This document shows positions 1 to 64,000 of a DNA stretch of 64,000 bases, one piece after another (positions within the stretch are counted from its first letter, which is position 1; the number at the start of each line of letters is the position of its first letter). The notes under the pieces are model-generated. The model ran no database searches and was not told where the DNA came from. It saw nothing but the letters and a program-made list of their open reading frames with translations. The translations under genes and the position numbers were made by a program. This DNA comes from Macrostomum lignano. Taxonomy: Eukaryota. The stretch covers positions 1-64,000 of the forward strand of contig NIVC01000618.1 of assembly GCA_002269645.1 (NCBI GenBank), given 5' to 3'.

Positions 1-494
1 TCAGTGCTGGTCTTAGCGCTCGGCTGCTAGGCTAACAAGACTATAGATGTCTGATCCGAAACGCCGGCTGCAAATCATCTGCCAGATTAATTTTGGTAGA
101 TAAGTGACAATGCACTGCAGTAGCGCAGAGCGAAAGGTACCCACTGGTAATAAGTGAGGAGCTGGTTAGAAATAGTATGATCCCAGTAGTATTCTTGTTC
201 TTCAGAACTCCTGTATCCAGTGAGTTTTACTATAGCATCCTTCGAGTAGACATACGTCCCGTGAGCCCAGCAGTAGCTTTCGGCAAAATCTATAAAATTA
301 GACGGATGATGCTGCGGATTACCGGAGAATATGCAGTGCATAGGCCGGCCAATAAATTCCTTGCCGAAAACGACTAGGCTGAACAAGATTAGAAGCATTG
401 GAGTCCACACGAAATTTAGGCGGTCAGTGGTGTCCTCAGCTCCAGGCTTTGTGGCCTTTCGAAGGCTTCGTAAATATTCGATTAAACTGCTCAT
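1..494 (-). CDS. inx: Innexin (gap-junction protein), 5' part, runs off the window; two apparent single-base deletions near 121-127 and 16-20
   Basis: ATG at 494. TM1 (FVWTPMLLILFSLVVFGKEFIGRPMHC), the ESYCW loop motif and the diagnostic YYQWVPF are present. After a one-base shift the frame continues LLQCIVTYLPKLIWQMICSRRFGSDIYSLVSLAAE, matching innexin TM2 and the intracellular loop. Confidence 0.9.
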
Positions 495-1236
495 TATACT
501 TTTGAAAGCAGCTAAGAAACTTTCTTATTACTTTTTCCTTTCTATGGATGGACTACGATTCAGATACAGAAATCAATCAAAGTTGTTTACTACATATAAT
601 TAAGTCCAGTCTAGACTGTGCGGATGGCCAGCCGATAGGCGCTTTGTTCAAGTTCAACTTGATAGAAAAACAAGTCGCGAGAGCCAAAGAAAGCAATAAA
701 ATGATTCCCCTCTCCCCCGAGGCTTGTGTACATTACCCCACGTAAGCTAGTGTTACTTCTGGTAATGGTCTACATTAGGGTTGTAACGTACGCTTATTAT
801 AGCTCCACCCCTCCCCCCAGCTCGCGCCTGACGGCTAGCCGTGTAATTCACTAGTAGAAAACGCCCGCGGCTAGCCAAGTGGATCCACCATGGATCCACA
901 CAAGGCTAGCCCACGTACTGGCTGTGGACTTGCGATTTTCTGTATGCCCCATATGCGCTACTCGGTGCTAGTAGTACGACCGAAACGAGTTGACATTGAC
1001 ACTGACAGTGAGGTCCAGGGAACAATTTTGGATGGCGAATTTCGAAACAAAATTGCTCCAAAATTTTACAAGTTCGGTGCGTTGATTTGTGCCAGATGTC
1101 AAAATTCGTAGAAAAGATGGAATTTTAAGATGAAATAACAAAAACGGAAATTCGATACCACTATTTGTATTCGAAAAATGATAAAACCTCTAAAACGGCC
1201 CTTTTAATGGAAAATATATAGCCCGCAGATATTAGT

Positions 1237-2246
1237 GGGCCGTCGTTTGCCAGCGGGACGTTTGCCAGCTGACGTTTGCCAGCGGGACGTTTGCCAGCCG
1301 ACGTTGGCCAGCGGGACGTTTGCCAGCCAACGTTTGCCAGCGGGACGTTTGCCAGCCGACGTTGGCCAGCGGGACGTTTGCCAGCCGACATTTGCCTGCG
1401 GGATGTTTGCCAGCCGACGTTTGCCAGTTTAACAACAATTTCTTTGAATGTGGAAATATTACAAAGTTTACTTCTGACGGCTTTATTGCTTTTCCCAGTT
1501 TGAGATGTTTGATTTTTGATTTGCGAATGAAGACACGCAAATTTAAACGGGAAACTCCAACGAGCCAAGTTTTGGGCAAATAAAAGAACTGCTGAACGAT
1601 AATTCTGGCTTATATATTTCCCAGTTCATTGGGAGATCCAAAAGTAAGCGAATTAATTCCAATGCAGCTTGTCAAGTGCACGCTGTCATGGCCAAACTCC
1701 GTTAAGCAGAGTTTGGCTTTTGAGTTAAGTATATACAGGCGAGACTAGACTAAGCCAATACCATTATGGATGTCTCAGTCTTTTCCCATTTAGCTTGTAA
1801 ACACTTAGCTTGTTTGGCCACTGAGATGGAAAAGGCCATTCCAGATTCCATGCATGGCATACATAGACATCAACCGTGACAATGGAAACTCCTATTTTGT
1901 ATTTTTACCTTTATATTTAGGCAGACACGAGCAATAACTTCTTCAGAGTATTTATAATAACTTCAATAAGCCTGAACAGTAGTTTGTTAGTAACCTCATA
2001 ACCTGTATATTCTATTCAATACCAGTAGTCGGGAGCGGGGTGGAATTAGATTAGTGCTATGTCCACAGTTTTTAAATGCAAGTACATGTAAGCCTAGAGA
2101 GGGCGTACTTCTTTAACCAATTGCCGCCTGCAAATGTCCGGCTGGCAAACGTCCCGCAGGCAAACGTCGGCTGGCAAACGTCGGCTGGCAAACGTCGGCT
2201 GGAAAACGTCGGCTGGCAAACGTCGGCTGACAAACGTTGCTATCCC
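1237..2246. mobile_element. Foldback/MITE-like non-autonomous element with tandemly repeated inverted arms
   Basis: Left arm 1237-1427 is made of (G)ACGTTTGCCAGC units. Right arm 2124-2246 is made of the reverse complement GCTGGCAAACGT. The element starts GGG and ends CCC, flanked by ATATTAGT (1229-1236) and ATATTAGC (2247-2254). Confidence 0.55.
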
Positions 2247-5200
2247 ATATTAGCAACTGCTCTATGCAGCAAACAATCTAATTATGTATTTCGATTAAAA
2301 TCACAGGGAATTTATTGAATGATATTTAGATTTTTGTATAAAAGCGTTAATTTTTCTCTGCCTATAATACCTAATTCAAGTACTCAAAATTCAAATCTAC
2401 GACATTTTGATTTTTTGCAAATATCTCGAAAACTTTGCATACAAACCTATTGCAAAAAGAATCTAATGATGCATTATAAATCTATCAATTATCTACAAAA
2501 GGACACCTTACATGTATTGGTTGAAAAATAGCTAGGGGAACAGGAGTTTGTCAAATATTGAAAAATGCGGTGCATTTTAATTTTGTTGATTTTTTAAACT
2601 TTGGATGCATATATTTCCGATTTCTGCACATATACTTGTAGCAACATGCTTGGTGTGATTTTGTAGCAAGCATTTAGGTGTATAATTTTGATGGGTTTCG
2701 GCCTTTTCGGCCCCTTTCGGGAAGTCTTCGGGCCTCAGGTCTCAGAAATAAATCAATTTGAGTCCTGGCCCCCCCACTCCTGTCAGATGGTCAGCCCCAT
2801 GGTAGCTTGATCAGTGGCGAGCAGGGAGAATTTTGAAGGTAGAGATTAGCTAATCCGCAGATTAACTAACCCGCTGCCACCAGCCCGTGCGTCCTGGCTC
2901 ACCAAACCGGAACTTTCGAAATCGGGCTTCCGACTAGAGGGGGCTTAGCACTTACCTGTACCTGTCAACTAGTGTATTTTTGCTGTCAATCTCGAGGTCA
3001 TAGCCGATGATTATAAGGGACACTGCTGGGACTTGATCGCATTGGCCATGCAGGTACAGAGGGGACTTGTGCAGGGGATTCTGGCAGTGGCCAGACTATG
3101 GGGCAGCTACATGTACTATTACATTGCTAAATACGAGGAATTGTACTTTTGGCCTTCAACGCGCCAACCAGCCTCTCGTAGCGCTGATGATAGGCTAACT
3201 CGAACCTCAGAGACCGTATGATTCATCACCCGAGCCGCTTGGCAAACCTAGAGTGCACAGAGTACATCTCTGGCGCCGATTCTGCACTATTGGCAACTTT
3301 GCTCACTGATTTGATAGATTGATCGACTGAGAACTGCCTTGCCATTGGTCCACTCTGTGACCGGCGCCTATTAGCTTAGCCACTCATCTGAGCCATCGGC
3401 GAAGAAAGAAATAAAACCGACAAAAATAACTGTCAGATTTAACTTGCTCACTGATTCACTTCACACCTCAGATTAAATTGGAGTTTCAGACTACTAACAG
3501 TATTATTGAATGACTGCCTCAATAACAGCACTACTGAACAAAATGAGCAAAAGTGTACGCCTAATCCAGCTACTGAAACAGGAGACAGATAAAGGATCAC
3601 CCAATCAAGCAAGTTTAGGTAGCCTCTCACCCAACCAATCAGAAACTCAACAGCCGGAGACCATGCAGGTAATCCACAGTGACCGAATCGGCTTACTGCT
3701 TCGAAGCTGTAGACCCGGGATGATGCTGTCACAGTCTTCGCAGATAGCTAGCAGGTGATGATCTTAACCTTGATGTTCGCTGCTGACGACCGGGGGAATT
3801 CGTCCTTGATGATGACGGCGGGAGTCGCGATCCGGGGATCAAGAGACGACGGTCGAGCTTCAGGAGGTCTAAGTTAGGCCAAAGTCCCTGGAGGTTGAGG
3901 TCCGAGCGGGTCAAAAACACCGGTTTAAATAGCCGCCAACTGGACAGAAAATTTTGATATAATGGAACACTTCGACGCTGATTGGCTGAGCCGATTTGTT
4001 ATAACTGACGTCGAATTTTTTGATTGGCTGAGCTTGTTGCCACCCAAACTCACGTGACCAGAAGATCCTATTAGTTCCCTCAGTGCCATAAAAATACGCC
4101 AGGTGTTGCCATAAATCACTCAAAATCGCTACATAATGATTTTTGACCTTTCGCGTAGGAATGACAAAAATTAATGAAAAAATATGGAATAGAAAGATCT
4201 TATTAAGTAGAAAGTGAAAATGGTGAAGAGAAATCGCTAATCGCCAATCCCAAAGTACTTTTAGGGGTAAAACGCATAGCTGTCAAAGCTGTCAAACGCT
4301 TGAGTGAACACGAACAATAGGCCCTGACCTCATAAATCTGATGGCCTGTCAAAAATGATGAGAAAAAAGCTATACCGCCCGCGTCCTCTCAGACCATCTG
4401 GCGGCTGGCGCCAGCCTCAGCTTGAGTGAGGCGCAGGTGGCTGTCAGACCAGCTCAAAAGCAATGATTTATAACCCCAAAAGCAGCAAAAAACCGCGCCT
4501 ATGTTATTATGACTACAAGTATGGCAGATTCATATAGCTACAAAAGTCCTGCTAGTATGAATTCTAGAAAAGTTACTTAAAAAGGCATATTGTTAGTAGG
4601 CTACCAAGTTTGGAGCCCATGTGCGAGCGTGAAATTTGGAGAAAAGTGCGTCCTCATCAATTTAAAGTAAAAACATAAAAGTTTTCAGTTTTTTAGATCG
4701 CTAATTTAGAAAATATTACGTTATAACCCAATTTTGACTTTAATTCGATTTTACACATTTCCGATATTATTTTGATTTGATTGTATAAATACTGTGACGG
4801 TTTGAGTTCTTGTACACCGTTTTTGCAAAATAATTTACTGATACTTAAATCTTCTACTAATTAATTGTATTTGTGCACGTTCTGGCTGACCTGTTAGTCA
4901 GATAAAGTTTTCATTATTTTGTTTAAATCTTAATATTCAATTTCAAATGACCATTAAAAACGTTTTGAATTTCCATCAAGCTGCTGGTCTGGTTGTCTGG
5001 TTTGTCGTTCGTCGCTCTTGGCTTTGTGCTGGCTCTAATACCTAATAGTTAAATATATTGAATATGGTTCGCAGATTTTCGACAGTATTTTCGACAGCTC
5101 CCTGTAACTCGCCCAGTTCACTACTTCTTCACTACGTGTGAATCCTGATAAATCGCTACACAACTCATCAACATCAGCAAAAGAAAAGTAGGCTTAATAA

Positions 5201-6392
5201 AATTGTCGCAATACGTTCCGGATTTAATATGTATACCAGAAAATAGAGAAAGTAGAAATAAAATGTCTGTACTTGAAATCTACAAAGGAATTGAATTTGT
5301 TACACTTGAATAAACCGGAAATTTATTTTTTCTTAGAAAAATCAATAACTTTGCAAACAAACGGTAACATATTGCGAAAATACTCTCATTCACGCACCTA
5401 TTCATCATCTACAGAATGATACCTTATGCATGGATTACTTTAAAAATTACAGAGTAGGATTTAGGTAGGAGTTTTGAAAATTGAAAAAATACAGGAAAAT
5501 ATAACGTTAAGACTATGGGGGCGTGGGCCACCAAGTCAAACTTAAACTTAAAAATTTAGGGGGCGGTGGACATCCCACTAAGGCAAACTTCGTTCTGTAT
5601 ATAAACTTCGGTCTTCGGTCGTTACATTGCTATTTGCTCCACTTTAACAGAAGCAATCTGCAAATCATCTACTAGTTTTAGTATAGCTAGTGCATAATAA
5701 ATTATAACAAAAATTATTGTACTGTAAATAAAAATGTGAGAAATTTTGATGCTAGAGAGTAGTCCGATCGCTAAGTTGGATATAAGTTGCATAAAGGATT
5801 TTTATGAAAATCATAAGCAAAAGATCTAATTATTTGTTGTATTTCGTTTTTATTGATACTATATAATTACAAAATAAAGCATAAAACATCATAAAGTACT
5901 ATACTTTTAATTCTATTCACACGTGGACTGTGTACATTAATATATAACTCGTGGTCCTATATCAAAAGTATTCATGAGACAGATTGCCCTGCGTATTGCT
6001 TTTTTAGTGAAACAGTAGAGTAGCAATATCAATAGCCGCAATATAGGTATTTTTGGACCTCACGGCCCGATATTAAGGCCGGGATTCTGGTTTTTGGACC
6101 AGAATTCGCAACTAAATTACGGGTAATAAATTAACTTTAGTCTACTCTAGAAAATCATCCTTGTCAATATATATATGGAAAGAAGCTTTAAATAGAATGG
6201 CTATATATACTTTACTATGTTTCTCTCTGCTTTGAAGTACCTGCTGCCCTTTGGTAGTCCGGACCCTAGACACAAGTCTTCGCTACCTTACAGTTACTAC
6301 ATGCGTCTTAACCTTGTCTATTCGAAACCCAACGGCCAATCCCAGTTAATTTCCATTTAATTTCTGTAGCTCTGTAGCAGCAGATAAAAATA

Positions 6393-7651
6393 ATGTCAGG
6401 TAGACAGCTGCCAGATCACTATGCAAGAAGCGCCGCGTCGCACTGCGCCAGTCAGCTGGCAGATACTGCACCAGTAACGCCGACCTTCTACGCAGCTAAA
6501 TGGTGCCAACAGCCGGGCTTTCTGGATCCGTTCGAAGTGGTGTACCTATGCATCCGGCGCCTGCGGCAGGCCACCTACGTGAATGTCCGGTACTATCGAC
6601 ATTGCGGCGAAAAGGTGGCAAACAAGACCTGCCTGTGTCCCGGTCTTGAGCTTTACATTCAAGAGATGCGACCGGACTCGCAGGTGAGGGACAAATGACT
6701 TGGTCAACAATTTCGCATCCTCAACAGGTTCAGAAAGTCAGTAACTCAGTCCAGAATCCCACTGTCTCGCGTCCCAAACTGAATCCGTAATCCCACAACC
6801 ATCGCCAGGTCCAGCAGGACTTGGCCGAGCACATCTCTCGCGGCTCTGTATCGCACTTGAAGTTTGTGATAGGAAAATACCGACTAGACCAGGTGCTGCT
6901 ATTCCTCATGAAGTACCTGCGAGAGCGCGGTCCATTGCTTCGAATTAATTACACCTCGCTGGAGCACCTGCAACAGACTTGCTGCCGCAGTGTCACTCTA
7001 GCGAAGACCCACCTTACAGGTGGTCAGATGCATGAATTTGAGTTTGAATCGTTCGCAGCGCTCGGCTCGTATCTCAGCGACCTACTGACCATAGCCTGCT
7101 CGCACGATCTCTTCTGGATGACTTCCCACCTGGCCGAGCTGTGGGGCCCCCTGCTCGTAGACTTTGTCAATGTTAGCAGCCAGCTGTCCGAGACACTGGC
7201 CGAAGACCAACTGACGGAGCGGCGCATCAGCTTCATGGCCCGCTTGCTGGAGGCGATGCCCTGGGACTCGCTGAAGTGGTGCGAGTCGCTTCGCTTGACT
7301 TTGGGCCCGGAGCCGGACCGCAACGAGTTGCTGCGCAGCGGAGTGGAGAGAAGTAGGCAAATGGCCAGCTTGCAGGAGCGACCGCTGGCTTTGGCGGGCA
7401 TCTCCACCAAATCAGTCTGCGACATCCTGGACGGCAAGAGCGGAGAGTCGGACAGCGGCGTCATTCGGGACTCAAGGTACCTGGATGCGCTGAATGAGAA
7501 ATTGCTGATGGATGAGCTGGCTCAGGCAGAGGAGCGAAAATCACAACTCGAACGGGAGGCGAGGAACAAAGACTACAGTAGCGAGTACATGTACTCAAAA
7601 GAGTACCGAGCAATTCATGCGCCTCATGGCATGTGCAAGAGTGGAGTTTGA
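6393..7651 (+). CDS. Uncharacterised 2-exon protein, join(6393..6683,6809..7651), about 377 aa
   Basis: Two GC3-rich ORFs joined by a phase-0 intron: CAG|GTGAGG at 6684 and in-frame AG acceptors at 6808, 6814 and 6817. N-terminal Cys/His cluster (RHCGEKVANKTCLCPG). No family recognised. Confidence 0.6.
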
Positions 7652-8758
7652 GCTGTGCGAGTGCTCGCGCCATTCAGCTATATTCTATTCGCATATACGG
7701 CCAATTCTTTCTACAAAAATTTAACTTTTTAGTGCCACATCAAATTGGCACAATGTTTTAGGGAACCACAGGGACTTTACCTACATGGCCTTTCGTGTCC
7801 ATAGCTTCGCGTAGGAATCATAATTATCATAGCATATTTTATCACATTGCGCGAACAATCTCGCGTCCCATTTTTGTCCAGCTATTTCTACTATCAGTAG
7901 TATGCTAGAGTAGGATAGTGTGCATTGAAATATAATGGATTTCACATATCGCCGTACAAGTACGACGGCTTAACTAAATAGGGCGGTGAACAGGCAGTTC
8001 TCGAAAACAAAAAATCCTGCTAACGGAAATGTGTTCATCTTTCTAGTTTGTTCATGGGGTTTAATAGCTAGAGTTTAGACTGAACGCGATGGGTTAGTCT
8101 ACGCATTCGAAAGTGTATATATCTGTAAATAAATCAACGAGAATGCATTTTAGAAATCGAAAGGTTGAGCTATAGATAAGATGCCTTCACATGCAGCAGA
8201 ATTACGTCATTCGCAAACTTGCAAATTTGATCATTTTAAGCAAGATACATGAAAGGGGAGGTTGTTCGTGCAAGCTAGAATATTCTGATTTAAACACTAA
8301 AGTTTTCTAACATTCTCGAGTACATTCAGTACCTGTTTTAATAATGCGTGGTTCGACCAGGTACATAAAGAGGTGATTCACTGAACTCTAAAGCCCTAGG
8401 AAGAATTTCTAGGCCAGTATCAGAATATTGCTGTATACGCTTGCATGTACATTTTTACAGCAAGAAGAAATTCTGCCCCCAAGCAGGGGTGGCTGCATGC
8501 TTTGCAAAGGGCAAACGAGACACCAGTGTGCGCGAGCAAATTCAACTCACGTGACCACCTAGCGATGACACTAAATTTTCTTAATAAATGGGCTGCAGTG
8601 CGGTGTAGCAGGGGTCAAGCTATAGCTGTAAAACGACCCAGCGAGCTCCCCGATAAGAACTAACTCATGCATATATAACGCTAACACTCTCAGAAACGCA
8701 TTGCAGAAGACTACCATCATTGTAGTGCCATTAAAGCTATTGATCAGCACAGCAAGAC

Positions 8759-10601
8759 ATGCCAATCAGCATTAAACTGGGCATCGCAGGCCGACTGTTC
8801 ACCGCTGCGTTGGCCTGCCTGACGTTGGCAGCAACCGTGCCAACAGGTCGCCTGGGCAGCACCGGCTACCTTTTCATCCAATCAACATCCCCGGAGGTTC
8901 CACTGTACGTGTACACTCCCATACCCGAGTCCGGCCTCGAGCCCAGAAATATTCACCTGTCTTTCGGCGACAACGAGACCTCGGTGGTGGTGACCTGGAG
9001 TACGCGCAATGACACTCAGTCGCAGGTGCAGCTAATGAGCGTGCAGCCGCCAAATGCCACAGAGAAATTGTACAACGGCAGCTCTATGATATTTGTGGAC
9101 AGCGGAACGAAAAAAGCGACGCAATATGTGCACCGAGTGACCCTGCCCGACCTCGGCTGGGGCGGTCTGTTCAAGTAATTATTTGAATATTAAAATAATG
9201 GGGGGGCCGTATCCTATAGAGGGTTGTAGCCTATAATGGTTATAGATCGAGCGTCGGACTCACGACTGAAAAGGTCGGAGGTTCGATTCTCGACCCACTC
9301 GAAACAATTTGTGTCCTTGAGCAAGCTGTAAAATTGGTGCCAGCATTAGCATTGCCATTAGGAGGGGCTGTGGCTCTGATTATTATACTTACTATTATTA
9401 TTAGATATCAAGTAACAAATTGTCTGGCCTGGTTTCTTTTAGGAGTCAAGAGTGTCTATAGTATCTGTATATAGCAGTAGTCTATATATCCATCTCCATA
9501 AAAGTCCCAGCTCTTGTTTTCTCTCTTATCTCTTCTTTGCCCGCCAGCTATCGGATTTCAATATTGTTTTTCATAATATTCAAAACCATCTCTTTAAAAC
9601 CGCGCAGATACCGCTGCGGTTCGCAAGCCACCGGATGGAGCGACTGGTTCGAGTTTCGCACCCCAAAGCGTGGCTTCTCCCCACGGTTGGCCATGTTCGG
9701 CGACATGGGGATGGTGAACGCTCAGTCGCTGCCTCGGCTGATGCAAGACGCCAGCGCCGGCATGTACGACGCCATTCTGCACGTTGGCGATTTCGCCTAC
9801 GACATGCAAGAGCAGGACGGCGCCACTGGCGACCAGTTCATGCAGATGATTCAGCCCATTGCGGCTCGCCTGCCCTACATGACCTGCGTCGGCAACCACG
9901 AGTTCATGTACAATTTCTCGCACTATAAAAACCGATTCACCATGCCGAAGGGCTTCGGCGGAGACGGCGAGAGCATGTTCTATTCGTTCGACCTCGGCCC
10001 AGCGCACATCATCGGCATCAGCACGGAGTTTTACTTCTTTGTCGAGTACGGCGTCGACCAGTTGAAGTCGCAGTACGACTGGCTGCAGGCGGATTTGGAG
10101 CGAGCCAGTAAAAACCGAGCCGCGAGGCCCTGGATAATCATTATGGGCCACCGGCCGATGTACTGCTCCAATGACGACGGTGACGACTGCACGTTCGGTG
10201 CGCTGTTCATGCGCGAAGGCTTCCTGGCCCGCTGGTACCCGCTGGAGCCGCTGCTCCAAAAGTACGGCGTGGATCTCGCGCTGTGGGCGCACGAGCACAC
10301 CTACGAGAGGATGTGGCCGGTGACGCGTCTGGAGGTGCGCAACGGCAGCTGGGCGGAGCCGTACTCGGAGCCCCGCGGCACTGTGCACGTCGTCACTGGG
10401 TCGGCTGGTTGTCGAGAGCGTCACGACACCTTCGGGTCGCCGATGTACTATTCTGCGTTCCGCAGCACCGACTATGGCTACACCCGGATGCAGATCTTCA
10501 ACTCCACCCACCTCAGCCTGGAGCAGGTCAGCGACGATCAGCAGGGTCGAATCATAGACCGGATCACCATTGTGCAGCACAACCACGGACCTTTTCCCTG
10601 A
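8759..10601 (+). CDS. ACP7: Purple acid phosphatase / acid phosphatase type 7, join(8759..9174,9608..10601)
   Basis: Signal peptide and N-terminal FN3-like PAP domain (PRNIHLSFG...VVTWST...YVHRVTL). A phase-2 intron (AA|GTAATT...CGCAG|A) gives GLFK-YRCGS. Metallophosphoesterase motifs GDMG, GDFAY, GNHE, MGHRPMY and AHEHTYER. Confidence 0.93.
9221..9345 (+). mobile_element. tRNA-derived SINE (or tRNA pseudogene) in the ACP7 intron
   Basis: A-box-like TAGCCTATAATGG at about 9227 and B-box GGTTCGATTC at 9280-9289. These are followed by GTGTCCTTGAGCAAG (9311-9325), a motif I recall downstream of tRNA heads in metazoan SINEs. No intact cloverleaf acceptor stem. Confidence 0.6.
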
Positions 10602-11944
10602 CTCCACTTTTTGATTGTGCGACATTGATTTTAACAAACTGATTACTGTTGAGGAAGCAGTCTGTTTTTATAAAGCAATCAATATTCTAATGTAGCTGCT
10701 GAGTCTCCTTCAATGAACATATATTAGTCATGTGACTGTCGTGATGTCCTAATTAAAAATTCGATTTTTTACAAACAAATCTTGTCCTCTTTTAATGCGT
10801 GTCAAGTTTGAATTGGAATCTAATCAGCATCCTGTCAACTCGATTCGATTTTTCTAGGCCAGTTTTTTTACAATCTAACTTGGACTGTCTTAATCTGCAG
10901 TCGCAATTCATTCGGAAAAGCAAATCAATCAGTATTTTTTTTATCCCTCGCAAATGAACTCTTTAAAGAGCTATTTTATTTGAAGTATCCGCAATGAAAT
11001 GACGCTACTAGCAACACCCGATGGGTTTTAAGCAAATTAATTGACCTTCTTGATTAGAAAATTGTAAAGATGTGACAAAAATACTATAAGCTACTATGCG
11101 TGATCAGTAATACAGGACTGCGTTCCCAAGGTGACACAATAAAAGAGAATGCAAGTGAAGTTTTTAGCATAAAGCCAGCTGCATACTGATAAAAAATATG
11201 CAACAAGAATTCAGCTACCAACCAGAAATTCATCCATATTTGGTACAATATAGATCATGGCATCTAGCAAACCGGAATTAGTTTTTTGTATACACATACA
11301 CTGCGTCTATAGCCTACAGAAGACATGCTTCAACTAACTAGAGGAATACAGTTACTGGGAGAATTTCCTCAAGTGGCTGGTAGGGGGGGGGGGCACTGGG
11401 AGAATGGACGGGATCGGCAATCGAAAGCAGCACCTCAAGATTCTCTAGCAATCAGACTGAAATACTTGTTCCAGGCAGTTCCGCCAGATGCATCGGCGAA
11501 TTCTGCATCCCACGGGTTCAATAGCTCCCCTCCCCCTCTTCTCCTGGATACCCCCTCAAGCAATCAATGGCGTGAAATGCCGACTCAGGCTGAGAGCTTG
11601 TCTGCGGCGCACGGGCTGCTAAATAATGCAATGTGGGAAGGAAAGCTGGGGGCAGCATCTGCAGGCTTCTCTTTGCCCCGAATCCAAAGTTATCGATTGT
11701 GCCGCGGGGGCAGAACTGACGTGCACATGGGATTTTCCCGTATTTTCATCCCGTCCTAATGGATTTTTCAGGTGAAACGCCCGTATTTTTGTTTGTTCAC
11801 ATAAACTACCTTGAACATGTGACCCCTAGATGTATACATGCGCTATTTATTGGGATTAGGATGTTTATCATTAGAAACAGTTTGTTAGAAACTGCTGTTG
11901 GATGAAGGTTTATTTATGTCGAAATTAGGGGGTTTAAGATCGGC

Positions 11945-12712
11945 ATCAGGGTGTTTGGCATCGGGGATCAGGGTGTTTGGCATTGGGATCAGGGTGTTAG
12001 GCATTGGGATCAGAGTGTTTAGCATTGAGGATCAGGGTGTTTGGCATTGGGATCAGGGTGTTAGGCATTGGGATCAGAGTGTTTAGCATTGGGATCAGGG
12101 TGTTTAGCATTGGGATCAGGGTGTTTAGCATTGGGGATCAGGGTGTTTAGCATTGGGATCAGGGTGTTAGGCATTGGGATCAGAGTGTTTAGCATTGGGA
12201 TCAGGGTGTTTAGCATTGGGATCAGGGTGTTTAGCATTGGGGATCAGGGTGTTTAGCATTGGGATCAGGGTGTTAGGCATTGGGATCAGAGTGTTTAGCA
12301 TTGGGGATCAGGGTGTTTAGCATTGGGATCAGGGTGTTTAGCATTGGGGATCAGGGTGTTTAGCATTGGGATCAGGGTGTTTAGCATTGGGATCAGGGTG
12401 TTTAGCATTGGGATCAGGGTGTTTAGCATTGGGGATCAGGGTGTTTAGCATTGGGAGAGTGTTTAGCATTGGGATCAGAGTGTTTAGCATTGGGATCAGA
12501 GTGTTTAGCATTGGGATCAGGGTGTTTAGCATTGGGATCAGGGTGTTTAGCATTGGGGATCAGGGTGTTTAGCATTGGGATCAGGGTGTTTAGCATTGGG
12601 GATCAGGGTGTTTAGCATTGGGATCAGAGTGTTTAGCATTGGGATCAGAGTGTTTAGCATTGGGATCAGGGTGTTTAGCATTGGGATCAGGGTGTTGAGC
12701 ATGGGGATCAGT
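11945..12712. repeat. 21-bp minisatellite (TTGGGATCAGGGTGTTTAGCA)n
   Basis: Direct inspection; about 35 copies with 1-bp indel variants. Confidence 0.95.
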
Positions 12713-14107
12713 GTTTGGAATCTACATTTGGCGTTCACATTTAAAATCTGGTGTAGGAAAGAACTTAAATTCGAGCCAAGATTTTAGCAAGCTGTTCTCT
12801 AACAGTTCATTTTGGCCGCTCTTAGCTTTGAGAACTGGGCAGTTGCTACGGTCTATAATAGAACAAAGGCTATCAACTTACAGTACGAAAGCATTAACAT
12901 TGACTTTGCAGAGCTCTGTTTGCTCGTCTTTGCAAAGCCGGGAAAAATTTTCTGGAGGTTTTATCGGGTGCAGGCAAGTTTATGTATATTTAAGTAAATA
13001 TAGTGAGGGAACAGTGCGCGTGGGGGTGTACAGTGCTGCGCTGGCTTGATTGGCAAAGTTGAAGTGGCCCTGGCTAGGGAGGCGGTGGGTGGTCTCAGCT
13101 TGAAGTGATACATTTTGGCTCTAGAAAGCTCCCATCCAGATTGAATGTATTTTAACCAATGAATGCGCTCCAAATAGCAAAAGCTGAGGACACGACCCCA
13201 ACCTCAACCAATGAAAAGCAGTTATGTACCATCCAATGCGATCAAGACTGAAAAGTACTATAAAAGCTCATGTTAACCAAGCAAGAAGCTCGCCTTTTGC
13301 TCGCTCCGCCTCTCCTCGCCCTTGCCTCTCCTTCGCCATTCTCCTAGCTTACCTCGTTTGACTATTTTGATTGACACAGTTAGGGTCTCAACCCAAACAC
13401 CAAAACTTATAAGTCGACTTACTAAAGCCAAACCAACACCCAATCCACGTTTCACAATAGACTGAACCTTCGGTTCATCCGAACAACTAGAAACACCTTG
13501 TGACTTAAATCGAACGAGCTTCTTATTTGGAATTCCACCTTAGACATTATATTTTGTGAGAAAACATCTCGAGATTGTGACCATCAAATACAACGGTCTG
13601 TAAGTTACCATCAAGTGTTTGCATCATCAGGAAAAGTCAGTTGAATCCGCCGCCTCAGTTATTTGGCTCTCACATTGATATTTGAAGTAGAACAAGAGCC
13701 ATAGAAGTGAGAGACCAGAAGAAGAACAAGAACATATATTTTAAAATATTTCAAGCTCAGGCAGTCTATTTGAACCCTTCAAACCAATTCAGAGCAGCTC
13801 CAGTCCGATTCCAGCGCGAACTTTTCTCTCCATTCTCATGGACATGTGAGTGCCCTGTGTTCAATATAAAATGTCTTCAATGAGCCGCCCCCCAACCTCC
13901 GCGTACCGATTGGTCCTCAGCTATCATCTGTCCAGCAAGGGAGAGCCAGAACAGTGCGCAGTTAAAAGGCTCAGGACCCCTCAACTCCGACTCACACAGC
14001 CTCTCCTAAGCAATCATCTTTTTCTTACTGCACTAAGCAGCCAGACTGTGTTACCAGCAACAGTTCTAACATCCAACAGGTTTCTGGACGCATCAAAGTC
14101 TGCAGGA

Positions 14108-17100
14108 ATGATGCTTCAGCAGCCACCGCAACAGCAGCAGGCTCGTTCTTACGTTGCCACTTCCTCATTCTACACCGACAATTTCTCAGCGCCGCCAGGT
14201 TACAACGTCGCTCGCCTGTGCCTGACAAGACAACGAAGATACCAGCTGCTCAGGCTGGGGTTCGCGATGCTCAGTCTTGTGCTGCTGTGCGGTGCCGCTG
14301 TTGGATGCGTGTGGCTCGTCAGCGGCCGTGTCGGCTCCTGGCCCGACTACTTGACGCAATCCAGTCGCCGTAACCATAATCAACTGAAGTCTGCTCTGGG
14401 TGATGAAGCCGAGGAAGCCGATCTTGACCGACCGAGCGAGGACGGTCGAAAATATTTCGCTTCAAATCTGAGCACCCTGATGGCTGGCGGCTGGCCTCCT
14501 GAGGCCAGGTTTCACCGTGAGCACTGCCAGCTGCCGTCTGGAGGCGTGCGAGTGACGTGGGACAGAGTGACACGGGGCAGAGAGTGACATGGGACAGAGA
14601 GTGACATTGAACAGAGAGTGACATTGAACAGAGAGTGACATTGAACAGAGAGTGACATTGAACAGAGAGTGACATTGAATAGAGAGTGACATTGAACAGA
14701 GAGTGACATTGAACAGAGAGTGACATTGAACAGTGACATGGGACAGAGAGTGACATAAGACAGAGAGTGACATGGGGTAGAGAGTGGCAGAGATTTGCCC
14801 CAGTCTAATAGTAACTGATTACATCCAATCTTGAAGGCGGATATTACCCTAGCAATTACTATCGTTATTAAGATAATAAAAATGGCCTGATACAGCCTCG
14901 AAATTGCAAAATTCATTTTCAGCCACGCCATTTCAATCCACTGTCGCAGTCCTCAACGACACCGTCTACTGCGACGCCCCGCTGCAGAGGACTCCAGACT
15001 GGTGTATGCCGAGCCCACGTGGATGTGCAAAAATATTCGGTAATTACATCCTTAGTTACTCCTTATTAATCTTATTAATTGTGTTTATGGATTCTTTAAT
15101 GATAGATACATTATCTAACTCCTTACTCACATTCCCTACCTGTCACATTCCCTACATGTCGCATTCCCTACCTGTCACATTCCCTACATGTCGCATTCCT
15201 ACCTGTCACATTCCTTACATGTCACATTCCTTACATGTCACATTCCCTACATGTCACATTCCCTACATGTCACATTCCCTACATGTCACATTCCCTACAT
15301 GTCACATTCCCTACAAGTCACATTCCCTGCAAGTCACATTCCCTACATGTCACATTCCCTACATGTCACATTCCCTACCTGTCACATTCCCTACATGTCA
15401 CATTCCCTACATGTCACATTCCTTACATGTGACATTCCCTACATGTCACATTCCTTACATGTTACATTCCCTACATGTCACATTCCCTATAAGTCACATT
15501 CCCTACATGTCACATTCCCTACAAGTCACATTCCCTTACATGTCACATTCCCTACATGTCACATTCCTTACATGTCACATTCCCTACATGTCACATTCCC
15601 TACATGTCACATTCCCTACATGTCACATTCCCTACCTGTCACATTCCCTACCTGTCACATTCCCTACCTGTCACATTCCCTACCTGTCACATTCCCTACA
15701 TGTCACATTCCCTACATGTCACATTCCCTACATGTCACATTCCCTACAAGTCACATTCCCTACAAGTCACATTCCCTACATGTCACATTCTCTACATGTC
15801 ACATTCCCTACATGTCACATTCCCTACAAGTCACATTCCCTACATGTCACATTCCCTACATGTCACATTCCCTACACTAAAATTTGCTTATTTAATTTCA
15901 ACTCCCGTTGAGAGTGGCTTTCGGCTGCAATTAGAATCAAACCGAATTGCAGTGCTTTGTGTAACTGCATCATTTTCCCACTGTATAACTCCGCGCCTTT
16001 AATCTGCAATGCAACGCTCTTTGATGCTCTGTGAACTTACAGAGCTAAGGTGACGCGTGCAACAGGTGCAAAAGAAAAGTACAAAACTGCATGAAAATAA
16101 CAACCCAGATTCGTGTGTGGGGAGTTTTCTGTTGGTGATCGGCGATTCGTGAGATGGGTTGTATTATGATCGTTTTCATTTTCATTGCCCGACTTTACGA
16201 ACAGGAGAGTGGCTATAGAGTAGATAGTGGAAAAAATGAGAGAGTGACCAGACATGAGAGAGTGACCAGACAAAAGAGAGTGACCAGACAGAGAGAGTGA
16301 CCAGACAAGAGAGAGAGAGTGTCCAGACAAGAGAGAGTGACCAGACAAGAGAGAGTGACCAGACAAGAGAGAGTGACCAGACAAGAGAGAGTGACCAGAC
16401 AAGAGAGAGTGACCAGACAAGAGAGAGTGACCAGACAAGAGAGAGTGACCAGACAAGAGAGAGTGACCAGACAAGAGAGAGTGACCAGACAAGAGAGAGT
16501 GACCAGACAAGAGAGAGTGACCAGACAAGAGAGAGTGACCAGACAAGAGAGAGTGACCAGACAAGAGAGAGTGACAAGACAAGAGAGAGTGACCAGACAA
16601 GAGAGAGTGACCAGACAAGAGAGAGTGACCAGACAAGAGAGAGTGACCAGACAAGAGAGAGTGACCAGACAAGAGAGAGTGACCAGACAAGAGAGAGTGA
16701 CCAGACAAGAGAGAGTGACCAGACAAGAGAGAGTGACCAGACAAGAGAGAGTGACCAAACAAGAGAGAGTGACTAGAAAAGAGAATAACATTCGTGACTA
16801 GACAATAATGACCAGACAAGAGAGAGTGACAATACGTTAGATAGTGAGTGACCAGACACGAGTGACAATGCACAACAGAGTGACAATACACGAGACAATA
16901 CACTAGAGGAGTGACTAGATATGAGATGGAGTAACATATTGTAAGCAAGCTAATTTCCCCAGAGTAGTGCAAAAATGCATTGAATTGGCTAGTTCGATCT
17001 GTAGGGAAGGTTCCACAAAAGAAGCCAAATTGAATTCCTACCCTGATTTATTTCAATCGTTTTCCCACTTTCGTTATAGAGATATTTTTGTATCCACCAG

Positions 17101-20100
17101 CTCCCCTGTACTCGTGGCTCAGCCAAAAGCCTATCAGATTTCAATAGCGCCCAGCTATTCTCTCTCACCATCCAATCTTTTTGCCTCATCTGGATAGAAG
17201 TTTTTGGAATCATGTTTTTGGCCCAGTAGGGGACAGGGAAGATCAGCTGTAGCAACCACCGGGGGGGGGGGTTAACTTGCAGTTTGACTGCGGGGGGGGG
17301 GTTAATTAGGAGCTGAGGAATAGGCATCGATCTGGAACACAGTTGCTGGCCAGGGGTTCTATTTCAATGCAAATTGGGTGTCCTCAGGGCTTTTTAGTGC
17401 TGTACGAGCGTAGTAATACATTTCTAATGTCCTTCAGATGTGCTTGTATCTAAAATAAGAAATTGACTCTGAGGTCAGCTGCACAGTTACCTGCATCTCA
17501 GGTGTACAGTTACCTGCATCTCAGGTGTACAGTTACCTGCATCTCAGGTGTACAGTTACCTGCATCTCAGGTGTACAGTTACCTGCATCTCAGGTGTACA
17601 GTTACCTACATCTCAGGTGTACAGTTACCTACATCTCAGGTGTGCAGTTACCTACATCTCAGGTGTACAGTTACCTACATCTCAGGTGTACAGTTACCTG
17701 CATCTCAGGTGTACAGTTACCTGCATCTCAGGTGTACAGTTACCTACATCTCAGGTGTGCAGTTACCTACATCTCAGGTGTACAGTTACCTGCATCTCAG
17801 GTGTACAGTTACCTGCATCTCAGGTGTACAGTAACCTCATCATCCTCGTCTCACCCAGCCTGCTCCAAAGCCCCTGCTCTCCATTTCCGCATGTGCCCCG
17901 CAGTGTCGGAGACTCCGGCCGGCTGCCATTCAGCGACGCCACCAGCAGCCCGCTCGAGGAGCTGCTGATCAGTCGGCACCAGGAGATGCACGGCGAGTAT
18001 CCCGTTGTTGGCGACTCGTGCGGCCGCCTGTCTGACCGTCGCAACAACGTGCTGCTGCTGTGCGAGCTGATGCTTGACGAGGAGGCCAGGGCGGCGGGGC
18101 TGGCGAACTCCAAGCAGGGCCGCCTGCATGGATTGCATTTTCGGGCTTCGTCAGTTCATGTGAGAACTGGGTGCTGCTACCTGCGTGTACAATGCAGTGC
18201 TCTGTGTGTACAATGCAGTGCTCTGTGTGTACAATGCAGTGCTCTGTGTGTACAATGCAGTGCTCTGTGTGTACAATGCAGTGCTCTGTGTGTACAATGC
18301 AGTGCTCTGTGTGTACAATGTAGTGCCCTGTGTGTACAATGCAGTGCTCTGTGTGGATATTGCAGTGCTCTGTGTGTACAATGCAGTGCCCTGTGTGTAC
18401 AATGCAGTGCTCTGTGTGGATATTGCAGTGCTCTGTGTGTACAATGCAGTGCCCTGTGTGTACAATGCAGTGCCCTGTGTGTACAATGCAGTGCCCTGTG
18501 TCTACAATGCAGTGCCCTGTGTGTACAATGCAGTGCCCTGTGTGTACAATGCAGTGCCCTGTGTGTACAATGCAGTGCCCTGTGTGTACAATGCAGTGCC
18601 CTGTGTGTACAATGCAGTGCCCTGTGTGTACAATGCAGTGCCCTGTGTGTACAATGCAGTGCCCTGTGTGTACAATGCAGTGCTCTGTTGCTTCAACCCC
18701 GCAGATACCCTATGGCAACTGTTCATTGCCTGAACAAAAGCGAACAATACTGGTTGGCATGACAACCAGCGACGCCGCATGGTACAAGGAGAATCTCTGG
18801 AAGCCCGGCTTTGTAACAGATATTTTATGTTCATTTTCTGGCTAATTTGCATTTTTCAACAAGTCGCGCAGAGCTTAACTGCTAGATTAGTACACAATCC
18901 TATATGATTTATTACTTGTAGGGGACAGATTGTATGAACGATCCTTCGCTGCAGACTTGCTCATTTATTGGCAATCATTTTATTTTATTCGCGAGCTTAT
19001 TTTATTGTATTGAGAACAATCATATTTGATGTTTTATCTTCTCATCTGCGAATCGATATAGGGCTAATCATGCAATAAATGTTCTGAACATGCTTGGCCA
19101 TTGTTGTTCTGAAAGCGAATCTGAGTCAAAGAGTCAAGGACTGGTGAAGTATTGATTTTATTATCAAAACTTGATTTTAAGTTTTGAATTTTGTGGAGTT
19201 TTGATTTTGTGAAGTTTTGAGCTTTTGAAGTTTTGATTTTGTAAAGTTTTGATTTTGTAAAGTTTTGATTTTGTTGAGTTTTGATTTTGTTGAGTTTTGA
19301 TTTTGTGAAGTTTTGAGCTTTTGAAGTTGTGATTTTGTGAAGTTTTGATTTTGTTGAGTTTTGATTTTGCGGAGTTTTGATTTTGTGAAGTTTTGACTTT
19401 GTGAAGTTTTGATTTTGTGAAGTTTTGATTTTGTGAAGTTTTGATTTTTGAAATTTTGATTTTGTGAAGTTTTGAGCTTTTGAAGTTGTGATTTTGTGAA
19501 GTTTTGAGCTTTTGAAGTTGTGATTTTGTGAAGTTGTGATTTTGTGAAGTTTTGATTTTGTGAAGTTTTGATTTTGTTGAGTTTTGATTTTGTGGAGTTT
19601 TGATTTTGCGGAGTTTTGATTTTGTGAAGTTTTGATTTTGTGGAGTTTTGATTTTGTGAAGTTTTGAGCTTTTGAAGTTGTGATTTTGTGAAGTTGTGAT
19701 TTTGTGAAGTTTTGATTTTGTTGAGTTTTGATTTTGTGGAGTTTTGATTTTGCGGAGTTTTGATTTTGTGGAATTTTGATTTTGCGGAGTTTTGATTTTG
19801 TGAAATTTTGATTTTGTGAAGTTTTGATTTCGTGGAGTTTTGATTTTGTGAAGTTTTGAGCTTTTGAAGTTTTGATTTTGTGAAGTTTTGATTTTGTAAA
19901 GTTTTGATTTTGTTGAGTTTTGATTTTGTGAAGTTTTGAGCTTTTGAAGTTTTGATTTTGTTGAGTTTTGATTTTGCGGAGTTTTGATTTTGTGAAGTTT
20001 TGATTTTGTGAAGTTTTGATTTAGAGCTGGAAGTTTTGATTTAGGGAACTTTTGATTTTGAGAAGTTTTGAGCTTGGCAAAGCGACCCGCGGGCATCGGA

Positions 20101-20430
20101 TAACCTCCTATCCAAGGTGCTTATTGTTTTAAAAGTCCATGAGCGGAGAAAAGGAAAGGCAGCCAGGTTTTCCGAGACAGCTCCAGTTTCAATTTTCCTC
20201 TAGAAGAGAAGCAAGGGCGGTGCAAATAAGTTGAGAGCTGCGGAGACAGACTTACGGAGCTTTCATTCTTCATCCTTGCTGCCGCATCCGTTCTCAGCCT
20301 GAGCAGGGCGAGGAGGACACGGAAAATCGATTGCGAAGGCAAACAAAGGCGTGGGAGGCTCCGGTTGACATCGCCTTGTTCGAGTGGAAGCTCAGCTGCG
20401 GGGAACTGGCTGGCGTGGGAAGAATTTCCT
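14108..20430 (+). CDS. Orphan type II membrane protein, multi-exon, partly resolved: about 14108..14516, 14923..15039, about 17859..18159, 18704..18812, 20298..about 20420; possible last exon near 23750..23846
   Basis: N-terminal cytoplasmic segment, then a TM helix (LGFAMLSLVLLCGAAVGCVWLVSG) and a stem. GC3-rich exons with canonical junctions: C|GTGAGC at 14517, TTTTCAG at 14922, G|GTAATT at 15040, CAT|GTGAGA at 18160, CGCAG at about 18703, TTT|GTAACA at 18813, TTCTCAG at 20297. The exon-3 entry needs a one-base shift or an alternative site. Confidence 0.5.
14550..14785. repeat. 17-bp minisatellite (GTGACATTGAACAGAGA)n
   Basis: Starts just downstream of the exon-1 donor. Confidence 0.9.
15130..15876. 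repeat. 16-bp minisatellite (ATGTCACATTCCCTAC)n
   Basis: Direct inspection; source of the spurious HIPY/VTFPT ORFs. Confidence 0.95.
16236..16790. repeat. 18-bp minisatellite (GAGAGAGTGACCAGACAA)n
   Basis: Near-perfect array with a degenerate tail to about 16930. Confidence 0.95.
17482..17831. repeat. 23-bp minisatellite (ACAGTTACCTGCATCTCAGGTGT)n
   Basis: About 15 copies, ending immediately before the exon-3 acceptor region. Confidence 0.95.
18183..18686. repeat. 21-bp minisatellite (GTGTACAATGCAGTGCCCTGT)n
   Basis: Fills almost the entire intron 18160-18703. Confidence 0.95.
19170..20065. repeat. 16-bp T-rich minisatellite (GAAGTTTTGATTTTGT)n with variants
   Basis: Direct inspection; recurring GAGCTTTT variant blocks. 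Confidence 0.93.
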
Positions 20431-20759
20431 TGCATTTGCTTCCATCTGGTTGTTCCCACCTCTTTCTCTCTCTCTCTCTTTCTCTCTTTGCCCCTAAGAT
20501 GTAGACGAAAAGCAACTATTGCTTTTAGAATCTTCTTGTGCATAATAACATATTATCGCTATAGTACCATTGCTAGCATTACTAGCAATCATCACCCCCC
20601 CGTAAAGTGAAATAGAAATTGTCGATTAATTGTCGAAAGCCTGGTACAGTCAGTGTTGTTAGTTTCTTTGAGATTATGATGTTAAAAGCAAAGGAGCGTC
20701 AGGGCTGAAAGACATCAGCACCCCTTTGAGCCTTGGCATTAAAGCCTCGATCCTTTGAC

Positions 20760-22572
20760 ACTTGGCATCTCAGCAATCCTCCCCGTGAGCTATGGCATCT
20801 CAGCAATCCTCCACGTGAGCCATGGCATCTCAGCAATCCTCCCCGTGAGCCATGGCATCTCAGCAATCCTCCCCGTGAGCCATGGCATCCCAGCAATCCT
20901 CCACGTGAGCCATGGCATCTCAGCAATCCTCCCCGTGAGCCATGGCATCTCAGCAATCCTCCCCGTGAGCCATGGCATCCCAGCAATCCTCTCCGTGAGC
21001 CATGGCATCTCAGCAATCCTCCCCGTGAGCCATGGCATCTCATCAATCCTCCCCGTGAGCCATGGCATCTCAGCAATCCTCCCCGTGAGCCATGGCATCT
21101 CAGCAATCCTCCCCGTGAGCCATGGCATCTCATCAATCCTCCCCGTGAGCCATGGCATCTCATCAATCCTCCCCGTGAGCCATGGCATCTCAGCAATCCT
21201 CCCCGTGAGCCATGGCATCTCAGCAATCCTCCCCGTGAGCCATGGCATCTCATCAATCCTCCCCGTGAGCCATGGCATCTCAGCAATCCTCCCCGTGAGC
21301 CATGGCATCTCATCAATCCTCCCCGTGAGCCATGGCATCTCATCAATCCTCCCCGTGAGCCATGGCATCTCATCAATCCTCCCCGTGAGCCATGGCATCT
21401 CATCAATCCTCCCCGTGAGCCATGGCATCTCAGCAATCCTCCCCGTGAGCCATGGCATCTCAGCAATCCTCCCCGTGAGCCATGGCATCTCATCAATCCT
21501 CCCCGTGAGCCATGGCATCTCAGCAATCCTCCCCGTGAGCCATGGCATCTCATCAATCCTCCCCGTGAGCCATGGCATCTCAGCAATCCTCCCGTGAGCC
21601 ATGGCATCTCATCAATCCTCCCCGTGAACCATGGCATCTCAGCAATCCTCCCCGTGAGCCATGGCATCTCAGCAATCCTCCCCGTGAGCCATGGCATCTC
21701 AGCAATCCTCCCCGTGAGCCATGGCATCTCAGCAATCCTCCCGTGAGCCATGGCATCTCATCAATCCTCCCCGTGAGCCATGGCATCTCAGCAATCCTCC
21801 CCGTGAGCCATGGCATCTCATCAATCCTCCCCGTGAGCCATGGCATCTCAGCAATCCTCCCCGTGAGCCATGGCATCTCATCAATCCTCTCCGTGAACCA
21901 TGGCATCTCAGCAATCCTCCCCGTGAGCCATGGCATCTCAGCAATCCTCCCCGTGAGCCATGGCATCTCAGCAATCCTCCCCGTGAGCCATGGCATCTCA
22001 GCAATCCTCCCCGTGAGCCATGGCATCTCAGCAATCCTCTCCGTGAGCCATGGCATCTCAGCAATCCTCCCCGTGAGCCATGGCATCTCAGCAATCCTCC
22101 CCGTGAGCCATGGCATCTCAGCAATCCTCCCCGTGAGCCATGGCATCTCAGCAATCCTCCCCGTGAGCCATGGCATCTCATCAATCCTCCCCGTGAACCA
22201 TGGCATCTCAGCAATCCTCCCCGTGAGCCATGGCATCTCAGCAATCCTCTCCGTGAGCCATGGCATCTCAGCAATCCTCCCCGTGAGCCATGGCATCTCA
22301 GCAATCCTCCCCGTGAGCCATGGCATCTCAGCAATCCTCTCCGTGAGCCATGGCATCTCAGCAATCCTCCCCGTGAGCCATGGCATCTCAGCAATCCTCC
22401 CCGTGAGCCATGGCATCTCAGCAATCCTCCCCGTGAGCCATGGCATCTCAGTAATCCTCCCCATGAGCCATGGCATCTCATCAATCCTCTCCGTGAGCCA
22501 TGGCATCTCAGCAATCCTCCCCGTGAGCCATGGCATCTCATCAATCCTCCCCGTGAGCCATAGCATCTCAGC
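20760..22572. repeat. 30-bp minisatellite (GAGCCATGGCATCTCAGCAATCCTCCCCGT)n, about 60 copies
   Basis: 30-nt period keeps register with the 60-nt lines; two 1-bp deletions near 21590 and 21740. Confidence 0.97.
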
Positions 22573-22979
22573 AACTCACCTTAAGCCATGGCCTTACTCT
22601 AACCCTAACCCTTACTCTCCCTATGATGTTTTGCCTACCAACAACTCCCATCTCATCCCACAAACAGGCATCCCTTTTTGTTTCTGCTTAATGTTGGAAT
22701 TTTCAGGACAAAAAACTTCAAGTAAAATAGTTTTTTCTACTTAGTATTCTATTTGGTATTATCAGTCGCACTTTACTCTACTAACAAGTAGGAGGTAGTG
22801 GAAAGCCAAAGAGCTAACCATTTTTCTAACAAATTTTTATGTACTTTCGAAACAGGATTTTGCAATAAAAGTTTGCAATATGGACGGGTTTCGCAGTATT
22901 TTGGAATAAAAATTTGGATTTTGCGTGTGAGCGTGTACATTTATAAGTCCTGACGATGCAAAAGTCAGGACCACTGTAC

Positions 22980-23607
22980 GGGAGTGGGTCATTGGGGAGT
23001 AGGTCATTAGGATGTGGGTCATTGGGGAGTGGGTCATTGGGGAGTGGGTCATTGGGGAGTGGGTCATTGGGGAGTGGGTCATTGGGGAGTGGGTCATTGG
23101 TGAGTGGTTCATTGGGGAATGGGTCATTGGTGAGTGGTTCATTGGAGAGTGCGTCATTGGTGAGTGATTCATTGGGGAGTGGTTCATTGGGGAGTGGGTC
23201 ATTGGGGAGTGGGTCATTGGGGAGTGGGTCATTGGGGAGTGAGTCATTGGGGAGTGGGTTATTGGGATGTGGGTCATTGGAGAGTGGGTCATTGGGGAGT
23301 AGGTCATTGGGGAGTGGGTCATTAGGGAGTGGGTCATTGGGGAGTGCGTCATTGGTGAGTGGGTCATTGGGGAGTAGGTCATTGGGGAGTGGGTCATTGG
23401 GGAGTGGGTCATTGGGGAGTGGGTCATTGGGGAGTGGGTCATTGGGGAGTGGGTCATTGGGGAGTGGGTCATTAGGGAGTGGGTCATTGGGGAGTGCGTC
23501 ATTGGTGAGTGGGTCATTGGGGAGTGGGTCATTGGGATGTGGTTCATTTTGGAGTGGGTCATTGGGGAGTGGGTCATTTTGGAGTGGGTCATTTTGGAGT
23601 GGGTCAT
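22980..23607. repeat. 15-bp G-rich minisatellite (GGGGAGTGGGTCATT)n
   Basis: Direct inspection. Confidence 0.95.
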
Positions 23608-24024
23608 TAAAGAGTTTAAATACGTCATACGGAATCTCATCGTTTTTTAACAACTTTAAAATTTTTGTAAAGTACATTTACTGTATATGTGGCAATAGTA
23701 CACATCAGCGCCAGGCCAGTTCCATAGTAAATACAATAAAATCCCCCAGAGACCTATTATTCCTCACATTCGCTGCCGGAGTTCCTCAACTATCATCTGC
23801 TTTTTGATGGGATCGGCAGCACCGAATTCACATCCGACATCACATGAGGCACATTTCGTGTTTCGTTACTAGCAACGTCGTCTCTGTCGCCCTATGCGGT
23901 GCCATGCGCTGTTGCATCCGACAGTCCTCATGGGACTCACGTGACCCCACAATTCATGCTCATAGAGAGTTTGTTTGCAATATTCGTTTGCATGCGCTTC
24001 TACTCATCAATTATGCTATGGCAT

Positions 24025-24790
24025 TACTCACTCACTCACTCACTCACTCACTCACTCACTCACTCACTCACTCACTCACTCACTCACTCACTCACTCACT
24101 CACTCACTCACTCACTGACTGACTCACTGACTCACTGACTCACTGACTCACTCACTCACTGACTGACTCACTCACTCACTGACTCACTGACTCACTCACT
24201 CACTCACTCACTCACTCACTCACTCACTCACTCACTCACTCACTCACTCACTCACTCACTCACTCACTCACTCACTCACTCACTCACTCACTCACTCACT
24301 CACTCACTCACTCACTCACTCACTCACTCATTGACTGACTGACTGACTGACTCACTGACTCACTCACTCACTCACTCACTCACTCACTCACTCACTCACT
24401 CACTCACTCACTCACTCACTCACTCACTCACTCACTCTTGAACTCACTCACTCTTGAACTCACTCAATCTTGAACTCACTCACTCTTAACTCACTCGCTC
24501 TTAACTCACTCGCTCTTAACTCACTCACTCTTGAACTCACTCACTCTTAACTCACTCACTCTTAACTCACTCACTAATAACTCACTCTTAACTCACTCAT
24601 TCTTAACTCACTCACTCTTAACTCACTCACTCTTGAACTCACTCACTCTTAACTCACTCACTCTTAACTCACTCACTCACTCCTAACTCACTCACCCTTA
24701 ACTCACTCACTCTTGAACTCACTCATTCACTCACTCTTGAACTTACTCACTCACTCACTCACTCACTTACTCACTCACTCACTCACTCAC
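24025..24790. repeat. (CACT)n microsatellite grading into CACTCTTAACT variants
   Basis: Pure (CACT)n with CTGA variants 24025-24432; expanded variants 24433-24790. Confidence 0.95.
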
Positions 24791-25375
24791 TCGTAAACTC
24801 GTGAACTCGTAAACTCGTGAACTCGTAAACTCGTGAACTCGTAAACTCGTGAACTCGTAAACTCGTGAACTCGTAAACTCGTGAACTCGTAAACTCGTGA
24901 ACTCGTAAACTCGTGAACTCGTAAACTCGTGAACTCGTAAACTCGTGAACTCGTAAACTCGTGAACTCGTAAACTCGTGAACTCGTAAACTCGTGAACTC
25001 GTAAACTCGTGAACTCGTAAACTCGTGAACTCGTAAACTCGTGAACTCGTAAACTCGTGAACTCGTAAACTCGTGAACTCGTAAACTCGTGAACTCGTAA
25101 ACTCGTGAACTCGTAAACTCGTGAACTCGTAAACTCGTGAACTCGTAAACTCGTGAACTCGTAAACTCGTGAACTCGTAAACTCGTGAACTCGTGAACTC
25201 GTGAACTCGTGAACTCGTGAACTCGTGAACTCGTGAACTCGTGAACTCGTGAACTCGTGAACTCGTAAACTCGTGAACTCGTGAACTCGTGAACTCGTAA
25301 ACTCGTGAACTCGTGAACTCGTGAACTTGTAAACTCATGAACTTGTAACCTCATAAACTTATAAACTCGTGAACT
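24791..25375. repeat. 16-bp higher-order repeat (AACTCGTA-AACTCGTG)n decaying to the 8-mer
   Basis: Direct inspection. Confidence 0.95.
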
Positions 25376-26683
25376 CATGAGGTCAACACAATTCTTCAGC
25401 ACCCGAGCCAGTACTCAGCGAGTTAATCCTTTGTCAACATGTCCCTCAGACTCCCGCTTCGCAACTCCACTAAGCTACAGTGTTCTCATTCCTGACCGCA
25501 GGCTCTGACAGCAGCAAAGCTCCTGCTGGCTAATTAGCGCAGCTGGACACAGCAGACCCGACAGAAACCTGATGCAAATCATCTCCTCCGTCTCTGCCCA
25601 ACCAACCCGCCACCCTCCAGGTCTCCGGACTCAGCCAGGCCTGCCCGGCATCCACTACCTTATTAGCACTCGGGTTTGGCGAATCTGTTTGCTATTTAGA
25701 CTTCCAGTTTGGCAAGGAGAAAGAGAGAAGAGCTGGGGGAGAGGGGCTTGCATATCGAATGTGGCGCATCCCCGTTGGATCTCCCTTCCCCATCAACAGG
25801 AGGGAGGAAGCTGGGGAAAAACCGGCAGACAGTGAGACTGGAGTGGGATGGGGGGGATGAAGCGGATTAGTTTGGGGATGCGCACAAGCCGCACAAAGGT
25901 GGATCAGCTAGAATCCATGGCTTGAGCTTGTTGGCCTTGAGTTGGCTGGGATGAAAGTAGCGCACAGGCAGAGGCAGAGATGGGGAGAGTGAGGAGGGAG
26001 GGCCGCTCAATCCGAAGCATCCCGTTGCCTCCCCCTCCCCAGATTACTTTGGACGAGCGAGTGCTGAGATACCGGCTGAGGGGCAGGGAGAGCGGACTGC
26101 CAGATGGAGAAGAGAACACCATGCCTGCCCCCAGCAGCCAGCGGCATTCTGCCTTCGTCTCAGTCTCTTGTCTAACCCGCACCCCACAACCCCCTCCCCC
26201 ACTCTCTGCTCCTCGGCCGTTTCCTCTGCCCCCACCCGACCGCCCGCCTCGCCGCTCAGCCTCCAAGCCAGGCCGTTCTCCTTCTCATTCCTCATCACCT
26301 AGCGGGCCTCCCGCATCCAGCTGGTTCGGGGCCGCTGCTCCGCCCGCCTGCCTGTGGCAGCCACCCACCCGAGCTGAGGAGGACAGTCAGGCAGAGACAG
26401 TGAAAGTGTTTGTAAAGGAGAGAGAGAGAGAGAGGGAGGGAAGGTGAAGCTGGAAAACTAAGTTCCTTCGGGTCGTTCTTCTGCATTTGCAATCTTGACT
26501 GAGCTCGGCAATCGTGAGTAATCGCAATCATTTTACCCCCTTCCCCCTGCCTTCTAGAAGCAGACTGAAACTTATCTTTGTCGAATTTTGTTGTCAACCA
26601 GGTGTGCCGGCACACCTTACCTTCCGGGATCCGATAGCATCCGACCAGATAGCAGAGATTTCCACGGCTCCGCCTGAAAGCAG

Positions 26684-27961
26684 ATGTCGACGGACAAGCC
26701 AGAGGACGGCCTGACGGAGGAGCAGATCGAAGAATTCAGAGAAGCGTTCTCGCTGTTTGACAAAGACGGCGACGGCACAATCACGAACAAAGAGTTGGCC
26801 TCCGTGATGCGGGCTCTGGGGCAGAATCCGTCGCAGGAGGAGCTCAAGGTGAGCGCGCGATTGAGATGTGGGATTCGAGAATCAGGTATCACCAAAGGCG
26901 ATGGGTAATTGGAGAATGAATCATTGAAAATTGGTCATTAAAGAATTGGTCATTAAAGAATTGGTCATTGGAGAATTTGGTCATTGGAAAAATACATCTT
27001 GGGGTATTGGTCATTAAAGAATTGGTCATTGAGGAATTGGTCATTATAGAATTGGTCATTGGGGAATTGTTCATTTTGAAATTTGGTCTTTAGGGAATCG
27101 GTCATTGGAGAATTGGTCATTGGGATATTGGTCATTAAAGAATTGGTCATTTGAGAATTGGTCATTCGGGAATTGTCGATTATAGAATTGGTCATTGGGG
27201 AATAGTCATTCCGAAATTTGGTCATTGGGGAATCGGTCATTGAAGAATAGGTCATTTGGGACATTCGGGAATTGGCGATTATAGAATCGGTTATTGGGGA
27301 ATTGGTCATACAGTCAAGTGCGACAGCCACTATTTGAATATTTAAAATCATTTCAATGGCATTTCCTCCGGATGATAAATTAACAACCTGTCGAGCTTGC
27401 AATTTCCCTGAAGTTGTCGGTCACCGGGTGCTTTTGTTTCTTGTGCCCATTTTCAATTTCCAGGTCAGCATCCTGCTTTCATCGCAGCCCGAAATTACAT
27501 TCAGGGGAGTTGCATTTCCGGATTGCTCCCAGCCTCTCTCTGCTTTCCAAAACCTCTCGCTGCTTCATCCATTTGGTTTCATGAAAAATTCATTTCGCCA
27601 AGACTCTTCACCGTCACCACCCCGGGCACCCCAGGAGATGATCAAGGAGGTGGACCAGGACGGCTCCGGCAGCATCGAGTTCGACGAGTTCCTGGAGATG
27701 ATGAAGAAGCAGATGAACAGCGCAGACTCCGAGGAGGAGGTGCGTCGGGCTTTCCGCCTGTTCGACGCAGACGGAGACGGCTTCCTTAGCGCCACCGAGT
27801 TGCACCAGGTGATGCAGAACCTGGGCGAGCGACTCACTATGGAGGAGGTCGAGGCGATGATCGGCGAGGCGGACACTGACCGAGATGGCCAGGTGAGCTT
27901 CAGCGAGTTCGCCAAGATCATGGGCGTTGGCGGCGGCAGCGGCGGCGAGTCGAGCAGCTGA
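26684..27961 (+). CDS. Calmodulin-like protein, join(26684..26848,27635..27961), 163 aa
   Basis: Four EF-hand loops: [48 protein letters not shown]. Phase-0 intron AAG|GTGAGC...CCCAG|GAG joins EELK-EMIKEVD. Clearly diverged from canonical CaM. Confidence 0.93.
26915..27310. repeat. Degenerate 15/16-bp minisatellite (GAATTGGTCATTGGG)n in the calmodulin-like intron
   Basis: Shares the GGTCATTGGGGA core with the 22980-23607 array. Confidence 0.85.
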
Positions 27962-28065
27962 GCACCCGTGGGAGGCCAAACCCGGCAGTGGAAGACGAAC
28001 TCAAAAAATATTTAACCAAAACATTGCTGCTTGATTGTATTTATTTTTTCTGCGGTTGAACTTTT

Positions 28066-28758
28066 CTTTCTGAGAAACACAGACGCTCTTGGGATCGAAG
28101 GGGATTCCCCCAGCGGGTGGCTAAATGCTTCTTTCTGAGAAACACAGACGCTCTTGGGATCGAAGGGGATTCCCCCAGCGGGTGGCTAAATTCTTCTTTC
28201 TGAGAAACACAGACGCTCTTGGGATCGAAGGGGATTCCCCCAGCGGGTGGCTAAATTCTTCTTTCTGAGAAACACAGACGCTCTTGGGATCGAAGGGGAT
28301 TCCCCCAGCGGGTGGCTAAATGCTTCTTTCTGAGAAACACAGACGCTCTTGGGATCGAAGGGGATTCCCCCAGCGGGTGGCTAAATGCTTCTTTCTGAGA
28401 AACACAGACGCTCTTGGGATCGAAGGGGATTCCCCAGCGGGTGGCTAAATGCTTCTTTCTGAGAAACACAGACGCTCTTGGGATCGAAGGGGATTCCCCC
28501 AGCGGGTGGCTAAATTCTTCTTTCTGAGAAACACAGACGCTCTTGGGATCGAAGGGGATTCCCCCAGCGGGTGGCTAAATGCTTCTTTCTGAGAAACACA
28601 GACGCTCTTGGGATCGAAGGGGATTCCCCCAGCGGGTGGCTAAATGCTTCTTTCTGAGAAGCACAGACGCTCTTGGGATCGAAGGGGATTCCACCAGCGG
28701 GTGGCTAAATGCTTCTTTCTGAGAAGCACAGACGCTCTGGGATCGAGGGGCCTTCCCC
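28066..28758. repeat. 65-bp tandem repeat, about 10.5 copies
   Basis: AGACGCTCTT recurs at 28081, 28146 and 28211 (period 65). The unit contains GGGGATTCCCC. Confidence 0.95.
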
Positions 28759-29752
28759 CAGATTTGCAATTCAAATTCGCGCTGAAATTTTGTTTAACTA
28801 TCAGATTAACTTTTTAGGCAGAACATTTATAGAGTTCCCGATTCAGATACTACTCGCGCGCTCGTCAGGTTAAGTAGTTACATGTAAGTGCGCACATAGA
28901 GGCTTTTTAAATTTTGAATCGCAAAAAAATTGGCCTCAGAATTTCAGAACTTCAGGAGTCCCCTGGAAAATCCTCGATAGATATCCAACTGTCAGAAACT
29001 GCGTATTAAATGCGTTATAATCCATTGTTTTCAAAAATGCAATATTATTATCTTATGCATAAATTTTTTGTTGCAAATATGCTGAAAATCTATCGCTAAA
29101 TGCTTTCGAGACCGCGGCTAATGATATGTTAATTAGCTAATTTTATTAATAAAGTAATTAATTTCAATAACACGTGTATAATTACAGTGAAAATGAACTT
29201 CAAAGTAAATCAGAGTTGCAAAAAATCAATAAAAATGTACAAAGATTGTCCAATATATTTATAAACTGATAGACGGAAAAAGCGGGAAGCGCAGAGCACA
29301 CTGATAAGTCATGGAAAATCAGCAGAAATCGTTATTGCACACTTAAAACATCAAAATATGATTAGGAGTCAGGAAAATAATCAATAAAAAATGTCCGCAA
29401 AAATTGATTTAGAAAGGCGGCAATGTAATGACAAAGTTGTTAAAAAAGTTGTAAATAGATAATTTAATACGAAATCAAGGAATATCGACTGTAAAAGTAC
29501 ATCGATATTGTCGTCTATGATCGGGAAGCGACGCAAACATAAATAAACAAACACTACATGAAAAGCAACATTAAAATTCGAAATTGCTTAAACAGCCGCC
29601 CAGTCAGCCAGGAATGTTCGATAAGTGACATTTTCTAAGAAAGCTTCACCCAACGCCGATATGTTGAGTAGTACACATAAAGTTAAACAAAGTCCTATTG
29701 AATGCTATTCCGCGAAAACGAAGCCTCGTGGAACGTCATGGAAAATTCGAAA

Positions 29753-37226
<7,474 letters not shown>

Positions 37227-40200
37227 GGCTGTTGAGTTGGGTTCGAGTGTTATATAGTACATTGCTGTTAAAACTTATCTTAAATTGATCAACATGATAA
37301 AATGGACCTAAAAGTAAAAAAATTCAGACCTAAGTTTAAGAATATATGTCCTTGTTACAGTATTTACTTTTTGAGTTTTTATCTAAAAATACTAGTTGAA
37401 CTGCAGTGCACGTTTTCAATGTGACCAAAACGTTTTTGATTTTTGGCATATATTATTATAATGTTTAGTCTCTAACTGTTTCTTTGTACTAATATTACTG
37501 ATAACCTTTCTATTACCAAATTAATTTTAATAAAATTTAATCTGATTGGGTCAGGAAAAAACAGGTAACATATCTGTAGCTAATTAATAAATCTATAATT
37601 AACATATGCTGGAACCAGACTAATAATTTACTATAATTACAATGAGAAATATTTAAAATAAATCTATCAGAACAATAGACATCTCCATAATAGTGGCCAG
37701 ATTAAATAACTACGAAAAAATAATTTGTTCATCTAATTCTAAACAAAGAAGAGTTAAAGTCTGATACATTCGAAACAATAAAGGAAATTACATTAGTTAA
37801 ATGAGTTACATTAATAAGCTGAATATATTGTGGTTGGCAGAAATTTTGCAAATTAGGCTCGTAGACGTAATTCTTCTTTAAAAAAATACAGAAGATATTT
37901 ATTCATGCAGGTTAGAAATCTGAGTATTAAAAATGGAATAAAACAACCACTAACTGTTTGAAATTAATACCACCAATGAGCTACGGGAAAAAGCGGATGC
38001 ACTATGCATGTCAAAATGAAACAAACATTTTTAATCGACAAAATATTCTAAACAATAAAAAACCAAAATTATTTATTTAAAAACTATAAGACAGTAAGTT
38101 TTTTTTCAAGGATGAAATTATCTGTCTACTTTAAAAATGTTTCGTGATATTGTTTGAATGTTCTAGACCATAATTATTAATAAAAATGATATTTAAACAA
38201 TTGTCTAATTTAACCGCACCGCATGGGTCGTTCGCAAATTCTAGGAGGAGCAAAAATTTTAACAATTTTCCGAACATTTACTATTGTTACTGCCATATTG
38301 AAAATAATAGGACACTTTTATCTGTGAATAAAGATAATTTTTGGGTTAAACTTTATCATGCAAAAGTGTTTTTTAATCATCTGGCGGTATTAAGCGATAA
38401 TTAGCGATGAAAAAATTCAAATTCAATCATTTCACCGATGTTAATTTTTGGTACTACAAGATGTCTGTAGCTAAAAAAAAGTTGCTGTTGTGTTGAAACC
38501 TTGCTATATTACATTGAAAATTAAAGCTTATATAAATTTAATTTAAGATTTTTTTAAAGCTCAATAAACTGCACTATAAATGATTTTATAGACGCTTAAC
38601 TGTACGCCTAGCATTTCCGGTGGGATAGCCTCTTTGCGTCTCACAAAATGTATTTTTTCAGCTGACGTCTAGAATGTGCGCTTAAAATGATACATTTTGA
38701 TGCAGATAATTAGAAAAACATGTCTTTTTATCTTTTTGTAAAAAATTGTTATGAAATAGAGCACTATTGTTGATAAAAATAATTAAAAGCAACCATGCAT
38801 CGCAATAAACTCCTACTTTGAAGCACAAAATAAATATCCTGTAACCACACTAGCATTCTCCATGGAGCACCTTTTGAGCTGAAATTTTAAACAGATATTC
38901 AGTAAAGTAAACTGAGCAAATGATTTTTTTTGTTTTTGAAAATACTTCAATTTGGCTATGTATCAGTTAGTACATTGGACATATTTATTATATTTTTATT
39001 AAAATCCTTGTAACCAAGCTACAGAGAAACATGTGCAAAACTGGACCTTGAAATTTGACCTGAATGATCAGCAAATGTGTATCTCGAAATGATTTTTTTT
39101 GTTTTCATCAAGTCATTCTATGCTAATTTTTTCTGAAGGTAAAGATACCATATATTTAGAGTCAATAGGGGAAGCATTTAGACTTATTCAATAGTCATTA
39201 AAATTGCAACTATATTATTATAATATAGTAATAATATTATACATGTATTATATAGTAATATTAACTTCTAAGATGCCCTTATAAATTTAAGTAAAGACAA
39301 CAGGCCTTAATTAATTAATCAGCATTTTGAAGAAACTGACCTTATACAGATGGGCCCCAAGCTAAGAAATGAATGTAGAGCTTATTTCGTGTAAGGTATA
39401 AAAATCAATTTATTAAAATATTAAATACTTCTAATAAATTGGTTAAATTAGTTATTTACCTTGAATTAATTTAATTTTAATAATTAAATATATAAATTTG
39501 TTTCACTTCTTACTGCATTTAAATAGAGTACCTCTCTACTATACTATAGAAGTATAGTAAAAGTACATGGTAAAAAAGTATAGTAAAAAATTTTCTTTGG
39601 TTTAATCCCAGCTTGCCTCAGTTTTTTAGTCTTAATACGAGCTAGATAGTAAGTGTTGATTAATTTGCTCCATCACCTTTTGCCACGGAAACAGCACATG
39701 TCGGACATGCAACACTCTTCCTGATCCCTGGATTCAAGATGACTGCTTCTGCTTCTTCAATGCTTGAAAACTGAGCTCATGGAGCTTTAGGTTATGCTGT
39801 CAGAGTGCTGCTGCCGGTGCTGTGTGTGTATGTGTGTGTCTTCTGCGGGTAGGTTCCATGTCCCTCAGTTTAGCCACTGTTGTGGGCTAACTGGAGGAAT
39901 TGCCGTTGTCGGTGCTGCAGGTGGCACTGCATGGTAGTATTGACGCTGTCAGTGACGCTGGCAAAGGCTTGGACGAAGCTAGGTGCCGTCATTGTCAGAA
40001 GGACATGCGTGTGCTGCTTAGACCAGTGCGCACATTCGACTGGACTCGTATCTGGTGCAGTCTGGTGTATTCACTGAGATTGTGTGGATCTGCCTCCTCG
40101 CATCACCTCAACCAGGCTCAATTTCTTTTGTAGAATTTTCGTGCGCTGCTTAACTGCATCTTGTGCCTGCTGAGTGATGCCAAGAATTGTGCCACACAAT

Positions 40201-42103
40201 AATTTGGCCCATAAACTACTCGTATATTATACATATGTATGCACAGCACACACACACGCAGTTCATTCATATTAAATGTACTAGTTAATGGAATTCTCAT
40301 CTCATGAGCTCTAGTCTATGGACAAACCTGAAATTACTAGAATATCTAGATAGATCTAAACTTCTTTGAGCAGCGCGTTGCGCTGCGAGCAAAATACATG
40401 TAGATTCCTTAGCGCAACTAATTAATAGTGTAGTACAGTCTACAGCCTGAAGTAGCCTGTGTAAGATGCGGAGGGATGATTTTTGCATAGGAAGCCACTA
40501 CGGTAAGGTTGATGGAACTATGGGGAGGTGAGAGATTCAAAGCGAGGGACGGAAGCCATGCATAGTTCGATCATAAGTTTGATTATTCCATGAGTCTGGG
40601 GATGCATTAACGAGAGGCGGACGAGAGCATAGAAATAAAGCGGGCTAAATATATTAATACACAAAATTACATGTACTAGCTAGTAATTTCAGAATGGTCA
40701 GCGACTCCTCCGATTTGTATCCGCGACCGCGTGCCCACAAATCCCCCGGCAGACCCTGTCGCAGTTGGTGGTTGTGCACAGAATACAATGTTAATTTTCG
40801 AGCTTCTCTGCAAAAAAATGCGTGATGCACTCAAGATGCGTGCTATAGTCTACTTCTTTGATTGATGGCTGGGTTTTGCCTTTTCGCTTGTGATCATCAA
40901 AAGCTTGGGCGTCATTGCTACTGGTGTTTCAGTGTGCGCATTATGTCTGGTTATCATATTATGTGCATGTGCAGTGTCTTTTACCTACATTTTTGTTTGT
41001 CTCTGTTTCCTGCATGCTCTTTCGCATTTTTACACCTCGCACACCCTCATTTTTCTCAATTAACAAGTGAAATCTTTTTTTAAAGACTAACTGCTATTTT
41101 AGTTAAGCTAGTAGGTTTTTGGTAATTAAATAATTCAATTTTGTCTATTTTCCAAAAAGTTTCAAAAAATGAATTGATTAAAATAAATTTGAATTATTTT
41201 AAGTTAATTGGAGTAAAATGTCTAATAAGTAACTATAATTTTTTATTTTAAGTACATGCAGCTTTGGTATAAGTATTAATGTAATAAGTACTTAAAGTAA
41301 AATCAAGCAAGTTATAGTTTTCAGAAATTATGCTACAAATAATCAAATATATACTAGAATCCGAATTCCTTTATTAAGGAACATGCAGTTGATATTAAAT
41401 CCACAATGTGCTTTTTGGTGTTCAAGGATAGTTCCCTGACTTTTTCTATTATTAGTTAGATTTTATTATATTTAATGTAAAAATGAACAATTCTATTCAC
41501 CGTAAAAATGAACATTCTTTATTTGTCGAATCATCTTGACTTTGAAAAGATACATAGTGAAAACTTGATTTTTAATTCAACTTTTCAAGACTTATTTAGA
41601 CTTCTTAATTCAGTGATTAGTTAAACTGATCGAAGTCCTTTCGAGTGCATGCTATAATAATTTCGCACTTTTTCGCACACGATAATTTTAAATGTCTGGG
41701 ATTTAGAGCAGAGTAACAAAATGCTGTGCTCAAAAACATTTCCTTTGTCAATTTCTTGTTCTTTTATTTTTGCAAAAGAAATTTAACTGCATATTTAAAA
41801 TAAAAATAGAAGAAAATTTTATTTTCTCTTTAATATTTTTGTCGTTTATTTTCCGCAACAAAGAATAACAAATAGCCTTGATTTCTTCTCAATTTCAAGT
41901 TTTCTTGTGGTTTTAGTAGCAGCTTCTTACAGAAATTGTCGAAATAATTTTTTTTGTACGATTATTGGTCGATGTATAAACTTTTTTTGCAATAACAAAA
42001 AGTTGTGACCTAGCTTTGAGAACGACCCGCATATGCCTTAACGTGATTTGATTTAGTTGCATTCCTTTTAAACCTCAATCTAAAACAATAAATCACTTTG
42101 AAA

Positions 42104-44505
42104 ATGAAAATTCGAATCACTTTAACCGTTTTTTCGCTTCTATTTTGCGCATTTAGCCAAGGTAAGTCAGTCAGTAATCATTCTATGAAGATTTCACTCG
42201 TAAGATTACCGGTTTACGTTTCTTAAAGCTTAATAAGATTTTACGACATTCCAGATCTAGGATGCTATTATGTGTTATTTGTGTATGTGTTTATTACCAG
42301 CTTTGTTGAGTTAAATTATTAATTCTCTTGGAGACGGAGAAAAATTTGAAAGCCAAAAATTGATTTAAATAGCATCATCTGTGAATGTTGTAAATATATT
42401 TTAAAACTTGTACGAAAACAGTCAGGAAAAAACCAATAAAATCCGCTCAAAAAAAATAAAAATAATTTTGAGCGGATGTACCATAGCCGTTTCAAACACA
42501 TAAACAGTAAGGAATGAATGGCCGATGTTAGTCGATTTTCAATGCCAGTAAATCCGAAATGACTAAATCTTCGCAAAACTGATTAAGACTAATTTTTAAA
42601 TAATTCACGAATGCATAAATCATAAATATCCGGATGACAAGAATGTTTAAGAATTGAGCGAATTCTGTGGGCAGATAAAAATAAGCCAACAGAGAGGCAC
42701 ATCAGATTTTTTATCACAGATGGTAAGTACGTAGTTCGCTGTTTCGACATGCAATCTGGCAAGAAATGTGTTTAGTAAGTTAATATTATATCTATATATC
42801 TAACCAAGCAGTATTCTGCACACCTACACCTACTACACACTGCAGTAAACTATAAAGATGACCTTGAAGCCCCACACACTATCGCTGCGCATGGAGGCAA
42901 ATGCATGGCAAGATACGAGTAGTTGCGAACGTTCTAAATATATAAAGTATTTGGTGAAGATTTACCGCGGTCTCTGCATCTGACTAAAGCATCTCAGTAT
43001 CTGTATACACTAAATAAACACATTAAGCGCTATTCCACACTTTTATTTATCTATGCCAGCTACAGCCTGAAGTTATACTTTATTATGACAAGAAGCATTT
43101 AAGTGGCAGATTCAATTTTCAACTTTGACTTTGTGCCAAGTCGACAACGTTGAGTGTTTCCAAGATAAAACTTTTAACTCGCTGAACATGGAAAACATCT
43201 GTAGTTCGTTGTCATTATTGCAAGCGCAGTGAGGTGATTGGATTATGGGGTCTTTGTGGTGTGAGATGGTTGGATAATGGGGGAGGGTTGTGTGAGTTTG
43301 TTGGATAACGCTGTGCTTTGTGCAGAGAGGTGTAGAGTGAATGCAGCGGTTCAGAAACACTATTTTAAATTTCATTGTTGGATAAAAAATGACTAAAACT
43401 GTTTTTTTCAGTAAGTACGGAATCGCGACAAGTTCTTGACAGCAGCGTATCAACAACCTCCGCCTTCACCACCGAGGGCGGCAACTTCACCAACGCCGAG
43501 GAGGGCGGCAACTTCACCAACGCCGAGGAAGGCGGCAACTTCACCAACGCCGAGGAGGGCGGCAACTTCACCAACGCCGAGGAAGGCGGCAACTTCACCA
43601 ACGCCGAGGAAGGCGGCAACTTCACCAACGCCGAGGAGGGCGGCAACTTCACCAACGTCGAGGAGGGCGGCAACTTCACCAACGCCGAGGAGGGCGGCAA
43701 CTTCACCACCACCAATGAGGGCGGCAACTTCACCACCACCAATGAGGGCGGCAACTTCACCACCAATGAGGGCGGCAACTTCACCACCAATGAGGGCGGC
43801 AACTTCACCACCACCAACGAGGGCGGCAACTTCACCACCAATGAGGGCGGCAACTTCACCACCACCAATGAGGGCGGCAACTTCACCACCACCAATGAGG
43901 GCGGCAACTTCACCACCACCAACGAGGGCGGCAACTTCACCACCAATGAGGGCGGCAACTTCACCACCACCAATGAGGGTGGCAACTTCACCACCACCAA
44001 TGAGGGCGGCAACTTCACCACCACCAATGAGGGTGGCAACTTCACCAGCACCAATGAGGGCGGCAACTTCACCAGCACCGAGGAGGGCGGCAACTTCACC
44101 AGCACCAATGAGGGCGGCAACTTCACCACCACCGAGGAGGGCGGCAACTTCACCACCACCAATGAGGGCGGCAACTTCACCACCACCGAGGAGGGCGGCA
44201 ACTTCACCACCACCAATGAGGGTGGCAACTTCACCACCACCGAGGAGGGCGGCAACTTCACCACCACCGAAAGTGGTGAAGTCACAACAACGATGACAAC
44301 CTCAAGCACCACTACGCCGTCGCCAGTGTCAAGCTTTGACGCCGGCTCCTTCGTCGGTGGAGCAGCCCTTGGCGCCGGACTGGCTATCGTTATCTACCTG
44401 TTGTGCATCTGCGCGAAGCGTCATCGAAACTACGGAAGCGCTAGCAGCCAGGACAGAAGCTACGGTTCAGCTGGATATCGGCGACTCGGCGGGTCGACAG
44501 CTTAG
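42104..44505 (+). CDS. CD164/porimin-like sialomucin A, join(42104..42161,43412..44505), 383 aa, with 30 EGGNFT repeats
   Basis: Signal-peptide exon MKIRITLTVFSLLFCAFSQ with phase-1 donor G|GTAAGT and acceptor TTTTTTTCAG|TA. The open frame, missed by the ORF track for lack of an internal start, reads STESRQVLDSS...(EGGNFTNAE/EGGNFTTTN)n...FDAGSFVGGAALGAGLAIVIYLLCIC. The FDAGSFVGG-TM signature is the CD164/TMEM123 type. Confidence 0.85.
43471..44267 (+). repeat. Coding VNTR, 24/27-bp units (GAGGGCGGCAACTTCACC...) x30
   Basis: All unit lengths are multiples of 3; 30 units counted from the alternative-frame translation. Confidence 0.95.
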
Positions 44506-45469
44506 GCCCTCGGGCGTCGATCAGAACAGCGAATATTGACTAAGGTGTCAGTAAAATGATTGCGATGCTATTCAAGATAATTTGGCAAACTGCTCTGACA
44601 AACAACGGAAAATAGCTACCAATTTTTGTTAACCCTGCCCACAGTCTAGAATAACCAGATGGGCCACTCAGGCATATGCTTTGTAAAACGTACAGCTTTC
44701 TACTTTCAGTTCAGTAGCAAAGAAGAATACATAAGCTATTTTATAAAAATAAAGGCAGCTGAAATGAATTTGATAAGTTTAGAAAGAAGCCCAAGCTTGC
44801 AGACGTAAACAACTTGCTAATTGGTTCAGCAATAATGTACATTTGCCAGTCCAGTGAAATGTACATGGCAGATTTAGGCTGGAATTCCGAGAAAGGCAAT
44901 AAAAATTTGGGCGCGGCGGGGGTACGTATTATTGTACGAAAAGGCGCAATTAGAGGGTTTTAGCTGGGGGGGGGGGGGGGGGCAAGAGCCAATAAATGAG
45001 CCTTGGCTTTAAAAATACATTAAGATGCTTCAGTTTAACTTACTACTGAGCTGAAAGTAGCTTACATGCAAAGGTGATGAGTGGCCCATCAAGTTATTCT
45101 TGTATCGGTGGCCCTGTCTAACTGGACCGCAGCACTGATTTAGCTGGGAATCTGTCTGCACTTATTCCCGCTTTGCCAATGGAAGTTGCGTGGCAAAAAT
45201 AAATGTATTGATGGTAGACTTACAGTAATAACAATGCAGTATTAGCAATATTTCCAAATTTAATCCAATTTTGTCATGCATCAATATGTGCTACTTTAAG
45301 TAGTATTGATAAAAATGTTCGAATTGATATTATATCTATCAAAGGTAAAAATTACAATGAACAATGAACAATTGTTATATCCACGCGACGCCTCAGCTCG
45401 ACTGCAATAAGGAGCTTATAAAATTTAATTTAGGTACTAATTGTACTCTCAGTCAATTTTGCTTGCTGA

Positions 45470-45890
45470 AGTTTGCTTTCAGCCAAATGATGCTTGTGGA
45501 AGTTTGCGAGCCAAATTATGCTTGTGGAAGTTTGCCAGCCAAATTATGCTTGTGGAAGTTTGCCAGCCAAATTATGCTTGTGGAAGTTTGCGAGCCAAAT
45601 TATGCTTGTGGAAGTTTGCCAGCCAAATTATGCTTGTGGAAGTTTGCCAGCCAAAGGATGCTTGTGCAGGAAGTTTGCCAGCCAAAGGATGCTTGTGCAG
45701 GAAGTTTGCCAGCCAAAGGATGCTTGTGGAGGAAGTTTGCGAGCCAAAGGATGCTTGTGGAAGTTTGCCAGCCAAAGGATGCTTGTGCAGGAAGTTTGCC
45801 AGCCAAAGGATGCTTGTGCAGGAAGTTTGCCAGCCAAAGGATGCTTGTGGAGGAAGTTTGCCAGCCAAAGGATGCTTGTGGAAGTTTGCG
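45470..45890. repeat. 28-31-bp minisatellite (GCTTGTGGAAGTTTGCCAGCCAAA[TTAT/GGAT])n
   Basis: Two successive variant types; lies between the two sialomucin genes. Confidence 0.92.
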
Positions 45891-46390
45891 AGCTACTACG
45901 TCGAACGTGTTTTCCATCATGCGACACTTTTAAGTTGCTTAGTGCAATGTAAGTTACAAAAGCATAAAAAATGCACATTGAAAACTAGCAATAAAAACGT
46001 AATGAATAATTTCTGACAACATATTATTGTTTATAATAATTTAATATTAAATCCAACCTCAATATAGCGTTGCAAACAAATTTTCTTTCGGCAAAAAACG
46101 CCTAATCAGAATTTACGACTCAGTTGAAATAATGAAATAGCAAAGCCATACTCACAGCATTATTTACAAGCAACATACAAGAGGACGCTTCACATTATTT
46201 TAGTCATTGTTGATAAGCTATTTTCAACGGTATAACTTGTTATAATTAATCGCTAGCGATAAGCGCTATTGGCGCAAATTTAAATTAAGAATTTGAATTC
46301 TGTATTCAGATCTACCAGAGCTGTCTGAAAACTATCTACGTAATCCCCGTGGCAATTTTATTACTCATTTAATACTTTGGTTTTGCCAGG

Positions 46391-47041
46391 ATGAAGATCT
46401 ACAACAGCAGGATTTCGCTGCTGCTGATTGCTTCAATTTTTGCTGCTTTTGCTGTGCATCATTGTGAGTGCCAACTAGCAGTCTGTTTGTTTCAACGCGT
46501 TTTTCTGCTTATATTCGGCGCTGTTGCGAGTCTGCATTTAGTATAAAACAAAACTACTCATTTTTATACATTTTTTTTTATTTTTATGTAACTTTATGTC
46601 AGACTTTGCCAGCAGATAAACTATTCTCAATTTCATTGAGCAGGCAGCCCCCTGCCTCAGTTGGACGACTCAGTGGCACAGCTTGACGACTCGGAGTGGG
46701 ATCTGAGCGCAGACAATGACACCACGGTCTCAACCGACCAGACGACTGGCTCAACAGAATCTACAAGCGGCTTCACAACGACCGGCCCATCGGACAACTC
46801 AACATCAGCCGAGCCGCAGAGCACGCCAGACAGCTCCGGCACAACCGCTGCGCCGACGACAAGCGGCACAACGTCGAAGGCCCCGACGACAACGACGACG
46901 ACGACAGCTCCGCCGTCTGGCGGCTTCGACGCCGGCTCGTTTGTTGGCGGCATCGCCCTGGGCGCTGGCCTGGTAGCACTCGGCCTGTTCGTCTTCACGT
47001 TCTACAAACGGCGAACAGGTCGCTCCTATCAACGGATGTAA
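46391..47041 (+). CDS. CD164/porimin-like sialomucin B, join(46391..46463,46644..47041), 156 aa
   Basis: Signal exon MKIYNSRISLLLIASIFAAFAVHH with phase-1 donor T|GTGAGT and acceptor GAGCAG|GC. Ser/Thr-rich ectodomain, FDAGSFVGGIALGAGLVALGLFVFTFY TM and C-terminal YQRM* (YxxPhi). Confidence 0.88.
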
Positions 47042-48504
47042 CAGAGAATTTGACTCTTCCATTTTTGAATTCGCGCCAAATTTAATTGGCTTCGTTTAAA
47101 CAAAAAAATCGTAAAAATCGTTGTTTGCGGGTAAGAGGCTCTAGCTGGAGTATCGGGGGAATTAATTTAATATGAAGATTGAAATAAACTGTAGACAGAG
47201 ACAGATGCTTGATAAAACCCTGTTACTCTGCTGGTTCGCCTAAATTAAAACGAGATTACAACACAAACGAGATTACAAAAAATATATTCCTTGCTCGACA
47301 TCATTTCGCAAAGATAGCTCGTAAAAAATATCCCCAGTCTTCGAGATGAACTATTTTTGAGAAGCATAAAACCTTGAACTTTTCACTAATCCGTGTCATG
47401 CCTTATGCTATCCAGAATGCCGCTCTTGTTACTGTTTTCACCATTTTTTGCCTGTGATTCTATAATTTCCTATATAAATTTCTGATTGCAAATAATCCAG
47501 TAAAAGTACAAATTTTATATATACATATTTACGTACTTCTATTGAATTGCATAGGTATTTGGTTAAATAAAATTTAAACTGCCATGTGCCCTTGGAGCCC
47601 ACATGACTGAAAGCATCGACCGTACCCAATGCGCAGGTCTGTACAACAAGCAAATATAAAATTTGCGCCTATAGAGCTACTGACTCGGGTCTGTTATCTT
47701 ACTCTGTAGGGTTGCTTTATCGGAATTTGAGCACAATCCGAAGCAGTCGCAGTGGCTACACAGTGTGACAATGGGGCTGCTGCCAAGCCAGATCTCAGAC
47801 CAGTTACAGACTTAACTTGTACTCAATGGCCAGACTTCATTTTATTGAAAGCTTAGCTCATTTAATCCTTGGAACGCGATAACGGACAAGTCATAAATGT
47901 CTTATCTGAGCAGCACCGCATGCGACATCGCTGCTTGTGCTCAAGAACTACTGCAGCCTACAAGATATCTTTGTAGCTCCAGCAGATTATAACTGTAACC
48001 AACCGAAAACCGTTAAAGCAATAAATTAAGAACAAAATATATCAATGAGTCACTTTGGAGTGGTTGCAGGTCTAGCAGATTTTTATTATTACCAGAAATT
48101 GACAATTATAAATGGCTGCAAAAGCTCAAGAAAACGTTGTGTAAACATCTGCAACAATACCGAATGGCCAGAAGACGAAAAAAGAACTGAAAAAAACACA
48201 AAAATAAACCATTAACAGTTGTAAACATCCATGAAAATCGGTTTATTATAATTTAACAACAAATAACTGACAGCGAATTGTCAAAACAGAAAAGCAGGAA
48301 ACACAGAAACAATAAATGAAGTGTTTTTTATATAATTTTCTATATTAAAAAATTTCTTCAAAACTCAGCAAAACGTAAACCGGTCTAATAAGTTCAAAAC
48401 AAAAGGAAAACCAAAGCTAGTTAAATTTTTTTTCGCTTTTTCTGAGCAAAACGATCTAACTACTGCTCATCAGTAGCATATATCGACTGGGCGAGAGAGA
48501 AGTC

Positions 48505-50760
48505 TCAGGAGTCGCCAATATTTGACTGCTCGTCGGGCTCAGGCTGCGACGGCAATTCCTGCTGAGGCATCGGCGGGGCCGGATAGGCATAGTAGTACTG
48601 CTGCTGCTGCTGGGCCAGGCTCTCTACAGGCAGGTAGCCGGTCTCGCTAACCGGCATGTAGAGCCGGGGATCGATGGCCGAGCTGTCAACATAGTAGATT
48701 GGCTGCGGCTGGTCCTGCGGCTGGGCGGCCTCGCCGACGGCGCCCCTGAGATGGTACAGGCCCTGGATGCACTGCAGCTCGTTGCTGGACACCAGACGGA
48801 GCGACTCTGACGCGGCGTCGACAAACATCGACGACGCTGACGACTGCTGTTGACCGTCGCTGCCGTCTGTCGCTCCGGCGGAGCTGCCGATGGCGAAGGC
48901 CAAGGCGCCAGACGGGTCGATATCTCCGCTTGGCTGCGCCGGCTGGCAGCGATAATTAGTCACGTGATCGGTGAGGGCGGCCAGACTAGTGAAGCAGTAG
49001 TGACAGTTCTGGCACTGCAGTATGGTGGCTGCGGAGTATCGGCAGGGCGGAGTGTGAAGATAAGAAAAACTAGTATAGTGGACTAGCGGACTCCCCCGCT
49101 GGGTGAAAATCTTGTTTTATTCAACTTGAACCATAAAAATAACAGAATATAGTGTAGCACAGCCACCCGAACCCGTACTAACCATACTGCTCGGTGAACG
49201 CGGAACCAGCGAGCGGAGCTTCCAAATGCGGATAGAAAGTTTGAGCGGCTGCAGGATGCCGGAGAACAGGTTGAGATAGTAATAAAAGTGATTATACTAT
49301 AATAAAAATGCGCCTGACCCTCTGTATCTGTCACCCCCCCTCTGTAGCTGGCACCCCCTCTGTAGCTGTCGCCCCCTCTGTAGCTGGCACCCCCTCTGTA
49401 GCTGTCGCCCCCTCTGTAGCTGTCGCCCCCTCTGTAGCTGGCACCCCCTCTGTATCTGTCGCCCCCTCTGTAGCTGGCGCCCCCTCTGTAGCTGGCGCCC
49501 CGAGAAGCTGGGAAATTACCCGAGAAAATCTCCCGCAGGTAATTCCCCAAGGCCTAGACCCTTGAATCCCCTACTTGACATTTCTTCTGCCCAGCATTTG
49601 AGCTCTTGGAATCCACCCTACCCTGAGCGCTGCTCGAATCTGCCGCGGCGCCCTCAGCCTTGACCTTCGCAGCCTTGGACTGGCGCCGGGCTTTCACAGC
49701 TTTGCGAATGTCCTCCTTGTGCTGCCGCCGCTCGTGAGCTAATTTTGCTTCCACTGATTGACAGTCGAGGCCGCAGAAATTGCACTTAGCCGACTGCGAG
49801 TGCTGCTCGGCGTGATCGAGCGCCACTCGTTTGAGGCCGAACTGCAGGCGGCACAGGCGGCACTCGTAGGCTCGTCTGCAGTGCAATATATAGTGTCAGA
49901 CCAAGGACTCCTAAAGTTTCTCGGAAAATTTTAGGAATTTAGGTTTTACCGGAAACAAATGTTGCACAACTCGATTCATTCGTTTTAAGAATCTTATTTT
50001 TCATGCTTAGCTAATATTAAGTAATAATTTTATAAATTATATTCTTTACAAACAGTAATGAGCCTTCAGTAAAGTAGAATGGAAGGCGTTTAATTATATT
50101 AGGCTAATATAGGCCATATTTATGAAAAGCCTACGCCTAAAAGTCAATATTGTCTTATTTTTCTCAATGTTAAAATCATTGTAGTTAAAAAACAACTTTG
50201 CTTTGAGTAGTCTTTGAGTCAGGTGCGTTAGGCCTCCTTATATTATGCGAGCTTCTCGATAGGCCCCCATTACCAAAGCTCAATAGGCTAAATTCTCTGG
50301 TGCATCTACTGATGTGATTATGCCACTAGCAAATGGGATCTCGCACCTGCGCGGCCAGATATTGAGCGCCCTATCGCCAGTCAAACTCAGAACATCGAGC
50401 TGGTCGTTGAACTTCTCCCTAGCCCGGATTCGAACCGGATCAAGCGGCAGCGGCTCGGCCGATGCCATCCTGGACAGCGGCATTGTGGCCGCTTCCAGGC
50501 TGAGGGTGCAGACGACGCGGAAACCGTTGGATCGCCTGGCCAAGGACCGGCGCAGGAAGGATAGCAGATGGACCCGCTGGTGCTGCAGCATGTGACTCTC
50601 GAATAGGAACGGCTTGTCGCAGGTGGCGCACTGTAGAACGGGCCCGGTGACGCAGTCGGTCGGTCTTTCCTGCGCTGCGAAATCTTGCGGGTTGCATGGG
50701 ACTAACTCGTGATAGGTGCTGCTGTGCTGTTCCATCATTGCCATTAGCAACTTGATTGTT
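48505..50760 (-). CDS. Zinc-finger protein, 5' end unresolved; complement join(48505..49014,49183..49248,49575..49875,50347..50760)
   Basis: Fingers CATCDKPFLFESHMLQHQRVH, CRLCRLQFGLKRVALDHAEQH, CNFCGLDCQSVEAKLAHERRQH and CQNCHYCFTSLAALTDHVTNYRC. Phase-consistent GT-AG junctions. Gln/Tyr/Pro-rich C-terminus. Confidence 0.78.
49318..49500. repeat. About 20-bp minisatellite (CTGTAGCTGGCACCCCCT)n
   Basis: Within zinc-finger gene intron 49574-49249. Confidence 0.88.
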
Positions 50761-53467
50761 CTGAAAGAATAGGTTGCTTAATAAAGTTATAACTACAAGG
50801 CATAATGGTGCATTTTTTAATTTAAAAGGCATTAACTTATACGTGATTAAAATAAATATCCTTATAGATTTCATTGGTTGTTCCATCATCTGGTTCCATC
50901 ATTCTATTATTTGTTTTCAAATAATGAGTCATGAGTTATTATGAGCTAGAGATTAATTAGTTTCTTTTTAATGGTGACTTTTTATTCAAAACAAATAATA
51001 GCAAATAATAGTAACAGCATTTTACTTTTAAATTAAAGTTTATAGATCATTAATTGTGGATTAAGCTAGCCTCTTACTATCAGCATACCTTAGAAAATAT
51101 AACTTCAAAGAAGTTGCAAAGCTTAATAGTTTAAATGCATTTCAAATGCATTAGATAAAATTTATTGAGTTGCAATAGTATGTATTTTATTTGTGTTTGT
51201 ACATTTATCAATAAAGGCAATCGACCAAAATAAAAGTTCAGAATAAGCGTAGAAAAAGTAACAGCATTTAAGAAATTAAAAAATTTTATTTTATTACCCT
51301 GAAATCTAGGAGTGGTAAGGATCATCATAAAAATTAGTTAAAGCATTGATTGTAAAAATCGTTAAAAAAACTATTTATAAACAGTTGATTTTCTGTTTTA
51401 AATAATTTGAGAATACAATGGGTTAAGTTTAAGTACTCAATGTATACTGTTTTTTTTTGCTTTTTCAATATCTATATGTTCTGGTTAATGTCATAGTCAC
51501 CTTTTGATATGAATACTGTTTTACTATTGTTTTATAGCTTATTGCCAATATATAATTTAACACATACGATGCAAGTTATTTGCAAGCATCTGACTATACT
51601 TCACTAATCGCACTCCTTAAGTATTTAAAAAAATACTGTATGCAAAAAAGCACTAGTACTGCATGCTAGCATTGTAAAAAAATGAAATCGGTTGAACAAT
51701 TTTTCTACAGTTCTTTCAATACTTAAGAACCTAAAATTGGAAGTCAACTAATTTTTAATCGATGTACATGTAAAAAATGATCTACGAACTTACCTGAAAC
51801 TTTATTGAATCCAATAACTGCAGCAGCACGTAGCACGGTTTGGCAAACCACGAAAATTTGAAAAAACGTTCTCCTGTACTCGAGGGCAATTTACATTTCA
51901 ACTAAAAGAAACTTTTATCACCTTAATGAGTTTTTAAAGCTACTTTTTAATTTACTCTACAACGAAATCTATATTCGCAAGTTTTTTGTGGAATATTTTG
52001 TTTAACTGTTTTCGCTCTAACGTTTTTATGCAGGTTCGCTTAATTATATTTAATCAGGTTGGATGACACACTTGCAATGTCACAAAATTTATTTATGCAG
52101 CTTTACTCTTCAACTATAAAAATTGAGTTTCAGTTTGATTCCAGTCCGATCAATTAGACAAGTGCAGTTGCCAATATAGAAAACAAGAGAAGCGCAATTG
52201 AAGTGTCGTCTATACGGATCATAATTTCGTAGAGTTAGTTCATCAAAAAAGGGTTTTGATCCCATCCTTAAAATTGTAGGACGAGAATAATCTGTTGATA
52301 AATCTCAATTAATAATAGTTACACTTTCAGCTGTTTTCCAATAGTACATTTCCATGACCAAAGTCCATAAAGCTTGTAGGCAGCTTCCCATGATCTTCGG
52401 TGTTCAAAGATAAGAAATAGACAATTTTGTGGTAAAAAATCCCATATCTCGTTAACTGCATTTTAAAGTGAATACATTTTAATTTGATTCAAAGGTTTAC
52501 ATGTATATGTATGTGCGCATGTTAACTTTGTCTTTGAATGTCTTTGAACAATCAAAAATTTATTTATTCACAGTCGTTTTTAAGCATTCATGCTTGCAAG
52601 ATTTGGAATACCATTCAAAGCAGGCAAATACGCTCCGTGATTTATTGCAGTTTGAGCTTTGACCAAGTCACGTGACCGAAATCGATGAACAAACAACGGA
52701 AGAAGGTGTATAAATTTAATCAGGTAAGACAGATAAAAAGTGAGTATATTTATAGTTATGATTCGGATGTACAGTAGATCAATTTACATGTAGGTTACAT
52801 ACAATTGACATACGACGTGAAATTGCAACAATAGTCAACAGTTCGCTGAGCTTTTATTATAATAGTGCAAGAGAATTGATAAAAAAACTGCTGTTTATTT
52901 GATTTGCCCCTTGGACTAGAAAAGCCGCTCCCCCAATTTTTATTCCTAGAAATGCAAAGTGCACACAAAAAATAAACTAACGAACAGGAACGCCGTTTAG
53001 AAACCAAACTATTCAAATTTGCGGGTAAAAAAGAGGCCAGTTACACACAACCTTATAAAAACAACTTGATCTGTGCGCGTAGAGTAAGTAGTATAGTAAG
53101 TAGTAACAACGAAAAAGGCATGAAAGAAGCAAAGAAGCAGTAGGAGAGTTGCAGCTGGGGACAAGGATAATTGAAACGAAAAGAGACGCGCGCGCGCGAA
53201 CAACCGGTCAAAATCCAGAGCTGCTTGGAGCAGGAAATACTAGCTAATTAGTACTCAGGTACAAAACAGTGGCCCAAAATATAGTCATTGGACTAAACTG
53301 ACTCGATAAAACACATGTAAGAATAAGTATAGAAAAAGTAGAAGCACTCAGGTAAAAAAACTGATACATAAATTTTGTATATAGACTATCTAAAGAATGA
53401 AAGGGGCTGATGATCTGTCTGTCTCAGCTGCGTGCCTTTGTACAGAAAAATTGTTCTTGTAAGCCAG

Positions 53468-56400
53468 TCAGCACTCGAACTCGCGGGTTGTGAGGCCTTT
53501 CAGATCTTGAATGAGGCCGTCCAGAGTCTTTGTCATGTCCATGTCCTCCGTGGACAGGTTGAACTGAAATTGTGGGCGGGAGAAACTTCGCATTAATTAC
53601 AATCTGGATTATCATAGGGATGTCAGCAGGATCCGTAAGGTATCAGATGGATCAGTGTCAGAGGGACATATGATATGCTAGAGGAATCCATGGGGTATCA
53701 GAGGGATCCATGGGGTGTCAGGGGGGTTCATGGGGTGTCAGAGGGATCCATGGGGTGTCAGAGGGATCCATGGGGTGTCAGAGGAATCCATGTATGTCAA
53801 ATGGATTTATGTAGTGTCAGATGGATCCGTGGGGTGTCAGAGGGATCCGTGGGGTGGCAGAATCCATGCAGTGTCAGATGGACGTTAAAGTCGAGCGAAG
53901 GATGTCAGAGCGGAGATCAACGTTATCTTAAACGATGCACAAAGTGTTTGGATGCACCAGCCGCCAGTAGCTGAACGAGCGCACCGGAAAAGTGCAACAG
54001 TGCATCGTAACAAATGGGAGATTAGCTTGGCCTAGCTTGTAAGCCCCAGCTTACATTTCGAGAGTTCTGACTCTCCAGAGTGAGGCTGCCTACAGTGGCT
54101 TGGCTGTTCCTGAGCTGCTGCTGCTGCTGGTGCGGGTGCTGCTGCTGGTGCTGCCTCTGACCGGACGCCGGGCTCAGAATGTCCGGCGCAGGGTACGGCC
54201 TCGAATGCGTCGACGTTGACATCAGGGAGCCGGCAGCGGCTGCGTGTCGCTGCTTTGAAGCCGAGCCGATGGACGAGCTGAGACTCGAATGGGGACTGGA
54301 CAGCTTGCCGGCTGCAGGTGGGAGGGGTTCGGGACATTGTCACTCTTACATGGCCATTGTCACTCTTACATGGGCATTGTCACTCTTACATGTCACTCCC
54401 CCTCTTACTCAGAGAATTGTCACTCCCTCTACTCAGAGCATTGCCACTCCCTCTACTCAGAGAATTGTCACTCCCTCTACTCAGAGCATTGTCACTCCCT
54501 CTACTCAGAGAATTGTCACTCCCTCTACTCAGAGAATTGTCACTCCCTCTACTCAGAGCATTGCCACTCCCTCTACTCAGAGCATTGCCACTCCCTCTAC
54601 TCAGAGCATTGCCACTCCCTCTACTCAGAGCATTGCCACTCCCTCTACTCAGAGCATTGCCACTCTCTCTACTCAGAGCATTGCCACTCCCTCTACTCAG
54701 AGCATTGCCACTCCCTCTACTCAGAGCATTGCCACTCCCTCTACTCAGAGCATTGCCACTCCCTCTACTCAGAGCATTGCCACTCCCTCTACTCAGAGCA
54801 TTGCCACTCCCTCTACTCAGAGCATTGCCACTCCCTCTACTCAGAGCATTGCCACTCCCTCTACTCAGAGCATTGCCACTCCCTCTACTCAGAGCATTGT
54901 CACTCCCTCTACTCAGAGCATTGCCACTCCCTCTACTCAGAGAATTGTCACTCTTATCCAACACTACCCAGACCAATCGAAACGGCGACTCACGCGAGGA
55001 AAAGTCAGGCGCGTCGACCCTAGGCGGCGAAGCAACGGAGTTGAGCCGCTGGCCGCCCTGCTGATGCGAATAGGAGCCGCTGCCGGAGTTGGACAGATTC
55101 CGGAAATGCCCGGCTACTGACGGGTTCGGCACCGGCCCCGACTCCAGCAGCATCTGCGGCGGCGGCGGCAGCTGCATCGACACCATCGGACGAGCGCCAA
55201 CCCCGGCATAGTCGGCGGGCATGGCTCGAAGTTCGAAATCGGCGTGACGGCATAAATCCGGTGTGTGCTGCTGCTGCTGGAGCTGGTGCTGCAGCTGGCG
55301 ATGGTGATGCTGCTGCTGCTGCTGGAGCTGGTGCTGCAGCTGGTGGCTGGCCAGCAGGGCCGCCGTGGAACTTGGCGGCATCGACAGAGGCGACGCCGTG
55401 CTGAGCATGCCGGGTCCCGGCGGCGGCTGCATCGACTGCTGCGACTGAGGAGGCGACTGTGGATGCTGCTGCTGCTGCTCGGGCCCGCCGCCGATCAGGC
55501 TGGCGCTCTCTTTGGCGCCGCGGGCGCGCTGTTGGCTGTCGGCGGAGCGGCGCGGCCGGCGCTGCTGGCACATGCAGACCACGGCTGTGGAGACGGCCAG
55601 GAGCAGCAGGGCCAGGCCGAACACGCCGCCAATCAGCAGCCACCAGCGCCGGCTAGACAGGCCGTCCGACTCGGCCCCGTCCGATGAGTCTTTGTTCGGG
55701 GGGAGTTAGGGGAACAGAGTTTAAAAAGGAAATTTTAACTTAAAAAAGAACTACTCTGAAAAGTTGACAGTTGACTCACCACGCTGCAGCACGGAGTCCG
55801 TGTTGTAAACCACGCCGCCGCCCTGACCAGACGCTGCGGAGTGAGTGATTAGTGCTGAAGTATTAGGGTCACATCAATCCCAACAAGATTTACAAGAATC
55901 CCAACCACATTCACAAGAATCCCAACCAGATTCACAAGAATCCCAACCAGATTCACAAGAATCCTAACAAGATTCACAAGAATCCCAACCAGATTCACAA
56001 GAATCCCGACAAGATTCACAAGAGTCCCAACCAGATTCACAAGAATCCCAACCAGATTCACAAGAATCCCGACAAGATTCACAAGAGTCCCAACCAGATT
56101 CACCAGAATCCCAACTAGATTCACAAGAATCCCAACCAGATTCACAAGAATCCCAACCACATTCACAAGAATCCGAACCAGATTCACAAGAATCCCAACC
56201 ACATTCACCAGAAACTCAATCAGATTCACAAGAATTCCAACCACATTTACAAAAATCCTGACAAGATTCACAAGAATCCCAACCAGATTCAAAAGGATCC
56301 CAACCAGATTCACAAGAATCCCAACCAGATTCAAAAGGATCCCAACCAGATTCACAAGAATCCCAACCAGATTCACAAGAATCCCGACAAGATTCACAAG

Positions 56401-57239
56401 AGTCCCAACCAGATTCACCAGAATCCCAACTAGATTCACAAGAATCCCAACCAGATTCACAAGAATCCCAACCACATTCACAAGAATCCGAACCAGATTC
56501 ACAAGAATCCCAACCACATTCACCAGAAACTCAATCAGATTCACAAGAATCCAACACAATCCACGGCACTCACAGTCCGGCATCATAAACTCGATCGCGT
56601 CGCTATCCGGCCCGAATCCTTCGCTATTTCCGGCTCGAACCCGGAAATAATAGTGCGTAGACGGTCTCAAACCGGTGATGACTACCTGAGTCTCTGCTGT
56701 CGGCATAGCGTGCTCGGACCCGGCCGGTTTGGCACTATTCGAACTAACCGGCCGATAGAGCACCGTGTACTTTGTAATTTTACCATTGGGCTCGAGCGGC
56801 GGCAGCCAGGACAGCATAACGGACATTGGCAGGGTGGACCGGCTGATCTTGAGGTCGCGCGGCGGACTCCCCGGCGCCTCGGGCTCTGTTGAGAAGCTCG
56901 CCCTCAGGCTGAAGCTGGACGGCACGACGGTTTGGTCCGAGGCCAGGGCCAGGCAGCGGACCCGAACCGAATAGGCGGTGCTGGGCCGCAGGCCGACAAG
57001 TCTCGCGCTCAGCTCGCTGGTGTTCAAACGCCAGGATGACGGAGTCTGCGGCTGCGGCTGCTGCTCGGCCGTCTCCAGCGACCACTCAACCTCGTAAATT
57101 CGGCGGCCGCTAGACGGCTGGTCGGCCTGCTGATCCGTCCAGGAGACTGTCGCATTGCGGCTGCCCACCTGCGTGGCCTTCAACGCCATTGGCACCTGCG
57201 GCAGCGGGCGTTCGGCTGAGGGAAAACCGGAGGGAAGCA

Positions 57240-57299
<60 letters not shown>

Positions 57300-57326
57300 G
57301 TCTGTCTGTCTGTCTGTCTGTCTAGC

Positions 57327-57393
<67 letters not shown>

Positions 57394-57410
57394 GTGTCTG
57401 TCTGTCTAGC

Positions 57411-57488
<78 letters not shown>

Positions 57489-57490
57489 GC

Positions 57491-57556
<66 letters not shown>

Positions 57557-57578
57557 GCTGTCTGTCTGTCTGTCTAGC

Positions 57579-57628
<50 letters not shown>

Positions 57629-57630
57629 GC

Positions 57631-57696
<66 letters not shown>

Positions 57697-57698
57697 GC

Positions 57699-57768
<70 letters not shown>

Positions 57769-57770
57769 GC

Positions 57771-57816
<46 letters not shown>

Positions 57817-57818
57817 GC

Positions 57819-57852
<34 letters not shown>

Positions 57853-57854
57853 GC

Positions 57855-57912
<58 letters not shown>

Positions 57913-57914
57913 GC

Positions 57915-57972
<58 letters not shown>

Positions 57973-57974
57973 GC

Positions 57975-58007
<33 letters not shown>

Positions 58008-58054
58008 GTCTGTCTAGCTGTCTGTATGTCTGTCTGTCTGTCTGTCTGTCTAGC

Positions 58055-58100
<46 letters not shown>

Positions 58101-58102
58101 GC

Positions 58103-58136
<34 letters not shown>

Positions 58137-58138
58137 GC

Positions 58139-58172
<34 letters not shown>

Positions 58173-58210
58173 GCTGTCTGTCTGTCTGTCTAGCTGTCTG
58201 TCTGTCTAGC

Positions 58211-58272
<62 letters not shown>

Positions 58273-61200
58273 GCTGTCTATCTACCTGGCTGCCTGTCTA
58301 CCTGGCTGCCTGTCTACCTGTCTATTTACCTGTCTGTCCACCTATCAGTCTACCTGCCTGTCTATTTGCTTGTCTACCTGCCTGTCGATCTGTCTATCTA
58401 CATGCCTATCTACCTGTCTGTCTACATGTCTACCTGTCTATTTAAATGCCTATCTACCTGTCTGTATTTGTATCTATCTACATGTCTATTTACATATATT
58501 ACTATTCGATAATCTATCCATCAAACTATCTATCTACCTGTCAGTCTACATGACTGTATACATGTGCATTTACATGTCAATCTACATAGATACTGCTATC
58601 AATCAAACTATCAGTCCAACAATGGTAGGACAGTCTCATAAAACCTGTCTAACAGCGCAGCAGTCTATGACCAAGACCCACTCACTATTGGGATCATCTG
58701 AAATATGAAACGGTGGGCGCATAAGTAGATAAACGTAAAAAAGCTTAGTACTCGTAATAAAAATTTGCACAGCTACAAACAGTGACAAACCTTTCGAGCC
58801 CCTGGTCCGAGCTTCCACAAGCGTCTCAAAGTGAAGATTGCCCTTCAGTGCCGTAATGCAGATGAAGTAGCGAGTGTTGGGCTCTGAAAAAGATAAAATG
58901 TTTATATTACTACTTATTACCGGCTTGTCAGTAGTGCATTCAGAATATTACGTTTGCAAAAGGTGCAGAAAGGCTAAGTGGCATATAAATTATATTCCAA
59001 TTTTATATTGATAGTGTATTCACCTTAGCTAAAGACGCCCTCAACAGGCACTTCGATAAAACAAACATAATTGAATATCAGATATGCTCGCCTAAACCGT
59101 GTAGCCTAATCAGCTGCGTCGGAGGAAATGCCACGGCCAGACGGGCACACAACAGCTGACAGGTAAGAAAAGCAACAATTGCAACAATCTCAGCGCAATC
59201 TGCCTGCTTTTGTGGCATTTCTTCTGCTGCGCTTTTTCAAGGCTAAGGCCAACCTTCTGACACCCGGCAGCAAGCAAGAGGAACAGAGATCGTCAGAGGG
59301 AAAGCAAAACTACAAATATTACTGCTAGCTTGGCAAAACTATGCGCGTATTTTTCTTCCGTGGCAACAGACAGCTGGGGGGGGGGTAAATTTTATATCTG
59401 GACAGCTCGATCTCTGGATGCAGTAGCGGCAGAGTGTGAAGGAGGGAATTGTAAGCATGCAGAGAGAGATGTGAGATAACAGTGGGTTATTTCAAGCCTC
59501 CTCTTAGCTCATCAGCTATAAATATGTGTTCATTTCTCACTGCAATTTGCGTCACAATGCCCAAGCTTAGACTGGTGAAGGAGACAGTTGAGAGTTATGG
59601 CTAGAGTTGCAGTAAAGCTAAATGGAATCTCGGCTTGGCTCTGCTCGTGCAATTAACGGCCTTGAGAGCCAACCCCCCAAGGCACAGTGAAGTGTACATG
59701 CCTAACGATAAATAAAGATAGGGCCGCTGTACACTCCTGTGTGAGTGTGTGCCTGCGTACATATCCACGCGCTTGTATGCCTGCTCAGGGGAGTCATGCC
59801 TCTGGCTTAAAGTGCGCCACCATGGATGCACAAGATTACCCCGATTAAAAAGACAGTTTTGATATTTTAATAAATCTACTGAACTTAAAGAATTAAGTTG
59901 AGACTTTGTTAGTACCAGAGTTGATCTAAAATCAAGGTTTGTGTTTCGCCTCAGCTCTCTTCTCATCTGGTATAGCACAGCATCTGGTATAGCACGGAAA
60001 CTCCAGATTACCAACCCGATGAGTCAGCTTTCCAACTCCAAAAAACTTCCAAATCATATGGAGAGAATTGTATCAAAAAACTAGAAAATGCGCGCTTTGA
60101 AGAAAATCCAATAAACAGCAATCTTTTATAAAGATGGAAAAGTTGAAAAGCACCAGTTTATGTAGGTCGTTATGCAAAATGTCATCTATGAAAATTCAAG
60201 ACTAGAAGGTTTTATCGCTAAAGGGAGAAGCTAAGAACTATTCTAATCCAACCCTATACAAAGCAAGCAATCAATAATGAGCAAGGCCCATGGCAAACAG
60301 CACACACACAGAGGTACACAGGTAACACTGCTATAGAGTGTCTAGAGCTTTTGAACATTTGCCGACAATATCAAGGGAAGGGGTATATTGGGTTGGGATT
60401 TGGGGAGCCGAGAAGGGAGGCCATCGTAAACTAGGCCATTGTTAGCTTAGCAGGGACTGACTCTGTCTCTAATAAAGCTCATTCTTGCTCTGGCGCTAGT
60501 AGTTCCTAAAAAAAGGGGATATCCAAAATTGGGATCAGACGGTCCGACACCGGCTGACTAGGCAAAGAGAAATCATATATTACCTTAGCTCAACTGCTAA
60601 CTGCATGCCAACAAACACACACACACACACACAGGTAAATAAAATAATTAAACTTTTCTTTCTAAGAAACAATTAGTAAACCTCTATGCATGATCTTCAT
60701 CAATCTAAACCCTGCCACTGCTTCACGCAAGCGACCAGTCATTCCCCGCAAGGCGCGATCGCTGATTCCTCTTATTATAACCTACTAATGGTCAATTCAT
60801 TCACTTGGCCTTCCGGCTGAGTCATAGCTGAACCCGCAAAGGGCCAGCCGCCGACCAGCAGGAGCCACCGCTGCGATAAGATATATGTGCATATATGAGT
60901 GTATTAGATATATGTGTATACAGTATATACACATATAAATCTATCTCATATATCCCGTCATGTACATGCAGATCCATCCCATCACATAGATTTGATAATC
61001 TAGATACCATCCATCCAGATCCCATGCATCCCGTCATCTAGATCCCATCTATCCCGTCATCTAGATCCCATCTATCCCATCATCTAGATCCCATCTATCC
61101 CATCATCTAGATCCCATCTATCCCGTCATCTAGATCCCATCTATCCCATCATCTAGATCCCATCTATCCCATCATCTAGATCCCATCTATCCCGTCATCT

Positions 61201-63078
61201 AGATCCCATCTATCCTACCATCTAGATCTCATTTATCCCATCATCTAGATCCCATCTATCCCGTCATCTAGATCCCATATATCCCATCATCTAGATCCCA
61301 TCTATCCCATTATCTAGATCCCATCTATCCCATCATCTAGATCCCATCTATCCCGTCATTCAGTTAATATATATCCCATTATCAAGACCCCATTATCAAG
61401 GTCCCACCACCAAGATCCCATCATCGAGATTCGATCCTCAAGATCCCATCACCAAGCTCCCACTCACTCAGATTGATGATCTGGAAGGTGTCCCGGTTGC
61501 CGGGGATTTCGCCAGCCACCCTCTCCTTAGCAACATGAGCGCCGTAGGTGATGATGTACTTGTCTGGCAGCACGTGAGACGGCCGGATCCATGACAGCAG
61601 GATGGAGTCCGGCTTGCCAATGGGTATCAGCTCTTTAATCCGTAGCTGTTCGGCCAGCGCCTCCGTGGGGGCCGATTGGCGATTTGTAGAATCCGCCATA
61701 GTTCCGGAATTAATCGATAGGTCTGCAAATTTTGGCGCGAATTTAAATTTCAAAATGTACTAAACTCCAGAATTGAATATCAAACAAACACTGGAAAAGC
61801 CCACAATAGTTGACAAGCAGAATTTTATAGTCAAGAGTCACAGGATCACCTAAGCGTCAAGCAAGCAACTGGAGTCAGAATGTTCCACAGAGCGAACCAG
61901 TTGGAGGCAATAAACAGAGGCAGCAAATGTTTTTATTGTTATTATCATAGCATCCTGTCTAGCGGGGACACGGCAATTCTAAACTGCTGCAATGCGTTCA
62001 GCATGATTTCAAACCCGTGATTTCGTATAAAATTCGACTAGAGTTCGGGTGAAGGGGTTAGCGACAAGGTGGCAGCGCATTGAGGACTTTATTATGCTAG
62101 AAGGACCTGGGCTCGACTCCAAATGTCAGGGGCACCAAATGAGGTGTCAGGTGAACCAAATCAAATGTCAGGTGAGCCAAATTAAATGTCAGGTGAACCA
62201 AATGAGGTGTCAGGGGGAGCCAAATGAAGTGTCAGGGGAGCCAAATGAGGTGTCAGGGGAGCCAAATGAGGTGTCAGGGGAGCCAAATGAGGTGTCAGGG
62301 GGAGCCAAATGAGGTGTCAGGGGAGCCAAATCAAATGTCAGGTGAGCCAAATCAAGTGTCAGATGAGCCAAATTAAATGTCAGGTGAACCAAATCAAATG
62401 TCAGGGGAGCCAAATCAAATGTCAGGTGAGCCAAATGAGGTGTCAGGGGAGCCAAATGAGGTGTCAGGGGAGCCAAATGAGGTGTCAGGGGAGCCAAATG
62501 AGGTGTCAGGGGGAGCCAAATGAGGTGTCAGGGGAGCCAAACCAGATGTGGGATTGCAGAGTGCTAAAATCCGAGCTCCCAACTCACAGGCGTTCCGGTG
62601 GCCAGTGTCGAACGGCAGCCAGTCGGTGAAGGCGCCAACAAAGCCGGCGGCAGTGCGAGCGGCCACGCGGACAAGAAACCGCCGCTTAGCAGGCAGGCCC
62701 GGCGGCAGCTGGCATTCAAGGCCGGCCACGGTCAGCAGCCGCTGTTCATTGTTGTCGTCGTCATCTTCAACGGTTGCAGCCGGTCGATAAGCGACAATAT
62801 AGTCGGCAATCTCGGAGTCGGCCGCAGACTGTGGCGGTTGCCAGGCAACGTGCACAACGCCGTCTCGAGACCAGGCGGTGAGGCCGGACGGCGGAGCGAT
62901 ATTAGGTTGGCCGAGGCCGATTACTAGGCTGGCCGACGGGGAGAACCGGCCGTCCGGGCCAAGGATTCTAGCCGACAGGCGATTCGTCGAGCGGCCGATG
63001 GGCAGATCGGCCAATGTGGCCGAGCAGCTGGCCGAGGTGACGGCCGGGCCGCTGCTGGGTGGAGGCTGAAGTCGCAGT
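53468..63078 (-). CDS. fra: Netrin receptor frazzled/DCC/neogenin/UNC-40, 3' half (FN3 repeats, TM, P1-P3); complement join(53468..53563,54055..54311,54994..55689,55780..55833,56574..57215,58791..58883,61468..61722,62588..63078); continues beyond the window
   Basis: All junctions are phase-consistent. FN3 repeats match DCC FN3-FN6, e.g. [19 protein letters not shown]...[44 protein letters not shown]1-like [15 protein letters not shown]3 terminal exon [28 protein letters not shown]. Confidence 0.93.
53690..53880. repeat. 20-bp minisatellite (GGGGTGTCAGAGGGATCCAT)n
   Basis: In the last fra intron. Confidence 0.85.
54345..54955. repeat. 24-bp minisatellite (GCCACTCCCTCTACTCAGAGCATT)n
   Basis: Period 24; fills intron 54993-54312. 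Confidence 0.95.
55870..56555. repeat. 21-bp minisatellite (AATCCCAACCAGATTCACAAG)n
   Basis: Fills intron 56573-55834; source of the spurious NLVGILV extension. Confidence 0.95.
57238..58280. repeat. (GTCT)n microsatellite of about 1 kb with recurrent AGCT interruptions
   Basis: Degenerate CTAT/CTAC tail continues to about 58620. Confidence 0.97.
59601..60014 (-). mobile_element. Degenerate non-LTR retrotransposon (RTE/R4-like) reverse-transcriptase thumb fragment in a fra intron
   Basis: [22 protein letters not shown]...LGGLAL resembles my recollection of the RTE/R4-clade motif RKxLTMxxxxHPKSDVDRLYLPRxxGGRGL. No splice signals fit it into fra. Confidence 0.4.
61010..61355. repeat. 23-bp minisatellite (CTAGATCCCATCTATCCCATCAT)n
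   Basis: Period 23. Confidence 0.93.
62122..62545. repeat. 21-bp minisatellite (GTGTCAGGGGAGCCAAATGAG)n with an ATCAAATGTCAGGTG variant
   Basis: Period 21. Confidence 0.92.
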
Positions 63079-63149
63079 CTAGAAGGGAGAAAGTGTAAGC
63101 GTTTGAACTGATGAAGACCGCGAACGTCTATCAGCTGATGATAAGCACA

Positions 63150-63475
63150 GATGCTTCAGTGGGTGACTACACCCCTACCGGATGCTTCAGTGGGTGACTC
63201 CACCCCTACCGGATGCTTCAGTGGGTGACTCCACCCCTACCGGATGCTTCAGTCAGTGTGTGACTCCACCCCTACCGGATGCTTCAGTGGGTGACTCCAC
63301 CCCTACCGGATGCTTCAGTGGGTGACTCCACCCCTACCGGATGCTTCAGTGGGTGACTCCACCCCTACCGGATGCTTCAGTGGGTGACCACCCCTACCGG
63401 ATGCTTCAGTGGGTGACTCCAACCCTACCGGATGCTTCAGTGGGTGACTCTACCCCTACCGGATGCTTTATTGGG
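63150..63475. repeat. 31-bp minisatellite (GGATGCTTCAGTGGGTGACTCCACCCCTACC)n
   Basis: Period 31; ends about 70 nt before the 63079 acceptor in the sense direction. Confidence 0.93.
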
Positions 63476-64000
63476 TGAAATCAAAGGTTTCAATGCTTGT
63501 AAAAGTCAGGTTTAAGTTCAGCTTTTTGTTGTCCAACCAATGTCGGAATGAACAAAATAAAGACGTGGCTGGTGGCCGGCACACAGGCAGGAGGGCACAG
63601 ATAAATGGCAGTGTGGGAAATCTCCCTGAAGGGACCGCAGCCGCTACCCCCTCTCCTTGCCCTGTGCCACCGGAAACCGGCATTATTTCCTCATTTTCCA
63701 CTTTCCCGCCAGCGCGACCCGGCCGAGCCCACAGAAACTCGACGCCAATCTGGCTGGGAATTTTATCCCATCCCCAACCCCCACTTCACTCCCCGCTCAG
63801 CCAAGCGCTCAATAATTCTCTAGCCCCACTAGTCTCGGGCCTCCCAAATCACTTGAAGTCGATTTAGCTGCAACCATATCAGGCTGCAATGGCAGCAGAA
63901 ACACTGCTAGCTTTGGTTTATCGCAATCAATTTCTCCCTACCACCCCCTGTTTTCCCCAGATTCCTTCATCAACCATCTAATTTCCACTCAAGCAGCCAG

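What the first reader, a model, noticed from the sequence alone, without database searches (positions are those of the whole stretch)
43412..44505. Coding minisatellite that mass-produces N-glycosylation sequons in a CD164/porimin-like mucin
Seen: the real frame (absent from the ORF track) encodes 30 tandem units, EGGNFTNAE then EGGNFTTTN/EGGNFTTN/EGGNFTSTE, each carrying N-F-T. All units are 24 or 27 bp, unlike the non-coding arrays here, which carry 1-bp indels; this suggests selection on frame. Established: CD164/TMEM123 stalks are typically Ser/Thr O-glycan mucins. Inference: an acidic N-glycan bottle-brush with one sequon every 8-9 residues, probably length-polymorphic, possibly for glycocalyx, mucus, adhesion or allorecognition.
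Basis: partly seen in the sequence, partly recalled or inferred. Interest (0 to 1): 0.7.

Follow-up and report, generated by a model that had tools for sequence, protein, structure and literature searches.

The report
Sialomucin gene with N-glycan-site repeats
A small two-exon gene for a CD164/porimin-type membrane glycoprotein has had its outer stalk replaced by 30 near-identical 8-9-residue repeats that each carry one N-glycosylation site (Asn-Phe-Thr); the gene looks real, but whether the sugars are attached is untested.

Summary
Positions 43477-44274 hold 30 tandem units (26 of 27 bp, 4 of 24 bp), and each encodes GGNFT.

The array is very probably coding:
- It lies in exon 2 of a two-exon gene (42104-42161 + 43412-44505, 383 aa): signal peptide, acidic repeat stalk, Thr/Ser stretch, FDAGSFVGG plus transmembrane helix, and a tail with YRRL.
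- The GGNFT frame fits local codon usage (+0.88 bits/codon). All other frames and all 21 other arrays tested score +0.08 or less.
- The frame has no start codon before 44293, so it needs the splice from exon 1.
- The C-terminal module matches Pfam MGC-24 (CD164/porimin).

A previously unnoticed tandem paralog lies 1.9 kb downstream (46391-47041, 156 aa). It has the same exon structure and an ordinary Pro/Thr/Ser stalk. Between the two genes the membrane module shows pS 0.70 against pN 0.06, so both are under purifying selection.

N-glycan occupancy, length polymorphism and function remain inference. AlphaFold2 predicts a β-solenoid, a known artefact for repeats, and this remains a rival. No ortholog was found.

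Verdict: a new variant of a known kind, of moderate interest.

The parts
42104..42161 (+). Gene A exon 1. It encodes MKIRITLTVFSLLFCAFSQ plus the first base of the Val codon: a signal peptide with a probable cleavage site after AFS. Donor is AAG|GTAAGT.
   Evidence: Signal-peptide features were judged by inspection only (basic n-region, hydrophobic core, small residues at -3 and -1).
42162..43411 (+). Gene A intron, 1250 nt, phase 1. Acceptor is TGTTTTTTTCAG.
   Evidence: An in-frame stop at 43390 lies just upstream of the acceptor.
43412..44505 (+). Gene A exon 2: the mature ectodomain, transmembrane helix, tail and the TAG stop (44503-44505).
   Evidence: The frame has no ATG, GTG or TTG before ATG 44293.
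43414..43473 (+). Non-repeat N-terminal stretch STESRQVLDSSVSTTSAFTT.
   Evidence: Together with unit 1 it aligns to paralog B residues 51-81, p=0.006 against shuffles.
43477..43692 (+). Repeat units 1-8, type A: GGNFTNAEE (unit 7 is NVEE). The only Thr in each unit is the sequon Thr.
43693..44274 (+). Repeat units 9-30, type B: GGNFT(T/S)T(N/E)E, with four 24-bp units GGNFTTNE. The last seven full units alternate ...EE and ...NE, a 54-bp higher-order period.
44275..44334 (+). Juxtamembrane Thr/Ser/Pro stretch GEVTTTMTTSSTTTPSPVSS, the classical O-glycan type.
44335..44415 (+). FDAGSFVGG motif running into the transmembrane helix FVGGAALGAGLAIVIYLLCICA. This is the core of the Pfam MGC-24 match.
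   Evidence: Against paralog B, pS is 0.70 and pN 0.059, Fisher p=8e-6.
44416..44502 (+). Cytoplasmic tail KRHRNYGSASSQDRSYGSAGYRRLGGSTA. It contains a duplicated R-[NS]-Y-G-S-A and the YxxPhi-type motif YRRL (44476-44487).
   Evidence: The motif is read in the light of the CD164 YHTL literature (PMC4510537).
44748..44753 (+). AATAAA, the candidate polyadenylation signal of gene A, about 240 nt after the stop.
46391..46463 (+). Paralog B exon 1: MKIYNSRISLLLIASIFAAFAVHH plus one base, a signal peptide. Donor is ATT|GTGAGT, phase 1.
46644..47041 (+). Paralog B exon 2: a Pro/Thr/Ser stalk with two sequons (NDT, NST), FDAGSFVGG, a transmembrane helix, and the tail KRRTGRSYQRM followed by TAA.
   Evidence: Pfam MGC-24 50.9 bits, E=2.7e-13.

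Best explanation
Gene A (42104-42161 + 43412-44505) encodes a 383-residue type I membrane glycoprotein of the MGC-24 family, which includes CD164/endolyn and TMEM123/porimin. It is one of two tandem paralogs.

In gene A, a 27-bp coding minisatellite has expanded a short stalk segment that already carried one N-glycosylation sequon. The corresponding segment in paralog B is FTTTGPSDNSTSAE. The result is 30 copies of E-G-G-N-F-T-x(2-3).

The expected course is as follows. The signal peptide sends the chain into the ER. There the translocon-associated oligosaccharyltransferase meets 30 unfolded N-F-T sites, of the more efficient N-x-T type and with no Pro nearby, and glycosylates most of them. 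This would produce a very acidic, extended, N-glycan-studded stalk of about 270 residues. Net peptide charge is about -46, carried by Glu in the backbone rather than by sialic acid. The stalk sits on a short O-glycan-type juxtamembrane stretch. Its likely role is as a space-filling, repulsive or lectin-ligand glycocalyx component. The YRRL motif in the lengthened tail would permit AP-2-type endocytosis. Paralog B keeps the short, C-terminal, lysosome-type YQRM tail.

Shown here: the repeat anatomy, the gene model, the coding frame, family membership of the membrane module, the paralog, and purifying selection on the module.

Inferred: signal-peptide cleavage, glycan occupancy, disorder, trafficking, function and polymorphism.
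For: - The repeat has 30 units, all encoding GGNFT.
- The splice sites are consistent and the intron is phase 1. Paralog B has the identical two-exon, phase-1 layout.
- The frame has an upstream stop at 43390 and no start codon until 44293, so the repeat can be translated only through exon 1.
- Codon-usage log-odds are +0.88 bits/codon in the GGNFT frame. The other five frames score -0.08 or less, and the best frame of any of the 21 other arrays tested scores +0.08 or less. Every core codon is the locally preferred one.
- Pfam MGC-24 scores: A C-terminus 32.1 bits, A collapsed to one unit 35.4 bits, B 50.9 bits, against a gathering score of 28.5.
- A and B over the FDAGSFVGG-TM block: 10 of 14.3 synonymous sites differ but only 2 of 33.7 non-synonymous sites, p=8e-6.
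- The same FDAGSFVGG-TM-YxxPhi ending occurs in a porimin-like contig and in other eukaryotic contigs.
- The 15-nt GGNFT core is invariant apart from three synonymous GGC>GGT changes. All other variation lies in codons 6-9.
- Type A units contain no Thr or Ser other than the sequon Thr, and the repeats contain no Pro. The feature common to all units is therefore the sequon, not an O-glycan motif.
- Unit 1 with its flank aligns to B's NST-containing segment, p=0.006 to 0.018.
- Even directly adjacent NXT sites can be glycosylated by the STT3A complex (PMC6761772).
- The charge-hydropathy calculation puts the repeat well on the disordered side: H 0.368 against a boundary of 0.471.
Against: - There is no transcript, protein or glycan evidence.
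- No ortholog was found in any database, so conservation of the sequon cannot be tested.
- Invariance of the core may reflect recent amplification or homogenisation rather than selection.
- The full-length protein scores 27.6 bits against MGC-24, just under the gathering score of 28.5.
- AlphaFold2 predicts a beta-solenoid for the repeat: mean pLDDT 70, reaching 80-88 in type B units. A control frame of the same DNA gets pLDDT 38.
- The non-repeat parts of the gene have only weakly frame-discriminating codon scores.
- The signal peptide was judged by eye only.
Confidence: 0.55

Rival explanations
1. The protein is real, but the repeat folds into a rigid beta-solenoid or beta-roll rod. Two nonapeptides would form each 18-residue coil, with Phe stacked in the core, GGN forming the turns and Thr-rich flat faces. 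The repeat would then work as a structured spacer, an adhesive or self-associating surface, or a Thr-faced surface of the ice- or mineral-binding kind. Glycans would be absent or would sit only on the edges.
For: - The AlphaFold2 single-sequence model is beta-rich: pTM 0.58, mean pLDDT 70, blocks of 80-88 over units 20-29, and strands recurring about every 18 residues.
- A control, the reverse-strand frame of the same array, was not folded: pLDDT 38, pTM 0.21.
- The best Foldseek neighbours are beta-helices: tailspikes, Ag43 and curli CsgA.
Against: [quoted passage not shown]
- No Foldseek match reaches E<=0.001, and TM-scores are 0.32 or less.
- The repeat has 43 Glu and no basic residue. A parallel solenoid would stack uncompensated charges, which is the implausible feature that paper flags.
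- The charge-hydropathy plot predicts disorder.
- The control frame contains Pro-Pro and so is not a neutral control.
- The unit does not fit the RTX consensus GGxGxDxUx, and there was no Pfam hit to it at E<=10.
- Co-translational glycosylation would precede any folding.
Confidence: 0.15
2. The protein is an ordinary O-glycan sialomucin-type stalk. The Thr clusters (TTT, TT, STT) carry the functional glycans. The N-F-T sequon is a passenger of the amplified unit and is largely unoccupied or functionally irrelevant.
For: - The repeat is 25% Thr and the family is classed as sialomucins (PMC8147968).
- In the PTPRA ectodomain O-glycans dominate the solution structure, N-glycans are dispensable for surface expression, and O-glycans can even sit on sequon residues (PMC10369406).
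- Sequons can arise in repeats by chance (array 19179-20071).
Against: - The eight type A units have no Ser or Thr except the sequon Thr.
- The repeats have no Pro, which is unusual for GalNAc-transferase-rich PTS domains, and have Glu next to the Thr runs.
- N-x-T in an unfolded secretory chain is the default substrate of the oligosaccharyltransferase (PMC6761772).
- The homologous position in paralog B is also a sequon, NST.
Confidence: 0.15
3. The array is not translated. Gene A would be a decaying duplicate or a short gene. For example, translation could start at ATG 44293, or exon 1 could splice to a site downstream of the array. The repeat would then be just another of the window's many minisatellites sitting in an intron or UTR.
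For: - 26% of the window is tandem repeat.
- Many arrays are open in several frames.
- No database protein matches gene A.
- There is no expression evidence.
Against: - Codon usage singles out the GGNFT frame among six frames and 22 arrays.
- The only in-phase AG sites after the array (exon starts at 44282 and 44327) lack a T-rich tract: T fraction 0.11 against 0.47 at 43412.
- Starting at 44293 would give a protein without a signal peptide.
- The membrane module is under purifying selection against the paralog.
- The array is flanked in frame by sequence homologous to B's stalk on both sides.
Confidence: 0.07

Closest known systems
Paralog B in the same window (46391-46463 + 46644-47041)
   Same: - Same strand, 1.9 kb downstream.
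- Same two-exon, phase-1 structure.
- Signal peptide beginning MKI.
- Identical FDAGSFVGG motif and xALGAGL transmembrane start.
- Acidic stalk.
- A sequon (NST) at the position that aligns with the repeat's NFT.
   Different: B is 156 aa with a non-repetitive Pro/Thr/Ser stalk and only 2 sequons. Its 11-residue tail ends in YQRM. A has the 30-unit array, no Pro in the repeats, and a 29-residue tail with YRRL five residues from the end.
TMEM123 / porimin (Pfam PF05283 MGC-24)
   Same: - Small type I mucin-like membrane protein without a Cys-rich domain.
- A porimin-like last exon recovered from a metagenome contig (L016) has the identical FDAGSFVGG, then a transmembrane helix, then a short tail ending YRTM.
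- The ectodomain is described as rich in glycosylated Thr/Ser (PMC8147968).
   Different: No tandem-repeat array and no regular sequon lattice is described for porimin. Orthology could not be tested, because no close relative is in the databases.
CD164 / endolyn (MGC-24v)
   Same: - Same Pfam family.
- Type I sialomucin with a short tail bearing a YxxPhi sorting motif.
- Already N-glycan-rich: 9 predicted sites in 139 ectodomain residues (PMC9239079).
- Gene A keeps 'RNY' right after the membrane, as in CD164's RNYHTL.
   Different: CD164 has two mucin domains flanking a Cys-rich domain, and a C-terminal RNYHTL reported as 100% conserved from human to roundworm (PMC4510537). Gene A has no Cys in its ectodomain and RNY is followed by GSA plus a 21-residue extension. 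Gene B ends YQRM.
Schistosoma mansoni polymorphic mucins (SmPoMuc)
   Same: An invertebrate mucin-like protein with a signal peptide followed by a variable number (1 to about 55) of 9-residue tandem repeats, and highly polymorphic (PMC2576457).
   Different: SmPoMuc repeats are separate 27-bp exons within repeat units of about 1 kb. The proteins are secreted and not membrane-anchored, are unrelated in sequence, and the repeats are not built around an N-x-T sequon.
PTPRA ectodomain and VNTR membrane mucins (MUC1 type)
   Same: Disordered, densely glycosylated ectodomains that shield or extend from the membrane. PTPRA combines 7 N-sites with more than 30 O-sites (PMC10369406). In the MUC1 type the coding minisatellite sets stalk length.
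   Different: In those proteins the repeated or dominant glycan acceptor is Ser/Thr in a Pro-rich context. Here the only residue pattern shared by all 30 units is an N-x-T sequon, at 11.2 per 100 residues, and the negative charge is in the peptide backbone.
RTX nonapeptide beta-roll (GGxGxDxUx)
   Same: An acidic nonapeptide repeat starting with Gly-Gly. The AF2 model has a period of about 18 residues, that is two nonapeptides per coil as in beta-rolls.
   Different: Consensus positions 4 (Gly), 6 (Asp) and 8 (large hydrophobic) are not met: here they are F, T/N and N/E. There is no Pfam match. RTX is a bacterial secreted-protein motif.

Membership tests
Pfam PF05283 MGC-24 (CD164 / porimin / CD164L2 sialomucins) | Profile-HMM match at or above the curated gathering score (28.5 bits) | tested here: met
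   A C-terminal 81 aa scores 32.1 bits (E=1.8e-7). A with the array collapsed to one unit scores 35.4 bits. Paralog B scores 50.9 bits (E=2.7e-13). Full-length A with all 30 units scores 27.6 bits, just under the cut-off.
Pfam PF05283 MGC-24 (CD164 / porimin / CD164L2 sialomucins) | Type I topology: N-terminal signal peptide, one transmembrane helix, short cytoplasmic tail | tested here: met
   Judged by inspection of the translated gene model. No dedicated signal-peptide or TM predictor was available.
Pfam PF05283 MGC-24 (CD164 / porimin / CD164L2 sialomucins) | Conserved juxtamembrane motif FD(A/T)GSF(V/I)GG leading into the transmembrane helix | tested here: met
   FDAGSFVGG is identical in A, in B and in a porimin-like contig L016. 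That this motif is the family signature is partly recalled from memory. The Pfam alignment covers it.
CD164 / endolyn proper | Cysteine-rich domain between two mucin domains | tested here: not met
   A's ectodomain has no Cys and B's has a single Cys. The feature is as described in PMC9239079.
CD164 / endolyn proper | C-terminal RNYHTL (YxxPhi lysosomal or endocytic sorting signal at the very C-terminus) | tested here: not met
   A reads ...KRHRNYGSAS...GYRRLGGSTA*. It keeps RNY but not HTL-stop, and YRRL sits 5 residues from the end. B reads ...GRSYQRM*, a YxxPhi at the C-terminus but not RNYHTL (PMC4510537).
Classical PTS tandem-repeat mucin domain | Tandem repeats rich in Pro, Thr and Ser | tested here: not met
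   Repeat composition is T 25%, G 22.5%, N 20.6%, E 16%, F 11%, S 1.5% and P 0%. Type A units have one Thr each.
Classical PTS tandem-repeat mucin domain | Dense O-GalNAc glycosylation of the repeats | not testable with these tools
   This needs glycoproteomics or lectin and glycosidase assays.
N-glycoprotein (occupied sequons) | N-x-S/T (x not Pro) in a lumenal or extracellular segment of a protein that enters the ER | tested here: met
   There are 30 N-F-T sequons downstream of a signal peptide and upstream of the transmembrane helix, with no Pro at +1 or +3. Occupancy itself was not tested.
RTX beta-roll repeats | Nonapeptide consensus GGxGxDxUx | tested here: not met
   The unit is GGNFT(N/T)(A/T)(E/N)E. 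There was no HemolysinCabind hit at E<=10.
Coding VNTR (length-polymorphic minisatellite) | Different copy numbers among alleles or individuals | not testable with these tools
   Only one haplotype is available. A degenerate-pattern scan of metagenome contigs found no second copy.

The most novel reading that the evidence does not exclude
This is a natural, genetically encoded N-glycan bottle-brush. A membrane sialomucin-family protein has switched its stalk from O-linked to N-linked glycan display by minisatellite amplification of one ancestral sequon. The anionic charge is written into the backbone as Glu rather than supplied by sialic acid. If most of the 30 sites are occupied, it would be among the densest regular N-glycan arrays in any animal protein, and copy number would tune glycocalyx height directly.
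Probability: 0.3. Interest if true: 0.6.

Novelty: new variant of a known kind. Interest (0 to 1): 0.4.

Why it matters
Mucin-type stalks are almost by definition Pro/Thr/Ser repeats that carry O-glycans. If the prediction holds, this gene shows the same architectural role built from N-glycans, using a repeat whose only constant feature is an N-x-T sequon. An ordinary paralog sits next to it as a built-in comparison. That pairing would allow a clean evolutionary and biophysical comparison of O-glycan and N-glycan brushes. It would also be a natural template for N-glycan-dense polypeptides, and a case where a minisatellite created protein function. The practical weight is limited. The organism is unknown, no ortholog was found and nothing has been tested at the bench.

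Tried and rejected
1. Homolog searches with the full protein and with the C-terminal 76 residues found nothing.
2. An exhaustive phmmer search of exon 2 against 1.84 billion representatives gave 522 hits. All 19 retrieved and inspected were unrelated low-complexity repeat proteins, such as TLNEGGEDE, PPDDGGNVT, DDGGNATTT and phage-fibre-like TGETGNFVTT. None had the MGC-24 ending. I treat them as convergent composition, not homologs.
3. A synteny route through the neighbouring GPR158/179-like receptor failed. Its best database relatives are only 48-50% identical, with named ones being molluscs at 42-46% and insects at about 37%. The 20-kb loci around the best hit contain no MGC-24-like ending. 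The source organism therefore stays unidentified; it is probably a non-insect invertebrate.
5. A scan of metagenome contigs for DNA encoding GGNFTTTNEGGNFT gave 0 hits.
6. A scan for FDAGSFVGG gave 41 loci, of which about five are genuine family-type endings. None has GGNFT repeats.
7. Rfam found nothing in the window.
9. I rejected RTX and 'New glue' membership. The RTX consensus is not met, and the New_glue hit scores 21 bits against a cut-off of 31.
10. A full-text search for 'GGNFT' found no relevant paper.
11. tblastn of both proteins against the window found no third paralog.
Full report
**1. The observation**

The window is eukaryotic and exceptionally rich in minisatellites. TRF lists 68 rows, which merge into 33 intervals covering 26% of the 64 kb. 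One of them, at 43467-44268, has period 27, 30.1 copies and 92% matches.

Translation in the frame whose codons start at 43411+3n gives an uninterrupted reading from just after a stop at 43390 to the TAG at 44503-44505. Anchoring on the invariant GG[CT]GGCAACTTCACC finds exactly 30 units between 43477 and 44274. Spacing is 27 bp in 25 intervals and 24 bp in 4, and every unit encodes G-G-N-F-T. The unit types are:
- Units 1-8: GGNFTNAEE (one is NVEE).
- Units 9-30: GGNFT(T/S)T(N/E)E, or the shortened GGNFTTNE.

The protein has 30 N-x-T sequons and no N-x-S, 8 or 9 residues apart.

**2. Is the array coding?**

- The only length change is loss of one ACC from an ACC-ACC-ACC run. Slippage there gives +/-3 bp regardless of selection.
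- Of the 22 other arrays, 10 show no interval with an offset that is not a multiple of 3. This holds for 6 of the 11 arrays whose period is divisible by 3.
- Open frames are common in the non-coding arrays.
- One AT-rich 16-bp array (19179-20071) even shows 11 sequons in an open frame by chance.

The case for coding rests on other evidence.

(a) Gene context.
- Exon 1 (42104-42161) encodes MKIRITLTVFSLLFCAFSQ plus one base and ends in AAG|GTAAGT.
- Exon 2 begins after TGTTTTTTTCAG at 43412.
- The intron phase fits: G|TA gives Val.
- The repeat frame has no ATG, GTG or TTG between the stop at 43390 and ATG 44293. This explains its absence from the ORF list and means it can be translated only via the splice.
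- The only in-phase AG sites downstream of the array lack a T-rich tract.

(b) Codon usage. I trained a codon table on 3.8 kb of Pfam- or homology-supported exons from the same window (GC3 = 0.80).
- The GGNFT frame scores +0.88 bits per codon.
- The other five frames score -0.08 or less.
- The best open frame of any of the 21 other arrays tested scores +0.08 or less.
- GGC, AAC, TTC, ACC, GAG and GCC are each the locally preferred codon.

(c) Family membership. After the array the same frame continues into GEVTTTMTTSSTTTPSPVSS, then FDAGSFVGG, a transmembrane helix, and the tail KRHRNYGSASSQDRSYGSAGYRRLGGSTA. This part matches Pfam MGC-24 (PF05283, the CD164/porimin family), whose gathering score is 28.5 bits:

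| Query | Bits |
|---|---|
| A, C-terminal 81 aa | 32.1 (E=1.8e-7) |
| A, array collapsed to one unit | 35.4 |
| A, full length with all 30 units | 27.6 |

The full-length score falls just under the cut-off.

(d) A tandem paralog. A motif scan found a second gene 1.9 kb downstream on the same strand, 46391-46463 + 46644-47041.
- It has the same two-exon, phase-1 layout and a signal peptide beginning MKI.
- It carries a 94-residue non-repetitive Pro/Thr/Ser stalk with two sequons (NDT, NST).
- It has the identical FDAGSFVGG, a transmembrane helix, and the tail KRRTGRSYQRM followed by a stop.
- It scores 50.9 bits against MGC-24, E=2.7e-13.

(e) Selection. Over the 16-codon FDAGSFVGG-TM block the two genes differ at 10 of 14.3 synonymous sites but only 2 of 33.7 non-synonymous sites. 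That gives pS 0.70 against pN 0.059, Fisher p=8e-6. The duplication is therefore old, and both copies have been kept under purifying selection in this frame.

Taken together, gene A is very probably a real gene and the array is translated. No transcript data were available.

**3. Where the repeat came from**

The mature N-terminus of A plus its first unit (STESRQVLDSSVSTTSAFTTEG--GNFTNAE) aligns with B residues 51-81 (TTVSTDQTTGSTESTSGFTTTGPSDNSTSAE). Against composition-preserving shuffles, p is 0.006 for the whole stretch. For FTTEGGNFTNAE against FTTTGPSDNSTSAE, p is 0.018. The NFT of the unit lines up with B's NST. This suggests, but does not prove, that the minisatellite amplified a stalk segment that already carried a sequon.

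Within the array the 15-nt GGNFT core is invariant except for three synonymous GGC>GGT changes. All other variation falls in codons 6-9, giving 13 DNA unit types and 8 peptide types. The last seven full units alternate ...EE and ...NE. This pattern fits a constraint on the core. It fits equally well with recent amplification and homogenisation.

**4. What the protein would be**

The mature polypeptide is 364 residues, 37 kDa, with pI about 4.05. The ectodomain has 47 Asp/Glu against 1 Lys/Arg, 96 Ser/Thr and only 2 Pro. The repeat itself is T 25%, G 22.5%, N 21%, E 16%, F 11% and P 0%.

Two points favour the sequon as the functional constant.
- Type A units contain no hydroxy-amino acid other than the sequon Thr.
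- Pro, typical of GalNAc-transferase-rich PTS repeats, is absent.

N-x-T is the efficient sequon form, and even directly adjacent NXT sites can be modified by the translocon-associated STT3A complex (PMC6761772). Gaps of 5-6 residues between sites should therefore not hinder occupancy. The charge-hydropathy calculation places the repeat deep on the disordered side, H 0.368 against a boundary of 0.471.

The most likely picture is an extended, acidic, N-glycan-studded stalk on an MGC-24-type membrane anchor. Thirty glycans would be expected to add at least as much mass as the 37-kDa peptide. The negative charge is supplied by backbone Glu rather than by sialic acid.

The tails differ between the paralogs.
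- B ends in YQRM, 7 residues from the membrane. This resembles the C-terminal YxxPhi signals of CD164 (YHTL) and of the porimin-like contig L016 (YRTM).
- A retains RNY at the CD164-equivalent position but continues with GSA and an extension. The extension contains a second R-S-Y-G-S-A and then YRRL, 5 residues from the end.

This suggests endocytic rather than lysosome-type sorting for A. That reading is inference.

**5. The structural rival**

AlphaFold2 without an alignment predicts the repeat as a beta-solenoid.
- Mean pLDDT is 70.4 and pTM 0.58.
- Ten-residue blocks reach 80-88 over the type B units.
- Strands recur about every 18 residues.
- The transmembrane helix is recovered.

Foldseek against the PDB returns only generic beta-helices (tailspikes, Ag43, curli CsgA). 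No match reaches E<=0.001, and TM-scores are 0.32 or less.

As a control I folded the reverse-strand open frame of the same array (VVVKLPPSL...). It gave pLDDT 38 and pTM 0.21. The prediction is therefore not automatic for any frame of this period, although the Pro-Pro in the control makes it an imperfect control.

[quoted passage not shown] Human mucin 22 is a natural example (PMC11795689). Here 43 Glu and no basic residue would stack in such a fold. I keep a folded rod as a rival at about 0.15. The unit does not fit the RTX nonapeptide consensus.

**6. Relatives elsewhere**

None was found.
- Word-indexed searches with the whole protein and with the C-terminus gave nothing.
- Exhaustive phmmer of exon 2 against 1.84 billion representatives gave 522 hits at E<=0.001. 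All 19 retrieved and inspected are unrelated repeat proteins, and none has the MGC-24 ending.
- A degenerate DNA pattern for GGNFTTTNEGGNFT found nothing in metagenome contigs.
- A pattern for FDAGSFVGG found 41 loci. L012, L016/L028 (porimin-like), L021 and L029 end in the same motif followed by a transmembrane helix and a YxxPhi tail. The last two sit behind arrays of Cys-rich PSI-like modules. None carries GGNFT repeats.

The neighbouring GPR158/179-like receptor gene (minus strand, about 30.3-37.2 kb) has best database identities of only 48-50%. Named hits are molluscs at 42-46% and insects at about 37%. The source is therefore an invertebrate whose genome is not in these collections, and synteny could not be used.

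**7. Comparison with known systems**

The protein works like a membrane sialomucin and is a member of Pfam MGC-24 by its membrane module. It is not a strict CD164 ortholog, because it lacks both defining features:
- the Cys-rich domain (PMC9239079);
- the C-terminal RNYHTL, reported as conserved from human to roundworm (PMC4510537).

It is closer to porimin in architecture. N-glycan richness is not foreign to the family: CD164 has 9 predicted sites in 139 residues. What is new is the regular, repeat-encoded lattice, at 11.2 sequons per 100 residues, in place of a PTS stalk.

Other comparisons:
- SmPoMuc of Schistosoma shares the format of a 9-residue VNTR after a signal peptide. It is encoded by repeated 27-bp exons, is secreted, and is unrelated (PMC2576457).
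- The PTPRA ectodomain is a studied example of a disordered stalk with mixed N- and O-glycans. There the O-glycans dominate the solution structure (PMC10369406), which is a caution for the N-glycan reading.
- A full-text search for GGNFT found no relevant paper.

**8. Verdict**

The coding status and family assignment are well supported. The 'bottle-brush', the polymorphism and the biological roles remain predictions. I file it as a new variant of a known kind. Interest is moderate (0.4). It is an unusual and testable glycoprotein design with a built-in paralog control, but it is lineage-restricted, comes from an unidentified organism and has no experimental support.

Noticed in passing
window 46391-46463 and 46644-47041 (+): A second MGC-24/porimin-like gene (156 aa) lies 1.9 kb downstream of the finding. 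It has the same two-exon, phase-1 structure, an ordinary Pro/Thr/Ser stalk, and a tail ending YQRM. It scores 50.9 bits against Pfam MGC-24. A 28-bp minisatellite (45480-45893) lies between the two genes.
   Followed up: yes
window 1-64000: About 26% of the window (33 merged intervals, 16.5 kb) is tandem repeat. Most are 15-65-bp minisatellites of 10-60 copies, and many abut exons of neighbouring genes, for example 31347-31779, 54400-54953 and 55869-56552. Coding exons have GC3 of about 0.80, while intergenic DNA is 26-35% GC.
   Followed up: partly
window 30343-37262 (-): A multi-exon GPR158/179-like class C receptor gene has minisatellites in its introns. Pfam GPR158_179_EC matches one exon at E=7.6e-15. 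The best database relatives are only 48-50% identical, with named ones being molluscs, so the source genome is not in the protein collection.
   Followed up: partly
window 44425-44487 (+): The cytoplasmic tail of gene A contains an internal duplication, R-N-Y-G-S-A followed by R-S-Y-G-S-A, ahead of YRRL. The first copy sits where CD164 has its C-terminal RNYHTL. The tail therefore looks like a lengthened version of the family's short tail.
   Followed up: partly
window 44266-44280 (+): The sequence right after the last unit reads T-E-S-G-E. A Ser-Gly flanked by acidic residues resembles a glycosaminoglycan attachment site. This rests on recalled knowledge and was not tested.
   Followed up: no
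L021 and L029 (metagenome contigs Ga0181505_10769124, Ga0272412_1099747): The same FDAGSFVGG, transmembrane helix and Y-T-E-L-K ending terminates proteins made of many Cys-rich PSI-like modules (CxWC motifs). The membrane module may be older and more widely used than the sialomucin family itself.
   Followed up: partly
window 19179-20071 (-): A non-coding AT-rich 16-bp minisatellite reads as an open 297-codon frame with 11 N-x-S/T sequons (NFT, NST). It is a useful reminder that sequons in repeat ORFs arise by chance.
   Followed up: yes
P0188, P0210, P0114 (hits): Unrelated proteins from other organisms carry convergent acidic GGN-x-T repeats: DDGGNATTT, PGGNGTTTI and PPDDGGNVT. At least some look bacterial. 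They are not homologous to the finding.
   Followed up: no
window 9537-10601 (+), 27356-27961 (+), 55849-57195 (-), 62415-63014 (-): Other genes in the window are a purple-acid-phosphatase-like metallophosphoesterase exon, an EF-hand (calmodulin-like) exon, and fibronectin-III exons of a receptor-like gene (Pfam).
   Followed up: no
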